This document shows, piece after piece, positions 1-64,000 of a stretch of 64,000 nucleotides of DNA; position 1 is the first letter of the stretch, and each line of letters opens with the position of its first letter. The position numbers and the translations under genes are program-made. The notes below the pieces were generated by a model. The model saw nothing but the letters and a program-made list of their open reading frames with translations, did not search any database and was not told the origin of the DNA. This DNA comes from Haliotis rufescens (taxonomy: Eukaryota): NCBI RefSeq assembly GCF_023055435.1, contig NW_025964361.1, positions 23,064,001 through 23,128,000 of the forward strand, read 5' to 3'.

Positions 1-2390
1 TATCTCTCACAACCACTGACAACAACTCTGTTTACAACTGTTATCATTTCTCTCTCTCACAACCACTGTCAACAACACGGTTAACAACTGTTATCATTTC
101 TATCTCTCACAACCACTGTCAACAACAATGTTAACAACTGTCATTACTATATGTAATAATTTCTATCGCTCACAACCACTGTCAACAACTCTGTTTACAA
201 CTATTATCATTTCTCTCTCGCACAACCACTGACAACAACACCGTTGACAGCTGTCATCCTTTCTATCGCTCACCGCCATTGTCAAAAGCAATGTTAACAA
301 CTGTCCTCCTTTCTATCACACTCACCACCACTGTCAACAACACTGTTAACAACTGCCATCATGTCTATCACACTCACCACCACTGTCAACAACAATGTTA
401 ACAACTGCCATCATGTCTAACACACTCACCACCACTGTCAACAACACTGTTAACAACTGCCATCATGTCTATCACACTCACCACCACTGTCAACAACAAT
501 GTTAACAACTGCCATCATGTCTATCACACTCACCACCACTGTCAACAACACTGTTAACAACTGCCATCATGTCTATCACACTCACCACCACTGTCAACAT
601 CAATGTTAACAATTTCAATAATTTCTATCACACTCACCACCACTGTCAACAACTGCCATCATGTCTAACACACTCACCACCACTGTCAACAACAATGTTA
701 ACAACTGCCATCATGTCTATCACACTCACCACCACTGTCAACAACAATGTTAACAACTGCCATCATGTCTAACACACTCACCACCACTGTCAACAACAAT
801 GTTAACAATTGTCCTCCTTTCTATAACACTCACCACCACTGTCAACAACAATGTTAACAACTGCCATCATGTCTATCACACTCACCACCACTGTCAACAA
901 CAATGTTAACAACTGCCATCATGTCTAACACACTCACCATTACTGTCAACAACAATGTTAACAACTGCCATCCTTTCTATCACACTCACCACCACTGTCA
1001 ACAACAATGTTAACAACTGCCATCATGTCTAACACACTCACCACCACTGTCAACAGCACTGTTAACAACTGTCCTCCTTTCTATAACACCCCCCCCCCCC
1101 CCCCCCCCCCCCACTGTCAACAACAATGTTAACAACTGTCATCCTTTCTATCACACTCACCACTACTGTCAACAACACTGTTAACAACTGTCCTCCTTTC
1201 TATCACACTCACCACCACTGTCAACAACACTGTTAACAACTGTCCTCCTTTCTATCACACTCACCACTACTGTCAACAACACTGTTAACAACTGCCATCA
1301 TGTCTATCACACTCCCCACCACTGTCAACAACAATGTTAACAACTGCCATCATGTCTAACACACTCACCATTACTGTTAACAACAATGTTAACAACTGTC
1401 CTCCTTTCTATAACACCCCCCCCCCCCCCCCCACTGTCAACAACAATGTAAACAACTGTCCTCCTTTCTATCACACTCACCACTACTGTCAACAACACTG
1501 TTAACAACTGCCATCATGTCTATCACACTCACCGCCACTGTCAACAACAATGTTAACAACTGCCATCATGTCTATCACACTCCCCACCACTGTCAACAAC
1601 AATGTTAACAACTGCCATCATGTCTAACACACTCACCATTACTGTCAACAACACCGTTAACAACTGTCCTCCTTTCTATCACACTCACCACTACTGTCAA
1701 CAACAATATTAACAACTGTCCTCCTTTCTATCACACTCACCACCACTGTCAACAACACTGTTAACAACTGCCATCATGTCTATCACACTCACCACCACTG
1801 TCAACAACACTGTTAACAATAATTGTCCTCCTTTCTATCACACTCACCACCACTGTCAACAACACTGTTAACAACTGCCATCATGTCTAACACACTCACC
1901 ACCACTGTCAACAACACTGTTAACAACTGCCATCATGTCTATCACACTCACCACCACTGTCAACAACACTGTTAACAACTGCCATCATGTCTATCACACT
2001 CACCACCACTGTCAACAACAATGTTAACAATTATCATCCTTTCTATCACACTCACCACCACTGTCAACAACACTGTTAACAACTGCCATCATGTCTATCA
2101 CACTCACCACCACTGTCAACAACAATGTTAACAACTGTCCTCCTTTCTATCACACTCCCCACCACTGTCAACATTATTGTTAACAATTGTCATCCTTTCT
2201 ATCACACTCACCACCACTGTCAACAACACTGTTCACAACTGCCATCATGTCTATCACACTCACCACCACTGTCAACAACAATGTTAACAACTGTCCTCCT
2301 TTCTATCACACTCCCCACCACTGTCAACATCATTGTTAACAATTTCAATCATTTTATCACACTCGCCACCACTGTCAACAACAATGTCAA
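1..2390. repeat. 52-bp minisatellite (CTATCACACTCACCACCACTGTCAACAACAATGTTAACAACTGCCATCATGT), about 45 copies, inside an intron of the minus-strand gene
   Basis: Tandem units are directly visible; two units carry poly-C runs (~1089-1112, ~1416-1432). ORFs 569..772 and 2125..2448 are translations of the repeat. Confidence 0.97.
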
Positions 2391-2504
2391 CAAAAAATGT
2401 CAAGTCATATCACATGGCAGAGATTTCTTTTTTACCAACCAAGCTTAATAAACTGATGATGACATGAACACAAATAAGAAATTGCCCTTGAAGAAAACAC
2501 CTAC

Positions 2505-3270
2505 CTGATACAAAGGCAGGGGGGTTAAGGAAAACCATACTCGTCTGAACTTGATAGCACTGATTTGTGAAGAGCAATACTGATGAATCTGGTTCTCCAA
2601 GCCAGTCATAGGATGATATAAGTTCGGAATCAAAACCTCTGCTGTTCCAGATGTTCCTGCACGCCATGTTCCTCCCAATATCAGATATTTCCAACTCCTC
2701 ATCAGTATGTTCAAAGTAATACAACAGTTGAAGCAGCCATGATTGTTGGATATTCATAAGCGCCAGATCTGCCTGTTTATAACATAACACATCCTTCATC
2801 GCAGGGGAGACATAGCACATTTTAGATAATTTTGAAAATGATTGCTTGATTGTCAAAGCATCTAGACAAAGATTAAACAAGGTTGGGATATTTCGAACAT
2901 GTGACCTTGAAATTTTATTTGAAATACCCAGAAATTCAAAAAAGTCATTGTCAATGATATCAATATTTTGGAATGGAAAATCAAATGTCGGCTGTAAGCT
3001 CTTCAGTTTATTTCTCCATCGTCTTTTTTGTTTCTTGCTACGGCCTTGTTTCCGTTCATTGTAATGACGCTCTGACTGTGAGTCAGTTGAGGGTGTGATG
3101 TGGATGGTGGGGGAGTTCTCCTCCATCGTGGTCCCTGGCTGCCGGGCATCTGTGGTGCCCACACTGAGATCCTGGAATTCAACATACTCACTGGAGTCTG
3201 TCAGGCTCACTGACTCCTCTGCTGAAAAATATTCCAGTTCATCTTGAGAGTTATCTCCCCTTTGAGCCAT
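2505..3270 (-). CDS. First coding exon of an uncharacterised protein (acidic N-terminus, basic NLS-like patch, BC-box-like motif); the gene continues beyond the left edge
   Basis: 286-aa non-repetitive ORF. ATG at 3270 has an in-frame TAA immediately upstream. Acceptor TATTTCAG| at 3349/3348; donor TATCAG|GTAGGT at 2505/2504, after which the ORF is intron read-through. Motifs RKQGRSKKQKRRWRNK and IPTLFNLCLDAL. Confidence 0.75.
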
Positions 3271-3370
3271 TTATCCTGGACTGGCGCTTGAATAAGCAGC
3301 CCCAGTTTTGTCTTGTACTGCACAGATGCTCACCCAAGACACAGGACACTGAAATAGATTTCATGTGAAG

Positions 3371-6250
3371 TAGGGCTGGGCTGGGATGGGTAACTCGGGT
3401 ACCCGGGTCCGGTGGGTACTGAGTAGGACCCAGGTACCCACAGGACTACCTGGACCCGTGGTTAGTCACGTTATTTAAGAATATTGACTTTCACTTTGTG
3501 TGAGTTCATTGGAGTATGAACTTTCATAGAGTGGGGGCCAAACTGTATGAACGTCGGAGCTCACTCTATGAAGGTTCATACTCCAATGAACTCACACAAA
3601 GTGAAAGTCAATTCTTATAATTTTTGTATCACAATTTCTTACCTCAAAGTATGTAGGCCAAGGTCTAAACACAATTTTATTTAGTAGGCATGACTTCACG
3701 TTTACACTGACAGCCATACAACAACCAGCTATATCGCGGAGTAAAAATAGTTCCTCAAAAAGAGAGGTGACATAAGCGTATGGATGCACAATTTGCTCTT
3801 CAGAAACATCTTACGCAGCACATGTGCTCAAATCATATCCTCATTAGATGAGAAAGTTCTGTAAAGCACTCCCTCAGTTAGTCAGTCACAATGACAGCGC
3901 GTCGTAATACATTTACATCAAGTAGGCCTACAAGACGTCAAAATGGCCGACACAATAAACGTGACGGGAGAGATTTCCGAAGTTTTAATGAACCTGTGGC
4001 GGTTACATGTGTTAGTCATCATTGCTCAACTGGCCGATCATTGAAAGGTGAATAAAGATGCGTCAAACAGACACTAAGGTAAATTCATAGATTGCTGGAG
4101 ACGGTCAGTGTCAGCCGAAGACACGGATCGAGTCGATACTACGATAGGTGTGCATTTCTTCGTTTGTACATTAGGATAGGCCGTAGCGAGGATATTCGTA
4201 AACAATCATGCAGTCACGCTCTCTGACATTTCTCAATGTATACTGAAACGCGGAGACCAAGAATAAAGGTTCTAAATGATCAGAAAGAACACTTATGTAT
4301 GTTTTCGTGCTTGGGAATTCCCAGGGGTTTCCCCAGGAATGTGGAAGTAGTCCGTCAGTGTTTACGTCATTTCAAGGACACGGTCTCGTGAAAAACGTAT
4401 GAACGTCAAATTGAGTCGTTCATACACTTAGGAACGCCGATTTCGCTGTCATGTGACCGACCTCTCGTCCAATGGAAAAGCCGTATATCGTGTAAACTTC
4501 AAATTAAAATATCATTTAAGGATTGACTGTGTAGCGGATTCTTACAAAAGTTTGCACATCTGTTTTTCGATTCATACCTCAATGAACCGAAAAAAATATA
4601 CAGTCAATGCTTATAATTTAATTCGACAATGTAAAACATGTTTTATCTACAATAGTTTAACCAAAAACAGTTGCATATATCAAAACGGACAAAAATGACC
4701 ACATTGATAAACATTCCAGGTGTAGGAATACATACAGTGGCTTGACATGAATCAGGTGATCGTTTAATTTATGCACATAACTTGACACGCCTACACAGTC
4801 AGTAGCCAATCAACGGGGGGTGGGATTAAAACAATGTTCATTGGACCTGTCAATTAAGGCAAGAGGCGAAAAGAACTGCAACAGTCAGACTGTAACGAAC
4901 CGGAAGAAATATGTCCGAGAGAAGGCGGCTGTTTCAAATAACATGGTCATTTACTGCGTGATTGAAACATTACTTCCCTGATTACGGTAAAACACAGTTG
5001 GAGAAATGCTAGTTATAAATGAAACCTGAAGACATTAAAGTTGAACCAGGGCGAGCGGGAAAAAACAGGCGAGCGAGCCTGCATGTTTGCTGTTTCATTC
5101 ATTCTCGGCCTTCGGTTTCAAAGGGTAGTTTGAACAATGAATATGCATGAAAGTCGCTAAATGTCCTTTGCATGACGATACACGTGAGCAGAAAGGGAAT
5201 TCCTTCGACTGTAATATTGGGATTCCCCGACATTCCGCAGTAATAAAAGTAGTGCGCCGCGGTGGGCGTGGCTTAATTTTTTACATTCATTGGGAAATGA
5301 ACACACTCCGTCGCAGTGGTGACTCAGCATAACACCACTGCCACAGGCTAATTTGCATATCACGTGACCGGACTTTTCTCTTGTTTGTAAACAAACGCGC
5401 TTTTTCAGAAATCAGTATAGAACAGACTAATGCAAGTATTTGGGGGCGCTTTACATATTGTTTTGCATAACTATATAGATATGCTACTACAACTGCGACA
5501 GTGAGTTGCATGACAATATATATTTATGCATCAAAGTGACCGTGTCGCTAGCTCTCCGTTGGGCTTCGATGACAGCACGTGGAGCCGTACAACCAATGTA
5601 AACATAGGATAACTACGCAAAATCAAGTAGATTTTTACGTATTTGCATACTTTCTCAATGAAAGTTAACCATTCTTTGACATTTGTTTATGAAAATGTGT
5701 AGACTTGTCAAACATGAAACGGATGAAAAGCATATGCAATATCTTGAATGGACTGTGAAAGATGTGACGAATCGTCACATGGCGCTGGCCTGTGGCAGAG
5801 GTACTATGCTAGCTGGCTGCCGGCCGCATGGAACTCTGGGTAGGAGAGTGGGAAATGAATTCAATAACACGTGACCAATTCAGCTAATCAGAATGCAGGA
5901 ATTTCCATGAACACAACAAAAATTTAATAATATATTGTTGAATGACAAAAATTAACCCTATGGTTACACTACAAGTCACTAATGTTCGCATTTCTTTCTG
6001 ACTATGCACTCATTCCTTCTGATTTTTCATATGGTTGACTAAACATATAACTTTAATTCAACTTCAGTGTATGAATGACCCTTATTTTTTAATACATGTA
6101 TCTAAATACGTTTTGCCAGGGCTATGCTAAAAATATGTTACCAATCGGACATTTTAAGACATCTCCTGAGACCTACAATGGGTACCCGGGTAGGGTCGGG
6201 TTATAGGGGGATGTGTACCCGGGTAGTAATTGTGACTCGTCCCAGCCCTA
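3371..6250 (+). mobile_element. hAT-type MITE copy 1 (TIR TAGGGCTGGG), split by a ~2.45-kb nested insertion
   Basis: Ends TAGGGCTGGG...CCCAGCCCTA with 8-bp TSD ATGTGAAG (3363-3370, 6251-6258). Segments 3371-3474 and 5931-6250 join to match the intact copy at 6574-6962. Confidence 0.92.
3475..5930. mobile_element. Non-coding nested insertion with a subterminal long hairpin and no evident TSD (Crypton-like non-autonomous element, tentative)
   Basis: Interrupts hAT MITE copy 1; ~55-bp-arm inverted repeat at 3477-3616; right end ...AATCAGAATGCAGGAA...TTAATAA; no long ORF. The family assignment is inference. Confidence 0.6.
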
Positions 6251-6417
6251 ATGTGAAGGAATGACACCAGTACTTTGATAGCTTGATAGAAATTCACAGA
6301 TATCTTGCAAATTACACACTCAAGTAAACTTTTAAGTTCTCTTGTTACACAAAGCATGTACACCAAAGCAGTTTATGAAGTACATATGATATGAGGGCTT
6401 ACTCAGGGAAGTCAAAC

Positions 6418-6449
6418 CAGAGACCATATAATCTATTATATGGTCTCCG
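6418..6449. mobile_element. 32-bp palindromic mini-MITE, TIR CAGAGACC, 7-bp TSD (P-element-like)
   Basis: GTCAAAC|CAGAGACCATATAATCTATTATATGGTCTCCG|GTCAAAC; sister copy at 15714-15759. Confidence 0.75.
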
Positions 6450-6573
6450 GTCAAACTAAAGGATTGAGCAGTAATGCATACATAAATAACTTTTGGAGGG
6501 GGGATAAGTCTTTCTCATTACCGTAGTACCTGCATGTGCACACAGCGACACCAGTGGGCCCACCACTGGTCAT

Positions 6574-6962
6574 TAGGGCTGGGACGAGTCCAAATTTACT
6601 ACACGGGTACCCAACCCCCTATTATCCGACCCTACCCGTGTACCCGCTGTAGGTCTCAAGAGATAAGTACAAAATGTCCGATTGGGAAACGTTTGACCGT
6701 ACTCCTGTCAAAATGTATTTAGATACAGGTATAAAATGACCTGGTCATGCATACACTGAAGTTGACTGAAGTTTCATCTTTATGCAAACATATAAAGTCG
6801 GAATGAATGTGAACATTTGTCACTTATATTGTAACCATAGAGTTCTAGATAATTTTTGTCATGAAACAATATAATCACGTGATTAACCACGGGTCCGGGT
6901 AGTCCTGTGGGTACCCGGGTCCTTCTCAGACCCGAGTACCCGAGTTACCCGTCCCAGTCCTG
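6574..6962 (-). mobile_element. hAT-type MITE copy 2 (389 bp, intact, inverted relative to copy 1)
   Basis: TAGGGCTGGGACG...CGTCCCAGTCCTG with 8-bp TSD CTGGTCAT (6566-6573, 6963-6970). Confidence 0.92.
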
Positions 6963-8989
6963 CTGGTCATGCACACTGACATTGAATTGAAAGTAAACAG
7001 CTTCAGGAACAGTTTGCTGTTTAAATGAAACTGTACTCACGAAAAGTTGATATGGACTTTCAGACATGCGATTGAGCAATAACGACGTGTATGCTAATCC
7101 ATACAAGGGGCGTTTAATCTGATGATACGGCATTGTTTACAAAGGGAGGGCATGCTCAGGTAACAACGTGATTGCTTGCCACTAAAACTTTTCTTTAACG
7201 TTTTCTCTCTTATCTGTTGTGACGTGTTGATACTGTTGTCGATTTTATCTTTAGACTTCACTGACCATCGTTGTTGTTTTTCATTACATACGTTCTTGCT
7301 AGCGGAAACGGTATTTCACTCCTGAGACAAATCTAAGAAATTGCGCAGTACATTATTCTGAAGTGAAAATGTTCAGAAGATGCACAAATTGGCTAAAACG
7401 GAACTTAGACCTAAGTGTGTTTAATAAATTGTTTATGTGATTTCGTAACATGTAATTAAGATAATTATTACATGTTTAGGCGAGCTACGAGAGGAAACTG
7501 ACAAACTGCCACGGGTGAATTAATAGTCGTCCTCTATTATGCATCATTATTATATCTCTAATATGGTATTTACGCTAGGTATAGATGGTCAATGGTATGA
7601 GTCTGAGAGTCTGTTCGTGTCATAGTATTCAAAACTAACAAGATTGTATTTAATGTCAGTTATTACAGGTAAGAACGTAATATTCGCTGTTTGGGGTTAT
7701 TATTCCGACAAAACAGGTTAAAAGAAAATATAGGTATACGTAACAACTGAGATTATAAATGTGAAGCTAAAACATATTTATAGAAAAATAGTGACTGACG
7801 GGAGAATCATTCGTCATATTTACATACGAAGCATTTGCAAGTGGGGCGTGACCAGTTGAAAGAGGATAAAGGCGACAGATAACTATCCTATAGCTACCTA
7901 TTCAGCTGTAACGGACACGCGTACCATTATGTATTGCCAACTATTCCACTTATCATCACACTTCTCGCAAAGACAGGTAAATCGGTTTGTTTTTTTGTTT
8001 TTTCCCCGTGTGTTCAATTCCAAGACAAGCATATTATTTAAAGATATAATGAATGTAAAATTGAAAAATGTTGGCTGAGAATGTTGTGTGGTAACATTTG
8101 CAAACATTATGTTAAAATCGGTGTATGTTGTCTGTGTTGAATAGTATGATATGGATGAAGTTTGTTAGATGGCAAGTATTGTCTATATGCTGGGTGGTAA
8201 ACAACCTGCTATAACCACTTGGTCAGATTGAGTTCCCTATTACAGAGATGGGTCTTCGGGTATGAATATATAAATATTTCGAGCCATTATTTCTTGGACT
8301 TATGTGAAGCTATTGGTTTCTGTGTCAAATAGTACAATCATATAATGGTGCCGTTCCCGCAAACGAAATCTTTCCGTTTCCATCGCGAAAATATGACCTT
8401 TTAGTTAGATCTGATGCCATACATTTCTGTGTGGAGAGTTGTGTCCAGTAAAATATCTGAGTTCCGCTTCCATGGGATAATTTGCAACTGAGGGTAGGGA
8501 TTGTGTACAATGCCACACTCATAAACCTTTCAGCATTTCTCTCAGGAAAGTAAGAACGTGTATCTTAACATTTTGAAAACAGATCTGAAGTTTAACTTTC
8601 TGTATTTCGTTTAAAATATTTGTACGAATATTGGGCTTTTGTGTAAACATCAAACAAGTAAGTAAATGAAGGTGCCTATTATTGTTTGGGGAACTTTATC
8701 CAACTCACTTCACATTCATTGTCCACCTATATATTCGGCATCTTATGTGAAGGTCGAGTGTTAATAATCAACTCAAGAGTACATTGTATTGGAAATTCTA
8801 CCATGACATTGATGAATGCTTGATTCTGATTGGTTAAAAACAGGTTTCCTTTTTGCTACGGAAACCCCTTTCAAATATATTAAGCCTTTTCACAAAAAAA
8901 CGTGCGTATGAATACATAGATAGCCTACATATCGATTCATAAAAAAATGGCTGCCGATCGATCACCGCCATATGAACTGTAAAACATAT

Positions 8990-9106
8990 CTGTATTTCCT
9001 CTAATACACGCTGGGTCTCTAATACCAGTCAGGTCTCTAATACACGCCGAGTCAAGGGCTCTCGCGAAATTAATAGACGGCGTAGTGTCAAATAGAGGAA
9101 ATACGG
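8990..9106. mobile_element. pogo/Tc2-type MITE (TIR CCGTATTTCCTCTA)
   Basis: CTGTATTTCCTCTA...TAGAGGAAATACGG followed by TA; internal CTCTAATAC repeats. Confidence 0.75.
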
Positions 9107-9904
9107 TAGTTTGTATCGGATGTTTGGGGCGTTCTAGGCCGCAACCCTGACTGCTTCGGTGATGACATTAAAAGATTTAACGAAGGCATATCTTTTGCAT
9201 ACAAATGAAATGTTTATGAAACTGTTAGAGAAATGTTCTATGGTGACCAGAATCGGAACAATTTAAGCTATTTCCTCATTGAAACAACCGACAATGAAAG
9301 TAAAATATAACATTATAAAAATTGTTTGAAAAAACTTCATTCATGACAACCACCACCGTTAGAATTTGTCAGGAGGGGATTTGAAAGTCCATCAGAAAGC
9401 ACTCCCCTTCGAAAACAATGTCCAAACTGAAGTGACAGCTTATCAAACTTGATGAAATTCATTTCAGAACACGCACAATTAAGAACATCATACACGATCC
9501 ACTATTTCTGGGACACAAATGTCTATGTTCTGTCACTATTTGGCCGACAAAGCGCTCGGTTCAAAATTATATTAAAGAGGTATCTATTCTACAGTGGGAC
9601 TGCATCAAATTTTAAAACACACTAGGTTTATCTCCTAAATGAAGGGATTGTTTCGGTATTTTTTCCAAACATAATTGTACTGATGACTTTTGATTTTGAT
9701 ACTCTGTACCACAAAGGCAGAGTGAGCGTTAAACACACAAACATAGAAATTGTTTGAATGCTCCATTAAAAAAGTATTGTAATGACTGAAAAACATTTCG
9801 TTTCAAACAAATTATTCCATACCATCTCCACACACTCGTGTAGCTCGGGGTGACGGAATGAACCGAGTGCTGACGAATGGAGAGTTCGCTGATGGCAGAT
9901 AGTT

Positions 9905-9975
9905 TTACGTCACAATCGCCTGACGTCATAGAAAGAAGACGTCACAGCAAAAGCCATCGCGCTTCTATACAAGAC
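9905..9975 (+). promoter_or_regulatory. Kinase proximal promoter: three CRE-like octamers and a TATA-like element
   Basis: TTACGTCA 9905-9912, TGACGTCA 9921-9928, AGACGTCA 9937-9944; CTATACAAG ~9965; kinase ATG at 10010. Confidence 0.6.
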
Positions 9976-10009
9976 GTGTTTTCGAGTCCGATGTATTTTC
10001 CAAACAGAA

Positions 10010-11621
10010 ATGGCAAACTGGTGGTTTCTCGGTGATGTTATAAGCACAACAATAGAAGAAGACTTTGGTGAGTTATTTAAAAAACGTATCCTTGACAAAC
10101 ATATGATAAATTAGTCTTATTGAAGATGAACTAGGTATTGTTTGGAAGCAAATATGTTCAAATGTCTTAGTGTGTCAGAATGGAAGTATTGTGTGTTGCG
10201 ATCTGTGATGGATAAAACTGTTTCAACAGGTGAACGCATTAAGAATATGTATAATTCTTTTAAAAAAACGTTGTTTGAAATGCATTAACAATTCCTAATA
10301 ATGGACAGTTTCTCTCATCCCAAAGAATCACGAGACACGTAATTAGTCAATTTTTGGTCTCTCTCTACGTTAAATAGTACAAGGATATAAAATGCCGTTT
10401 CCTGTTTATGTTCCAAAGATTTAAACTTCCATACGGATACATAATATCTGTAAAAGTAAATACATCAAGTCTATGTTATCGCTTTTCGAACAGCTATTTG
10501 GAAACGATATGAGTTTTTTTTATATACATGTCCAAATATACATTTACCCATGCAACAGGTAGCAGAAATTTAAAATGGGTTGGTAGAATGTTGTTTGTTT
10601 CTATCCAGGTTCCCAGTTAAGGTTAACTCTTTGCATTGAAGACCAGCATAACGCTGCTGCGGAGTTATGGGGAAGACATCTTTGTTGCGACAACAGGACT
10701 CTCGAAAGCATCGAGCGATTAATATCTCCATCATCTATCACCCGCGTGGATGTCTCGACTCCATCATCGTGGGCATGTTGGAAGCCACCACAATACGAGG
10801 ATATATTCCTTGGCCGTACCATCCGTGGGTACACGTTCCAGAGTGTAATAAAGTCAGGAGGAACCGCCACCGTATATAAGGTGGAGAAAAATGGGCGGAC
10901 ATACGCAGCGAAAGTCTCGCTCCCAAATCAACTCCACCCGGATACAATATCCAAGGCATGGGCTACAGAATTAAGCATTATGAGTCAGTTGAAGCACAAA
11001 AATATAATTGGAGTTTATGACCTGTTTCCCCATCATGGACTCCATGTGATCATAATGGAGTATTTCGATGGCTGCGATCTGGCCGACTTCATTGCCTGTA
11101 ACAACAAATCCCAGAGACAAAGAGCTTTGAAAAAGATCGCGAGGCAACTCGTTAAAGCCATCAAATACTTCCATAAGCACAACATTGCTCATCGGGATAT
11201 CAAGCCGGCCAATGTACTGATCGGAAAAGATTTGAAAGTCAAAATAATCGACTTTGGGGGCGCCATGAAGCTGAGACCGGAAGATACATTGCTGGACCGG
11301 AAGCCGACTATAAGCACTCCGCAGTACACCCCACCAGAGGTACACGCAAGGGAACGGCGTTCATCAGGCGACATCTGCATGAAAGCATTTGATATGTGGA
11401 GCCTTGGAGTGTCCTTATATGAAAGTTTGACAGGAAAGCGGCCCAACTTCTACAACTCCACAATGGGAACAGACACTGTCATTACTCAGCCCGATTTCAG
11501 TGTTTTTGAAAGTCGAGACAGAAGGTTACTTTGTTTGGTTAAGAAATGTCTGGATATGAATCCAGAATCGAGAATCACGGCTAAAACGGCACTAAAAGAA
11601 AAATATTTCAGGCGTTTCTAG
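10010..11621 (+). CDS. Serine/threonine protein kinase (CAMK-like, divergent), join(10010..10067,10609..11621), 356 aa
   Basis: Catalytic motifs AAK, alphaC Glu (ATELSIM), HRDIKPAN, DFG, TPQYTPPE, DMWSLG, RITA. Exon 1 MANWWFLGDVISTTIEEDF ends at G|GTGAGT (phase 1) and joins in frame to acceptor TTTCTATCCAG| at 10609. AATAAA at 12163-12168. Exon 1 is less certain than the kinase domain. Confidence 0.93.
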
Positions 11622-12699
11622 ATTATTTCTATACCCTGCTTATACCGTAGCCAGCCGTAAACCGTCAGTGCTGCCCTTTGGCGTACCTTCTGAAACGCTT
11701 ATTTATGGCACAGATTAAGTGCCAGGTAAGCCCCGGGGATGTATATAACAAAAAGGTCCCCAGTAACCCATGCTTGTCGGAAGAGGCGGCTAAATAGAGA
11801 ACGGATGGTCAGGCTCTATGATCCGCCGGTGTGTGTTTCATGGAACCCAGATGTCGTGGTTCCCTGCCCACCATTTCGGTCACAACAAAGTTCCATTGCT
11901 TAATCAGATATCTTACCATGCTTGGCACTATTGTATAAACACAGAACTAGATCACGACCACAGTGAAATACCATCAACGACTGTACTTCATATAAAACCC
12001 AAATTCAGGTCAGACCATGTTATTATTGGAACTTGTTTTGCATATATCTTAATATTTCAAACCACCGTGTGAACATGCATGGGTGAGGTACCAATATTAT
12101 ACTGAAAGTGCTTTTTTTCCTGTTGCCAGATCACATGTCGTTCTCCTTTGGACATTGTGATGAATAAACTATTTCAATAGATCTGCATATTGTTTTTTGA
12201 GTTTATGAAGCATGGTCAGACAATAATGTTCCGAACATCCTTATTTAGTAAGGGGGTATTACTTGTGAATTAATAGGGCACTGTATCTCACCTGGATATA
12301 TAACCAACAGCTTAAAATGTCAACAAAGACACCCACTTCACAGACGTTTGTAGTCCTTAACCCTACAAGAGTAAGAAAACTCATGAGTGGGTGGAGCTTA
12401 TGTGACCTCGTAACACTTACGTACGTACGTACGTACTGCTTCTCACCTGAACACAGAAGTACATCGGACTTCTGCCGAGTAGTTACAGTATACACCGTAT
12501 GCCGGCACTGCATTAGTTGCGGTACAATCAATATTACCTGAAACAACCTGCAACGTGTTTGTGAAATAATTAAACATTCATATCAACGAATCCCTCTAAA
12601 ACTAACAAAGCGAACTGTAAATTGCAAAGTGGTATTGAAAAATTGTGTATTAGGAAAGAATGTCATTTCAGGTCTTTGAAAGGCATTTAGAAGTGATAC

Positions 12700-12790
12700 A
12701 CATAAGGACGAGAATATATAGATGTCAACTTCTTTCTTATGAGGAACACAACGTTTCGGAGAACATGCTTACTCCTTCATCTGGTGAAAG
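12700..12790 (-). mobile_element. Penelope-like pLTR remnant with a degenerate minimal hammerhead motif
   Basis: Minus strand reads CCAGATGAAGGAG-TAAGCATGTT-CTCCGAAACGTTG: core CAGATGA (CTGATGA with one change), stem GGAG/CTCC, then GAAA. Confidence 0.55.
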
Positions 12791-12815
12791 AATGCCATGA
12801 GGCAGAGAGCATATA

Positions 12816-14363
12816 TACTCACACGCAAAAGAAACGCAAGTCGAGTATGCAGTATACATGTTATTTATTTTCAACAGTTAAGACAAGAAATACTAATAGG
12901 GCAAGATTGACAAAAAATTGACTGAAGACAGTTTAATGGATTAAAAGGCAGATGACATAATTGTTTTTTTTTCGAATGTTAAGGGCTCACTCAGTTTCGT
13001 GTCAATACCCAAAATGTCAGTCAATATAGTGGTGTGACCACCATTAGCATTGATAACTGCCAAACATCTCCTGTACATTGAGTGGATCAGACGATTTGTG
13101 AAGGCCCTAGGGATCCTCCTGCACACATCCAGAGTAGCTGTGCGTAGTTCATTGGCAGTTGTAGGGACTGGGCGCACATTGTGCAGACGCCTTTGAACCT
13201 CATCCCGCAAATGTTCGATGGGGTTCAGATCAGGGCTGAGGGCTGGCCACGGTAGAACACGGATGTTGTGTTGTTGCAGAAAGGCCATGGTAGCTCTGGC
13301 AACATGGGGACGAGCGTTGTCCTGCTGGAAAATGTGTTGTTGATGTTGTGCAAAAAAATGGAACAACGTGGAGTCTGATCACTTGGGCGATATACCGCTG
13401 AGCAGTGACGCCGTGTCCCCGACCTTGACCAATATTCAGAAAGCACATGGGTCCAAGTCTCGCATTAAGTCCAATCCCTGCCCATATCATGACGCTAGGT
13501 CCACCCCATGGACCCCTTTCCACAGCGTTTTTGTCAGCGAAACGATCACCTCGACGCCGCCAAATTCTGACTCTTCCGTCTGCATGGGAGACGCAAAAGC
13601 GACTTTCATCAGAGAAGATGACACGCCTCCACACACGATGACGCCAATTGTGATGACCCTGTGCCCACTGTAGTCGTGCTTGTCGATGCCATGGTTGGAG
13701 AACAGGACGACGTGCTGGTCGGCGACATCTGAGGTTGTTTGAACGGAGACGTCGGATCACAGTGTCCCGGATAATGTGTCGATTATGTGTTCCTATGGTC
13801 TGTCGAGCACTTTCACTTTCAGTTAGGAACGGATGTCGCTGGTGTTAACGGGTAATCTGCCGATCTTGTCGAGGTGTGGTGACCCTAGGACGACCGCTCC
13901 GAGGAAGGTCATCTGTGGTCTGCGTAGCATTGTATCGATGCAGAAGACGGTAAATTGTGGTTATGTTAACGTTGAAATGACGGGCAACATCTTGGACAGA
14001 CTCTCCAGCTTCCAAACGTCCGATAGCCTGGTTTCTCTGAATTTGAGTTAGGCGTGGCATTGGTAACTAAGGAGTGGTAGGCCCAGGAATCGGCCACAGT
14101 TTTATACCCACTACAGTTCGTGACAGTTGGTGCATTTTTGTTTTCGCGAGAAATTGGTGCATGATACCCACATATTCATTGAAATGGTGCGTTTTGGCGA
14201 TTCGTTTTTTACGTTGCGTTTTTACTCGGGGCTTCCAAAATGCAACCAAAAATATCGATAACACCATCAGGCTTCACTACATGCTAAAACTCGTATCAAT
14301 TTATGGTTCAGTGTTTGTTACCTATTTGCTTAAAACCACTTGCGTTTCTTTTGCGTGTGAATA
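12816..14363 (-). mobile_element. Full-length Tc1-family DNA transposon (~1.55 kb)
   Basis: 26-bp TIRs TACTCACACGCAAAAGAAACGCAAGT (one mismatch), flanked by TA at both ends; encodes a DD34E transposase. Confidence 0.96.
13025..14060 (-). pseudogene. Tc1 transposase split over three frames (frameshifts near 13845, 13355 and 13030)
   Basis: HTH region (MPRLT...VARHFNV...GRPRVTT), then FSDESRF, FQQDNARPH, SPDLNPIEHL and GGHT in ORFs 13845..14060, 13230..13760 and 12941..13366. Confidence 0.93.
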
Positions 14364-14384
14364 TATATAGTAGTATATATAATA

Positions 14385-15075
14385 TGTTTCATTGGGCTGA
14401 AGATAGACCACATAGGCATTATAAATAGTAGAGATGTTTTATTGGGGATGAAGATGGACCCCATAGCTATTATTAATAGTAGTGATGGTTTACTGGGCTG
14501 TAGATAGACCCCACAATCATTAAACATCGTAGTGATGTTTTATTTGGGATGAAGATGGACCCCATAGCCATTATTAATAGTAGTGATGGTTTACTGGGCT
14601 GTAGATAGACCCCACAATCATTAAACATCGTAGTGATGTTTTATTGGGGATGAAGATGGACCCCATAGCCATTATTAATAGTAGTGATGGTTTACTGGGC
14701 TGTAGATAGACCCCACAATCATTAAACATCGTAGTGATGTTTTATTGGGGATGAAGATGGACCCCATAGCCATTATTAATAGTAGTGATGGTTTACTGGG
14801 CTGTAGATAGACCCCACAATCATTAAACATCGTAGTGATGTTTTATTGGGGATGAAGATGGACCCCATAGCCATTATTAATAGTAGTGATGGTTTACTGG
14901 GCTGTAGATAGACCCCACAATCATTAAACATCGTAGTGATGTTTTATTGGGGATGAAGATGGACCCCATAGCCATTATTAATAGTAGTGATGGTTTACTG
15001 GGCTGTAGATAGACCCCACAATCATTAAACATCGTAGTGATGTTTTATCTGGGATGAAGATGGACCCCATAGGCA
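14385..15075. repeat. 101-bp tandem repeat built from two related ~50-bp subunits, about 6.5 copies
   Basis: Period 101 (TAAACATCG at 14521 and 14622); both halves follow TAGTGATG(G/T)TTTA(C/T)TGGG..TG(T/A)AGAT(A/G)GACCCCA. Confidence 0.95.
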
Positions 15076-15713
15076 CAATGTATTATAGTAGTAATGGTGT
15101 AATGGGCATTAAAAAAACGTAACTGTATCATACCAAAATGTATGTGTCGCAAAGAGTGAGTTCGTTACTTTGGTGTGTGGTCGCTTTGAGTAGTATTTTA
15201 GTTATATAACAGCGTGTCATTTTGATGCTGGATAAAAGGAGAAAATGATGCAGGCCTTAGATGTTTACCACTTCGGTGAGACCAACGAGGGACTGGTCTT
15301 GAGCTGACAAACCTACAAATATAATCAGGGATTGGAACCCACGATCTTAGTTTTCTGGCGCGCTAAAGGAATTTTGTTTGTTTGTTTGTTGTTTTACGCC
15401 GCACTCAGCAATATTCCAGCTATATAACGGCGGCCTGTAAATAATGCAACATACATTCCGTTCTTAGATACAACATTACTGTCGTACCATGTAGATCCCT
15501 TTGGGTGAATATACACATAACAATATAACACGTGTCTTTTAAGTCCAAACAGTGACTTGTCAAGTGATAGCTAGGTATGCACCACTTTCTGTGATACATG
15601 AAGTTTTAACATGATCTATACGATTCTGTTTTATATGAGAACACAAATTCCACCTGAAGGTCTTCCAAAATTTGCTATACTTTTTTTTCATAAAGTTGTT
15701 ATATTCGTAGAAC

Positions 15714-15759
15714 CAGAGACCATATACCGGTCTATATATGTATCAGTTTAGGGTCTCTG
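15714..15759. mobile_element. 46-bp mini-MITE, TIR CAGAGACC, 7-bp TSD GTAGAAC (P-element-like)
   Basis: GTAGAAC|CAGAGACC...GGTCTCTG|GTAGAAC. Confidence 0.75.
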
Positions 15760-17040
15760 GTAGAACGTATCATCAAATTTAGTTTCTGGGTCTATGTTTC
15801 TGTCAAACCATTTATGTCAAATGATTTTAAAATGAAAGACACTCACAATTAGATAAGTTTGAGAGCAGTCCTAATATACGAGTTTCACAGCATTCATGAT
15901 AATTCTAGTAGGTTCAGACGGTGCCCCCTGTATATCCGGGCCCTGGACACACCCCTATCTGTTCTGTGTCGGTCTCTCACCTCTCTCTGCCCCCGTTACC
16001 CATGTCGGCCCGACGTGTGTGTTCCGTCACGTGCCTCTGTCATAGACAGACTGCAGTGTGAGTCTATATTATAACTCCCCTAAAGTAACTTCTGATTGAT
16101 CCATTCATAGAGACGAAGCTATCATTTACAGAAAGATATTTGGACATTTTCAATTAATTTGTTGTACGATGAACCGCAATTTGAAGCTCCGTAACACAAG
16201 ATCGGAACGACAACACTGTCAGATATTTTAAGGCGCCTTGCAATGAAAAGTATCCATTATTCATCATCGTAATTGATAAATCTGATTGATTTGTTTGCTT
16301 GAAGTGTAAGACTACTGAATGTGTTGCTCCACAACAACTTGGGAGTGAAAGCCGTTCCTAAATTTAACATTAAATCACAACAGTTTGTTCATACTAAGCC
16401 TCTTCGAAACACCATAATTTAATTTTATTTAAATTTAACTCCTTTCCTAGAAATTTTAAAGAACGTTTATTTTCTACTGCAGCACTGCCATAACAAACGA
16501 AACATCGTCTGCGTATTATAATGCAATTAGATAATATGGAATCTCACTATTAACAAACATGACCACCATTTTGTTCAAACACCATTGTGCGTTCATTTAA
16601 AAAGGTTTAAACTTCGTTGAATGGAAATCCATTAACTTGATATGTCGTTTATCAGTGTATCGTTATGGTCCCAGCAGAAGCCTATGTTCTTGTATAGGCA
16701 CTCCGCATGTGTCGAACTAGCCCGAGATAGGTCGACATATTTCCGATGGTCCCGGGGTCTCTCCGCTAACGAAGTGTCATTGTAGCATCAAGTATGTTAT
16801 CAATGTCCAATGTCTGAAGGCCATGTGTGGCGACCATGGCTTGAAATTATAAACTGAGTAAACCGAAACTGACTCTCACCCGCTCACACTTACACGAGGG
16901 TGGCTGGCGGCTAGATTCACCCATAGACGTAAAATGTTTGCTCACGCTCAAAATACATTGGCACCTGCAGTCGTAGAATATATAGGAACCATTCGTAATT
17001 CAAGCACAACCGTGAGCTAATGTCTCTACGGTTACTATAT

Positions 17041-17322
17041 TGAGTGAGTGAGTTGGGTTTAACGCCGCTTTTAACAGTATTCCAGTTATATCGCGGCGTG
17101 TCAGCTTAATGTGGGAAGAAAGCCCGAAGTGATGCAGGCCTCTTTTTACCACTTCGGTGAAACCCAAGAGCACGGGTATGGTACGCGCTGACAAACCTAG
17201 AAACATAATCGGAGCGAACAGGGATTCGAACCCACAATCATAGGTCTCTGGCGTGCCCAAGGGACGCAACTCTACACAGCGAATCGCGGCACCTTTGACG
17301 ATTGGGCCACCCGAGCCACCCG
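17041..17322 (-). mobile_element. SINE family B (~280 bp, tRNA-like head, ...GGAATACTGTTAAAAGCGGCGTTAAAC(ACTC)n tail)
   Basis: Close reverse-complement match to 19033-19312; B-box-like GGTTCGAATCC. Decayed copies at ~15160-15375(-), ~34255-34470(-), ~44630-44833(+), ~55170-55412(+). Confidence 0.88.
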
Positions 17323-17633
17323 TCACTTTCTGATCACATCAGTCCTATGAATGGACCCCTGTCTTCCCAGCGTACGCAAGTCCCTCCTCGTAGTCTTAGC
17401 CTACTAGTCTATATCCACACATAGCGGTTGGGCAGTCATTCCACAGCTGTTGTTTCAAAACCCTTAAAACTACTTCCAACTTCATGATTGTATATCCTGC
17501 ATGATAAACACGTAGGAAGTGTAAGAATAACTAAGTTAGTCTGGTTAGATCAAGTGATAGCTAGGCGTTCCGACTTCTGTGTCGTTTATTTGAGCATGTG
17601 CGCTTGATCACTGTACAGTAAGTAGGTCAGCAC

Positions 17634-17640
17634 TATAAAG
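17634..17640 (+). promoter_or_regulatory. TATA box of the protease inhibitor gene
   Basis: TATAAAG about 95 bp upstream of ATG 17731. Confidence 0.6.
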
Positions 17641-17730
17641 ATAGCGCTACACGCTCGGCGTCACTCGATCGGGATACAGCGCGGATCGCTGCAACAACCG
17701 GTTGTGCAGAGAACTATTTTTAACGATACA

Positions 17731-19725
17731 ATGGCGTCCAAAGAAACGTGGCCGGAGCTTGTGGGCAAGGTAACTATATCTAAGCTTGACCATTTTTGTA
17801 CATACAGCTGTGTGACTCCAGTAAGACTGATAACAGCTTGCAGATGTTTCAAAACGAACCATGTGTGTTGTTAACAGATACCAACCCGGCTCACCAACCA
17901 CAATGCGATAGTTTCTTACTTAGACTTCAACCCGTGAAGATCCGGGGTAGAATAGGTTTTCAGCAACCCATGCTTGCCGTAAAAGGCGACTATGCTTGTC
18001 GTTAGAGGCGACTAACGGGATCGGGTGGTCAGACTCGCTGACTTGGTTGATGCGTGTCATCGATCCCATTTGCGTGGATGGGTGCTCATGATGTCAATCT
18101 CTGGATTGTCTGGTCCAGACTCGATTATTTACAGACCGCCGTCATATAGCTGGAATATTGCTGAGTGCGGCGTTAAACAACAAATCAGACCAACCAACTT
18201 AAAACATTAGACTTAAAAATTACTTCCGTATTTTTGTGTTGATCACGAAACGATGTATCAACTGCAGTGTCGCATTGCCAGCTGAATTTTATCGTGCTGT
18301 GTTACCATGTTTATATGGTAGTCGCGGTCACAGGCCCCTGAAGTAGGATAGTGATATTACTGAAACACTGGACACATATATATAAATGGACAAGGTACGT
18401 CACTAGCCATCTTGGCCGAAGTTGACATACACTGAATCGTTTAAATTAAATGGAAATGTTTGCATGTCATGTTTATAATACCTCCCCACCTCCATCCGCT
18501 TACGACCTGCATGTCACATACATTCATTTTTTGCATTATTACCTATATCGGGTGATTTAATTGAAATATTGTCTCAGTCGCGGCTGTGGGTCACGGAAGT
18601 AAACAAAAATGGCCTCGAGCGCTCTGATTGGTACATATCACCATGTGCGTTTGTTATGGTTGGAGCGCAGACCAATCAGAGCGCTCGAGGCCATTGAGAG
18701 GGATTTTTGTTTCCGTTTTGTTTTTTTAACGGTGTTTCAGTGACATCACTATCCTGCTTTAGGGGCCTGTGGTCGCGGTAACTTGTAGTACGGTTTACCC
18801 TGACCATTTGGCTTTGTATTAACGTGCTTGTAAATCATGAACACAACTAGACTAGACTAGTCACATATCTGATTATTAGGGTGAAAGGGTACATCTTGCC
18901 CTCGTCACGCCGAGATTCGACATGACAAAATGGGTATTCTTCTTTTGCGATGTTTCTCGATTACTGAATATCGATAAAGATAAATACACATGAAGTACAT
19001 AATAAGTGTTATACCCACTTTATCTTTGTATAGGTGGCACGGGTGGCCCAGTCGTCTGAGGCGCCGCAATTCCCTGTGCAGAGTTGCGTCCCTTTGGCAC
19101 GCCAGAAACCTATCATTGTGGGTTCGAATCCCGGTTCACCCCGATTATGTTTCTAGGTTTGTCAGCACCATACCCGTGCTCGTGGGTTTCACCGAAGTGG
19201 TAAACGTCTGAGACATGCATCACTTCGGGCTTTCCTCCCACATTAAGCTGACACGCCGTGATATAACTGGAATACTGTTAAAAGCGGCGTTAAACCAAAC
19301 TCATTTTTACTCAAATACTGTTCAAAGGGGCGTAATACACAACTAACTCACTCATTCAACTTCTCTTTCAGTTGGCAGAGGAAGCGAAAACAGCTATCCT
19401 AGAAGAAAATCCAAATTTAAAGGTTGGTACTTTTAAAGTTATGAACTAAATGATGTGACCGCCTCAGTGGCTTAATGGTAGAGGGTCCGCCCGGAAAGTT
19501 GAATGTCTTGGGTTCAATGTCCGGCTGGGTCATACCAAAACACGTTAAGAGATGGTACTTGTTGTTAAACTGCTTGGCGCTCGGCATTTAGGAACTAAAA
19601 CAAGGACAGGTCGGCTCGGAGTCAGTATACTGTGTCTGAGTGGGGTACTCATGTTAAACTGTGGCATGGTATTTCAGTGCGCTAGCACTATAAAATCGGC
19701 ATTGGCTCAGATTTAGTACAAGCAG

Positions 19726-19772
<47 letters not shown>

Positions 19773-20893
19773 TGCATCCCTGAATGCAACGTAAAACCCC
19801 ATTTCACCTCACCACACTAACCAAACCTCGACTGAGTGGCATAGTCACATTGCTTTCAAGCGGTAGGGACACGTGTTATGTGCCGATTGCCGATTTCTAG
19901 TATGCCAGCAACCGAGTGACTAAATATAGCCTGATGTTCAGTGCACATGAACTTAATGAATGGGTTCAGACGAGCCGAGTCGAAATACTTGTTCATGTCG
20001 AGACTGGCACGTGATCACGTTTATCATGTGCTCTGCGTGATTATTTCAACTTATCCCTGGCAATTGAGAAACAATTGAGTCAGTCTTTACGCCGCTTTTA
20101 GCAATATTCCAGCAATATCACCGCGGGGGACACAAGATATAGCCTTCCTACATTGTTTCCATGTAGGGAATTGAACTCAGGCCTTCGGCGTGACGAGCGA
20201 ACGCTTAATCACAAGGCTACCCACCGTCCCGCATTCGTCCGAGGACTCGGCCATAGCCTGCGAGTTTGAATCTCGACTCTCGCACACACTTCTGTGCCAT
20301 TAAGCCTTACATATATTACTATTTCATTTTTGAATTACTGAATTGTTTGAATCATTGTTTACATAAGTTCCCATATTCCAAAGTTGAGCCTCTGCTGCGC
20401 GTGACTGCGCCCAGGTCACAAATCAGATGAAGTTTAGCCACCTCGGTCGCGGATAGTCCTTGGATGGGTGACCTCGTTTCGGCAGTTTGGCTCAAGAGTA
20501 TTTCTAGGGCTTCGGTCCTGCCCCACACCCCAGCAAATGTAACACATGTCTCCTTGGGCAAGCGACTTTGTTCGAAATGTGCCTCTGATCACCCAGCAGT
20601 GAATGGGTATCCGGTAACTTTGGTTGTATACTCCTCAGGGAGCTGAGAATGATTCTTGAGTGAACACTGATCCAGGGATCAGGGTAGTAATAGCACTTTG
20701 AGCATTCCCCTGTGTGGTTTGGAAATATGCGCAATATAAATGGGCAATTATTACTATGTACACGACTATATTTCTTCAACAGATTTTCATCGTGCCTGAG
20801 AATAGCATGGTGACCATGGACTTTTTACATGATCGAGTGAGGATCTTTACCAAACAAGACGGCACAGTGGCAAGCCCGCCCATGATTGGTTGA
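17731..20893 (+). CDS. Potato inhibitor I family (eglin c/CI-2-like) serine protease inhibitor, join(17731..17769,19372..19422,20783..20893), 66 aa
   Basis: Spliced product MASKETWPELVGKLAEEAKTAILEENPNLKIFIVPENSMVTMDFLHDRVRIFTKQDGTVASPPMIG, with WPELVG, VTMDF and DRVRIF motifs and terminal P-x-I-G. Canonical GT-AG phase-0 introns; AATAAA at 21425-21430. Confidence 0.95.
17931..18198 (+). mobile_element. SINE-like non-autonomous retroelement family E (structured non-tRNA head, GGAATATTGCTGAGTGCGGCGTTAAAC tail)
   Basis: Matches the reverse complement of 29184-29609; fragments at ~11753-11815 and ~21495-21670; tails at ~15375-15445, ~25470-25540, ~63015-63120. Confidence 0.88.
18329..18771. mobile_element. 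443-bp MITE, ~40-bp TIR CACAGGCCCCT..., 8-bp TSD GTCGCGGT (P- or hAT-type), in intron 1 of the inhibitor gene
   Basis: TSD at 18321-18328 and 18772-18779; the TIRs pair over about 40 bp. Confidence 0.92.
19033..19354 (+). mobile_element. SINE family B with a duplicated tail, abutting exon 2 of the inhibitor gene
   Basis: Inverted homologue of 17041-17322; second tail segment at 19313-19354. Confidence 0.88.
19457..19813 (+). mobile_element. tRNA-derived Meta-domain SINE with internal (CA)n
   Basis: A/B-box-like head, then GTCATACCAAAA...ATGGTACTTGTTG...CTTGGCGCTCGGCATT (Meta-like core); (CA)n at ~19727-19768. Confidence 0.82.
20076..20230 (-). mobile_element. SINE family A (tRNA-Asp-like head, ~160 bp)
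   Basis: Reverse-complement match to 25123-25284. Confidence 0.88.
20387..20756 (+). mobile_element. 5S rRNA-derived SINE (SINE3) with CORE/Deu-like body and L2-like tail
   Basis: GAAGTTTAGCC...GGATAGTCCTTGGATGGGTGACC resembles the 5S internal promoter (box A, IE, box C); body CCTTGGGCAAG...CACCCAGCAGTGAATGGGTA; tail AGCACTTTGAGCA...GCGCAATATAAAT...ATTATTA. Confidence 0.78.
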
Positions 20894-21656
20894 TTGTATC
20901 ACATGGCCAAAGACATTTTGATGCCATATTCCTACTCAGCCAGAACGCTGCAGTATTCCCGTGATCGACTCCAGTGCATTAAAACACCACATTAGAGAGA
21001 TAGTGCTTGCATCAACTATAGAATGAAAATCCTTTGTAAAATTTCACCTTTTTGAGGTCAATCACGCATGTAACGTCCAAAGAAATCAATGTGTACATGT
21101 AAAAGAAATTATTGAATCAAAATAGAGAAATGATGTGCATATAAATACACATTTATAAATACCTGTTCACTTATTCTAAACTATTTTTGATCAATTTTGT
21201 TTATGCACAAAGTATTTTTCACACAAGTCTTTTTTGAATAATTTAAGTAGCTAAAAGGTGACTACTTTCTGATAACGACGAAGTAAAACTGATCTCACCT
21301 TTTAGTACGTACATTTGTATACACCTTCAACATTGTATCATATTCCAGGCATATTTTTATTGTTCAGTTATGCGTGGTTATTATATACTGTGTTATACAT
21401 TTACTTGCAATGTTGGCCTTAAAAAATAAAGCAATCTCTTGAACAACGTGTAAGTTTTCCCACCAGCTGTCTTTCAACAACGATTAGAAAAAAGCTCCGG
21501 GTTTGAATTAGTCCCCAGCAACCTGTGCTTGTCGTCCGAGTCGATTTCGTGGATTAGATGGCCAGGCTTGGTTGGCAGCGTGCCACCATACTCTATCATA
21601 GTGGGAGTAGTTCATGATATCAGTCTGGTCAAGACTCAGTTAAGAAGCCTCCATCA

Positions 21657-22360
21657 AATAGCTTGAATACTTCGTTTACACAGCTGGAATACTTCGTTAG
21701 TACAACTTGAATACTGCGTTAATACAGCTGGTATACTGCGTTAGTACAGCTGGAATATTTCGTTAGTACAGCTGGAATAATTCGTTGATACAGCTGGATA
21801 TACTGCGTCAATACAGCTGGAATACTGCGTTAGTACAGCTGGAATACTGCGTCAATGCAGCTGGAATACTGCGTTTGTACAGCTGGAATACTTCGTTGAT
21901 ACAGCTGCAATACTGCGTCAATACAGCTGGAATAGTAAGTTAATACAGCTTGAATACTGCATTTGTACAGCTTGAATACTGCGTTAGTACAACTGGAATA
22001 CTTCGTTTATACAGCTGGAATACTGCTTTGATACAGCTGGAATACTCAGTTAATACAGCTTGAATACTGCATCAGTACAGCTTGAATACTGCGTTAGTAC
22101 AGCTGGAATACTGCATTAGTACAGCTTGAATATTGCGTTAGTACAGCTGGAATACTGCGTTGATACAGCTGGAATACTGCATCAATACAGCTGGAATACT
22201 GCGTTTATACAGCTGGAATACTGCTTTGATACAGCTGGAATTCTCAGTTAATACAGCTGGAATACTGCGTTAGGACAGGTTGAATACTGCGTTTGTACAG
22301 GTTGAATACTGCGTTAGTACAGCGTGAATACTAAGTTAATTCAGTTTGAATACTTCGTTA
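21657..22360. repeat. 22-bp minisatellite (TACAGCTGGAATACTGCGTTAG), about 31 copies
   Basis: Tandem units are visible; the array starts inside the tail of a family E element. Confidence 0.95.
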
Positions 22361-22526
22361 AGGCGTTGTGTTTATCGCCATACAGACGCATGAGCAGTCA
22401 TGTCATGTGATCCTCAAAGTACCCAGTCTACGCATCTGGTTACGCCAAACATATTTGCCTTCCCGACGCTGAAGCCTTAATCAAGTCTAGTTAAAATGTT
22501 TAACGTGTACACATGAGCCGATTCAC

Positions 22527-23111
22527 CCGTGCGACATGGCTGTAGACTGTTCCCTCCGTGCAACATGGTTGTAGACTGTTCCCTCCGTGCGACATGGCTG
22601 TAGACTGTTCCCTCCGTGCGACATGGCTGTAGACTGTTCCCTCCGTGCGACATGGCTGTAGACTGTTCTCTCCGTGCGACATGGCTGTACACTGTTCCCT
22701 CCGTGCGACATGGCTGTAGACTGTTCCCTCCGTGCGACATGGCTGTAGACTGTTCTCTCCGTGCGACATGGCTGTAGACTGTTCCCTCCGTGCGACATGG
22801 CTGTAGACTGTTCCCCTTCGTGCGACATGGCTGTAGACTGTTCCCTCCGTGCGACATGGCTGTAGACTGTTCCCTCCGTGCGACATGGCTGTAGACTGTT
22901 CCCTCCGTGCGACATGGCTGTAGACTGTTCCCTCCGTGCGACATGGCTGTAGACTGTTCCCTCCGTGCGACATGGCTGTAGACTGTTCCCTCCGTGCGAC
23001 ATGGCTGTAGACTGTTCCCTCCGTGCGACATGGCTGTAGACTGTTCTCTCCGTGCGACATGGCTGTAGACTGTTCCCTCCGTGCGACATGGCTGTAGACT
23101 GTTCCCTCCGT
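22527..23111. repeat. 29-bp minisatellite (CCGTGCGACATGGCTGTAGACTGTTCCCT), about 20 near-identical copies
   Basis: Tandem units; the three overlapping minus-strand ORFs are cyclic translations of the unit. Confidence 0.97.
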
Positions 23112-23439
23112 GGGCCTAACCCGCCTGTGTTGCCCGCTGCTATGTAACAAGGCCTTGTTTTGGTGTGTGGGCGATCAAGGATTCCGCCATGAAACACTTG
23201 GCAAACAACATGGCACATTTATTGCTTCTCTCAAGTACCAGGGAATATTATATGGCACGATAATAAATGTCAAAGTAACAAATATGATTTAAAGTTTCAA
23301 CGAATATTCAGAGAAAAATATATCCCGGGAGAGCACATCCTTTATTTACATTTTATTCTGTGTCGTACATTACAACGCGAATCGGCTTCTCAAAATACCA
23401 ATGATATGTAACAGAAGATACGCATCACATGCTATACAC

Positions 23440-25075
23440 ATGCATGTAAATACCAATCTGTGACACATCTCAATATCTGCACGAAGATACTAACTGCAAT
23501 ATCATCTCGAGATCTTCACGTATACACCCATCTGTGACACCGTCTCGATATCTACACGTACACATCTATCTGTAATACCATCTTGTTATCTACACGTACA
23601 CATCTATCTGTGACACCATCCCGTTATCTACACGTACACATCTATCTGTGATACCATCTTGATATCTACACGTACACATCTATCTGTCATACCATCTTGA
23701 TATCTACACGTATACATCTATCTGTGACACCATCCCGTTATCTACACGTATACATCATTCTGTGATACCATCTCGATATCTACACGTACACATCTATCTG
23801 TGATACCATCTCGATATCTACACGTACACATCTATCTGTGACACCATCTCGATATCTACACGTATACATCTATCTGTGACACCATCCCGTTATCTACACG
23901 TATACATCATTCTGTGATACCATCTCGATATCTACACGTACACATCTATCTGTGACACCATCTCGATATCTACACGTACACATCTATCTGTGATACAAAT
24001 CTTGATATCTACACGTATACATCTATCTGTGACTACATCTCGTTATCTACACGTATACATCTATCTGTGATACCATCTCGATATCTACACATACACATCT
24101 ATGTGTGATACCATCTTGATATCTACACGTACACATCTATCTGTGATACCATCTTGATATCTACACGTACACATCTATCTGTGATACCATCTCGATATCT
24201 ACACGTATACATCATTCTGTGATACCGTCTCGATATCTACACGTACACATCTATCTGTGATACCATCTCGATATCTACACGTACACATCTATCTGTGATA
24301 CAAATCTTGATATCTACACGTATACATCTATCTGTGACACCATCTCGATATCTACACATACACATCTATGTGTGATACCATCTTGATATCTACACGTACA
24401 CATCTATCTGTGATACAATCTTGATATCTACACGTACACATGTATCTGTGATACCATCTCGTTATCAACACGTATACATCTATGTGTGATACCATCTTGA
24501 TATCTACACGTACACATCTATCTGTGATACCATCTTGATATCTACACGTACACATCTATCTGTGATACCATCTCGATATCTACACGTATACATCATTCTG
24601 TGATACCATCTCGATATCTACATGTACACATCTATCTGTGACACAATCTCGATATCTACACGTACACATCTATCTGTGATACAAATCTTGATATCTACAC
24701 GTATACATCTATCCGTGACACCATCTCGTTATCTACACGTATACATCTATCTGTGATACCATCTCGATATCTACACATACACATCTATGTGTGATACCAT
24801 CTTGATATCTACACGTACACATCTATCTGTGATACAATCTTGATATCTACACGTACACATGTATCTGTGATACCATCTCGTTATCAACACGTATACATCT
24901 ATCTGTGATACCATCTTGATATCCACACGTACACATCTATCTGTGATACCATCTCGAGATCTACACGTACACATGTATCTGTGATACCATCTCGTTATCA
25001 ACACGTATACATCTATCTGTGACACCATCTCGATATCTACATGTACACATCTATCTGTGATACCATCTTGATAAA
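23440..25075. repeat. 38-bp minisatellite (ATCTATCTGTGATACCATCTCGATATCTACACGTACAC), about 42 copies
   Basis: Tandem units are visible. Confidence 0.97.
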
Positions 25076-25122
25076 TAAACGTAAAATCACTGACCCGTCC
25101 CCGCCTTTTGTCTTTATTACAT

Positions 25123-25284
25123 GGGGCGGTCGGGTAGCCTAGTGGTTAAAGCGTTCGCTCGTCACGCCGAAGACCCGGGTTCGATTCCCGACATGGGTAC
25201 AATGTGTGAAGCCCATTTCTGGTGTCCCCCGCCGTGATATTGCTGGAATATTGCTAAAAGCGGCGTAAAACCATACTCACTCAC
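25123..25284 (+). mobile_element. SINE family A, intact copy with 12-bp TSD
   Basis: A box TAGCCTAGTGG, GTC anticodon-like loop, B box GGTTCGATTCC, (ACTC)n tail; TSD TCTTTATTACAT at 25111-25122 and 25285-25296. Confidence 0.95.
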
Positions 25285-28120
25285 TCTTTATTACATACCT
25301 ACTGCATAGTTTAAAGTCAGTGGAGTATTTTACTGGGCTAGTGGTTCAGTTTAAGCTGATGGGTATTTGAAGATCGCCGCATTACTGCCTTTACCCAAGG
25401 TTAGTATGTGATATGTACTGTAGCATCGTACTTGCGTATTTGTATGTGTGTACGGGTATGTGTAGTTGTTGCCGTGTGTTGTTTAACGCCGCACTCAGCA
25501 ATATTCCAGCTATATGACGGCGGTATGTAAATAATCGAGGTGCGTACGCATGTGCATATGTTAGTGCATGCAATGACGTATGTATATGTGGAATGAAATT
25601 TTTAACACATTATTTGAGATGGTGTTTGATTATACATCATAGTTGCTTGTTTACTTCTGCGTTGATGAACGTGTGGTACCATGTATGTATGAATATTTAT
25701 TGAACAGGTCCGTACAGGACTGCATGAGTCACTGAAAACCCAGGCCCACACACGTGCTGAAAGTTTCATATTATATATCTTGTTTGCACATAAGTGATTT
25801 ATATAGATATATATTTTGCAGATACGGCAATAATGACCCTTTTACTTCAAATTTATGGCAGACAACCGATGCCCTACTGCTGCTTTAAAATAACACTATT
25901 TAGTTTCACGTTATTTCAGACAGCTGATGCCAAAATGCGACAGCAGTATATTTTTCCCGAAGACCAGGATTTATATTTTGCCATGGTCACTTCAGACCAC
26001 GTTCCCACAAGACAACAAATATCATATAATATATAACTAAATTAGTCCCAGTGACACTTGCAGAACGATGGAGAGTAAGTAGTGTCCAGTTTAATCCAAC
26101 CCTCTTGTTTGGCGCTCTGAGTTTGGTGTTTAAAATAACCACTTGATAGAGCTCATGTGAATTATAAATTATGAGTATATTGAGTTCAGAAGATTTTTCG
26201 GTCTTTCCAAAATGTTCACTTTGTAACATTAAAACCTATTCTGCTTTCCTTAAGAGACTGATGAAGAGTATTGAAATCTCACATCCCCTATGCTTTGGGT
26301 GAAGATCATGTGCCGTTGTGCTTTGCATGAAGATCGCGTTCCATTATGCTTTCGAGTGATCATGAAGATCATGTGCCTCTATGCGTTCTGTGATTATGCC
26401 ATGCTGCTGCGCTAATGTGTATATCTCGTACCAAAATGCAAGACTATCACCACCGCATGTTTTACAATCGTACAATTGTACAATCGCCTGTGCTTTTGGC
26501 TAAGATTTCTTTGGAATAATGAAGTGTTTTGTCGCTTCTTTCTACATGAAGATCACATCATCTCTTTCTCTCTTGGGCTATTTGGTTTTCTATTTAAATA
26601 AATATTGAATAATTATACACATTTTTGTCTGTCTTCATTGTCGTCATTTACACCGACAGCATCATTGATGTCCAACTGCAGCTGTAACGACACTTAATTT
26701 CAAATTTATTCCAGACAACTAATGACCCACTGCAGAAATAATGGGACAATGTACTATGTAACTTATCTGCGGAATATCCATGCATTATTCGCAATGTTAC
26801 TGCAGAACACGATAACAAACCTTTGCGATGTTGTGTACGTCAGTTAATTCATATTGACGTCAGTTCGCTCATCAAATGTTATATTGGTAAATTTAGCTCC
26901 CATACTCGCTTTCAGTATAAGCTATAACAACACTGCATTCTGTATTTTTTTATGTTTTATCCCCATGTATAAGTTTTTAGATATTGAAATAGGTTTTGTT
27001 CCTTATACCACACAGCCTCTCCGCCAAATACATTACCGTAGTCATTTAAGTACGTTGATAGATTTCTTTAACATTTCGCCACACTGTTCATTCAAACACG
27101 CATCGTTGAAGTACACGATTACTGTAGTCACTCCATTATCTGTTATCGTCTAGCTCTTTAGCTCTAGGAAGTACACATTATAACATCGTCTGCATGATAC
27201 ATTACCGTAGTCAGTAGCAATCAAATGATTGCTACTGAAACTCACTAGTCTCTGATTTAATACCGAGCTTTTTCTCCTACCTTCGGATGAATAATGACAC
27301 TGCTACTTTATTTACCGTATTTGCCGAAATTATGATGTTATAAAAAATATTACTAAATCTACACATATGAATGTTTACCGTCTTTACCAAAGTAAATGTA
27401 ATGTCCCTCGTCTGAACACTCTGCACAGTTTACCGTATATGCCCTACGTATGTATATCTCATTTAATCAACGTGGTGTTAACGTTAGTCATACAATCTTA
27501 CCGTTGTTACTTATGTAGGCATGACATCCCTCACATAGAATAGCCATGTAGGTTGTACGTACACGCTCTATCAAAATGTTAGGATTTCTCAATTTATCTG
27601 TAAACTAATGTTATTTGTCACTGCCGTTACTACTCCAGTAAACGTGTGTCCCTTGTACAATAACTCTGTGAGCATTTACCGCACCCACTCCAATATTACA
27701 TACAGTGCAATTATTCACAGACTTAGATTGAAACTGTATTCGGATATTATTATCATTAATACTACCATTGAATGTCATTATGATATATGAATGTTAAATA
27801 AACCTTGGACCTCTCATCTCACTCCTCTCTTGTTTCAAGGCTAGCTCCCAATAGCTAATTCCCCATATCGGGGCCTGACAATTACGTATTATAAGGTCAC
27901 AGCTGTCTTACTTTCACTCACATCAATGATGATGGTTTTAGCAGATGCAAAGAAAGTGATATGCGGACATGAGTGAATATACCAGTCAAGGATGTTGGAT
28001 TATGTTCGAGAAACTGTTTCTACAGTAAAAATAGAAAATATTTTCTAGTAAAGATATTGTCATGTTATGTGTAATATGTACGTTGTAAAACGCATGTGTT
28101 TGTATATATACTCCGAGCTG

Positions 28121-28230
28121 GGCCCACTTGCACGAAGCGATCTTAGCGCCCAGACTATCGTAAGCCTAGTATGTTAAAGTATGGGAGCTACGATCATCTT
28201 AGCGCTAAGATCGCTTTGTGCAAGTGGGCC
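28121..28230. mobile_element. PIF/Harbinger-type hairpin MITE (TIR GGCCCACTTGCAC, CWG flanks)
   Basis: CTG|GGCCCACTTGCACGAAGCGATCTTAGCGC...GCGCTAAGATCGCTTTGTGCAAGTGGGCC|CAG. Confidence 0.85.
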
Positions 28231-29183
28231 CAGAACGTTAGTCTGTATTTTGATCAGATTTATAAACCCTTAATTCGTCTTGCATAATACTATCTTGTGA
28301 TAACGATGTGTACAGTAATGCACCACATCGCTTATCATTCAGAACATCCGCCACGGTATCCATGATCATAAAACCACACCAACACCTGTTGTGATCAGAC
28401 ATACATGAAGGAACAGGTCAATTGGCTTTGACCAGTATTTTATGACGTGTCCTCGTGGTGTGGGAGGAAAGAACGACGTGGTGCAGGTTCTCACATGGAT
28501 GAAACTCACGAACAAGGGTACATTGCTCACACATGTTTCGGGCAGACAAACCAATGGCTGATATAAAGCGCCAGGTGCCCCATCAGTGTACTATGACAAG
28601 GAATCAAGCCTTGACTAGCCAGCCAGACTGCTATATGTTACTTGGAGCCCATTGTACCCCTGAAACACCACGTGGAGTAGCGAAACACTGGCATGAGAGA
28701 TATTAATGTACGCTATAAAGTCACTATACAAATGCGTGTGTACATGTGTGTCAGATATTTAAATCACCAAATCACAATATGAAATAATATGATCGTGTGT
28801 GCACTTTCGGGTGTCGCTGTTGGAAGCGCCAGTAAAATATATTAAAAAACACACGGAAACATTTGCGCACTGCTAATTCTCTACGACAGCCGTGATCGTA
28901 TCCATGCACAAGAGCCTCCCGGACGATGGAAAGTTTTAAAATAACCACGTTACTCATTCACTTTTATATGGACATGGGAAAGCCAAGCCCGACGTGTAGT
29001 GTTCACCGGGAATTCGTGTTATGTTATTATTACCGTATTGTAAAACGAAGGTCTTGTTGCCTGTATTGTGCCTTGTTCTCATTGTGAATTAATTGTGCAG
29101 CTGGGAGCACGTCCTTTGGTGGTTCAGATCGTCCCATTGATGACCCAGTCCAATCTTTCGTCCAACTTCGCGTCTTGTCCAGA

Positions 29184-29609
29184 TGTTTGTTTGATTGTTG
29201 TTCAACGCCGCACTCAGCAATATTACAGCTACATGACGGCTGTAGTGTATTTATGTTTTATGCGGAATCATAATCCGGAGTAATAACTGCTCCTTTTTGC
29301 AGTGAAACCCCGGTCTTTCCGCCGAGGTCTAACTATGGCGTGTTTGTCGTCTGCTTCAATAAATAGTACATGGTGCCTTGGAAGTACACTCAAACGTCGG
29401 TCTGTAAATAATCGCATATGGACCAGACAATCCAGTGATTGACATCATGAGCATCGATCCACGCAACTGGGATACGATGGCATGCATAAACCAAGTCAGC
29501 GAGCCTGACCACCCGATCCCCTTATATAATTAGTCGCCTCTTACGACAAGCATAGGCGCCTTTTACGGCAAGCGGGGTTGCTGAAGACCTATTCAAACCC
29601 GGATCTTCA
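29184..29609 (-). mobile_element. Family E retroelement copy interrupted by ~150 bp of unrelated sequence (~29242-29393)
   Basis: Reverse-complement match to 17931-18198 on both sides of the interruption. Confidence 0.85.
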
Positions 29610-31539
29610 TGTCCAATTAATGAAAATATAGAACTTAAACACGACAACACCTATCAACCTTAGGCTACGTATCAAAGGCGAATATAATAAAACAATGCAT
29701 TATTTCAATCACGATTAATTAAATCCGAGCACGATCTAAAGAATAGACAACATCACCTAATTTGATAAATCCAGTCTAGCACAGCCAACACAGACCACCA
29801 AATTACTTGTATCTCTCTTATTGGTAAACATCAGGTGAAGTGGATGGATATCAAAGATCTGAAATTTTATATATCTTTTCTTATAAGACATGAAATATAC
29901 ACGATAAATTGAAATGTTTTTGTATAGACATGATATAATTTGTAGTTATATAATATATGCAGACAACAAATAAATAAAATAATATTACATGGCTGGGGGA
30001 TCCTAATGGGTAAAGATTCGTTCGTCATGCCGCACATACAGGTTGAATTCTCTACATATTCAAAATGTGGGCTAGCTCTGACCGAGATAGAGCTTTAATG
30101 TGGAAAAAGCATGTTTTCATTTAATACTTATTTGAGACCTTGACCTTTACTTGACCTTTATTTGAAAGTAATTTTCGTTCAACAAATTCCGTGTAGCTCA
30201 CTGTCCACTTATTTGACATATATGAAGAACGTGAAACATATACCTCTTATAGGAAGTACTATATACGGTCTATAGATGCTCAAAGGCGAAAATATAGTGA
30301 GTATTGTTTAAATCTATGGCAAATTGTAAATAAATAACAATCTTCCTGATATGGATTTTTTGGCTTTATGAACGTAACTGCAGTTTAAACGTAGAACACC
30401 GTTGGTTTAAAATGTGGTCATGCGTATGAGGCGTCAAACAGAAAGTCATGGGGTTGTTAACATAATGTTTCTCCATGGAAAGTGGTGTGTGCAAACCCGG
30501 AAGATTTGGCGATGAGGAGCCACACGGCTTAGCTCCCCTTCCAGCTGCTTTAAGTATCCGATAAATACAAGAAAAGACAATAACCAGGACATTCCCGCGA
30601 AGATTCATTACTGATGTGTAGATCGCCTACTCGTTCCACACTAGTGTCTCACCACCAAGCACCATGCTGACCTGTGTATTTGCCATTTTCCGGTGCCATT
30701 TTGCGATTGGATCAATGACATGATTTGGAAGAATGGGACACAGCCTTATTGATATTGCGTGATAGCAACAAATTCAACAGAATACATCAAAGGTTTCACG
30801 ACTGACAGTAGATCTAAATCGCATAAATTACCACTTGTATTAGGCTATGCATTTGAAGTATCAAACTGCAACTTCATTACAAACAGTTTTTCTTTGATAA
30901 ATTAGTTTTGGATGTGGAAAAGAGAGATAACGTTTTATTCAATCTTGTTTCTATTGAGACTTCGATAGAAAACGCCTCATTGTTTTACTTGAGAAAATTG
31001 GCCTTTCTGGTAGAATACTTTTTGCTTAACGTTCATTTTTTGACAGTGTAAAATGCGAAGTTAAAATAGATCATTTATTGTCTTAACTGTTTCTGATTGT
31101 ACAACTGGTTTAAGACAGGGTTGTATCCTCGGACCGTTGTTATTCTCTCTGTGTCTTAATGAACTAGGAAAACGAAACCCCCCTGCCCAACCGGATGCAT
31201 CCGCCATTACTCGATACAGACAGGAAAATGCAGTTTACACTGGAATAGTTTTCAAGGCTTAAATTTGCCTATGACATTTTGCCCTCACATATACTGCCCT
31301 GGTATTATTAGGCTCGTTCATGATAAGGGTAATCAGGTTACAGGTTTGTCCCCCCTCATACATATGTGTTTAGTGTTTGTTCGTAATATGAACATCCCCG
31401 ATTTAACACTAGGCGTTTTCAAAAGCAGTAATTACATTGACATCATCATGTCAGTGTGACTAGCATATTGATCTTGTGCTTGTTCAGGTTTCTGGCAGGT
31501 AATAAAAAAATAATACACATGAACACAACATGTGTGCAT

Positions 31540-31800
31540 TAGAAGAACATGTAACATAGGTTTGCTTTTAGAAGTGGAAACTTTATTTGCAAGCATCGCC
31601 AGGCGAGCCCTTGGTTTATTAAAAGCCAAATACAGATTACTTGAGGGTATGGAATATAATACATGTACTTAGGTGTACGACTCTATGGTTTGGTCTGTCG
31701 TCGAGTATGGAAATAATATATGGGGTACATCTACATGTCTCGTACAGAAGCGGTGCAGTGCGGTGTTTCTTGGGATTAAGGACATATCATGTGTTTCAGT
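31540..31800 (+). mobile_element. Decayed LINE (CR1/L2 group) ORF2 3' fragment
   Basis: Translates ARRALGLLKAKYRLLEGMEYNTCT*VYDSMVWSVVEYGNNIWG, resembling the post-RT LY.S.V...EYG..IWG motif. Confidence 0.65.
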
Positions 31801-32091
31801 AGAGCTACCAATGGGCCATCAGAAGAAAACATAACATGACTGCAAGAATTCGTAAACAACTAGACAAGTTACAGCTATCCCATGTCATGCCCATTACCAA
31901 CAGATACGGTAGCCATCACATTGTGTCTGAAACACAAAGAATAATGTATAACAATTTTATGTTCCTATGAAATTGATGATAAAAACGCGTTGTATTGAAT
32001 TGTTATATTATGAAGCTGAAAGATCAGAGCTGTTTTTTAGATGCAATGAAGTGTGCTAGAACTTCAGCAATTTAAATAATATTCAGAAAGT

Positions 32092-32415
32092 GAGGTGAAA
32101 GTCGCGTCGTATATAGCGACGTGCATGTACGTGTGTTTGTGTGTGTGTGTGTTGCTGCTTGTACATGTACTTGTCCGGACTGATGCCGATTTATAGTGCT
32201 AGCCCACTGAGATACCATGCCGCAGTTTAACATGAATACCCCACTCTGACACAGCATACTCCGAGCCGACCAGTCCTTGTTTTAGCCCCTTAATGCCGAG
32301 CGCCCGACAGGGTAACAATCGGTACCATCTTTTAACGTCTTTTGGTATGACACGGCCGGGGATCGAACCTCGAACCTTCCGACGGACGCTCTACCTCTAG
32401 ACCACGGAGGCGTTC
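32092..32415 (-). mobile_element. Meta-domain SINE with 12-bp TSD TATTCAGAAAGT
   Basis: Reverse homologue of 19457-19813; TSD at 32080-32091 and 32416-32427. Further partial copies at ~51895-52075(+) and ~56020-56135(-). Confidence 0.9.
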
Positions 32416-35209
32416 TATTCAGAAAGTAGCCAGACCAGATGTATTTTTGCTATCTGCCAAGACCTGCTGTGTCAAATTATCGAATGTGCTATAAAATGGA
32501 TTTTAATGTGAACCTCGTTCGTTTGTAGATTTATTATCTATTTGTATTTTGCTTTTATTGTCTCTTTAATAACTCCGCATGGGGTTGGTCGTTATATTTT
32601 ACTGTGTAGTATTTTTGAATAGTTATGTATGCACTTTTGTTTTTAATTCCTGTATATAACTCAGATGTAAATAGGTGAGATTGTAATAATGTATCTGTCA
32701 ATGAACAATTTATGATAAAACAGTGAATGTGAAAGTAAGTGCTAACACCAGGTGGTAAAAATACGAACGCTTTGTACAGCAGAATATGTTTCGCCGTCAA
32801 TGTGCATCAATGATTTTGAAGTCAGGCTTGTGAGTAAACCAAATTTCAAACATCGTACAACAATGTCATCGTTCCATACCCAGAACGCAATGGCCCTTGG
32901 GATCATGAGTGAGTGAACGATTGAGCTGTTAAGTTTGAAACTGCTTTGAACAGCAATTGAGTTATGTCACGGCCTATCAGCCTGCAGCTGCATGCTTCCA
33001 CCCTATGGACGCGTGAAGAAGTAGTTATATAAGTGATAGCACGGCGCAGTAGCTCAGAGTGACTCTCATGGAAGACTTTGTTCACGCAGGTGAAACAAAT
33101 GATTACGGATATGTTGCTATAAACGAAGAACCATATATGGAGCGAATACGAGATTCGCTTCACGATTAGCAGATCCGGGAACGTCTAAAACACGCAACCT
33201 TGCCCTGCAAATAACGATGCCTAAGACCGCTGACATTTCAAAAAGAGAATGTCTCATGGCGCTCTGTACACACCGACAGTTGAAACACTGTAGCATTCTT
33301 TGCTTGGTGAAAGTTTCTCTCTTGTTATCTGTTTATGGATTTGGAAAGCCCGTTTCTCTGACGACTGAAATGATGTTCAAAATGGTGTTTATTTATGACA
33401 TCAAACATAATTCAGCGAAACAAGGTTGCACACTTTTTCTGTCTCCTTGCAGCTTGGAAATAATGTATAATCAGAAATAGATTAGGAGTTGATCAATTGT
33501 ATGGTCTGTTGTACTTTGTCCCAGAGAACAGAAGTCAAGTGATAAAACCTGGCTCCCACTATCACGTCGTGTAACAGCAACATGGCCCTTCTGTCAGCCT
33601 CATAAATGGAACAGATTTATCTAGCCTTGTGTTAATTCCATTCTGCAAGCAATTTCTGAAAGTGCTGAATCTCGTGTTATCGCCTTGGTTTCTCGATTGC
33701 AGTGCCCGGTTTCCTTGTGCAGGCCACGACGTCTCCGCGTATGGAGAAGCTGGTGTCATCACTACAGTAGGGCCATGGATGCTTCACATCAAATACAAAG
33801 TTCTCTTTTGAAGTGAGTATTTGATGAGTATCATATTTCATTTTCAAAATTGTATGATTGATAATGTTCTGACCGCCTGCAATAGCCGGTATGATTAACA
33901 GCCAATCCCGCCGTAGTTTTCAAGCGTTGGTGTCTGAACGAATTATACGAGTGAGGGAATCTTCCATTCGGGTACTTTTTATTTTGCCTAATGTCATAGT
34001 CTGTAATTGTTTTGAGAACAGTTTTCACGTTATAAAACTAAAAAAATCCAATCATCGCTTGTTCGCTAGCTGTAGGTTCCTTTATCCTCGGGCCGAAACA
34101 TAACTTAATGACAAAATTAGGTTTTGTGCTTCGTTCACGTCCTGAAGGAATGTCATTAACATAGGAACTTTTTATGTAACTATGCAGTTGAAATAGTGCA
34201 TAAAAACATTGAAAAAAACATTGAACTAAATATTGAAAATGTGAAATTGGAAGAGTGATTGAGTGAGTTGGATTCAACGCCGCTGTGAACAATACTTTAT
34301 CACGGCTTGACGTGTAGAAAAGACCGAACGTCTCAGACAGTTACCACTTTGTGCGGGTTGGTGCGAAAAACCTACAGTAGACATATAATCTGAACATAGG
34401 TTTCTGGCATAGCTAAGCAAAACAGCTGTGCACAGCGATTTGTGTCACCTGAGACCACCCGTGTGCCCTATGTTGGAAGATGACCTTGGGGAATGTGAAC
34501 ATGACGTACAACCCAGCTCACTCACTCACTCATTCACGAAATATTTGCCTACAAGGTTGACCTTGGACCATCCGTGACCTCATGGAGTAAACAGTTCCTT
34601 GTCGAGAATGGAGGGTGTGTGGCGAATGCATCCTCTTTCAACCACGTCCTTGACCGGACGAACGTGTTCGGGTGTGTTCCCTGTCTGCCCTGTGCTTTGT
34701 TCAGGTCGACAGCGTGGAGGGTAAGATGATGATTTAACAAAACTTAACAAAACACAAACAAAATACTCAAAACACACAAGAAAACGGACAAAAGGACAGC
34801 AATATATTTTCACATTTTCACATTTTCACAACAAAAAGATTTTAGATCCATTATTTCTTTTCTTCATCTGTGAATAACCACAAGGAGTTGATTTTATCGA
34901 ATGGTAAATATGCAGACGTAAAAACTCCGCAACCCTAAACTAGAATGTTTTAACTGTTTCCCTGTACTTAAGCTGAAATCAATTACGTCTGTACAGTTAA
35001 ATTATGTTTAAGTAGATAGTAGGGAAATTTCTACATCCCCCCCACACAACAGGATGCCCCCCTTCCCCCTAATATCCGTATATTAAATGGTCAGCCCCTT
35101 AATGATACAATTCATTACTGTTGTTTTACGTAATACTATATTCTTTCTATCGTATAGAAACACATATCACATGCAAGCCCTATCGTGACCAATAAGGGAT
35201 ACTGCTACA

Positions 35210-35422
35210 TCGCGAGAAAGCGAGAAAGCCATAAAGAGAGAAAGTGATAAAGCGATAGAGCGAGAGAAAGAGAAAAAGAGAAAGCGATAGATCGAGAAAA
35301 AGAGAAAGCGATAGAGCGAGAAAGGGAGAAAGCGAGAAAGTGATAAAGCGATAGAGCGAGAAAAAGAGAAAGCGATAGAGCGAGAAAGGGAGAAAAAGAG
35401 AAAGCGATAGAGCGGGAAAGCG
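35210..35422. repeat. Purine-rich degenerate repeat (GCGATAGAGCGAGAAA..GAGAAA)n
   Basis: Visible repeat; accounts for the low-complexity part of ORF 35180..35530. Confidence 0.85.
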
Positions 35423-38299
35423 ATGTCCCCTCTCGGCCACCATATCTTTCAGTTCTTTAGAGTCATGATCATGCAATGTAGAAATGGTTTTATCGCTTTC
35501 AGTTAGAGACGCATAATCAAATGAGCCCAAATGTTTCTGTATAAGCGCACGTACACGTATCCAGGGACTTTATGATTCTCTATGGAACGTAATAATTAGT
35601 TTGAGGATGAGACAACCTAGGAGGGAGCAATTCGAAGCTGAATCTCGGTCGACTAATTGACTTTGAGCAAAGATCATTAGAACATGCTTTTTCATAGCTG
35701 AGTGCAGGATTGTCTGTGTCAAACCCCACATCACAGACAAGTATGAATTCGGATCAGGATGTCACCTGCTACACAAGATTTGATTTCCCATTGGATTTGG
35801 GGGAATAGTGACTCATTAATAAATACAGAATATTATATTGTTTAGTTTACCGCTGTGCAATCCTTGTTCTCCATGGCTACAATAATGAATTTACTGGAAA
35901 CCAATAACGTAGGAAACACATTTAAATGCCCGTGTACAATTTGAATGCTTTTCGTTTTTAGATTTACAGGAAGTTCAGTTACCTTGAGAAATGCCAAGAG
36001 GAGGAGGAAGAAATACTTTTACCCGGATGTACACGCCGCCAGCGAGTCATCCTGTATAGAAAAACATTAGAGCGTTTTGCAGGGTTATTGTGGACTCACA
36101 GTCAACAAACAATATCAGCTTTTCACCAATCTGATACTTCACGATATAGATGAAATACCGTTCGAAGCTGTGGTAAACCACTCACCCGAGCTCTGTAAAT
36201 TTGGAGACCTGACAACTTCCAACCTCTAAACTAGAATGTTTTAACTGTCCCCATTGCGCTTACGCTTTTGTAGGATACCACCCTTTATTGCACTCCTCGC
36301 ATGAAGTGCGTCACTGCCTCGACATATTCATACCCAAAATAACAATGACTATAACGTTCAGGACCCCGTTATTCCAAGCGATCTCTGTATTCTTTTTACA
36401 AATCCATACCAGGTGCATTTGAGAGTACACTGGATTGCCACCAAGATATTTGGCTATGATGGTTTTATTATCATATATTTATTTGGGCATGGGATAGGAG
36501 GCACTGGAGGCTCAGTGATCTTTTCTCCGGAATTCGCTGTGCCGAGCTGCGTCCCTTAGTCTACACTGTACACAACCCACATTGAACCGAATCTCATGTA
36601 TACTTAAATCATGTTGAAACTGGTGGCAAACTCACTCATTTATTCGACAATACTGTTTTTATATTGAACACAATGGAATAGATTGAGAGTTGACCAAAAT
36701 AAATACTAACAAAGATAACCTTCTTATTACCGTAATTGAATGGTTTAAGCGATCCAAGAAACAGTCCTTCAACGATTATGATTATCAACAGACACCATTC
36801 AGGTCGAGCGGCTGTAGCCCGACACGCGAACATGTTGTATCTACAAGCTCGACAGGCGGTGAAGAGCAACGTCAACGAGCAGCGATTCCCACACGTTGTA
36901 TCCTAGAATGCTTTTCCCCCGATGCCGGGACAGGGGAAGTATTAGATTACCCCAGACAATTATTGGTGCAGACGACAGAAGCCAGGTTCCGGCTTTTGTC
37001 TTAAAGGTAGAGTGCGCGCATGAGTGGGTGACACAAAAACAACCCCCATGTAACCACGCAACTTCAAGATGTTGATGAACCCCTTTAGGAAACACAAAGT
37101 CTTTCCGTTTCAGAGAAGGAAGAAAATAAAATGTTCTGAAGGCAACATATTTTGAGGATTATTGAAAGATCAGATACTGATCCTTTGCCCTTTTAAACTC
37201 AGCTGCTTGGATTCATCAAGGAGAATGAATCAGTTGAGAAATTACGGGAAGATACCAAGAGAAAAGCTGTCAAGGGTACTAGAATCAGTCATAAGAAAGT
37301 CACAAGGGCACGAGTACACGATGAAGTGACCGCAGAGTTCACCTACATCAAGAACCACCCTCAGCATCCCCCTTACACCATTGTCTAAGGCAGGTTTTCC
37401 CCTCTTTCCTTCTAAGATAAGGAGTTGTTTTCCTCACCTGTCCACGACGTGGACTAACTATTCCACCCAGAAAACGGCTTGCAAGAGCTTCTAACATCAA
37501 TCTCACCATCTAACTGCGGAATGACTCCCAAATCAACCAGAGTCTAGATGTGAGGATCTTCACTTTTACAGGAACCGGGATCAACGGGTGTCCACCAGAT
37601 ACCCAGTTTACGCAACCATCTGACGCCCTTGGTGACAGAGACATCAGCCCTGGAACTATGAGACCATTTCCTACACGGTTCACATCTCACAAGATCAGAT
37701 GTCACCTGGTTTTACTGACAGGAGACCTGCAATATTTTTGTAAAAAACACAAGCAGCTGGAAGACCTTGTTGAGGTCCAGTTTCAAAATGTCGAGGAAAA
37801 TAACTGTCAACTTGATTCACCAGAGCGTCACCAAATATTTATCTTTCCATTCAAGAGCACAATGATGAAAGGGAGGCTATATGTTATTCATCAGAGACAT
37901 TATAAGGGGAAAATCTCGCTTAACTTTCAATATTGATAGAAAAACTGAATATAACTTAAAGAATGCGTACTTATCAATTATGCGATATGAATGTAACATA
38001 TATCCCCCAAACGTCGAAAAGAATAGGTAGCGTCTTCAATAAATGTCAAAACTACGTACATGCTCCTTTTTACTGATGAAATGTCACAAAATTGTTTATT
38101 GTGTTTAATAATATATAATATAATATAATAATTATATGACATTTGTATGCTTTTCTTTGGACACTGAAAAGCAGATTTCATGTCATAGAATTTGTCACAG
38201 TCTTCTGGGGCAAGTTCATGGGCAAGTTTGTACCGTTTTCTCAAATCATCACAGTGTCATGATATGGGTTATCTCATATAGGAGGAGCACAGATCTTAT

Positions 38300-38612
38300 T
38301 CATATCTAAGACAATTTAACACCTACCGTTATCGTGGAGTCCTCGCATTTTCCAGACTCTGCAAGCACCATGCGTCAGTTTTTCAGCTTGACAATGTCCG
38401 TCCCCACACAGCACAAGTCTGTACTGATTTCTTGAGAGCTCAGGGCATAAACACACTGCCGTGGCCCAATTGTGCATCTGTTGGATGAGACAGACAGACA
38501 GACGCCAACAAGGAACACGAAATCATTTACGCCAAGCTCTTCAGGACTAGTTTTCACCTTGCTTCCATGGGCGTGTTGCGCAGTCATTCAGGCTAATCGT
38601 GGCCACACACGG
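38300..38612 (+). mobile_element. Decayed Tc1 transposase C-terminal fragment
   Basis: Translates FQLDNVRPHTAQVCTDFLRAQGINTLPWP...CAVIQANRGHTR, homologous to the Tc1 at 12816-14363. Confidence 0.85.
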
Positions 38613-38904
38613 GACAATGCTTACACGGTTACGACCGCAGTGCTTGAGTGGCGTAACCGTTAACGTTTGGTAAACTCTGTAATCTTCAAGACACACACAC
38701 GTCCCAAGTATCGCTATTAAAGCCCTGTAGATGTCGAAGAATGAATCAAGACAGCGTTCATCTGACGGGATGGCACAAATGATATCAAGACATAATGTAC
38801 CTTATATATATATATCTACCTTTCATGTCTATAATTATATCAATTGTCATTATTAGATAGTTTGTACCCTGCCTTATGAGAGTGTTATGTACACTAAAAA
38901 TTCT

Positions 38905-39505
38905 TGATCAAGACCGTGTGCATCTATATGGGTGCCACATGCAATATCAAGACAATATTCACCTGTATGGATGTCACATGCAATATCAAGACAATATTCA
39001 CCTGTATGGATGTCACATGCAATATCAAGACAATATTCACCTGTATGGATGTCATATGCAATATCAAGACAGTATTCACCTGTATGGATGTCACATGCAA
39101 TATCAAGACAATATTCGACTGTATGGGTGCCACATGCAATATCAAGACAATATTCACCTGTATGGATGTCACATGCAATATCAAGACAATATTCACCTGG
39201 ATGGATGTCATATGCAATATCAAGACAATATTCACCTGTATGGATGTCATATGCGATATCAAGACAGTATTCACCAGTATGGACGTCACATACAATATCA
39301 AGAAAGTATTCACCTGGATGGATGTCACATGCGATATCAAGACAATATTCACCTGTATGGATGTCACATGCAATATCAAGACAGTATTCACCTGTATGGA
39401 TGTCACATGCGATATCAAGACAGTATTCATCTGTATGGATGTCACATGTGATATCAGGACTGTTCATCTATATGGATGTCACATGCGATATCAGGACTGT
39501 TCATC
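38905..39505. repeat. 39-bp minisatellite (ATATCAAGACAATATTCACCTGTATGGATGTCACATGCA), about 15 copies
   Basis: Tandem units; open in five of six frames. Confidence 0.97.
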
Positions 39506-40479
39506 TAACATCTGCATCACTTCGGGTTTAAAACGTCACGCTGAGACGCAGTGATTTAAATCATATATTGTTCAATGCGGTGTAAAACGTTACTCACTCA
39601 CTCATAATCCTGAACATACATTTTGTACACCCTTGATCGTCATATTGAATACATTTTGAATACATTTCTAAGTTATAAATACTATTCATGCGTGCATGTC
39701 TTCAATAAACGAGCAGCTTTCTTTATAAGCTGCCAAATATGTTTACTTGGTGGTCAAATAGCATCTGAATGATTATAAAAATGCAAACATAGGCTACATT
39801 TAAGTAACACGTACTTAAATATCGGCGGTTTTAATGTGCTCCTGTACAAACACACCCCAATATATTCTGTTTTTCCAGATCTCGCTGAAAGTCATATCAA
39901 TATCACCGGGAACACGGGTGCGTGGATTGCGACAGAGACACTCCCGTGTGTGTGTGGAGGGGGCAGAGTCGATACCACTCCATAAAATTACCAAACTGAA
40001 ATTGCTTATGATGTGTACAAACCAAAATATTGACTTCGGTTCTCGTCAGTGGCAACCGGTTGTCTGGCATGTGTTTTTGAATGACACCGACATAGTGAAA
40101 GAGCTACGATACTAACTTAAGGATCTTGCCTGTCACAACTGTAGCTATTCAGGTGAGTTGTTTTGTTTTATGTTGACGATTGACCTAAAGACACAAACTT
40201 ATAAGTGACCTATAGATGGCCTAGAAGATAAGCACTTATTAAGATGCTGCAATCTGTATTATAAAATCTTGTTGTACGACTGTGTATTTCCAGCGATTTG
40301 TTTTGGACAGGGTTTTATTGTACCGTGTTTAATACAGAGAGCTGGGCTACTTGACATAACCCCAGTGAAGATCACAGAACAAATACGACACTTAGGCAAA
40401 TGAAAAATATACATGTAGTCATCTTTTGTTCAGCTTTCGTTAGATCCGGATTAATTAATCATTGAATAGCTTTGAATAT

Positions 40480-43400
40480 TGACTATATACATGTATGTAG
40501 ACGATCCCAGTGTAACATCCTTTAGTATATACATGTATGTAGACGATCCCAGTGTAACATCCTTTAGTATATACATGTATGTAGACGATCCCGGTGTAAC
40601 ATCTTTTAGTATATACATGTATGTAGACGATCCAAGCGTAAGATCGTTTAGTATACACCTGTATGTAGTCGACCCCAGTGTTACATCTGTTAGTATATAC
40701 ATGTATATAGACGATCCAAGTGTAACGTCCTTTAGTGTATACATGTATGTAGACGATCCCGGTGTAACATCCTTTAGTATATACATGTATATAGACGATC
40801 CAAGTGTAACGTCATTTAGTATATACATGTATGTAGGCGATCCCAGTGTAACGTCCTTTAGTATATACATGTATGTAGATGATCCAAGTGTAACGTCATT
40901 TAGTATATACATGTATGTAGACGATCCCGGTGTAACATCTTTTAGTATATACATGTATATAGACGATCCCAGTGTAACGTCCTTTAGTATATACATGTAC
41001 ATAGACGATCCCAGTGTAACGTCATTTAGTATATACATGTATGTAGACGATCCCGGTGTAATATCTTTTAGTATATACATGTATATAGACGATCCGAGTG
41101 TAACTTCATTTAGTATATACATGTACATAGACGATCCCAGTGTAACGTCATTAAGTATATACATGTATGTAGACGATCCCGTGTAACATCCGTTAGTATA
41201 TACATGTATATAGACGATCCCAGTGTAACGTCCTTTAGTATATACATGTACATAGACGATCACAGTGTAACGTCATTTAGTATATACATGTATGAAGACG
41301 ATCCCGGTGTAACATCTTTTAGTATATACATGTATATAGACGATCCGAGTGTAACGTCATTTAGTATATACATGTACATAGACGATCCAAGCGTAAGATC
41401 TTTTAGTATACACATGTATGTAGACGACCCCAGTGTTACATCCGTTAGTATATACATGTATATAGACGATCCAAGTGTAACGTCCTTTAGTGTATACATG
41501 TATGTAGACGATCCCGGTGTAACATCCTTTAGTATATACATGTATATAGACGATCCAAGTGTAACGTCCTTTAGTATATACATGTATGTAGGCGATCCCA
41601 GTGTAACGTCATTTAGTATATACATGTATGTGGACGATCCCAGTGTAACATCTTTTAGTATATGCATGTATATAGACGATCCAAGTGTAACGTCCTTTAG
41701 TATATACATGTATGTAGATGATCCAAGTGTAACGTCATTTAGTATATACATGTATGTGGACGATCCCGGTGTAACATCTTTTAGTATATACATGTATATA
41801 GACGATCCCAGTGTAACGTCCTTTAGTATATACATGTACATAGACGATCCCAGTGTAACGTCATTTAGTATATACATGTATGTAGACGATCCCGGTGTAA
41901 CATCTTTTAGTATATACATGTATATAGACGATCCCAGTGTAACGTCCTTTAGTATATACATGTACATAGACGATCACAGTGTAACGTCATTTAGTATATA
42001 CATGTATGAAGACGATCCCGGTGTAACATCTTTTAGTATATACATGTATATAGACGATCCGAGTGTAACGTCATTTAGTATATACATGTACATAGACGAT
42101 CCAAGCGTAAGATCTTTTAGTATACACATGTATGTAGACGACCCCAGTGTTACATCCGTTAGTATATACATGTATATAGACGATCCAAGTGTAACGTCCT
42201 TTAGTGTATACATGTATGTAGACGATCCCGGTGTAACATCCTTTAGTATATACATGTATATAGACGATCCAAGTGTAACGTCCTTTAGTATATACATGTA
42301 TGTAGGCGATCCCAGTGTAACGTCATTTAGTATATACATGTATGTGGACGATCCCAGTGTAACATCTTTTAGTATATACATGTATATAGACGATCCAAGT
42401 GTAACGTCCTTTAGTATATACATGTATGTAGATGATCCAAGTGTAACGTCATTTAGTATATACATGTATATAGACGATCCCGGTGTAACATCTTTTAGTA
42501 TATACATGTATGTAGATGATCCAAGTGTAACATCTTTTAGTATATACATGTATGTAGATGATCCAAGTGTAACATCCTTTAGTATATACATGTATGTAGA
42601 TGATCCAAGTGTAACGTCATTTAGTATATACATGTATGTGGACGATCCCGGTGTAACATCTTTTAGTATATACATGTATATAGACGATCCCAGTGTAACG
42701 TCCTATAGTATATACATGTACATAGACGATCCCAGTGTAACGTCATTTAGTATATACATGTATGTAGACGATCCCGGTGTAACATCTTTTAGTATATACA
42801 TGTATATAGACGATCCGAGTGTAACGTCATTTAGTATATACATGTACATAGACGATCCCAGTGTAACGTCATTTAGTATTTACATGTATGTAGACGATCC
42901 CAGTGTAACATCCGTTAGTATATACATTTATATAGACGATCCCAGTGTAACGTCTTTTAGTATATACATGTATGTAGGCGATCCCAGTGTAACGTCTTTT
43001 AGTATATACATGTATGTAGACGATCCCAGTGTAACGTCATTTAGTATATACATGTATATAGACGATCCCGGTGTAACATCCGTTATTATATACATGTATA
43101 TAGACGATCCCAGTGTAACATCCTTTAGTATATACATGTATGTAGACGATCCCAGTGTAACGTCCTTTAGTATATACATGTATGTAGACGATCCCAGTGT
43201 AACGTCATTTAGTATATACATGTATGTAGACGATCCCAGTGTAACGTCATTTAGTATATACATGTATGTAGACGATCCCAGTGTAACATCCGTTAGTATA
43301 TACATTTATATAGACGATCCCAGTGTAACGTCCTTTAGTATATACATGTATGTAGACGATCCCGGTGTAGCGTCCGTTACTACATACATGTATGTAGACG

Positions 43401-43675
43401 ATCCCAGTGTAACGTCCGTTAGTATATACATGTATATAGACGATCCGAGTGTAACGTCCGTTAGTATATACATGTATGTAGACGATCCCAGTGTAACGTC
43501 CGTTAGTATATACATGTATGTAGACGAACCCCGTGTAACGTCCTTTAGTATATACATGTATGTAGACGATCCCAGTGTAACGTCCGTTAGTATATACATG
43601 TATGTAGACGATCCCAGTGTAACGTCCTTTAGTATATACATGTATATAGACGATCCCAGTGTAACGTCATTTAGC
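40480..43675. repeat. 42-bp minisatellite (TAGTATATACATGTATGTAGACGATCCCAGTGTAACGTCCTT), about 76 copies, with a 714-bp higher-order period
   Basis: Tandem units; variant markers recur 714 bp apart (41261/41975, 41391/42105). Confidence 0.98.
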
Positions 43676-43865
43676 ATAGACATGGAGGGCTGGGATTTTA
43701 TCGAAAATATTACATTACATCCCAAAAAGGAAATTGCCTGCCACCAAAATTACATTGTTGCAAGATGTTTTTAAATAGAAATCAGGCCTATAGTTGATAT
43801 ATGACTGTTGCACGTCATATCATGTCTTGATCAGTATTTTCTATTTGAAATGTATTCGCCCCAGA

Positions 43866-46800
43866 ATGTCTCACGAATGCTGGAGGTACAACTCGTCCGA
43901 TGTTGCCATCAGGACTGTCTTCTCGTGCTCCTGTGGTTGCTGTGGTGACGCTTACCAAAGATTCTGCTGTGATACGTCGTTCTGTGATCCAAACGGAAGA
44001 TGCAGGTACGTTCTGTAAATCCAAAAAGGTGTGGTTATGTTCTGCGACCCGCATGGAAGATAGAATTTATTACAGTCTGTGATCCAAATGGAAGCTGTTC
44101 TGTAAAGTTATGTTATATCCTTGGATGTATATGTATAATGCCGATGTACCGTTGATAAGTTCACTCTCTCCTTTTGGTGATATATAGTTACACTCTATTG
44201 GAAGCTCTAGTAACGTTCTGTTATCCCCACAGGGTACTGTTACCTTCTGTTATATCTATAGATTTACACTCTCATCAAAATCAGATCCTAGTTTTCGCTA
44301 CCGCCATTAGAAAACACATTCCGACTGTCACTTTCATGATCTGGTAAGCGACGCTCTGATTGGTTCGATGAAAGGTCCTTCTGACGTGACCAGTAATGGG
44401 ATGTCCTCAGATCTTTGTTTAGCGACAACGAGAACTAAGATCTGATTTTAATGAGATTGATAGATTTAGATCAGTACATGGCTCAGGTAAGTTGTGATGT
44501 TTAACTTTTACTCACTTCCTCTATTGATGGCGTTGTTACGTTGTGGAAGCCGTTTTATGTTATGTGATCCAAATAGACATTGTAGTTGCGTCATGATGCG
44601 GTCACTCTAGCTTCATGATACAGACGATATTCCGAGTTTCGTCCCTGTGGCGCGTTAGAAACCTATTATTGTGGGTCGAATCCTAGATTGTTTCTAGGTT
44701 TGTTAGCACCAAACCCGTGCTCTTGGGTTTCACTAAGATGGCAAACGTCTGAGACCGGGCTTTCCTCCCACACAAGCTGACACGCGTGATATAATTGAAA
44801 TACTGTGCAATGCGGCTTTTAACACAACTCACTTGACCTATTTTTCACAAATCTTTGTATATCTGTTAATCTCAAGGTGCTCCTGCTTATACAAACAGCC
44901 ACAGTATTAAAGTCAATAACAAAGTGGACAGAAAGGAGGTAGACTTCGGTTGGTCACTATAACAAAGAACAGGATATAAACTGTCGGAAAAATTAAGACC
45001 AGTTGTTCTTGAGTAATGAGCCATTTCTTATAGCTAAAGTCTAATACATGTCCAGTAAGTGCATGAATAACGTATTTTTTCTATCTTCTTTCAGCGGTAT
45101 TTACCTAAGCCATGCCAGTGTAATAGCTCTTATATGCGTGTCCTCGCTGATATTGATTGGGGCAGGGGTGGCACTTGTCTTGGTGTGTCGGATGAAGAAA
45201 CGACCTTTCCTGTGGAAATCCGGAAGAACCCCTAAGGAAAAGATAAAAGAAATATTGAAAAGCGATAAAGGTAAAGAATGTTTCGGATGACATTTTATAG
45301 AAATACACTTTGTCACACTTTAAAATTGTATGCAATGATATTCGTCAAGTGCGCCTTTTTTCGGATCTTGTTTCAATTGAGATCTGAAAAAAATAGTTAA
45401 TGTGCTTTTTGTTTGATAATGTCAACAATATTATTACATTTCAAGGGATAGATTCTTAAGGGATATTTTTTATCGTTATCAAAGGACTCCTTTATTTATT
45501 TTATGATTTATACAGATGACATTTTCGAAAAGGGAAATAATAACAATAACTGTCTGATATATATGTGAAATTGGCATTTCAAAGGGTTGTAGTGTAAGAA
45601 CAGTTGACTGTGCAGCTGACTTCCTATGAATACAAATATATAAAAGAAATACTTGAACTTAAATTATGAATCTAAACTCTGTATTTTAGAAAGCTTCACT
45701 TGATTCGCAGCATTACATGTCGTGATCACATGACAACATATATGCACTGCGTATGCCATATTTTCTGCCAACTCGCTGTCCCGTTACAACATATGTGCAC
45801 TTAGTGAGCCCTATTACCTGCCAACTCGCTGTCCCGTTACAACATATGTACACTTAATGTGCCCTATAACCTGCCAACTCGCTGTCCCGTTACAACATAT
45901 GTGCACTTAGTGAGCCCTATTACCTGCCAACTCGCTGTCCCGTTACAACATATGTAAACTGAGTGTGCCCTATAACCTACCAACTCGCTGTCCCGTTACA
46001 ACATATGTACACTTAATGAGCCCTATTACCTGCCAACTCGCTGTCCCGTTACAACATATGTACACTTCGTATGCCATATTACCTGCCAACTCGCTGTCCC
46101 GTTACAACATATGTGCACTTCGTATGCCATATTACCTGCCAACTCGCTGTCCCGTTACAACATATGTGCACTTCGTATGCCATATTACCTGCCAACTCGC
46201 TGTCCCGTTACAACATATGTACACTTAGTGTGCCCTATAACCTGCCAACTCGCTGTCCCGTTACAACATATGTATACTGAGTGTGCCCTATAACCTACCA
46301 ACTCGCTGTCCCGTTACAGCATATGTACACTTAATGAGCCCTATTACCTGCCAACTCGCTGTCCCGTTACAACCTATGTGCACTTCGTATGCCATATTAC
46401 CTGCCAACTCGCTGTCCCGTTACAACATATGTGCACTTCGTATGCCATATTACCTGCCAACTCGCTGTCCCGTTACAGCATATGTACACTTAGTGAGCCC
46501 TATAACCTGCCAACTCGCTGTCCCGTTACAACATATGTGCACTTCGTATGCCATATTACCTGCCAACTCGCTGTCCCGTTACAACATATGTGCACTTCGT
46601 ATGCCATATTACCTGCCAACTCGCTGTCCCGTTACAACATATGTGCACTCCGTATGCCATATTACCTGCCAACTCGCTGTCCCGTTACAACATATGTTCA
46701 CTTCGTATGCCATATTACCTGCCAACTCGCTGTCCCGTTACAACATATGTGCACTCCGTATGCCATATTACCTGCCAACTCGCTGTCCCGTTACAACATA

Positions 46801-47834
46801 TGTGCACTTCGTATGCCCTATTACCTGCCAACTCGCTGTCCCGTTACAACATATGTGCACTTCGTATGTCATATTACCTGCCAACTCGCTGTCCCGTTAC
46901 AACATATGTGCACTTCGTATGCCATATTACCTGCCACCTCGCTGTCCCGTTACAACATATGTGCACTTCGTATGCCATATTACCTGCCAACTCGCTGTCC
47001 CGTTACAACATATGTGCAGTTTGTATGCCATATTACATGCCATCTGACTATCCCGTTACAATATATGTTCACTTTGTATGCCGTATTACTTACCAACTTG
47101 TTATCCCTTTATAACATATAAATGTTTCAAGAAAAGTCTAAGATGACGATGAGGTTAAAAGTAGGTAATTAAAATATCTATAGTCACTGTGCTAACGTGC
47201 AGTGAAGGTGATTAGACAATCTACTTCAGTAAATTAGTCACAATAATATAGAGATTTGTTGCATAAATGGCATGATTGACAATATAATATCTACTGTTTA
47301 TGTACCAGTAGAAGTCATATGATTCAATAAAGAGTTTGACAATTTGAAGTTATAACATGAATATTACCTTCCCTTTCTTCGTCTGCCTGGTAAAATGTCT
47401 CTTTTTGTGATATGTGTTGTACAGACTACTCTAGATAGGCTGGGGCAACGGTGGTTAAAGCTTTCGCTCGTCAGTCACGCCGAATACCCGGGTTTGACTC
47501 CCTACATGGGTACAATGTGTGAATCCCATTTCTGGTGTCCCCCGCTGTGATATTGCAGGAATATTGTTGAAAGCGGTGTAAAACCATACTCACGTAATAT
47601 ATATGCTACTTATCGCTGTATGTGTGCATATGTTATACAGACTACTCTGGAGAAGATGGCAGCAGTACCTCAGACCATCCGTATTACATCTACCCAGATT
47701 TCCCCCTGCCCCAAGACTTACAGATGCAGAAACATATGCAGCTGCAGACACAGACACAATCGCAGACACAGCAAGAGCAGCTGCAGACTCAGATACGGTC
47801 ACAGACACGGAAAGAGCAGCTGTCCTATTGCTGA
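43866..47834 (+). CDS. Cys-rich single-pass membrane protein, CYYR1/Shisa-like paralogue X, join(43866..44005,45095..45270,47641..47834); 5' end and last exon uncertain
   Basis: Exon MSHECWRYNSSDVAIRTVFSCSCGCCGDAYQRFCCDTSFCDPNGRC ends AG|GTACGT (phase 2) and joins in frame to TTCTTTCAG|C GIYLSHASVIALICVSSLILIGAGVALVLVCRMKKR... (TM helix plus basic stop-transfer), ending G|GTAAAG (phase 1). In-frame Tyr/Pro/Gln-rich exon at 47641; an alternative last exon at 45516 is also in frame. Confidence 0.68.
44268..44458. mobile_element. Unclassified MITE with ~30-bp TIRs (ACTCTCATCAAAATCAGATC...)
   Basis: ACTCTCATCAAAATCAGATCCTAGTTTTCG pairs with CGAGAACTAAGATCTGATTTTAATGAGATT. Confidence 0.75.
45733..47120. 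repeat. 53-bp minisatellite (ACAACATATGTGCACTTCGTATGCCATATTACCTGCCAACTCGCTGTCCCGTT), about 26 copies
   Basis: Tandem units; ORFs between 45965 and 47121 are cyclic translations. Confidence 0.97.
47442..47593 (+). mobile_element. SINE family A
   Basis: Matches 25123-25284. Confidence 0.9.
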
Positions 47835-48191
47835 CAGACGATGATTCATGCCTGAAAACCCGCCACGAGCATGTAGATAGACACGACGAGCAATGGCGTA
47901 GTCCTCAATGAGCCATGTCACCGGTTGATATATGACGTCACTTTTGTAAGAACTTTGTTGCGGCTGAGAAGATTATGCGTTACGTGACAAGAACAACACA
48001 AACACAAATTATCCTACACAGGGAACTTACGCCCTAATAATTGTAATACAATGGTTCAATGTAGTTCTTCTACAAACCATCAGTAGACGGGTGTGTCTTG
48101 ATTCACGCCCAGTCAACTCCAGCTACATCGGGGTAAAGATCGTGTCTGCGCCAGGTAATCCAGCGGTTCAGACCGCCGGGCCAGCGGGGGT

Positions 48192-48243
<52 letters not shown>
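48192..48243 (+). repeat. Poly-G homopolymer (52 nt)
   Basis: Directly visible. Confidence 0.9.
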
Positions 48244-48244
<1 letters not shown>

Positions 48245-49429
48245 GTCAAGTCTCACGTGGTAACCACCACACCGGCACTCACGCCAAGCATGGGGCACTT
48301 ATGATCTGTGCTGCCTGGCATTCCCAATTGGGAGAGATGAACGACGCGAGAACTATATATATATATATAATATATATAACGCCAACGCAAGGGAACAAGC
48401 AGCGTCGACCATCCGCAGAAACATATTTCACTTAATGTTCTCGACACTACAAACACAATTATATTGAATGTGCTTATTTATTCTGTTGGATCTGTGTATA
48501 TATGTAGGAAATAGAAGTGTGCACCATTTCAGCTACACCTGGATGTCTTCCGTTAAAGAACATTATTACCCTTAATTTATTGACATTTCAACTGGCATTC
48601 TATTCTGGTAACCTCACTTTGTTGAGGTGTATGTTGAACAGAAACATTTATGGAGTGATATGATTTTTATAGTTGGTAGCCCCACTGGGGTTGACCTGTG
48701 ATATTTCGGAGAGCGCTGTCATGACAAATGTCTATCCTATAACTTCAGTGGCACAATCACATGTTACAGTATCTATCTTATAATCTTAGGACAACCTAGC
48801 ATAATGCATGAAATGCAACAGTATCCTGAAGCTACTGTTCCCATTGATTCACAAGGAATCGGTGTAATGTATATGTAACTGTCACGTAGATATACAGTCG
48901 TCGCCCAGAAGGTGAGGTCTCCACACTAACAATGTCCGAACTTCCGGGTAGTACTATATATGCAATACACGTAGCTAGCCTGATATATGTCAAAGCTAGT
49001 CATTGTCGTCTATCACAGACATGTGCACAGTTATATTGTGTGTCACGTAAGAATGTGCTAGATAACAAAGCATGAAGCGTTTGGACTTGTTTCAAGAGTT
49101 AGATTATGTCCGCATGATACGTGTGTGGTTCAGAAAGAACAGTGGAGACGCAACACTAGGCAGGGAGTCAATCCCGGGATAAACCTATTCTCACCAATTC
49201 CGAGTACTTATATGCATACAAAACAATCTCGTGAACCGGACGATGTGAAAGTTAACACATTGTTTATGTTAAAGAGGAACCCATAAACGAATAATCTTCA
49301 GAAATACTTTTCATTTGGCTATATCTAGACTTTTCTTATCCCTTTCCGGTATTGCGAATGCTGTCGAAGCATTTGCCGATAAATGAGCTAAAAGAGAAGA
49401 GGAGTGTTGAATGTCTTTGGGTTAAGTCA

Positions 49430-50930
49430 GTGATGTAGTCATTGATAGAATGCACAAACTGAAAAAGGAGACACAGAATTGGAATAAACCCGTTCTGTCC
49501 AAGTCAGCTGCCATCCAACGTATGGCTGCCCTGCATGAAAAGTTTGCAGTTGCTCTCACTTACAAGGCCTCAGATAACATAACCATTATATGTAAGCATC
49601 AATTGCAAGCATCAATTGTTTGATCAAAGAACTTGGTATAAGTGACATATCAAATAATGCCACATATAAGGCCAGTATGTTAACTGAGGATGAAATCTGC
49701 CAAAACCATGCATCAGTTCTATCAACTTTGACTTGACTCTAAAACCTGTCCATTCCACTGGTACAAAGAGAGATACATTGCCGGGTCCAGCAAATGTTAC
49801 ACCAAATCCCTGTCTCGATTATTAACCATAATTCTTAATACAATCAAGGAAGGACTTCCTCTATATTCACAGAAAGTATTGTGACAAGTGGAATTAATAC
49901 CACTATCCGCAAAAACTCAAAGGATTTGCTTGACTTTTTACAATCTCAGAAAGGAACCAGGTTCAATTCTGTCAAAACACTTGAATTTTCAACTTTGTCC
50001 ACCACTATCTCACATGACAAATTTAAGAAAAAACTTCATTCCTTGATCCATGGGGCTTTTGTTACAAAACTAAAGATACAGTTCGATATCTATCCAGAGG
50101 TTCCGGTCAATTTGTCAAAAATGAAAGCAAATGCGATCTGAAGTGTACTGAGAAAATATGTGAAATACTGGACTTCTTCATTGATAACATCTTTGTAAAA
50201 TTTGAGGGGAAAGACATTTAGGCAAGAAGTAGGCATCCCCAATGGGCATCAATTGTGCTCCCCTTCTTGCGGATCTGTTTCTTTATGCATATGAGTAAGA
50301 ATTTCTGTTCGGATTAGCAAATTCAAAACAAGGTTATTTGGCCAAGAAGTTTAACTTAAGCTTCAGGTATGTCGATGATCTGATATCGTTCAATAACCAT
50401 CACACATCCAATTCCCTTCCACTAATTTACCCTCCTGAACTAGAAATAAAGAAGATCAGTGAGACTGCTTCATCTGTTTCATATTCAGATCTATGCATAA
50501 AGATTCAGAATAACAAAACACTCTCCACAAAACTGTATGACAAGAGGGATGACTTCAACTTTTCAATAGTCAAATTTCCCTTTATGATGAGCAATATTCC
50601 TGCAGCTGCAGCCCTTATCGTCCATATTTCACATTTTTAGGTACAAACGAGCATGCATTTCTACCAAGATTTCACAAAGCGTCATATGTCTCTTGCTCAA
50701 AGTTGTTTCATCAAGGTTACAACATTCAAGGCCTTAGTTATGAGGTCAAAATGTTTTATGGAAGACATGTAGAGGACATTTCCAAATTTGCCGCATCCGT
50801 GACAAGAATAATGTCCAATGCAATTCCTTATTTTGACCTGTACCATATGTTCCCGTGTTTTTGCTGGTGAAGAATTATTGACTAATGTCTTGCTCCTCTC
50901 AGGCAGGATACGCTTACCTGGTACCACCAC
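49430..50930 (+). mobile_element. Decayed Penelope-like retroelement reverse transcriptase (Naiad-like type, tentative)
   Basis: Motifs across broken frames: KASDNITIICK, YKERYIAGSSKC, KNSKDLL, KTLEFSTL, FIDNIFVKF, QEVGIP/MGINCAPLLADLFLY, FRYVDDL, LYDKRDDFNFSIVKFPFMMSNIP; many stops and frameshifts. Confidence 0.9.
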
Positions 50931-52592
50931 TATTTCATAGTGATTCATAAACACATGCTCATGATATGGTCGTAATCGTACAATCGACTCCGATTCGGCA
51001 GAGATTACTAATGATTATTAAAAGGGTGTCAAGGCTTTTATTTACAGTAATCCGGAAGCAGGATTTACGATGTCCGGACTATATCTTCGATTTTCTGTGT
51101 TGTCCTTACTACCATTCAAATGGAGTTAGTCACTATACATTCCAGACATTCAACGATGGATTGCTGTAGACATAAAAAAGCTAAAGAACATTCTAACAAC
51201 AAACAGCCATCAATGGCTATCTTTTGAAAAAATATCGATATGATACCTAATCTTATAATGAAAGTATCATTTGTCTCTTGTGTGTCACTAACTTCGGGTT
51301 TGAAATTTGCATAAGAAAAGATACATGATGCACTATGAAATAATATCTCGACGTCGAAGCGTTCAGCCCAGAACAGACATTGTGCTGTGTAACAGAGCGA
51401 ATTAACACACTCAACACGTTTAGGACTTTAGGTTTGTCGAAGCACTTAACGGTTTATACATACACTTCTAAGAGCCAGACACATTCAAAAAGCTATTTGC
51501 ATTCGGTATAATTGGTTATGCTAACTAATGACATTTGTAGCAACAAAATAGTCCCAGTTGAATAGCAAGTGATGTCGTGTCAAATAACAACTGAAGGAAT
51601 ATACACAATATCATTTCTAGTAACAATGGTTCTCCAACTAATGATATGCATACACAATCGGGATCAGTTCATGGAAAGATGATTATTTAACCTACATTGC
51701 TCAACTACTGAATTCATAGTCCAATCCATAAGAAACTAATCTCGCCTTTGTGCACTCTAAATGTATAATGGGTTCCCTCTGAGGGTTGAATATTATACTC
51801 GTGTGAATATTGGCTGTCACTCTTGATGTAATATGCATGTAGTTTGCGAGATATACACTGCACTATACTGCAAGAAAAAGCCTCAAGTACATGCGCTTAC
51901 CACTGCCTCCGTGGTCTAGTGGTGGAGTGTCTGCCCGGAGTGCGGAGGGTCATACCAAAAGACGGTAAACGATGGTACTTGTTGTCACCCTGCCTGCCGA
52001 TCCAGCAAGGACTAGTCGGCTCCAAATCAGTATACTGTGCCTGAGTAGGGTATTAATTTTAAACTGCTTCAAGATATCTCAATAAGCTCTCTCTATATAT
52101 AAGTGCAATGATCTTAAATCCCATTTCAATGACACCATGTGTTCGCGAAAAGGATAAGCAAAGTCTTCAATAACAAAAGGACTACTAATATCCTTTAGTA
52201 CTCGATAGAAACGCCCAGAACTAAGCACAGACAATCGGAATAATATTTTCGTTAGTGCGGGTCAACGGTCGAGTTATAATCGTAGAAAACGTTCAGGCCT
52301 TTTCGTCCTTGTTACACGTCCAACCTGCCTTCAGCGACAATGTGCTAGGGCCAGGGTGTGGCGTACTCTGTGTGTCCGACCTGACAGAGAGTGGCCGATA
52401 CGTTAATCTCTATCACGTCAACATAGTTTTAACCTCACGTTTGTCAACATTGTCCCCCTCGAACTCCTAGTGACGGGTCGGTTGTGCGTGTTGTGTGGTC
52501 AGTTTCTATGCTAAACAATGCTATGTAAACCAACATTTGGCAACTTTTGTATAGTGTCATTACTACATTGTATTTGGTCCTATGAGAACACT

Positions 52593-55051
52593 ATGGGCAT
52601 ACATGCATCCTTCTTCGCCCTTCTTGCGACATTTGCTGCAATAACAGGTCAGTAGACTAAGTCTTTGTGCCCTGATACCATCACAATACCATATAGATAT
52701 AAGATGTTTACAGTGCTGTGTATAGATTTTGGAAACTAAATAAAAAGTTATTTTGAGGATGAATATATTTTTGAGCGATTGAAAAATTTATCACTTTAGG
52801 AATTCCCAGAAAGGTAAATATTTATATGAGTCACACGAGTACACAAGAACCAACTCAATTCTTCTGTACAAAGTTGTTTGAAAGCTCATTTTATACATCA
52901 TCAGAATTAATGTAACAGTTCAATTTCATTTGGTCAAGCGAATACAATGAACTAGTGTGCAAATAATTTATTAAATGGTGCTACAATTGCATGTTAGCAT
53001 TGCATGAATACAGACGTTTAGAAAAATGGCTTTGGAATAATATTCACATTTTCTTGTAGGCGTCGATTGTCAGTATGGCAGCGCTGCACTTAACGCGGCG
53101 GCCGGAGCGGCCTTGCATACTGCTGGTGCAGCCACTGGCATTGTCAGGTATATGGTCGTCCGAAAACCAGCACTACCGTACAGTACAGAATTTGTATTCT
53201 CTCAAATATACACATGGTGACAGAGAGAACATACATCATAACATCATATATGCACACATGATATATACAAGTCAAAACAAACACAGACACTTTTTAGTTT
53301 AGTTTGAGAGTTTACCTAGCAGGGGTACATAATCATTTTGCATTATATATTTTAACTGTGGGATTGGTACCCAAAAAATGGAATTCATTACATATTGTTA
53401 AATTACACAGATTACATAGTCTATTTTCTTTTTTTATGTCATACCATCGTCCGGTCTCAATAGGGAGTCTGTGGTTTGTTGTTCTTATTTAAGTGAGTGA
53501 ATGGTATCCTCCAAATTAAAAGTGCCTGTCTAGTATCCACTTGAATGTAAGGGGACTTACAAGTATGCCCATCAACGTAAGGGGATTCACTAGTATGCCC
53601 TTAAACGTAAGGGTTTTCACTCGTTTGCTTTTGAATGTAAGGGGATTCACAAGTATGCCCATCAACGTAAGGAGATTCACTGGTATGCCCTTAATGTAAG
53701 GGGATTCACTCGTATGCCCTTGAATGTAAGGGGATGCACTCGTATGCCCTTAAATGTGAGGGGATTCACTCGTATGCCCTTGAATGTAAGGGGATTCACT
53801 CGTATGCCCTTAAATGTGAGGGGATTCACTCGTATGCCCTTGAATGTAAGGGGATTCACTCGTATGCCCTTAAATGTGAGGGGATTCACTCGTATGCCCT
53901 TGAATGTAAGGGGATTCACTCGTATGCCCTTAAATGTGAGGGGATTCACTCGTATGCCCTTGAATGTAAGGGGATTCACTCGTATACTCGTGAATGTAGG
54001 TTGGTTCACTGGTATGCCCCTGAATGTAAGGAGGTTCACGAGTATGCCAAGGAATATAAGGAGCTTCACAAGTATGTGTCCTCTTGAATTCATTGCTATA
54101 GTCTTCGACGTGACGGGAATTGACTAATCTAATAATATGACAATACGGGTAGGCTACTCTTGTACCTTGGGAATGCACAAGCATATTCCTGCACGTAACG
54201 AGAGGCTACTAGCTGACAAGTATCCTCAGGGTTAGCCTTAGATGACTCGGACACCCCTGTCCCTCAACTGGTTGTAGAAATAAACCTGGCATCACGATCC
54301 CATACACGTGTTCAACGTTCAATGCTTACTTGCTCAATAAACTTTCCCCCTGTTATCATATTAAGTGACCACTTTAGAAAAAATGTTTGGCAATTATAAG
54401 TTTATTTTTATCGCGACCAACGGCCCTCTGTTTTTAGAAAAAGGGTAATTAAGCTGGAAATAGAATTAACAAAATAGAATTTAAAATAACCTTAATTTTA
54501 CTTTGGTATTGTTCTCACAGTAAAGGGTTAAGCACAGTTATCATCGTCGTGATCGTCATCGCCGTCCTCATCGTTCTGGCTGTCATCGGCTGCATCATCT
54601 GCTGTGTAGTCAGTTGCTCCAAGGGAAAGAGGTCGGGAAGGGTTATCGCACCTGTGAACACCCAACCACAAGTGACAGTCGCGACAACCACTGGTAGGCC
54701 GTAACTTGTTTCTAATTTCTTTTGCCCAATGCTCATGGTCAAGCTCTTACACATAGGTTCACCACATCCACCTGTTCGACTGAGGTTTGTCCGCCATTCG
54801 TTCCAGGATCTGATGATCAATTAATCGAATTAAGATTCGCTCGATTATAACTGTTGATCTCGATTCAACTTGTTAGACAATTTTCATCTATATTATGCGT
54901 TGAATGGCGTTGAAGGCGGACCCAAACTCACTAGTATGTTTAGATCATGTATTGAGAGCATACAGGTCACAGTATAACATAAAAACACTTCTGGTTTTCA
55001 GTCCCTCCAGGAAACACTGGAATGGCACCGGTTCCACATCACACACACTAA
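52593..55051 (+). CDS. Small single-pass membrane protein, CYYR1/Shisa-like paralogue Y lacking the six-Cys ectodomain, join(52593..52647,53060..53147,54521..54693,55002..55051), 121 aa
   Basis: MGIHASFFALLATFAAITGVDCQYGSAALNAAAGAALHTAGAATGIVSKGLSTVIIVVIVIAVLIVLAVIGCIICCVVSCSKGKRSGRVIAPVNTQPQVTVATTTVPPGNTGMAPVPHHTH. Signal peptide, TM helix, juxtamembrane Cys cluster; GT-AG introns of phase 1,2,1 as in paralogue Z; AATAAA at 55675-55680. Confidence 0.87.
53540..54080. repeat. 30-bp minisatellite (GGGATTCACTCGTATGCCCTTGAATGTAAG) with alternating 60-bp dimers, in intron 2 of paralogue Y
   Basis: Units alternate between TTGAATGTAAG and TTAAATGTGAG across ~53730-53980. Confidence 0.96.
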
Positions 55052-55838
55052 CAGTTACAACAGCATACACGGGACACAGTGGCGGTGTCAGTCCTCGCCT
55101 ACAGCAGTAAACTGACTGTATCTAGTATTGACGTCATTGATAAGGAATAGGGGACACGGAACACCAACGTCAAAGACGCCACAATTCGCAATCCACAGAG
55201 TTGCGGTCCTTAGATATGTGCCAGAATTCTAAATCTCAGATTCGCCCTGAGGTAATTCTTGGTTTGCCAGCACAATACCCGTGCCCGTGGGTTTCTCCAA
55301 AGTGGTAAACGGCTAAGACCTTGGATAAATTCGAGCTTTCTCACCCCTTTGAGCTGGCACGCCTCGATATAACTGAAATATTGTTCAAAGCGTTTAAACC
55401 AAAACTTACTCAATCTTTTCAACTGAGATAATCTGATTTTATTTTTTTAAACTAAGATAACAATGGATTACAGGACCTTAAATTATGAGAGTCAGTTCAA
55501 TGATATGACGTCGTGTTTATAAGGACCGCTTCGTAAGGCACCAAGACTGAACATGGCGTGGATAAGCCAAATCATCGTAACACAATATTTATAAGTTTGA
55601 GTGAAAATAACCTTCCAATAGGTGATTGTTAACATATTATTCTGTGATTTAATAAGTTGTTATTTTATCTTGTGAATAAACAACACGTGGTATTTGGAAT
55701 ATGTTCTCTGATATGTACATCTCTGTCAGTACAACGCATTCTGCCATCGCTGGAGAACATCTTAATTCCGTCTCCATAAACCAATCTTAGCACTAAGATG
55801 ACAATAATTCCCAAAGTAACACAGTAACAGGCTGCCTA

Positions 55839-55971
55839 AGCACTATTCCAGCAGTATAACGGCGGGGGACACCAGAAATGGGCTTCACACATTGTATCGA
55901 TGCTGGGAATCGAACCCGGGTCTTCGGTGTGACGAGCGAACGCTTTAACCACTAGGCTACCCGAGCGCCCC
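55839..55971 (-). mobile_element. SINE family A (3'-truncated)
   Basis: Reverse match to the head and body of the 25123 copy; another partial copy at ~59315-59386(-). Confidence 0.88.
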
Positions 55972-57542
55972 AAGAGACGTTAAAAGATTGTTAAAGCTGA
56001 ATGTTTCACTTTTAATACAGTAAACTGACTCCGACCCAACTAGTCCTTGTTTTTAGCCCCTTATGCCGAGCGCCAAACAGGGTAACAACAAGTACCATCT
56101 TTTAACGTCTTTTGGTATGACGCGATCAGGGATCGGACCACTAGGCTACCCCACCGCCCCAACACACACAGTACATTGTAACTCGCACAGTATGTCCCAT
56201 GTTTTACTCAAGGAAAGTCGTAGCGTGAATATCGTATTGTCTAATGGCTCTCCTAAAACGTGGTGTATATTATGCTGATACATTTCCTAAATAAATCGAC
56301 GTAAAACACTATGTTTTAGATTATTTAGACACTTGTGCATGGCAGCACACTGAGTATTTCGAACATCCAGATCCTCCCTGTCCTGGCACACTGCATGCTC
56401 CGTTCATATTCATATGCAAATAACTTTCAGCAGGGCTTCTAGAAGTCTGTCGTTCAGGCCCAATTCCCTGTCGAGTTGGGTCTCTTATCCGTGACGGGTT
56501 CCAAAGATAGATTGGTCCTCAACCTGTCAGCACAATACCCGAGTTAGTGACGATCCTAGCCTAGATAATACCTTCATTTAAACATTAATTTTGTCTGTGA
56601 GCACAATGACCTTGTTCTTGGGAAACGTTCACCACCTGTGTCACACTCATTCACTAGAACTGAAATAGTGTTCGCTAACACCACTCATTCTCAGTATATA
56701 TATTTCATCGTGACCAATTCAGTTATAATCGCGTACAGACCGTATACGATTACTATTCTCAACCACCTCATGTATGTCATATGGACATATCGTTTACTGG
56801 CACAAGATTCACATCAAACTACACTTGTGATGCTTTTTCAACATGTTCATTAAATATTGAATCTCCAGTCCATCAGTAACTCAGTATTCATTCCTAATAG
56901 AGATCGGTTTCAATACATTGTTTGTTTATCTGTCGACTAGTAACACACCAACAGTCTGACTGCATGTGTACCTAGAACATTGATCCACGTCAGATAAATG
57001 TACCTTAGCATGTACCGTAGTACCTTACCGTTGTTCATTTGTCGTGATCAATTCCACATGTTATTACTTAAAAACAAACTATGTTAATCAACTGATAAGG
57101 GAAGATTTCGCTGAAAAGTATTAATAGTATATACGCTATTAGTTGCAAAGTGAAGAGATTATTTGCTTTGAAATGCTTCCTTATTCATTGCAATAAACGG
57201 AATCTCTATCTCAAGCTGGTTTCACAAACCGTTTGTCCAGGCCAGACAGATAATAGACTCCATGCCGTGATGCTTATGCCGGCCACTGGAAGCCATTCGG
57301 TGATCATGGGTGAGGTATTTGATACCACCGCCACTAACACTATTACGTCTGAACGGACAGTCTACAATCAAGCACGGTCGGGATTAACAACTTGAGCTTA
57401 TATCTGTATCAAGCGCGAGTCATTGCATGAAAGAACGCCATGTTGGATATAAAACATATAACAATTGTAATTAGTAGATATTGTTTGCAAACCTATAACA
57501 TTTCATATCTTTCAATATATTTACACGCAGATAACACAGAGA

Positions 57543-57870
57543 CACCAACACAATGTCTGTCACAGAAACCATGTTGGCATTCACTGTCTAATGTCACCAA
57601 CACAATGTCTGTCACAGAAACCATGTTGGCATTCACTGTCTAATGTCACCAACACAATGTCTGTCACAGAAAACATGTTGGCATTCACTGTCTAATGTCA
57701 CCAACACAATGTCTGTCACAGAAAACATGTTGGCATTCACTGTCTAATGTCCCCAACACAATATCTGTCAAAGAAAACATGTTGGCATTCACTGTCTAAT
57801 GTCACCAACACAATGTCTGTCACAGAAAACATGTTGGCATTCACTGTCTAATGTCCCCAACACTATGTCT
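57543..57870. repeat. 52-bp minisatellite (CACCAACACAATGTCTGTCACAGAAAACATGTTGGCATTCACTGTCTAATGT), about 6 copies
   Basis: Tandem units. Confidence 0.93.
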
Positions 57871-58300
57871 CCGTCACAGACAACGAAGAGAACCAAACAC
57901 TATGCCTCTGCCAAAGACAACGAAGAGAACCAAACACTTTGTTTCTGCCACAGACAACGGAAAGAACCAGACACTGTGTCTCTACAATAGGCAACATGTT
58001 CTCATTCTATGCCACAAACAACAGAAAGAACCAAACACTATGTCTCTACAATAGGCAACATGAACTCATTCTATGCCACAGACAACAGAAAGAACCAAAC
58101 ACTATGTCTCTGCAATGGGCAACATGTTCTCATTCTAAGCCACAGACAACAGAAAGAACCAAACACTGTCTCTGCAATGGGCAACATGTTCTCATTCTAT
58201 GCCACAGACAACAGAAAGAACCAAACACTATGTCTCTGCAATGGGCAACATGTTCTCATTCTATGCCACAGACAACGCAGAGAACCAAACACTGTCTCTG
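57871..58300. repeat. ~64-bp minisatellite (GCCACAGACAACAGAAAGAACCAAACACTATGTCTCTGCAATGGGCAACATGTTCTCATTCTAT), about 5 copies plus shorter lead-in units
   Basis: Tandem units contiguous with the preceding array. Confidence 0.9.
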
Positions 58301-59032
58301 ACACAGTCAGCCTATTGACATTCACTATATAATGTCTCCAATATTATGTCTTTGTCACAGACAAAAAGCAGAGAACCAAACAGTATGTCTCTGTAGGTTA
58401 ACATGTTAGTAGATAACCTCCAAATCTTCCTTAGTTTCATATATCCCCAAACGCCTAGTGTCTTTTGAAACAAATGTACATTTGAAATTGAAATCATTTT
58501 GATATATAGATCTATATATGTAACTTTCCACAAATACCAAGACGAGTGGGTAAAAAGACCACTGTAAATTTATCCTTGTGCTCCAATTTTTGAGTCTGTC
58601 CTAATACTTGGAAGGGTAGTCAGTTAACTATTATTACAAAACAGGTACAACATGTGTAAATAAAAAATCAATTTCGGGATCTGAATTCGGGATCAGTGTG
58701 TAATTATTTTGTAAAGAAAATCAAATTTTGATGAAACGATTGTGATGAAAATATAAATTTAGTCATGCTATTATATTTTCTGTTGTATGCTGTAAACACC
58801 AGATGATGGACTGATTTGTTGATTGTAGTAATCATATTACCAGAACATATGTGTCATGTTACGGAGTACCATCCATGTTTGATCACAACACACGCAGAGG
58901 TCGTGTGAGGGCGTCAAGGACAGCGTAAAGGGCAACAACGTGATGACACAGGTTAATGTCATTTGCCTTTCAGAAAGGTTAAAGTCATCTCGATTTGTAT
59001 TTAATTCCAGACATGGCTACCCAGAGCATCCC

Positions 59033-59202
59033 TCACACATACACATACACACGCGCGCGCGCACGCACGCACGCACGCACGGAACAAAGAGACCCACACT
59101 CATACAGACACAGACACACACACGCGCGCGCACACACGCACACGCACACGCACGCACGCATGCACGCGCACACACACACACACGCACGCACGCACGCACA
59201 CA
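59033..59202. repeat. Compound (CA)n/(CG)n/(CACG)n microsatellite
   Basis: Directly visible. Confidence 0.92.
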
Positions 59203-60199
59203 AAGCCTTTGAACAATGAACATTTAGCAGGAAGGGTGTGCGTGTGTGTACATTGTTTTTTTGCAATGCGTTTTAAACAATATCGGTGAAGGAACATCCC
59301 AAATATGCTTTAAATATTGCACCCATGTGGAGAATCGAACCTGGGTCCTGCGCGTGGCGAGCGAAGACTTTAACCATAAGGCTACCACACACAGGAAGGG
59401 AATGTACAGGCATATCTATTGACGTCTAAGTAACACAATGCAATGAAAGGTATGTCGACCAGGACATGTCCTCGATGTTGTGATCCTGGGCGCAAGTAAT
59501 CAAGTAATCATTTAGAGACGTGGATATATATCTCCATCTACACTCGAACTAGATTAACTACTGTGTATAACTGACCTTGATTTCTGTCATTTCGTTCGCC
59601 TAAATTAGTTTTTACATGTGAGACGTTTTATATCAGCGTTTCTTTTGGATGCCGCTATACATCTCGCTTGTTTAATGGCGTAAAACACTTGTCTTTTACT
59701 TCATCTTCTTCAAAGTACATCAATAGACGCGTAATGAGGACGTTTCTTTATAAATTAATATTTTTAGTAAACAATAACTCTCAAATTATTTTGAATGTAT
59801 CAAATTAGGGAATCAATTCTTTTTGCAAAAACACGATCTTAATGAGTTGCATTCTTCTACTCAAATATCCATGACTCCCAAACACACACATGTAATGCGT
59901 TGATTAATATTTACATGACGGGTATCAACGTCAGTGTATCAACGTGGTAACAGTCAGCCCGACTACCACGATCCCACATACCGCTGTTCCAGTTTCACAT
60001 ATCAAGTTGATATTTAGCATCTGTTCCCGTTTATCGTCCACGATCTGCTTATAGAGATATTGATTTCTCGTCACTGTTTCTGCATAGTAGTTATCAACAT
60101 CAGACATGCATTTGATATAGTTGAAACTGCTTGATCAAACCACCTTTATGATTTGTTTGAAAGCTTCAGGGTGTTCAGTGAGTATGCTTGAGCACTGAC

Positions 60200-63100
60200 A
60201 TGGAGGATACACCGAGGTTTTTGTACAACATTGTGTTGTCAGTGGTAACGCTTCTTATTAAAGGTGAGTGCATCCGTTATTGAGTAGGAACTCGTCTTAT
60301 GTCTACTGCAGTAGAATCCGCTTTATACGACGTTGATTAATATGTTACGTTAACGTTCAGCGTCAGGAGACATTGTTGTATCATACCACCATATGTCTGA
60401 CCTCAGATAGACACTGTCTCATCTCTGAGGGGGGAAGGCTAAACTTACGATTTACATGCGCACTGCTTGTGATTTGCATACCAACCCTTCATACTCTGGC
60501 GAAAACTAGGGTTGGGAGCGTTTGTTTCTCAATCACAACCACAAAGAACTTTTCAACGCACGTCACATGTGTGTAATGTACTAACCATTGCTTTCTATAT
60601 CTTACTTACATGATTAACATACATTGTTGTTTATAACAACTATGTAAACAAACCCCGAACAATCGGAACAAGTGATCGAAAGAAAACAGATGTTTGGAAA
60701 AGAAATAATTGCGATCGGGGTATATGCGAAACAAAAAATAACTATTTTTTGTCTAACCTGTATGTAAACGTATTTTATTGGACTTCTTTTCTAATCAAGA
60801 CATGTAACTGCTGGCAATTCATAGTCATGTAGTCGCACTTTCAGTTTGATCTACATGAGGTCATGTGTACACTTCTTCCCTGTCAGACACTGCAGCAGTC
60901 ATCTGCTACAACCGGGCAGGTTCTGTCACATGTCCTGTCAAGTGCTGTCCGGGCTCTGCCGCAGTGTCTTCCATACTGGGCGTGTGCTGCAGCAGTACCG
61001 GCGGAAACATGCTCCACACAGCGGACAACATAGCAGGGGCAGTCAGGTAATTTAGCTCCCTTGTGAGTCAGACCTGGGAAACCAATTGTTTGCTTCACAG
61101 ATACGACGGCGACACATATATAAACGTGACAAAAATATTTCCATAATCATATGAAATGTCTACTTAAAACAGTCCATTGTACGATTCCGACTATATCATC
61201 ATCCTAATTATTTATTACAAGGTATCCCTGGTATACATACACAGAACCACAAAAGAAATGAATATAATTCAGGTTATTGCATGTCAATAAACATTTCTAA
61301 AAAACGTGAGACATCATCTAGCCAATAAGCAGGATACTGCGACAGTTCCCAGACACTCATCATGACACTTATCTGGGATAGGGACGCACTTGATGAGGGC
61401 GTCATTGTAGCTCAGTGTTAGTTGTGTACTAGTCATGAAAGAGTCCTCATGTTAACATCCTGTATGAAGTCCTGAGTGAATTTAGCAGTAATTGGACGGA
61501 TATTGTCTTGCTGAAATACGTGTGGAGAAAAGTGTTTCAGACCAACTGCATCCCATATCATGATACTAGAACGACCCCACTAACCTCTCCCTATAACACA
61601 AGCATTGACATACGGCAGTGGAATGCAGTATCTGCACATCCTGAGAAACTAGCCTTCCTTAGTGTTGCTGATCACGCCATTTGCCATGTGGATTTACCTA
61701 CTGTTTCTACATTTGCGAGCTGAAGGGGCGGCAACTCGGGTAGCAATGAATGCTACTGGCTGCAAGACTTTGCCTAGCTATATCATCACTCTCTGGTCTG
61801 CCATGGCTGCCGAAGGGCCGCAATTTGGAACCTGTTTGTCAAGAAGAGGTCACTCGTGGACTTTCCCTCTGTTGCCGCTTAATGGGCTGTTTGTGGTATT
61901 GAAACGTTCATTCAGACGTGGATGTCTCAGTCAATGTAAACTAACTGTGACTCTGTCTGGACACTGATTACCTGATGTCGGGGGTTTCTCTGTAGGATTG
62001 GCATGACTGTTTTACTCATATACCAAATGGCAGGATTTAGAAGTGGATTAATTTTTATACCACATGCATCTCGTGCAAGTCCTCCTCGTGACGCATGCCG
62101 AAATTCAACCCCATGATTCTAGTCGTGCGCTCGATAGACCTCTAACCAACAAGCTGGCCCCTAACATTTGCCTTTTTCGTCATGCTATATTCGTTGGCGC
62201 CAAATTATAATTAAACAGTTACGTTAGATTTAACATTTATGAAATTTGCGTTGTAGGAACATTTAACTGTTTGAGTGCTTGAAACGTATGATATGTCATT
62301 GTGGCTTACAGGTACATATTTTGGTGATAAACATGTTACCTGTAATTACACCTTTGTGTCTTTGCAAAACACAAACATGAGCAAATGAAACTGTGCTGGC
62401 GATATTCACGTCACCATGTCGTGAATGTTCTCATTTTGAGAAAGTTGATAATCAGTAAGAAAAGTATACATCTCAGTGAAATATCTCCAGGTTCGAATCC
62501 CTAAATGTACATGTTCTTTAATCAGATTGCTGCATTTCATTTGCTTTATAGTGTTAAAAACATACGTCAAATTGAAACAAGGAATAGCGATATAGATACT
62601 TTTCAAATCTTAATAACATTTTTTTTTTATTTACAGCAAAGGATTAAGCACCATTTTCATTATCATCATCGTCGTAGCTGTCATCATCGTTTTGGGCATC
62701 GTTGGGTGCATCGTATGTTGCGTTTGTGGTTGTAGCAAGCGAACCAATGGTGCAATTGTCGCCCCTGCCGGCAATCAGCCTCAAGTGACGGTTGTGTCTG
62801 CGTCCGGTAAGGAGGATAGATAAATGTGTTCATTTTCAGTTCATTTTCTATAGTTTCAGTGTGTGAATAACACTAAAAGTTTTTAAAAACAAACTGACAT
62901 AATGTTCTCTACACTTGCTCAGTATTATGTCTACATGCAAATATGTCATTATAACCAGTCTTGGTCAGTCAATTTATCCATCGTGACATACCTAAAATAA
63001 GATTTGTTTGCTTAATTGTTTGTTTCTTTTTTTAACGCCTCCATCATTAGTATAGCAGCCACATGACGGCTACTTGTAAATAATCGATTCTGGATCGGAA

Positions 63101-63462
63101 AATATAGTGTTTGATACTGTGAACAAAGTTCCACTCGGCTCATACAATTGACTCTTTCAACACATAGTTATTATGATTAAAGGTATTGTCGCTCTTGTTA
63201 TGATTATTTTATATGTCATCAGAAGACACGGACATGAGTTGTGAAACATACATGGTCGTCTCCAAAATCAACCCCTAACCACTACATGATACAAACAGAA
63301 GGATAATGTGGACAATAGTATCTACTACTACAATATTAATTAGTTGACCTGCTATTAATGTCATGGTGTCTAACGCGCGTACATTGTAAACAGACTTGAT
63401 GCTTTCCATTGACAGAACCTGCACATCAAGGAAACCCAAGGCTGGATCAAGGCCCACCCTAA
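60200..63462 (+). CDS. CYYR1/Shisa-like (STMC6) single-pass membrane protein, paralogue Z, join(60200..60263,60887..61046,62637..62806,63416..63462), 146 aa
   Basis: MEDTPRFLYNIVLSVVTLLIKDTAAVICYNRAGSVTCPVKCCPGSAAVSSILGVCCSSTGGNMLHTADNIAGAVSKGLSTIFIIIIVVAVIIVLGIVGCIVCCVCGCSKRTNGAIVAPAGNQPQVTVVSASEPAHQGNPRLDQGPP. Signal peptide, C-C-CC-CC ectodomain, TM helix, Cys cluster; canonical splice sites, phases 1,2,1. The last exon is less certain. Confidence 0.88.
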
Positions 63463-64000
63463 CCGAGGCTTCCTGGTTGCCTAGGATTGTGATTAACGTT
63501 CACAGCCAGATTCTACACCTTCTGACTGTGTGGTCTGAAGCTTTGTGCCATCTCGGTGTGAACAAACTCCAGAATGCCTGTATCTCACTGAAATCATTCC
63601 CTGTGTAAAACTATTTGCTTGATCGATTTGTTTAATGGTTGTCTTAATTTGGATTGTTCATACGCTGTATGTATACACGTATCGGTGTAGTGTTGGAACA
63701 CATTATTTTGGTGGTTTAAACATGGAGACGGGTGGCGGTTTGATGTATCCACCAACCAACCCCTCCGCTACCTCCACCCCCTCACGATACACACGTCAGT
63801 AAATGTTTCACCGCAATATGTATGCACTTCCACTTTGTCATACCATCCAAATATTACTGTTCACATCTTCGATACAAAATAGTGTGACTCGAAATATAAT
63901 TAGTTAGATGTCGATGTAAAATCTCGGGCAAATGAAAGTACGCACCCATGTTTATTGCATTGGTGACTAAAAACCAACAAAGCAAGAAATGTTTATTCGA

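What the first reader, a model, noticed from the sequence alone, without database searches (positions are those of the whole stretch)
43866..63462. Hidden tandem cluster of three small single-pass membrane genes with a variable ectodomain exon
Seen: three same-strand spliced genes (X, Y, Z) that the ORF track largely misses. Each has an ectodomain exon, a phase-2 intron, a TM exon and a phase-1 intron. The TM exons of Y and Z are clearly paralogous (KGLST...GCI.CC...CSK...AP...QPQVTV), yet the ectodomain exon differs sharply: 9 Cys in X, C-C-CC-CC in Z, none in mature Y. Established: C-C-CC-CC plus TM plus a cytosolic Cys cluster marks the STMC6 group (Shisa-like, CYYR1, WBP1/VOPP1, TMEM92), which act as membrane adaptors. 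Inference: a lineage-specific array diversifying its outer face on a conserved membrane anchor, as expected of a variable surface recognition or adaptor system. This is the best candidate here for an undescribed system.
Basis: partly seen in the sequence, partly recalled or inferred. Interest (0 to 1): 0.75.

Follow-up and report, generated by a model that had tools for sequence, protein, structure and literature searches.

The report
Abalone CYYR1-like small membrane genes
The stretch holds three real, small, spliced single-pass membrane genes of red abalone; two are already annotated tandem paralogues of the CYYR1/Shisa-like adaptor kind that lack the usual ligase-binding motifs, and the third is a different Shisa-like gene, so this is an ordinary gene family and no new system.

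Summary
Partly confirmed, but ordinary. Y and Z match two named RefSeq proteins of Haliotis rufescens at 100%: LOC124137519 and LOC124137520, both 146 aa and "uncharacterized". They are therefore not hidden.

Each has four coding exons: signal, ectodomain, TM and tail. Mature Y has 1 Cys, not none.

The TM exons are paralogous (55% identity). They align with abalone TM exons that pass Pfam CYYR1 (hhalign 96.9%) and share the same intron phases. None of the 5 Y/Z proteins has a PPxY motif.

X shows no detectable sequence homology to Y/Z (hhalign 1.3% and 0.3%). Its Cys exon is Shisa_N-like but below the cut-off, and it has a paralogue 23 Mb away. One RNA contig joins its TM exon to a new tail exon (47641-47834). 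Its first junction is unseen.

The "diversifying outer face" idea is not supported. Between H. rufescens and H. rubra, Z's Cys domain is the best conserved part (46 of 47) and the tail the worst (8 of 15).

A TM-exon profile finds 28 matches in the genome, 17 of them on this contig. The scan noted a similar CYYR1/Shisa-like cluster before, 35.6 Mb downstream (s1-807710).

The parts
43866..44005 (+). Gene X, Cys-rich exon. It has 9 Cys with the core CxCGCCGD...RFCC and a phase-2 donor CAG|GTACGT. ATG 43866 may be the start, since no signal exon was found.
   Evidence: Sequence read. Pfam Shisa_N gives E 0.005, 17.3 bits against a cut-off of 22. A paralogous exon lies at G000:C583:46004423 (E 0.0094 genome-wide; pairwise E 5e-10). 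No RNA contig lies on it in 3 of 3 RNA-type runs. No signal-like first exon was found in 36000-43900.
45095..45270 (+). Gene X, TM exon, with a phase-2 acceptor and a phase-1 donor.
   Evidence: RNA-type contigs lie on 45168-45268 (X1 record 7) and 45186-45268 (X3 record 13). There is no paralogue in the genome, and it is not hit by the family TM profile.
47641..47834 (+). Gene X, Gln-rich tail exon with stop TGA at 47832-47834.
   Evidence: X1 record 7 (261 nt, 0 mismatches) joins 45168-45268 to 47639-47798. The shared AG places the junction at the canonical GT..AG sites 45270|47641. No [LP]PxY is encoded in this exon.
52518..52647 (+). Gene Y exon 1, the signal-peptide exon. The model starts at ATG 52518; a second ATG at 52593 gives a more typical signal. 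The donor CAG|GTCAGT is phase 1.
   Evidence: tblastn of P0001 gives 100%; sequence; scan.
53060..53147 (+). Gene Y exon 2, a short Ala/Gly-rich ectodomain exon with 1 Cys, phase 1 to 2. It is 72 nt shorter than Z's exon 2.
   Evidence: Similarity to Z's exon 2 is weak (pairwise E 0.003), and the aligners disagree on where the gaps lie.
54521..54693 (+). Gene Y exon 3: TM helix, a juxtamembrane Cys cluster and the QPQVTV motif. Phase 2 to 1.
55002..55051 (+). Gene Y exon 4, a short Pro-rich tail with stop TAA at 55049-55051.
60200..60263 (+). Gene Z exon 1, the signal-peptide exon, with a phase-1 donor AAG|GTGAGT.
60887..61046 (+). Gene Z exon 2, the six-Cys ectodomain (C-x9-C-x3-CC-x12-CC). 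Phase 1 to 2.
   Evidence: It has no other copy in the genome and no Pfam match.
62637..62806 (+). Gene Z exon 3: TM helix, Cys cluster and the QPQVTV motif. Phase 2 to 1.
   Evidence: AlphaFold2 predicts a helix at residues 77-110.
63416..63462 (+). Gene Z exon 4, a short tail with stop TAA at 63460-63462.

Best explanation
Y (LOC124137519) and Z (LOC124137520) are tandem paralogues of a divergent CYYR1-like subfamily of the STMC6/Shisa-like kind, so far found only in Haliotis. Each is a 146-aa type I membrane protein built from four small exons: a signal peptide, a small ectodomain, one TM helix and a short Pro-containing tail. The TM helix is followed directly by a Cys cluster, a basic stretch and a conserved ...AP...QPQVTV motif. 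Z keeps the six-Cys ectodomain. Y has a 24-codon shorter exon with one Cys.

X is a separate gene of the same layout. Its ectodomain is of another, Shisa_N-like type and its tail is Gln-rich.

Shown here: the exon structures, the Y/Z paralogy, the link to abalone CYYR1-like genes, the lack of PPxY motifs, and the TM-to-tail splicing of X.

Inferred: the proteins enter the ER, Z forms up to three disulfides, and the juxtamembrane Cys are palmitoylated as proposed for Shisa-1 to 5. They would then act as small membrane adaptors or modulators. Without PPxY they cannot recruit NEDD4-type WW ligases in the canonical way that CYYR1, WBP1 and VOPP1 do. They would have to work through the ectodomain, the TM segment or the conserved QPQVTV stretch, possibly by pairing with PY-bearing relatives or their clients.
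For: P0001 and P0009 are named H. rufescens proteins and lie on the window at 100% in four exons each. Orthologues exist in H. cracherodii (both Y and Z) and in H. rubra (Z only). The Y/Z TM exons are 55% identical.

The TM-exon profile hit only 8 proteins at E<=0.001 among 1.84 billion. Three are Haliotis clusters and three are Hexamita proteins, one of which passes Pfam CYYR1 at 41.5 bits. Pfam CYYR1 finds a cluster at C583:11.53-11.64 Mb, with 7 of 9 genome hits there and 3 over the cut-off. The TM exons of that cluster align with Y/Z at hhalign 96.9%, E 1.4e-10, 51% identity over 49 columns.

The same phases, an ectodomain donor in phase 2 and a TM exon going from phase 2 to 1, were read in the TM exons of L001, L004, L005, L006 and L007 and in the ectodomain exons of L001, L005 and L006. 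CYYR1 is described as 4 small exons and 154 aa, with a signal peptide, a Cys-rich domain, a TM and PPPY motifs (PMC1863428, passages). [LP]PxY is found in 0 of 5 Y/Z proteins, whereas L009's downstream exon has 2.
Against: No Pfam model reaches its cut-off on X, Y or Z. CYYR1 gives 16-17.5 bits against 31, and only over the TM stretch. Shisa_N gives nothing on Z and 17.3 against 22 on X. Genome-wide Pfam scans do not list the window.

Profile matches that are largely TM helix plus Cys runs can be inflated by composition. Z's ectodomain against an abalone CYYR1-like ectodomain exon is weak and misaligned (E 0.008). The AlphaFold2 model is unusable outside the TM helix (pLDDT 44.6).

Expression of Y and Z was not checked with reads here, because the single read-laying run went to X. 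Palmitoylation, topology and any adaptor role are inferred only.
Confidence: 0.65

Rival explanations
1. One reading: a lineage-specific array that keeps a conserved membrane anchor and diversifies its outer face, forming a variable surface recognition or adaptor system.
For: The Y and Z ectodomain exons differ sharply, 1 Cys against 6 and 88 nt against 160 nt. The wider TM-exon family is sizeable and clustered: 28 hits, 17 of them on this contig. The Cys-rich exons differ between the clusters read.
Against: Only two detectable paralogues lie here. Z's ectodomain exon has no other copy. Between H. rufescens and H. rubra the ectodomain from the first Cys is 46 of 47 identical, against 51 of 57 for the TM exon and 8 of 15 for the tail. 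That is the opposite of a diversifying outer face. Y's ectodomain is 28 of 29 identical to H. cracherodii's.
Confidence: 0.1
2. Y is a decaying duplicate on its way to becoming a pseudogene. Having lost its disulfide domain, it is kept only by the annotation pipeline.
For: It has lost 5 of 6 Cys and 24 codons. No H. rubra orthologue was found (1 protein among 367 candidates). Expression was not checked.
Against: The reading frame, all six splice sites and the stop are intact. An orthologue with the same four-part structure exists in H. cracherodii, with 57 of 58 TM-exon residues identical. Those two species may be too close for this to weigh much.
Confidence: 0.15
3. X's Cys-rich exon does not belong to the transcript that carries the X TM exon. 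It may be a relic exon, and the real first exon of X lies elsewhere.
For: No RNA contig lies on 43866-44005 in 3 of 3 RNA-type runs. The contigs begin inside the TM exon. There is no signal peptide and no signal-like upstream exon. The only acceptor in front of the exon is phase 2, whereas the paralogue L006 has phase 1.
Against: The frame is open with a phase-2 donor that fits the TM exon's phase-2 acceptor. The spacing of about 1.1 kb matches the paralogue L006. The contigs are shallow (depth 4.7), so a gap proves nothing. The Hexamita CYYR1-like proteins also start without a signal peptide.
Confidence: 0.3

Closest known systems
[quoted passage not shown]
   Same: Both are small proteins (146 against 154 aa) from 4 small exons, with a signal peptide, a Cys-rich ectodomain, a single TM and Cys directly after the TM (PMC1863428 passages). 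Y/Z TM exons align with abalone TM exons that pass the Pfam CYYR1 cut-off.
   Different: Y and Z have no PPPY/PPxY motif (0 of 5 proteins). They have no Tyr-rich box. The Pfam score is about half the cut-off. Y has lost 5 of the 6 Cys. CYYR1 acts through its PPxY motifs on WWP1 (PMC11399591, passages), a route closed to Y and Z.
Shisa family (Pfam Shisa_N, PF13908)
   Same: Both share the layout of a Cys-rich N-terminal domain with CC...CC pairs, a single TM, and Cys at the cytosolic end of the TM proposed as palmitoylation sites (PMC10531659, passages). X's exon matches Shisa_N positions 2-39 of 50 at E 0.005.
   Different: X is below the cut-off (17.3 against 22 bits) and Z has no match at all. 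No PY or C-terminal PDZ-binding motif is present. The VTV in Y and Z is internal and not at the C-terminus.
WBP1 / WBP1L / VOPP1 / TMEM92 (other STMC6 proteins) and TMEM207
   Same: All are single-pass proteins of the STMC6 kind. TMEM207 is described as a relative without the canonical Cys-rich domain, a precedent for Y (PMC6125347, passages).
   Different: Those proteins carry PPxY motifs that bind WW domains (PMC6125347 and PMC11399591, passages). X, Y and Z carry none. No sequence comparison with them was run here.
Other STMC6-like clusters of the same abalone genome (C583:11.5 Mb, 58.6-58.8 Mb, 7.6 Mb; C68:25.2 Mb)
   Same: They share the exon layout and phases, the TM exon with a basic stretch, and the G-R-x-I/V...Q-P/x-Q...T-V motif.
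   Different: At least one of them (L009) keeps a Pro/Tyr-rich tail exon with 2 PPxY. Their Cys-rich exons carry the CCG...(R/K)YCC signature, which Z lacks.

Membership tests
STMC6 / Shisa-like superfamily (Pei and Grishin 2012, as described in PMC6125347 and PMC11399591) | Single transmembrane segment | tested here: met
   One run of about 23 hydrophobic residues lies in each TM exon. AlphaFold2 predicts a helix at residues 77-110 of Z with pLDDT about 77.
   Z has 6 Cys laid out C-x9-C-x3-CC-x12-CC. Y has 1. X has 9, including two CC pairs. This is a pattern match only, with no significant profile match for Z.
STMC6 / Shisa-like superfamily | Pro-rich cytosolic region with PPxY/[LP]PxY motifs | tested here: not met
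   [LP]PxY occurs in 0 of 5 Y/Z proteins and there is no Tyr after the TM. X's tail exon has none. The tails do contain 6-7 Pro.
Shisa_N (PF13908) | Score at or above the Pfam gathering cut-off (22 bits) | tested here: not met
   X's exon scores 17.3 bits, E 0.005. Z's exon and full-length Z have no match. The genome-wide scan lists 11 places, none in the window.
CYYR1 (PF10873) | Score at or above the Pfam gathering cut-off (31 bits) | tested here: not met
   Y scores 17.5 bits. The TM exons score 16.6 and 16.1 bits. Full-length Z has no CYYR1 match at E<=1. The genome scan lists 9 places, none in the window.
CYYR1 (PF10873) | Homology to accepted members through intermediates | tested here: met
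   Y/Z TM exons against abalone TM exons that pass the cut-off (32.9 and 31.1 bits) give hhalign 96.9%, E 1.4e-10. Hexamita proteins hit by the Y/Z profile at E 6e-7 to 1.5e-5 include one that passes CYYR1 at 41.5 bits. Caveat: the matches are largely TM plus Cys cluster.
CYYR1 (PF10873) | Four small exons encoding about 150 aa: signal, Cys-rich, TM, tail | tested here: met
   Y and Z have four coding exons each and are 146 aa. CYYR1 has 4 small exons and 154 aa (PMC1863428, passages). The intron phases of vertebrate CYYR1 were not available for comparison.
CYYR1 (PF10873) | Cys/Tyr-rich box and three PPPY motifs | tested here: not met
   Z's ectodomain has 1 Tyr and no PPPY.

The most novel reading that the evidence does not exclude
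Abalone has expanded the STMC6/CYYR1-like adaptor kind into several tandem clusters, with at least 28 TM exons, 17 of them on one 60-Mb contig. Within that expansion the Y/Z pair is a derived PY-less branch in which one copy has also shed its disulfide domain. Such stripped-down copies could act as natural dominant-negative or decoy partners of the PY-bearing relatives. That would be a lineage-specific way of tuning ubiquitin-ligase adaptors at membranes.
Probability: 0.12. Interest if true: 0.5.

Novelty: new member of a known kind. Interest (0 to 1): 0.25.

Why it matters
The gain is modest. CYYR1 was described as vertebrate-conserved (PMC1863428, passages), and no paper in the searched library links CYYR1 to molluscs. 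This work shows that abalone has Pfam-positive CYYR1-like genes plus divergent PY-less derivatives. That widens the known range of the STMC6 adaptors and gives natural variants, one without PY motifs and one without the Cys domain, for asking what each module does.

Tried and rejected
Pfam scans of all exon peptides and of the full-length Y and Z proteins gave nothing above a cut-off.

The ESM Atlas search with Z's ectodomain exon gave no usable hit.

A profile of the five Y/Z proteins against PDB sequences gave only chance TM matches, best E 0.027.

AlphaFold2 on Z with a 5-row alignment gave mean pLDDT 44.6, with only the TM helix confident. No fold search was run because it would be meaningless.

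The search for homologous proteins with X's 81-aa open frame found only an unspliced Logan ORF, P0010. That tool sees proteins of 45-141 aa for this query. X's product would be about 169 aa if it starts at ATG 43866, so a named model of X could not have been found this way. Whether X is in the public annotation stays unknown.

I considered that Y's signal exon might be Z's first exon, because both junctions are phase 1. I rejected this once the named models and the H. rubra orthologue showed that Z has its own signal exon.

I looked at organism C's DNA contigs for conservation of X's exons. Divergence is only about 1.4-2% and not all differences were listed, so the result is not informative.

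The DNA and protein aligners disagree on where Y's exon 2 lost its 72 nt. The history of that deletion is not resolved.

One literature search was badly framed and returned irrelevant papers. Pei and Grishin 2012 (PMC3295595) is not held, so its content is cited only through passages of other papers and recall. No supplementary files were opened. Supplementary Table 1 of PMC6125347, on the percent homology of STMC6 proteins, might bear on the family definition.
Full report
WHAT IS THERE. The window is G000:C583:23064001-23128000 of a 1.33-Gb animal genome. Two TM-exon frames, 54521-54693 and 62637-62806, are clearly paralogous. They are 55% identical at the protein level, with E 4.7e-14 in a six-frame search of the whole genome. 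At the DNA level only this exon is shared between the Y and Z regions. The other shared pieces are SINE-like repeats.

IDENTITY OF Y AND Z. A profile of the two TM exons was scored against 1.84 billion representative proteins. It gave 8 hits at E<=0.001.

- P0001 (146 aa) is named "uncharacterized protein LOC124137519 [Haliotis rufescens]", XP_046359808.1.
- P0009 (146 aa) is LOC124137520, XP_046359809.2.

Both lie on the window at 100% in four pieces each.

- Y: 52518-52647, 53060-53147, 54521-54693, 55002-55051.
- Z: 60200-60263, 60887-61046, 62637-62806, 63416-63462.

The splice sites were read. All are GT..AG, and the phases are 1, 2, 1 in both genes. The genes are therefore in the public annotation, and the window is H. 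rufescens or something indistinguishable from it at these loci.

Orthologues were found for Z in H. cracherodii (P0015) and H. rubra (P0003), and for Y in H. cracherodii (P0014). No Y orthologue of H. rubra was found. That result is limited by the tool's word filter.

Z's Cys exon has a phase-1 acceptor and no ATG. It needs the signal exon at 60200-60263. I predicted this exon by a donor and hydrophobicity scan, and the named proteins then confirmed it.

Y's signal exon ends at the strong donor CAG|GTCAGT after 52647, which is phase 1. It cannot join the phase-2 TM exon directly. The model uses a further 88-nt exon, 53060-53147, that encodes an Ala/Gly-rich stretch with one Cys. Mature Y therefore has 1 Cys, against 6 in Z.

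Y's exon 2 sits in the same place and has the same phases as Z's exon 2, but it is 72 nt shorter. Similarity between the two is weak (E 0.003). It rests on short shared motifs after the Cys and before the TM exon. The aligners disagree about where the gaps lie. It is wrong on the exon structure.

Reads were laid on X, because Y and Z had been settled by then. In run X1, record 7 (261 nt, 0 mismatches) joins 45168-45268 to 47639-47798. X3 record 13 also covers 45186-45268. The two letters AG fit on both sides of the joint, so the junction sits at the canonical sites 45270|47641. In phase 1 the new exon reads on to TGA at 47832-47834 and encodes a Gln-rich tail without any [LP]PxY.

The runs are contigs whose RNA nature is only guessed. 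Even so, a precise GT..AG deletion of 2.4 kb argues for RNA.

No contig lay on the Cys exon in any of the three RNA-type runs. The contigs are shallow (depth about 5), so this does not decide the matter.

X has no signal peptide, and no signal-like upstream exon was found. It may start at ATG 43866 as a signal-less, N-out protein, as the Hexamita CYYR1-like proteins appear to. Alternatively its Cys exon may be a relic.

For that reason, and because of the length window of the search for homologous proteins, I cannot say whether X is annotated publicly.

IS X A PARALOGUE OF Y/Z? By sequence it is not. hhalign of the five-protein Y/Z alignment against X's two exon peptides gives probabilities of 1.3% and 0.3%. 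X's TM exon has no relative in the genome, and the family TM profile does not find it.

X's Cys exon does have a paralogue at C583:46004423, with genome-wide E 0.0094 and pairwise E 5e-10 at 49% identity. It matches Pfam Shisa_N below the cut-off, at 17.3 against 22 bits. What X shares with Y and Z is the layout and the intron phases.

FAMILY PLACEMENT. No Pfam model reaches its cut-off on X, Y or Z. Genome-wide scans with Shisa_N and CYYR1 list 11 and 9 places, none of them in the window.

The CYYR1 scan did reveal a cluster at C583:11.53-11.64 Mb, holding 7 of the 9 hits, 3 of them over the cut-off. The TM exons of that cluster (L007-L009) have the same build as those of Y and Z: a TM helix, a CC-rich run, a basic stretch, and Q-x-Q-[LV]-T-V-V-S just before a phase-1 donor at the same position. 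hhalign of Y/Z against these exons gives 96.9%, E 1.4e-10, with 51% identity over 49 columns. Against the TM exons of a C68 cluster plus C583:7.63 Mb it gives 95.4%.

In front of those TM exons lie Cys-rich frames with C...C...CC...CC layouts. I read the ectodomain-exon donor as phase 2 in L001, L005 and L006. I read the TM exon as phase 2 to 1 in L001, L004, L005, L006 and L007.

One cluster member (L009) has a downstream Pro/Tyr-rich frame with 2 PPxY. None of the 5 Y/Z proteins has an [LP]PxY, or any Tyr after the TM.

CYYR1 itself is described as 4 small exons and 154 aa, with a signal peptide, a Cys/Tyr-rich domain, a TM and three PPPY motifs (PMC1863428, passages). It acts through PPxY on WWP1 and is counted among the STMC6 proteins (PMC11399591, passages). 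[quoted passage not shown]

I therefore file Y and Z as divergent CYYR1-like members of the STMC6 kind. The caveats are that the link runs mainly through the TM and juxtamembrane stretch, and that the PY motifs, the functional hallmark of the kind, are absent.

SIZE OF THE FAMILY. A profile of seven TM exons (A5) finds 28 places in the genome at E<=0.1. Seventeen are on contig C583, in groups at 7.6, 11.5, 14.6, 23.1 (Y and Z) and 58.6-58.8 Mb. Five are on C68 and six are singletons. These are lower bounds and include the seed sequences. My profile hits and my reading of L005 agree with that note.

DOES THE OUTER FACE DIVERSIFY? It does not do so between species. The identities, segment by segment, are below.

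Z, H. rufescens against H. rubra:
- Signal: 14 of 21.
- Ectodomain exon: 48 of 53, and 46 of 47 from the first Cys onward.
- TM exon: 51 of 57.
- Tail: 8 of 15.

Z, H. rufescens against H. cracherodii:
- Signal: 21 of 21.
- Ectodomain exon: 51 of 53.
- TM exon: 53 of 57.
- Tail: 14 of 15.

Y, H. rufescens against H. cracherodii:
- Ectodomain exon: 28 of 29.
- TM exon: 57 of 58.
- Tail: 12 of 16.

The Cys domain of Z is thus the most constrained part and the tails drift fastest. Only protein sequences were available, so no dN/dS was computed.

HOW IT LIKELY WORKS. What is shown is the architecture. What follows is inference from the Shisa/CYYR1 literature (PMC10531659, PMC11399591, PMC6125347, passages). 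The signal peptide would drive ER entry and N-out topology. Z's six Cys would form up to three disulfides. The Cys run at the cytosolic end of the TM would be palmitoylated. The protein would then sit in the secretory or endosomal membranes as a small adaptor. Without PPxY it cannot bind WW-domain ligases canonically. The conserved AP...QPQVTV stretch, the TM segment and Z's ectodomain are the candidate interaction surfaces. Y, with its ectodomain reduced, may be a modulator, or it may be a copy on its way out.

NOVELTY AND VERDICT. No paper names these loci or links CYYR1 to molluscs, but the genes are annotated and the kind is known. I rate this a new member of a known kind, with interest about 0.25.

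Noticed in passing
window 40484-43684: A 42-bp minisatellite of about 76 copies lies just upstream of X. It creates a spurious 856-aa open frame at 41204-43774.
   Followed up: no
window 45733-47119; 53533-54076; 57543-58300: Further minisatellites lie inside or between the genes. A 53-bp unit repeated 26 times sits in X's last intron. A 30-bp unit repeated 18 times sits in Y's intron 2. Units of 52, 64 and 126 bp lie between Y and Z.
   Followed up: no
window 47452-47567, 55857-55962, 59280-59386; also 44285-44484 and 44685-44884: SINE-like repeat copies are shared between the X, Y and Z regions. These repeats and two elements in X's first intron are extremely abundant in both the RNA-type and the DNA runs, with summed contig depth up to about 270,000 in bin 47485-47684.
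   Followed up: partly
window 10746-11621 (+): An uninterrupted 291-aa open frame looks like a Ser/Thr protein kinase domain. It was not searched.
   Followed up: no
window 12941-13760 (-): Two overlapping open frames look like remnants of a Tc1/mariner-type transposase. They were not searched.
   Followed up: no
G000:C583:11.53-11.64 Mb (L007-L009): A tandem cluster of Pfam-positive CYYR1-like genes lies here, with 7 hits, 3 of them over the cut-off. L009 has a downstream Pro/Tyr-rich frame with 2 PPxY. CYYR1 was described as vertebrate-conserved.
   Followed up: partly
L004 (G000:C583:7629000-7638000), about 2400-4490: Upstream of an STMC6-like TM exon, a tandem DNA repeat is open in several frames and repeats a Cys-rich ...CCGS...RECCS... 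unit many times. It may be a repeated ectodomain module or merely a satellite.
   Followed up: no
P0004-P0006, P0011, P0012 (Hexamita inflata); P0007, P0008, P0013 (marine eukaryote transcripts): Protist proteins have nearly the same TM-plus-Cys-cluster segment as Y and Z, at E 6e-7 to 9e-4 in a library of 1.84 billion. One passes Pfam CYYR1. Whether this reflects deep homology or convergence of a TM/Cys segment is open.
   Followed up: partly
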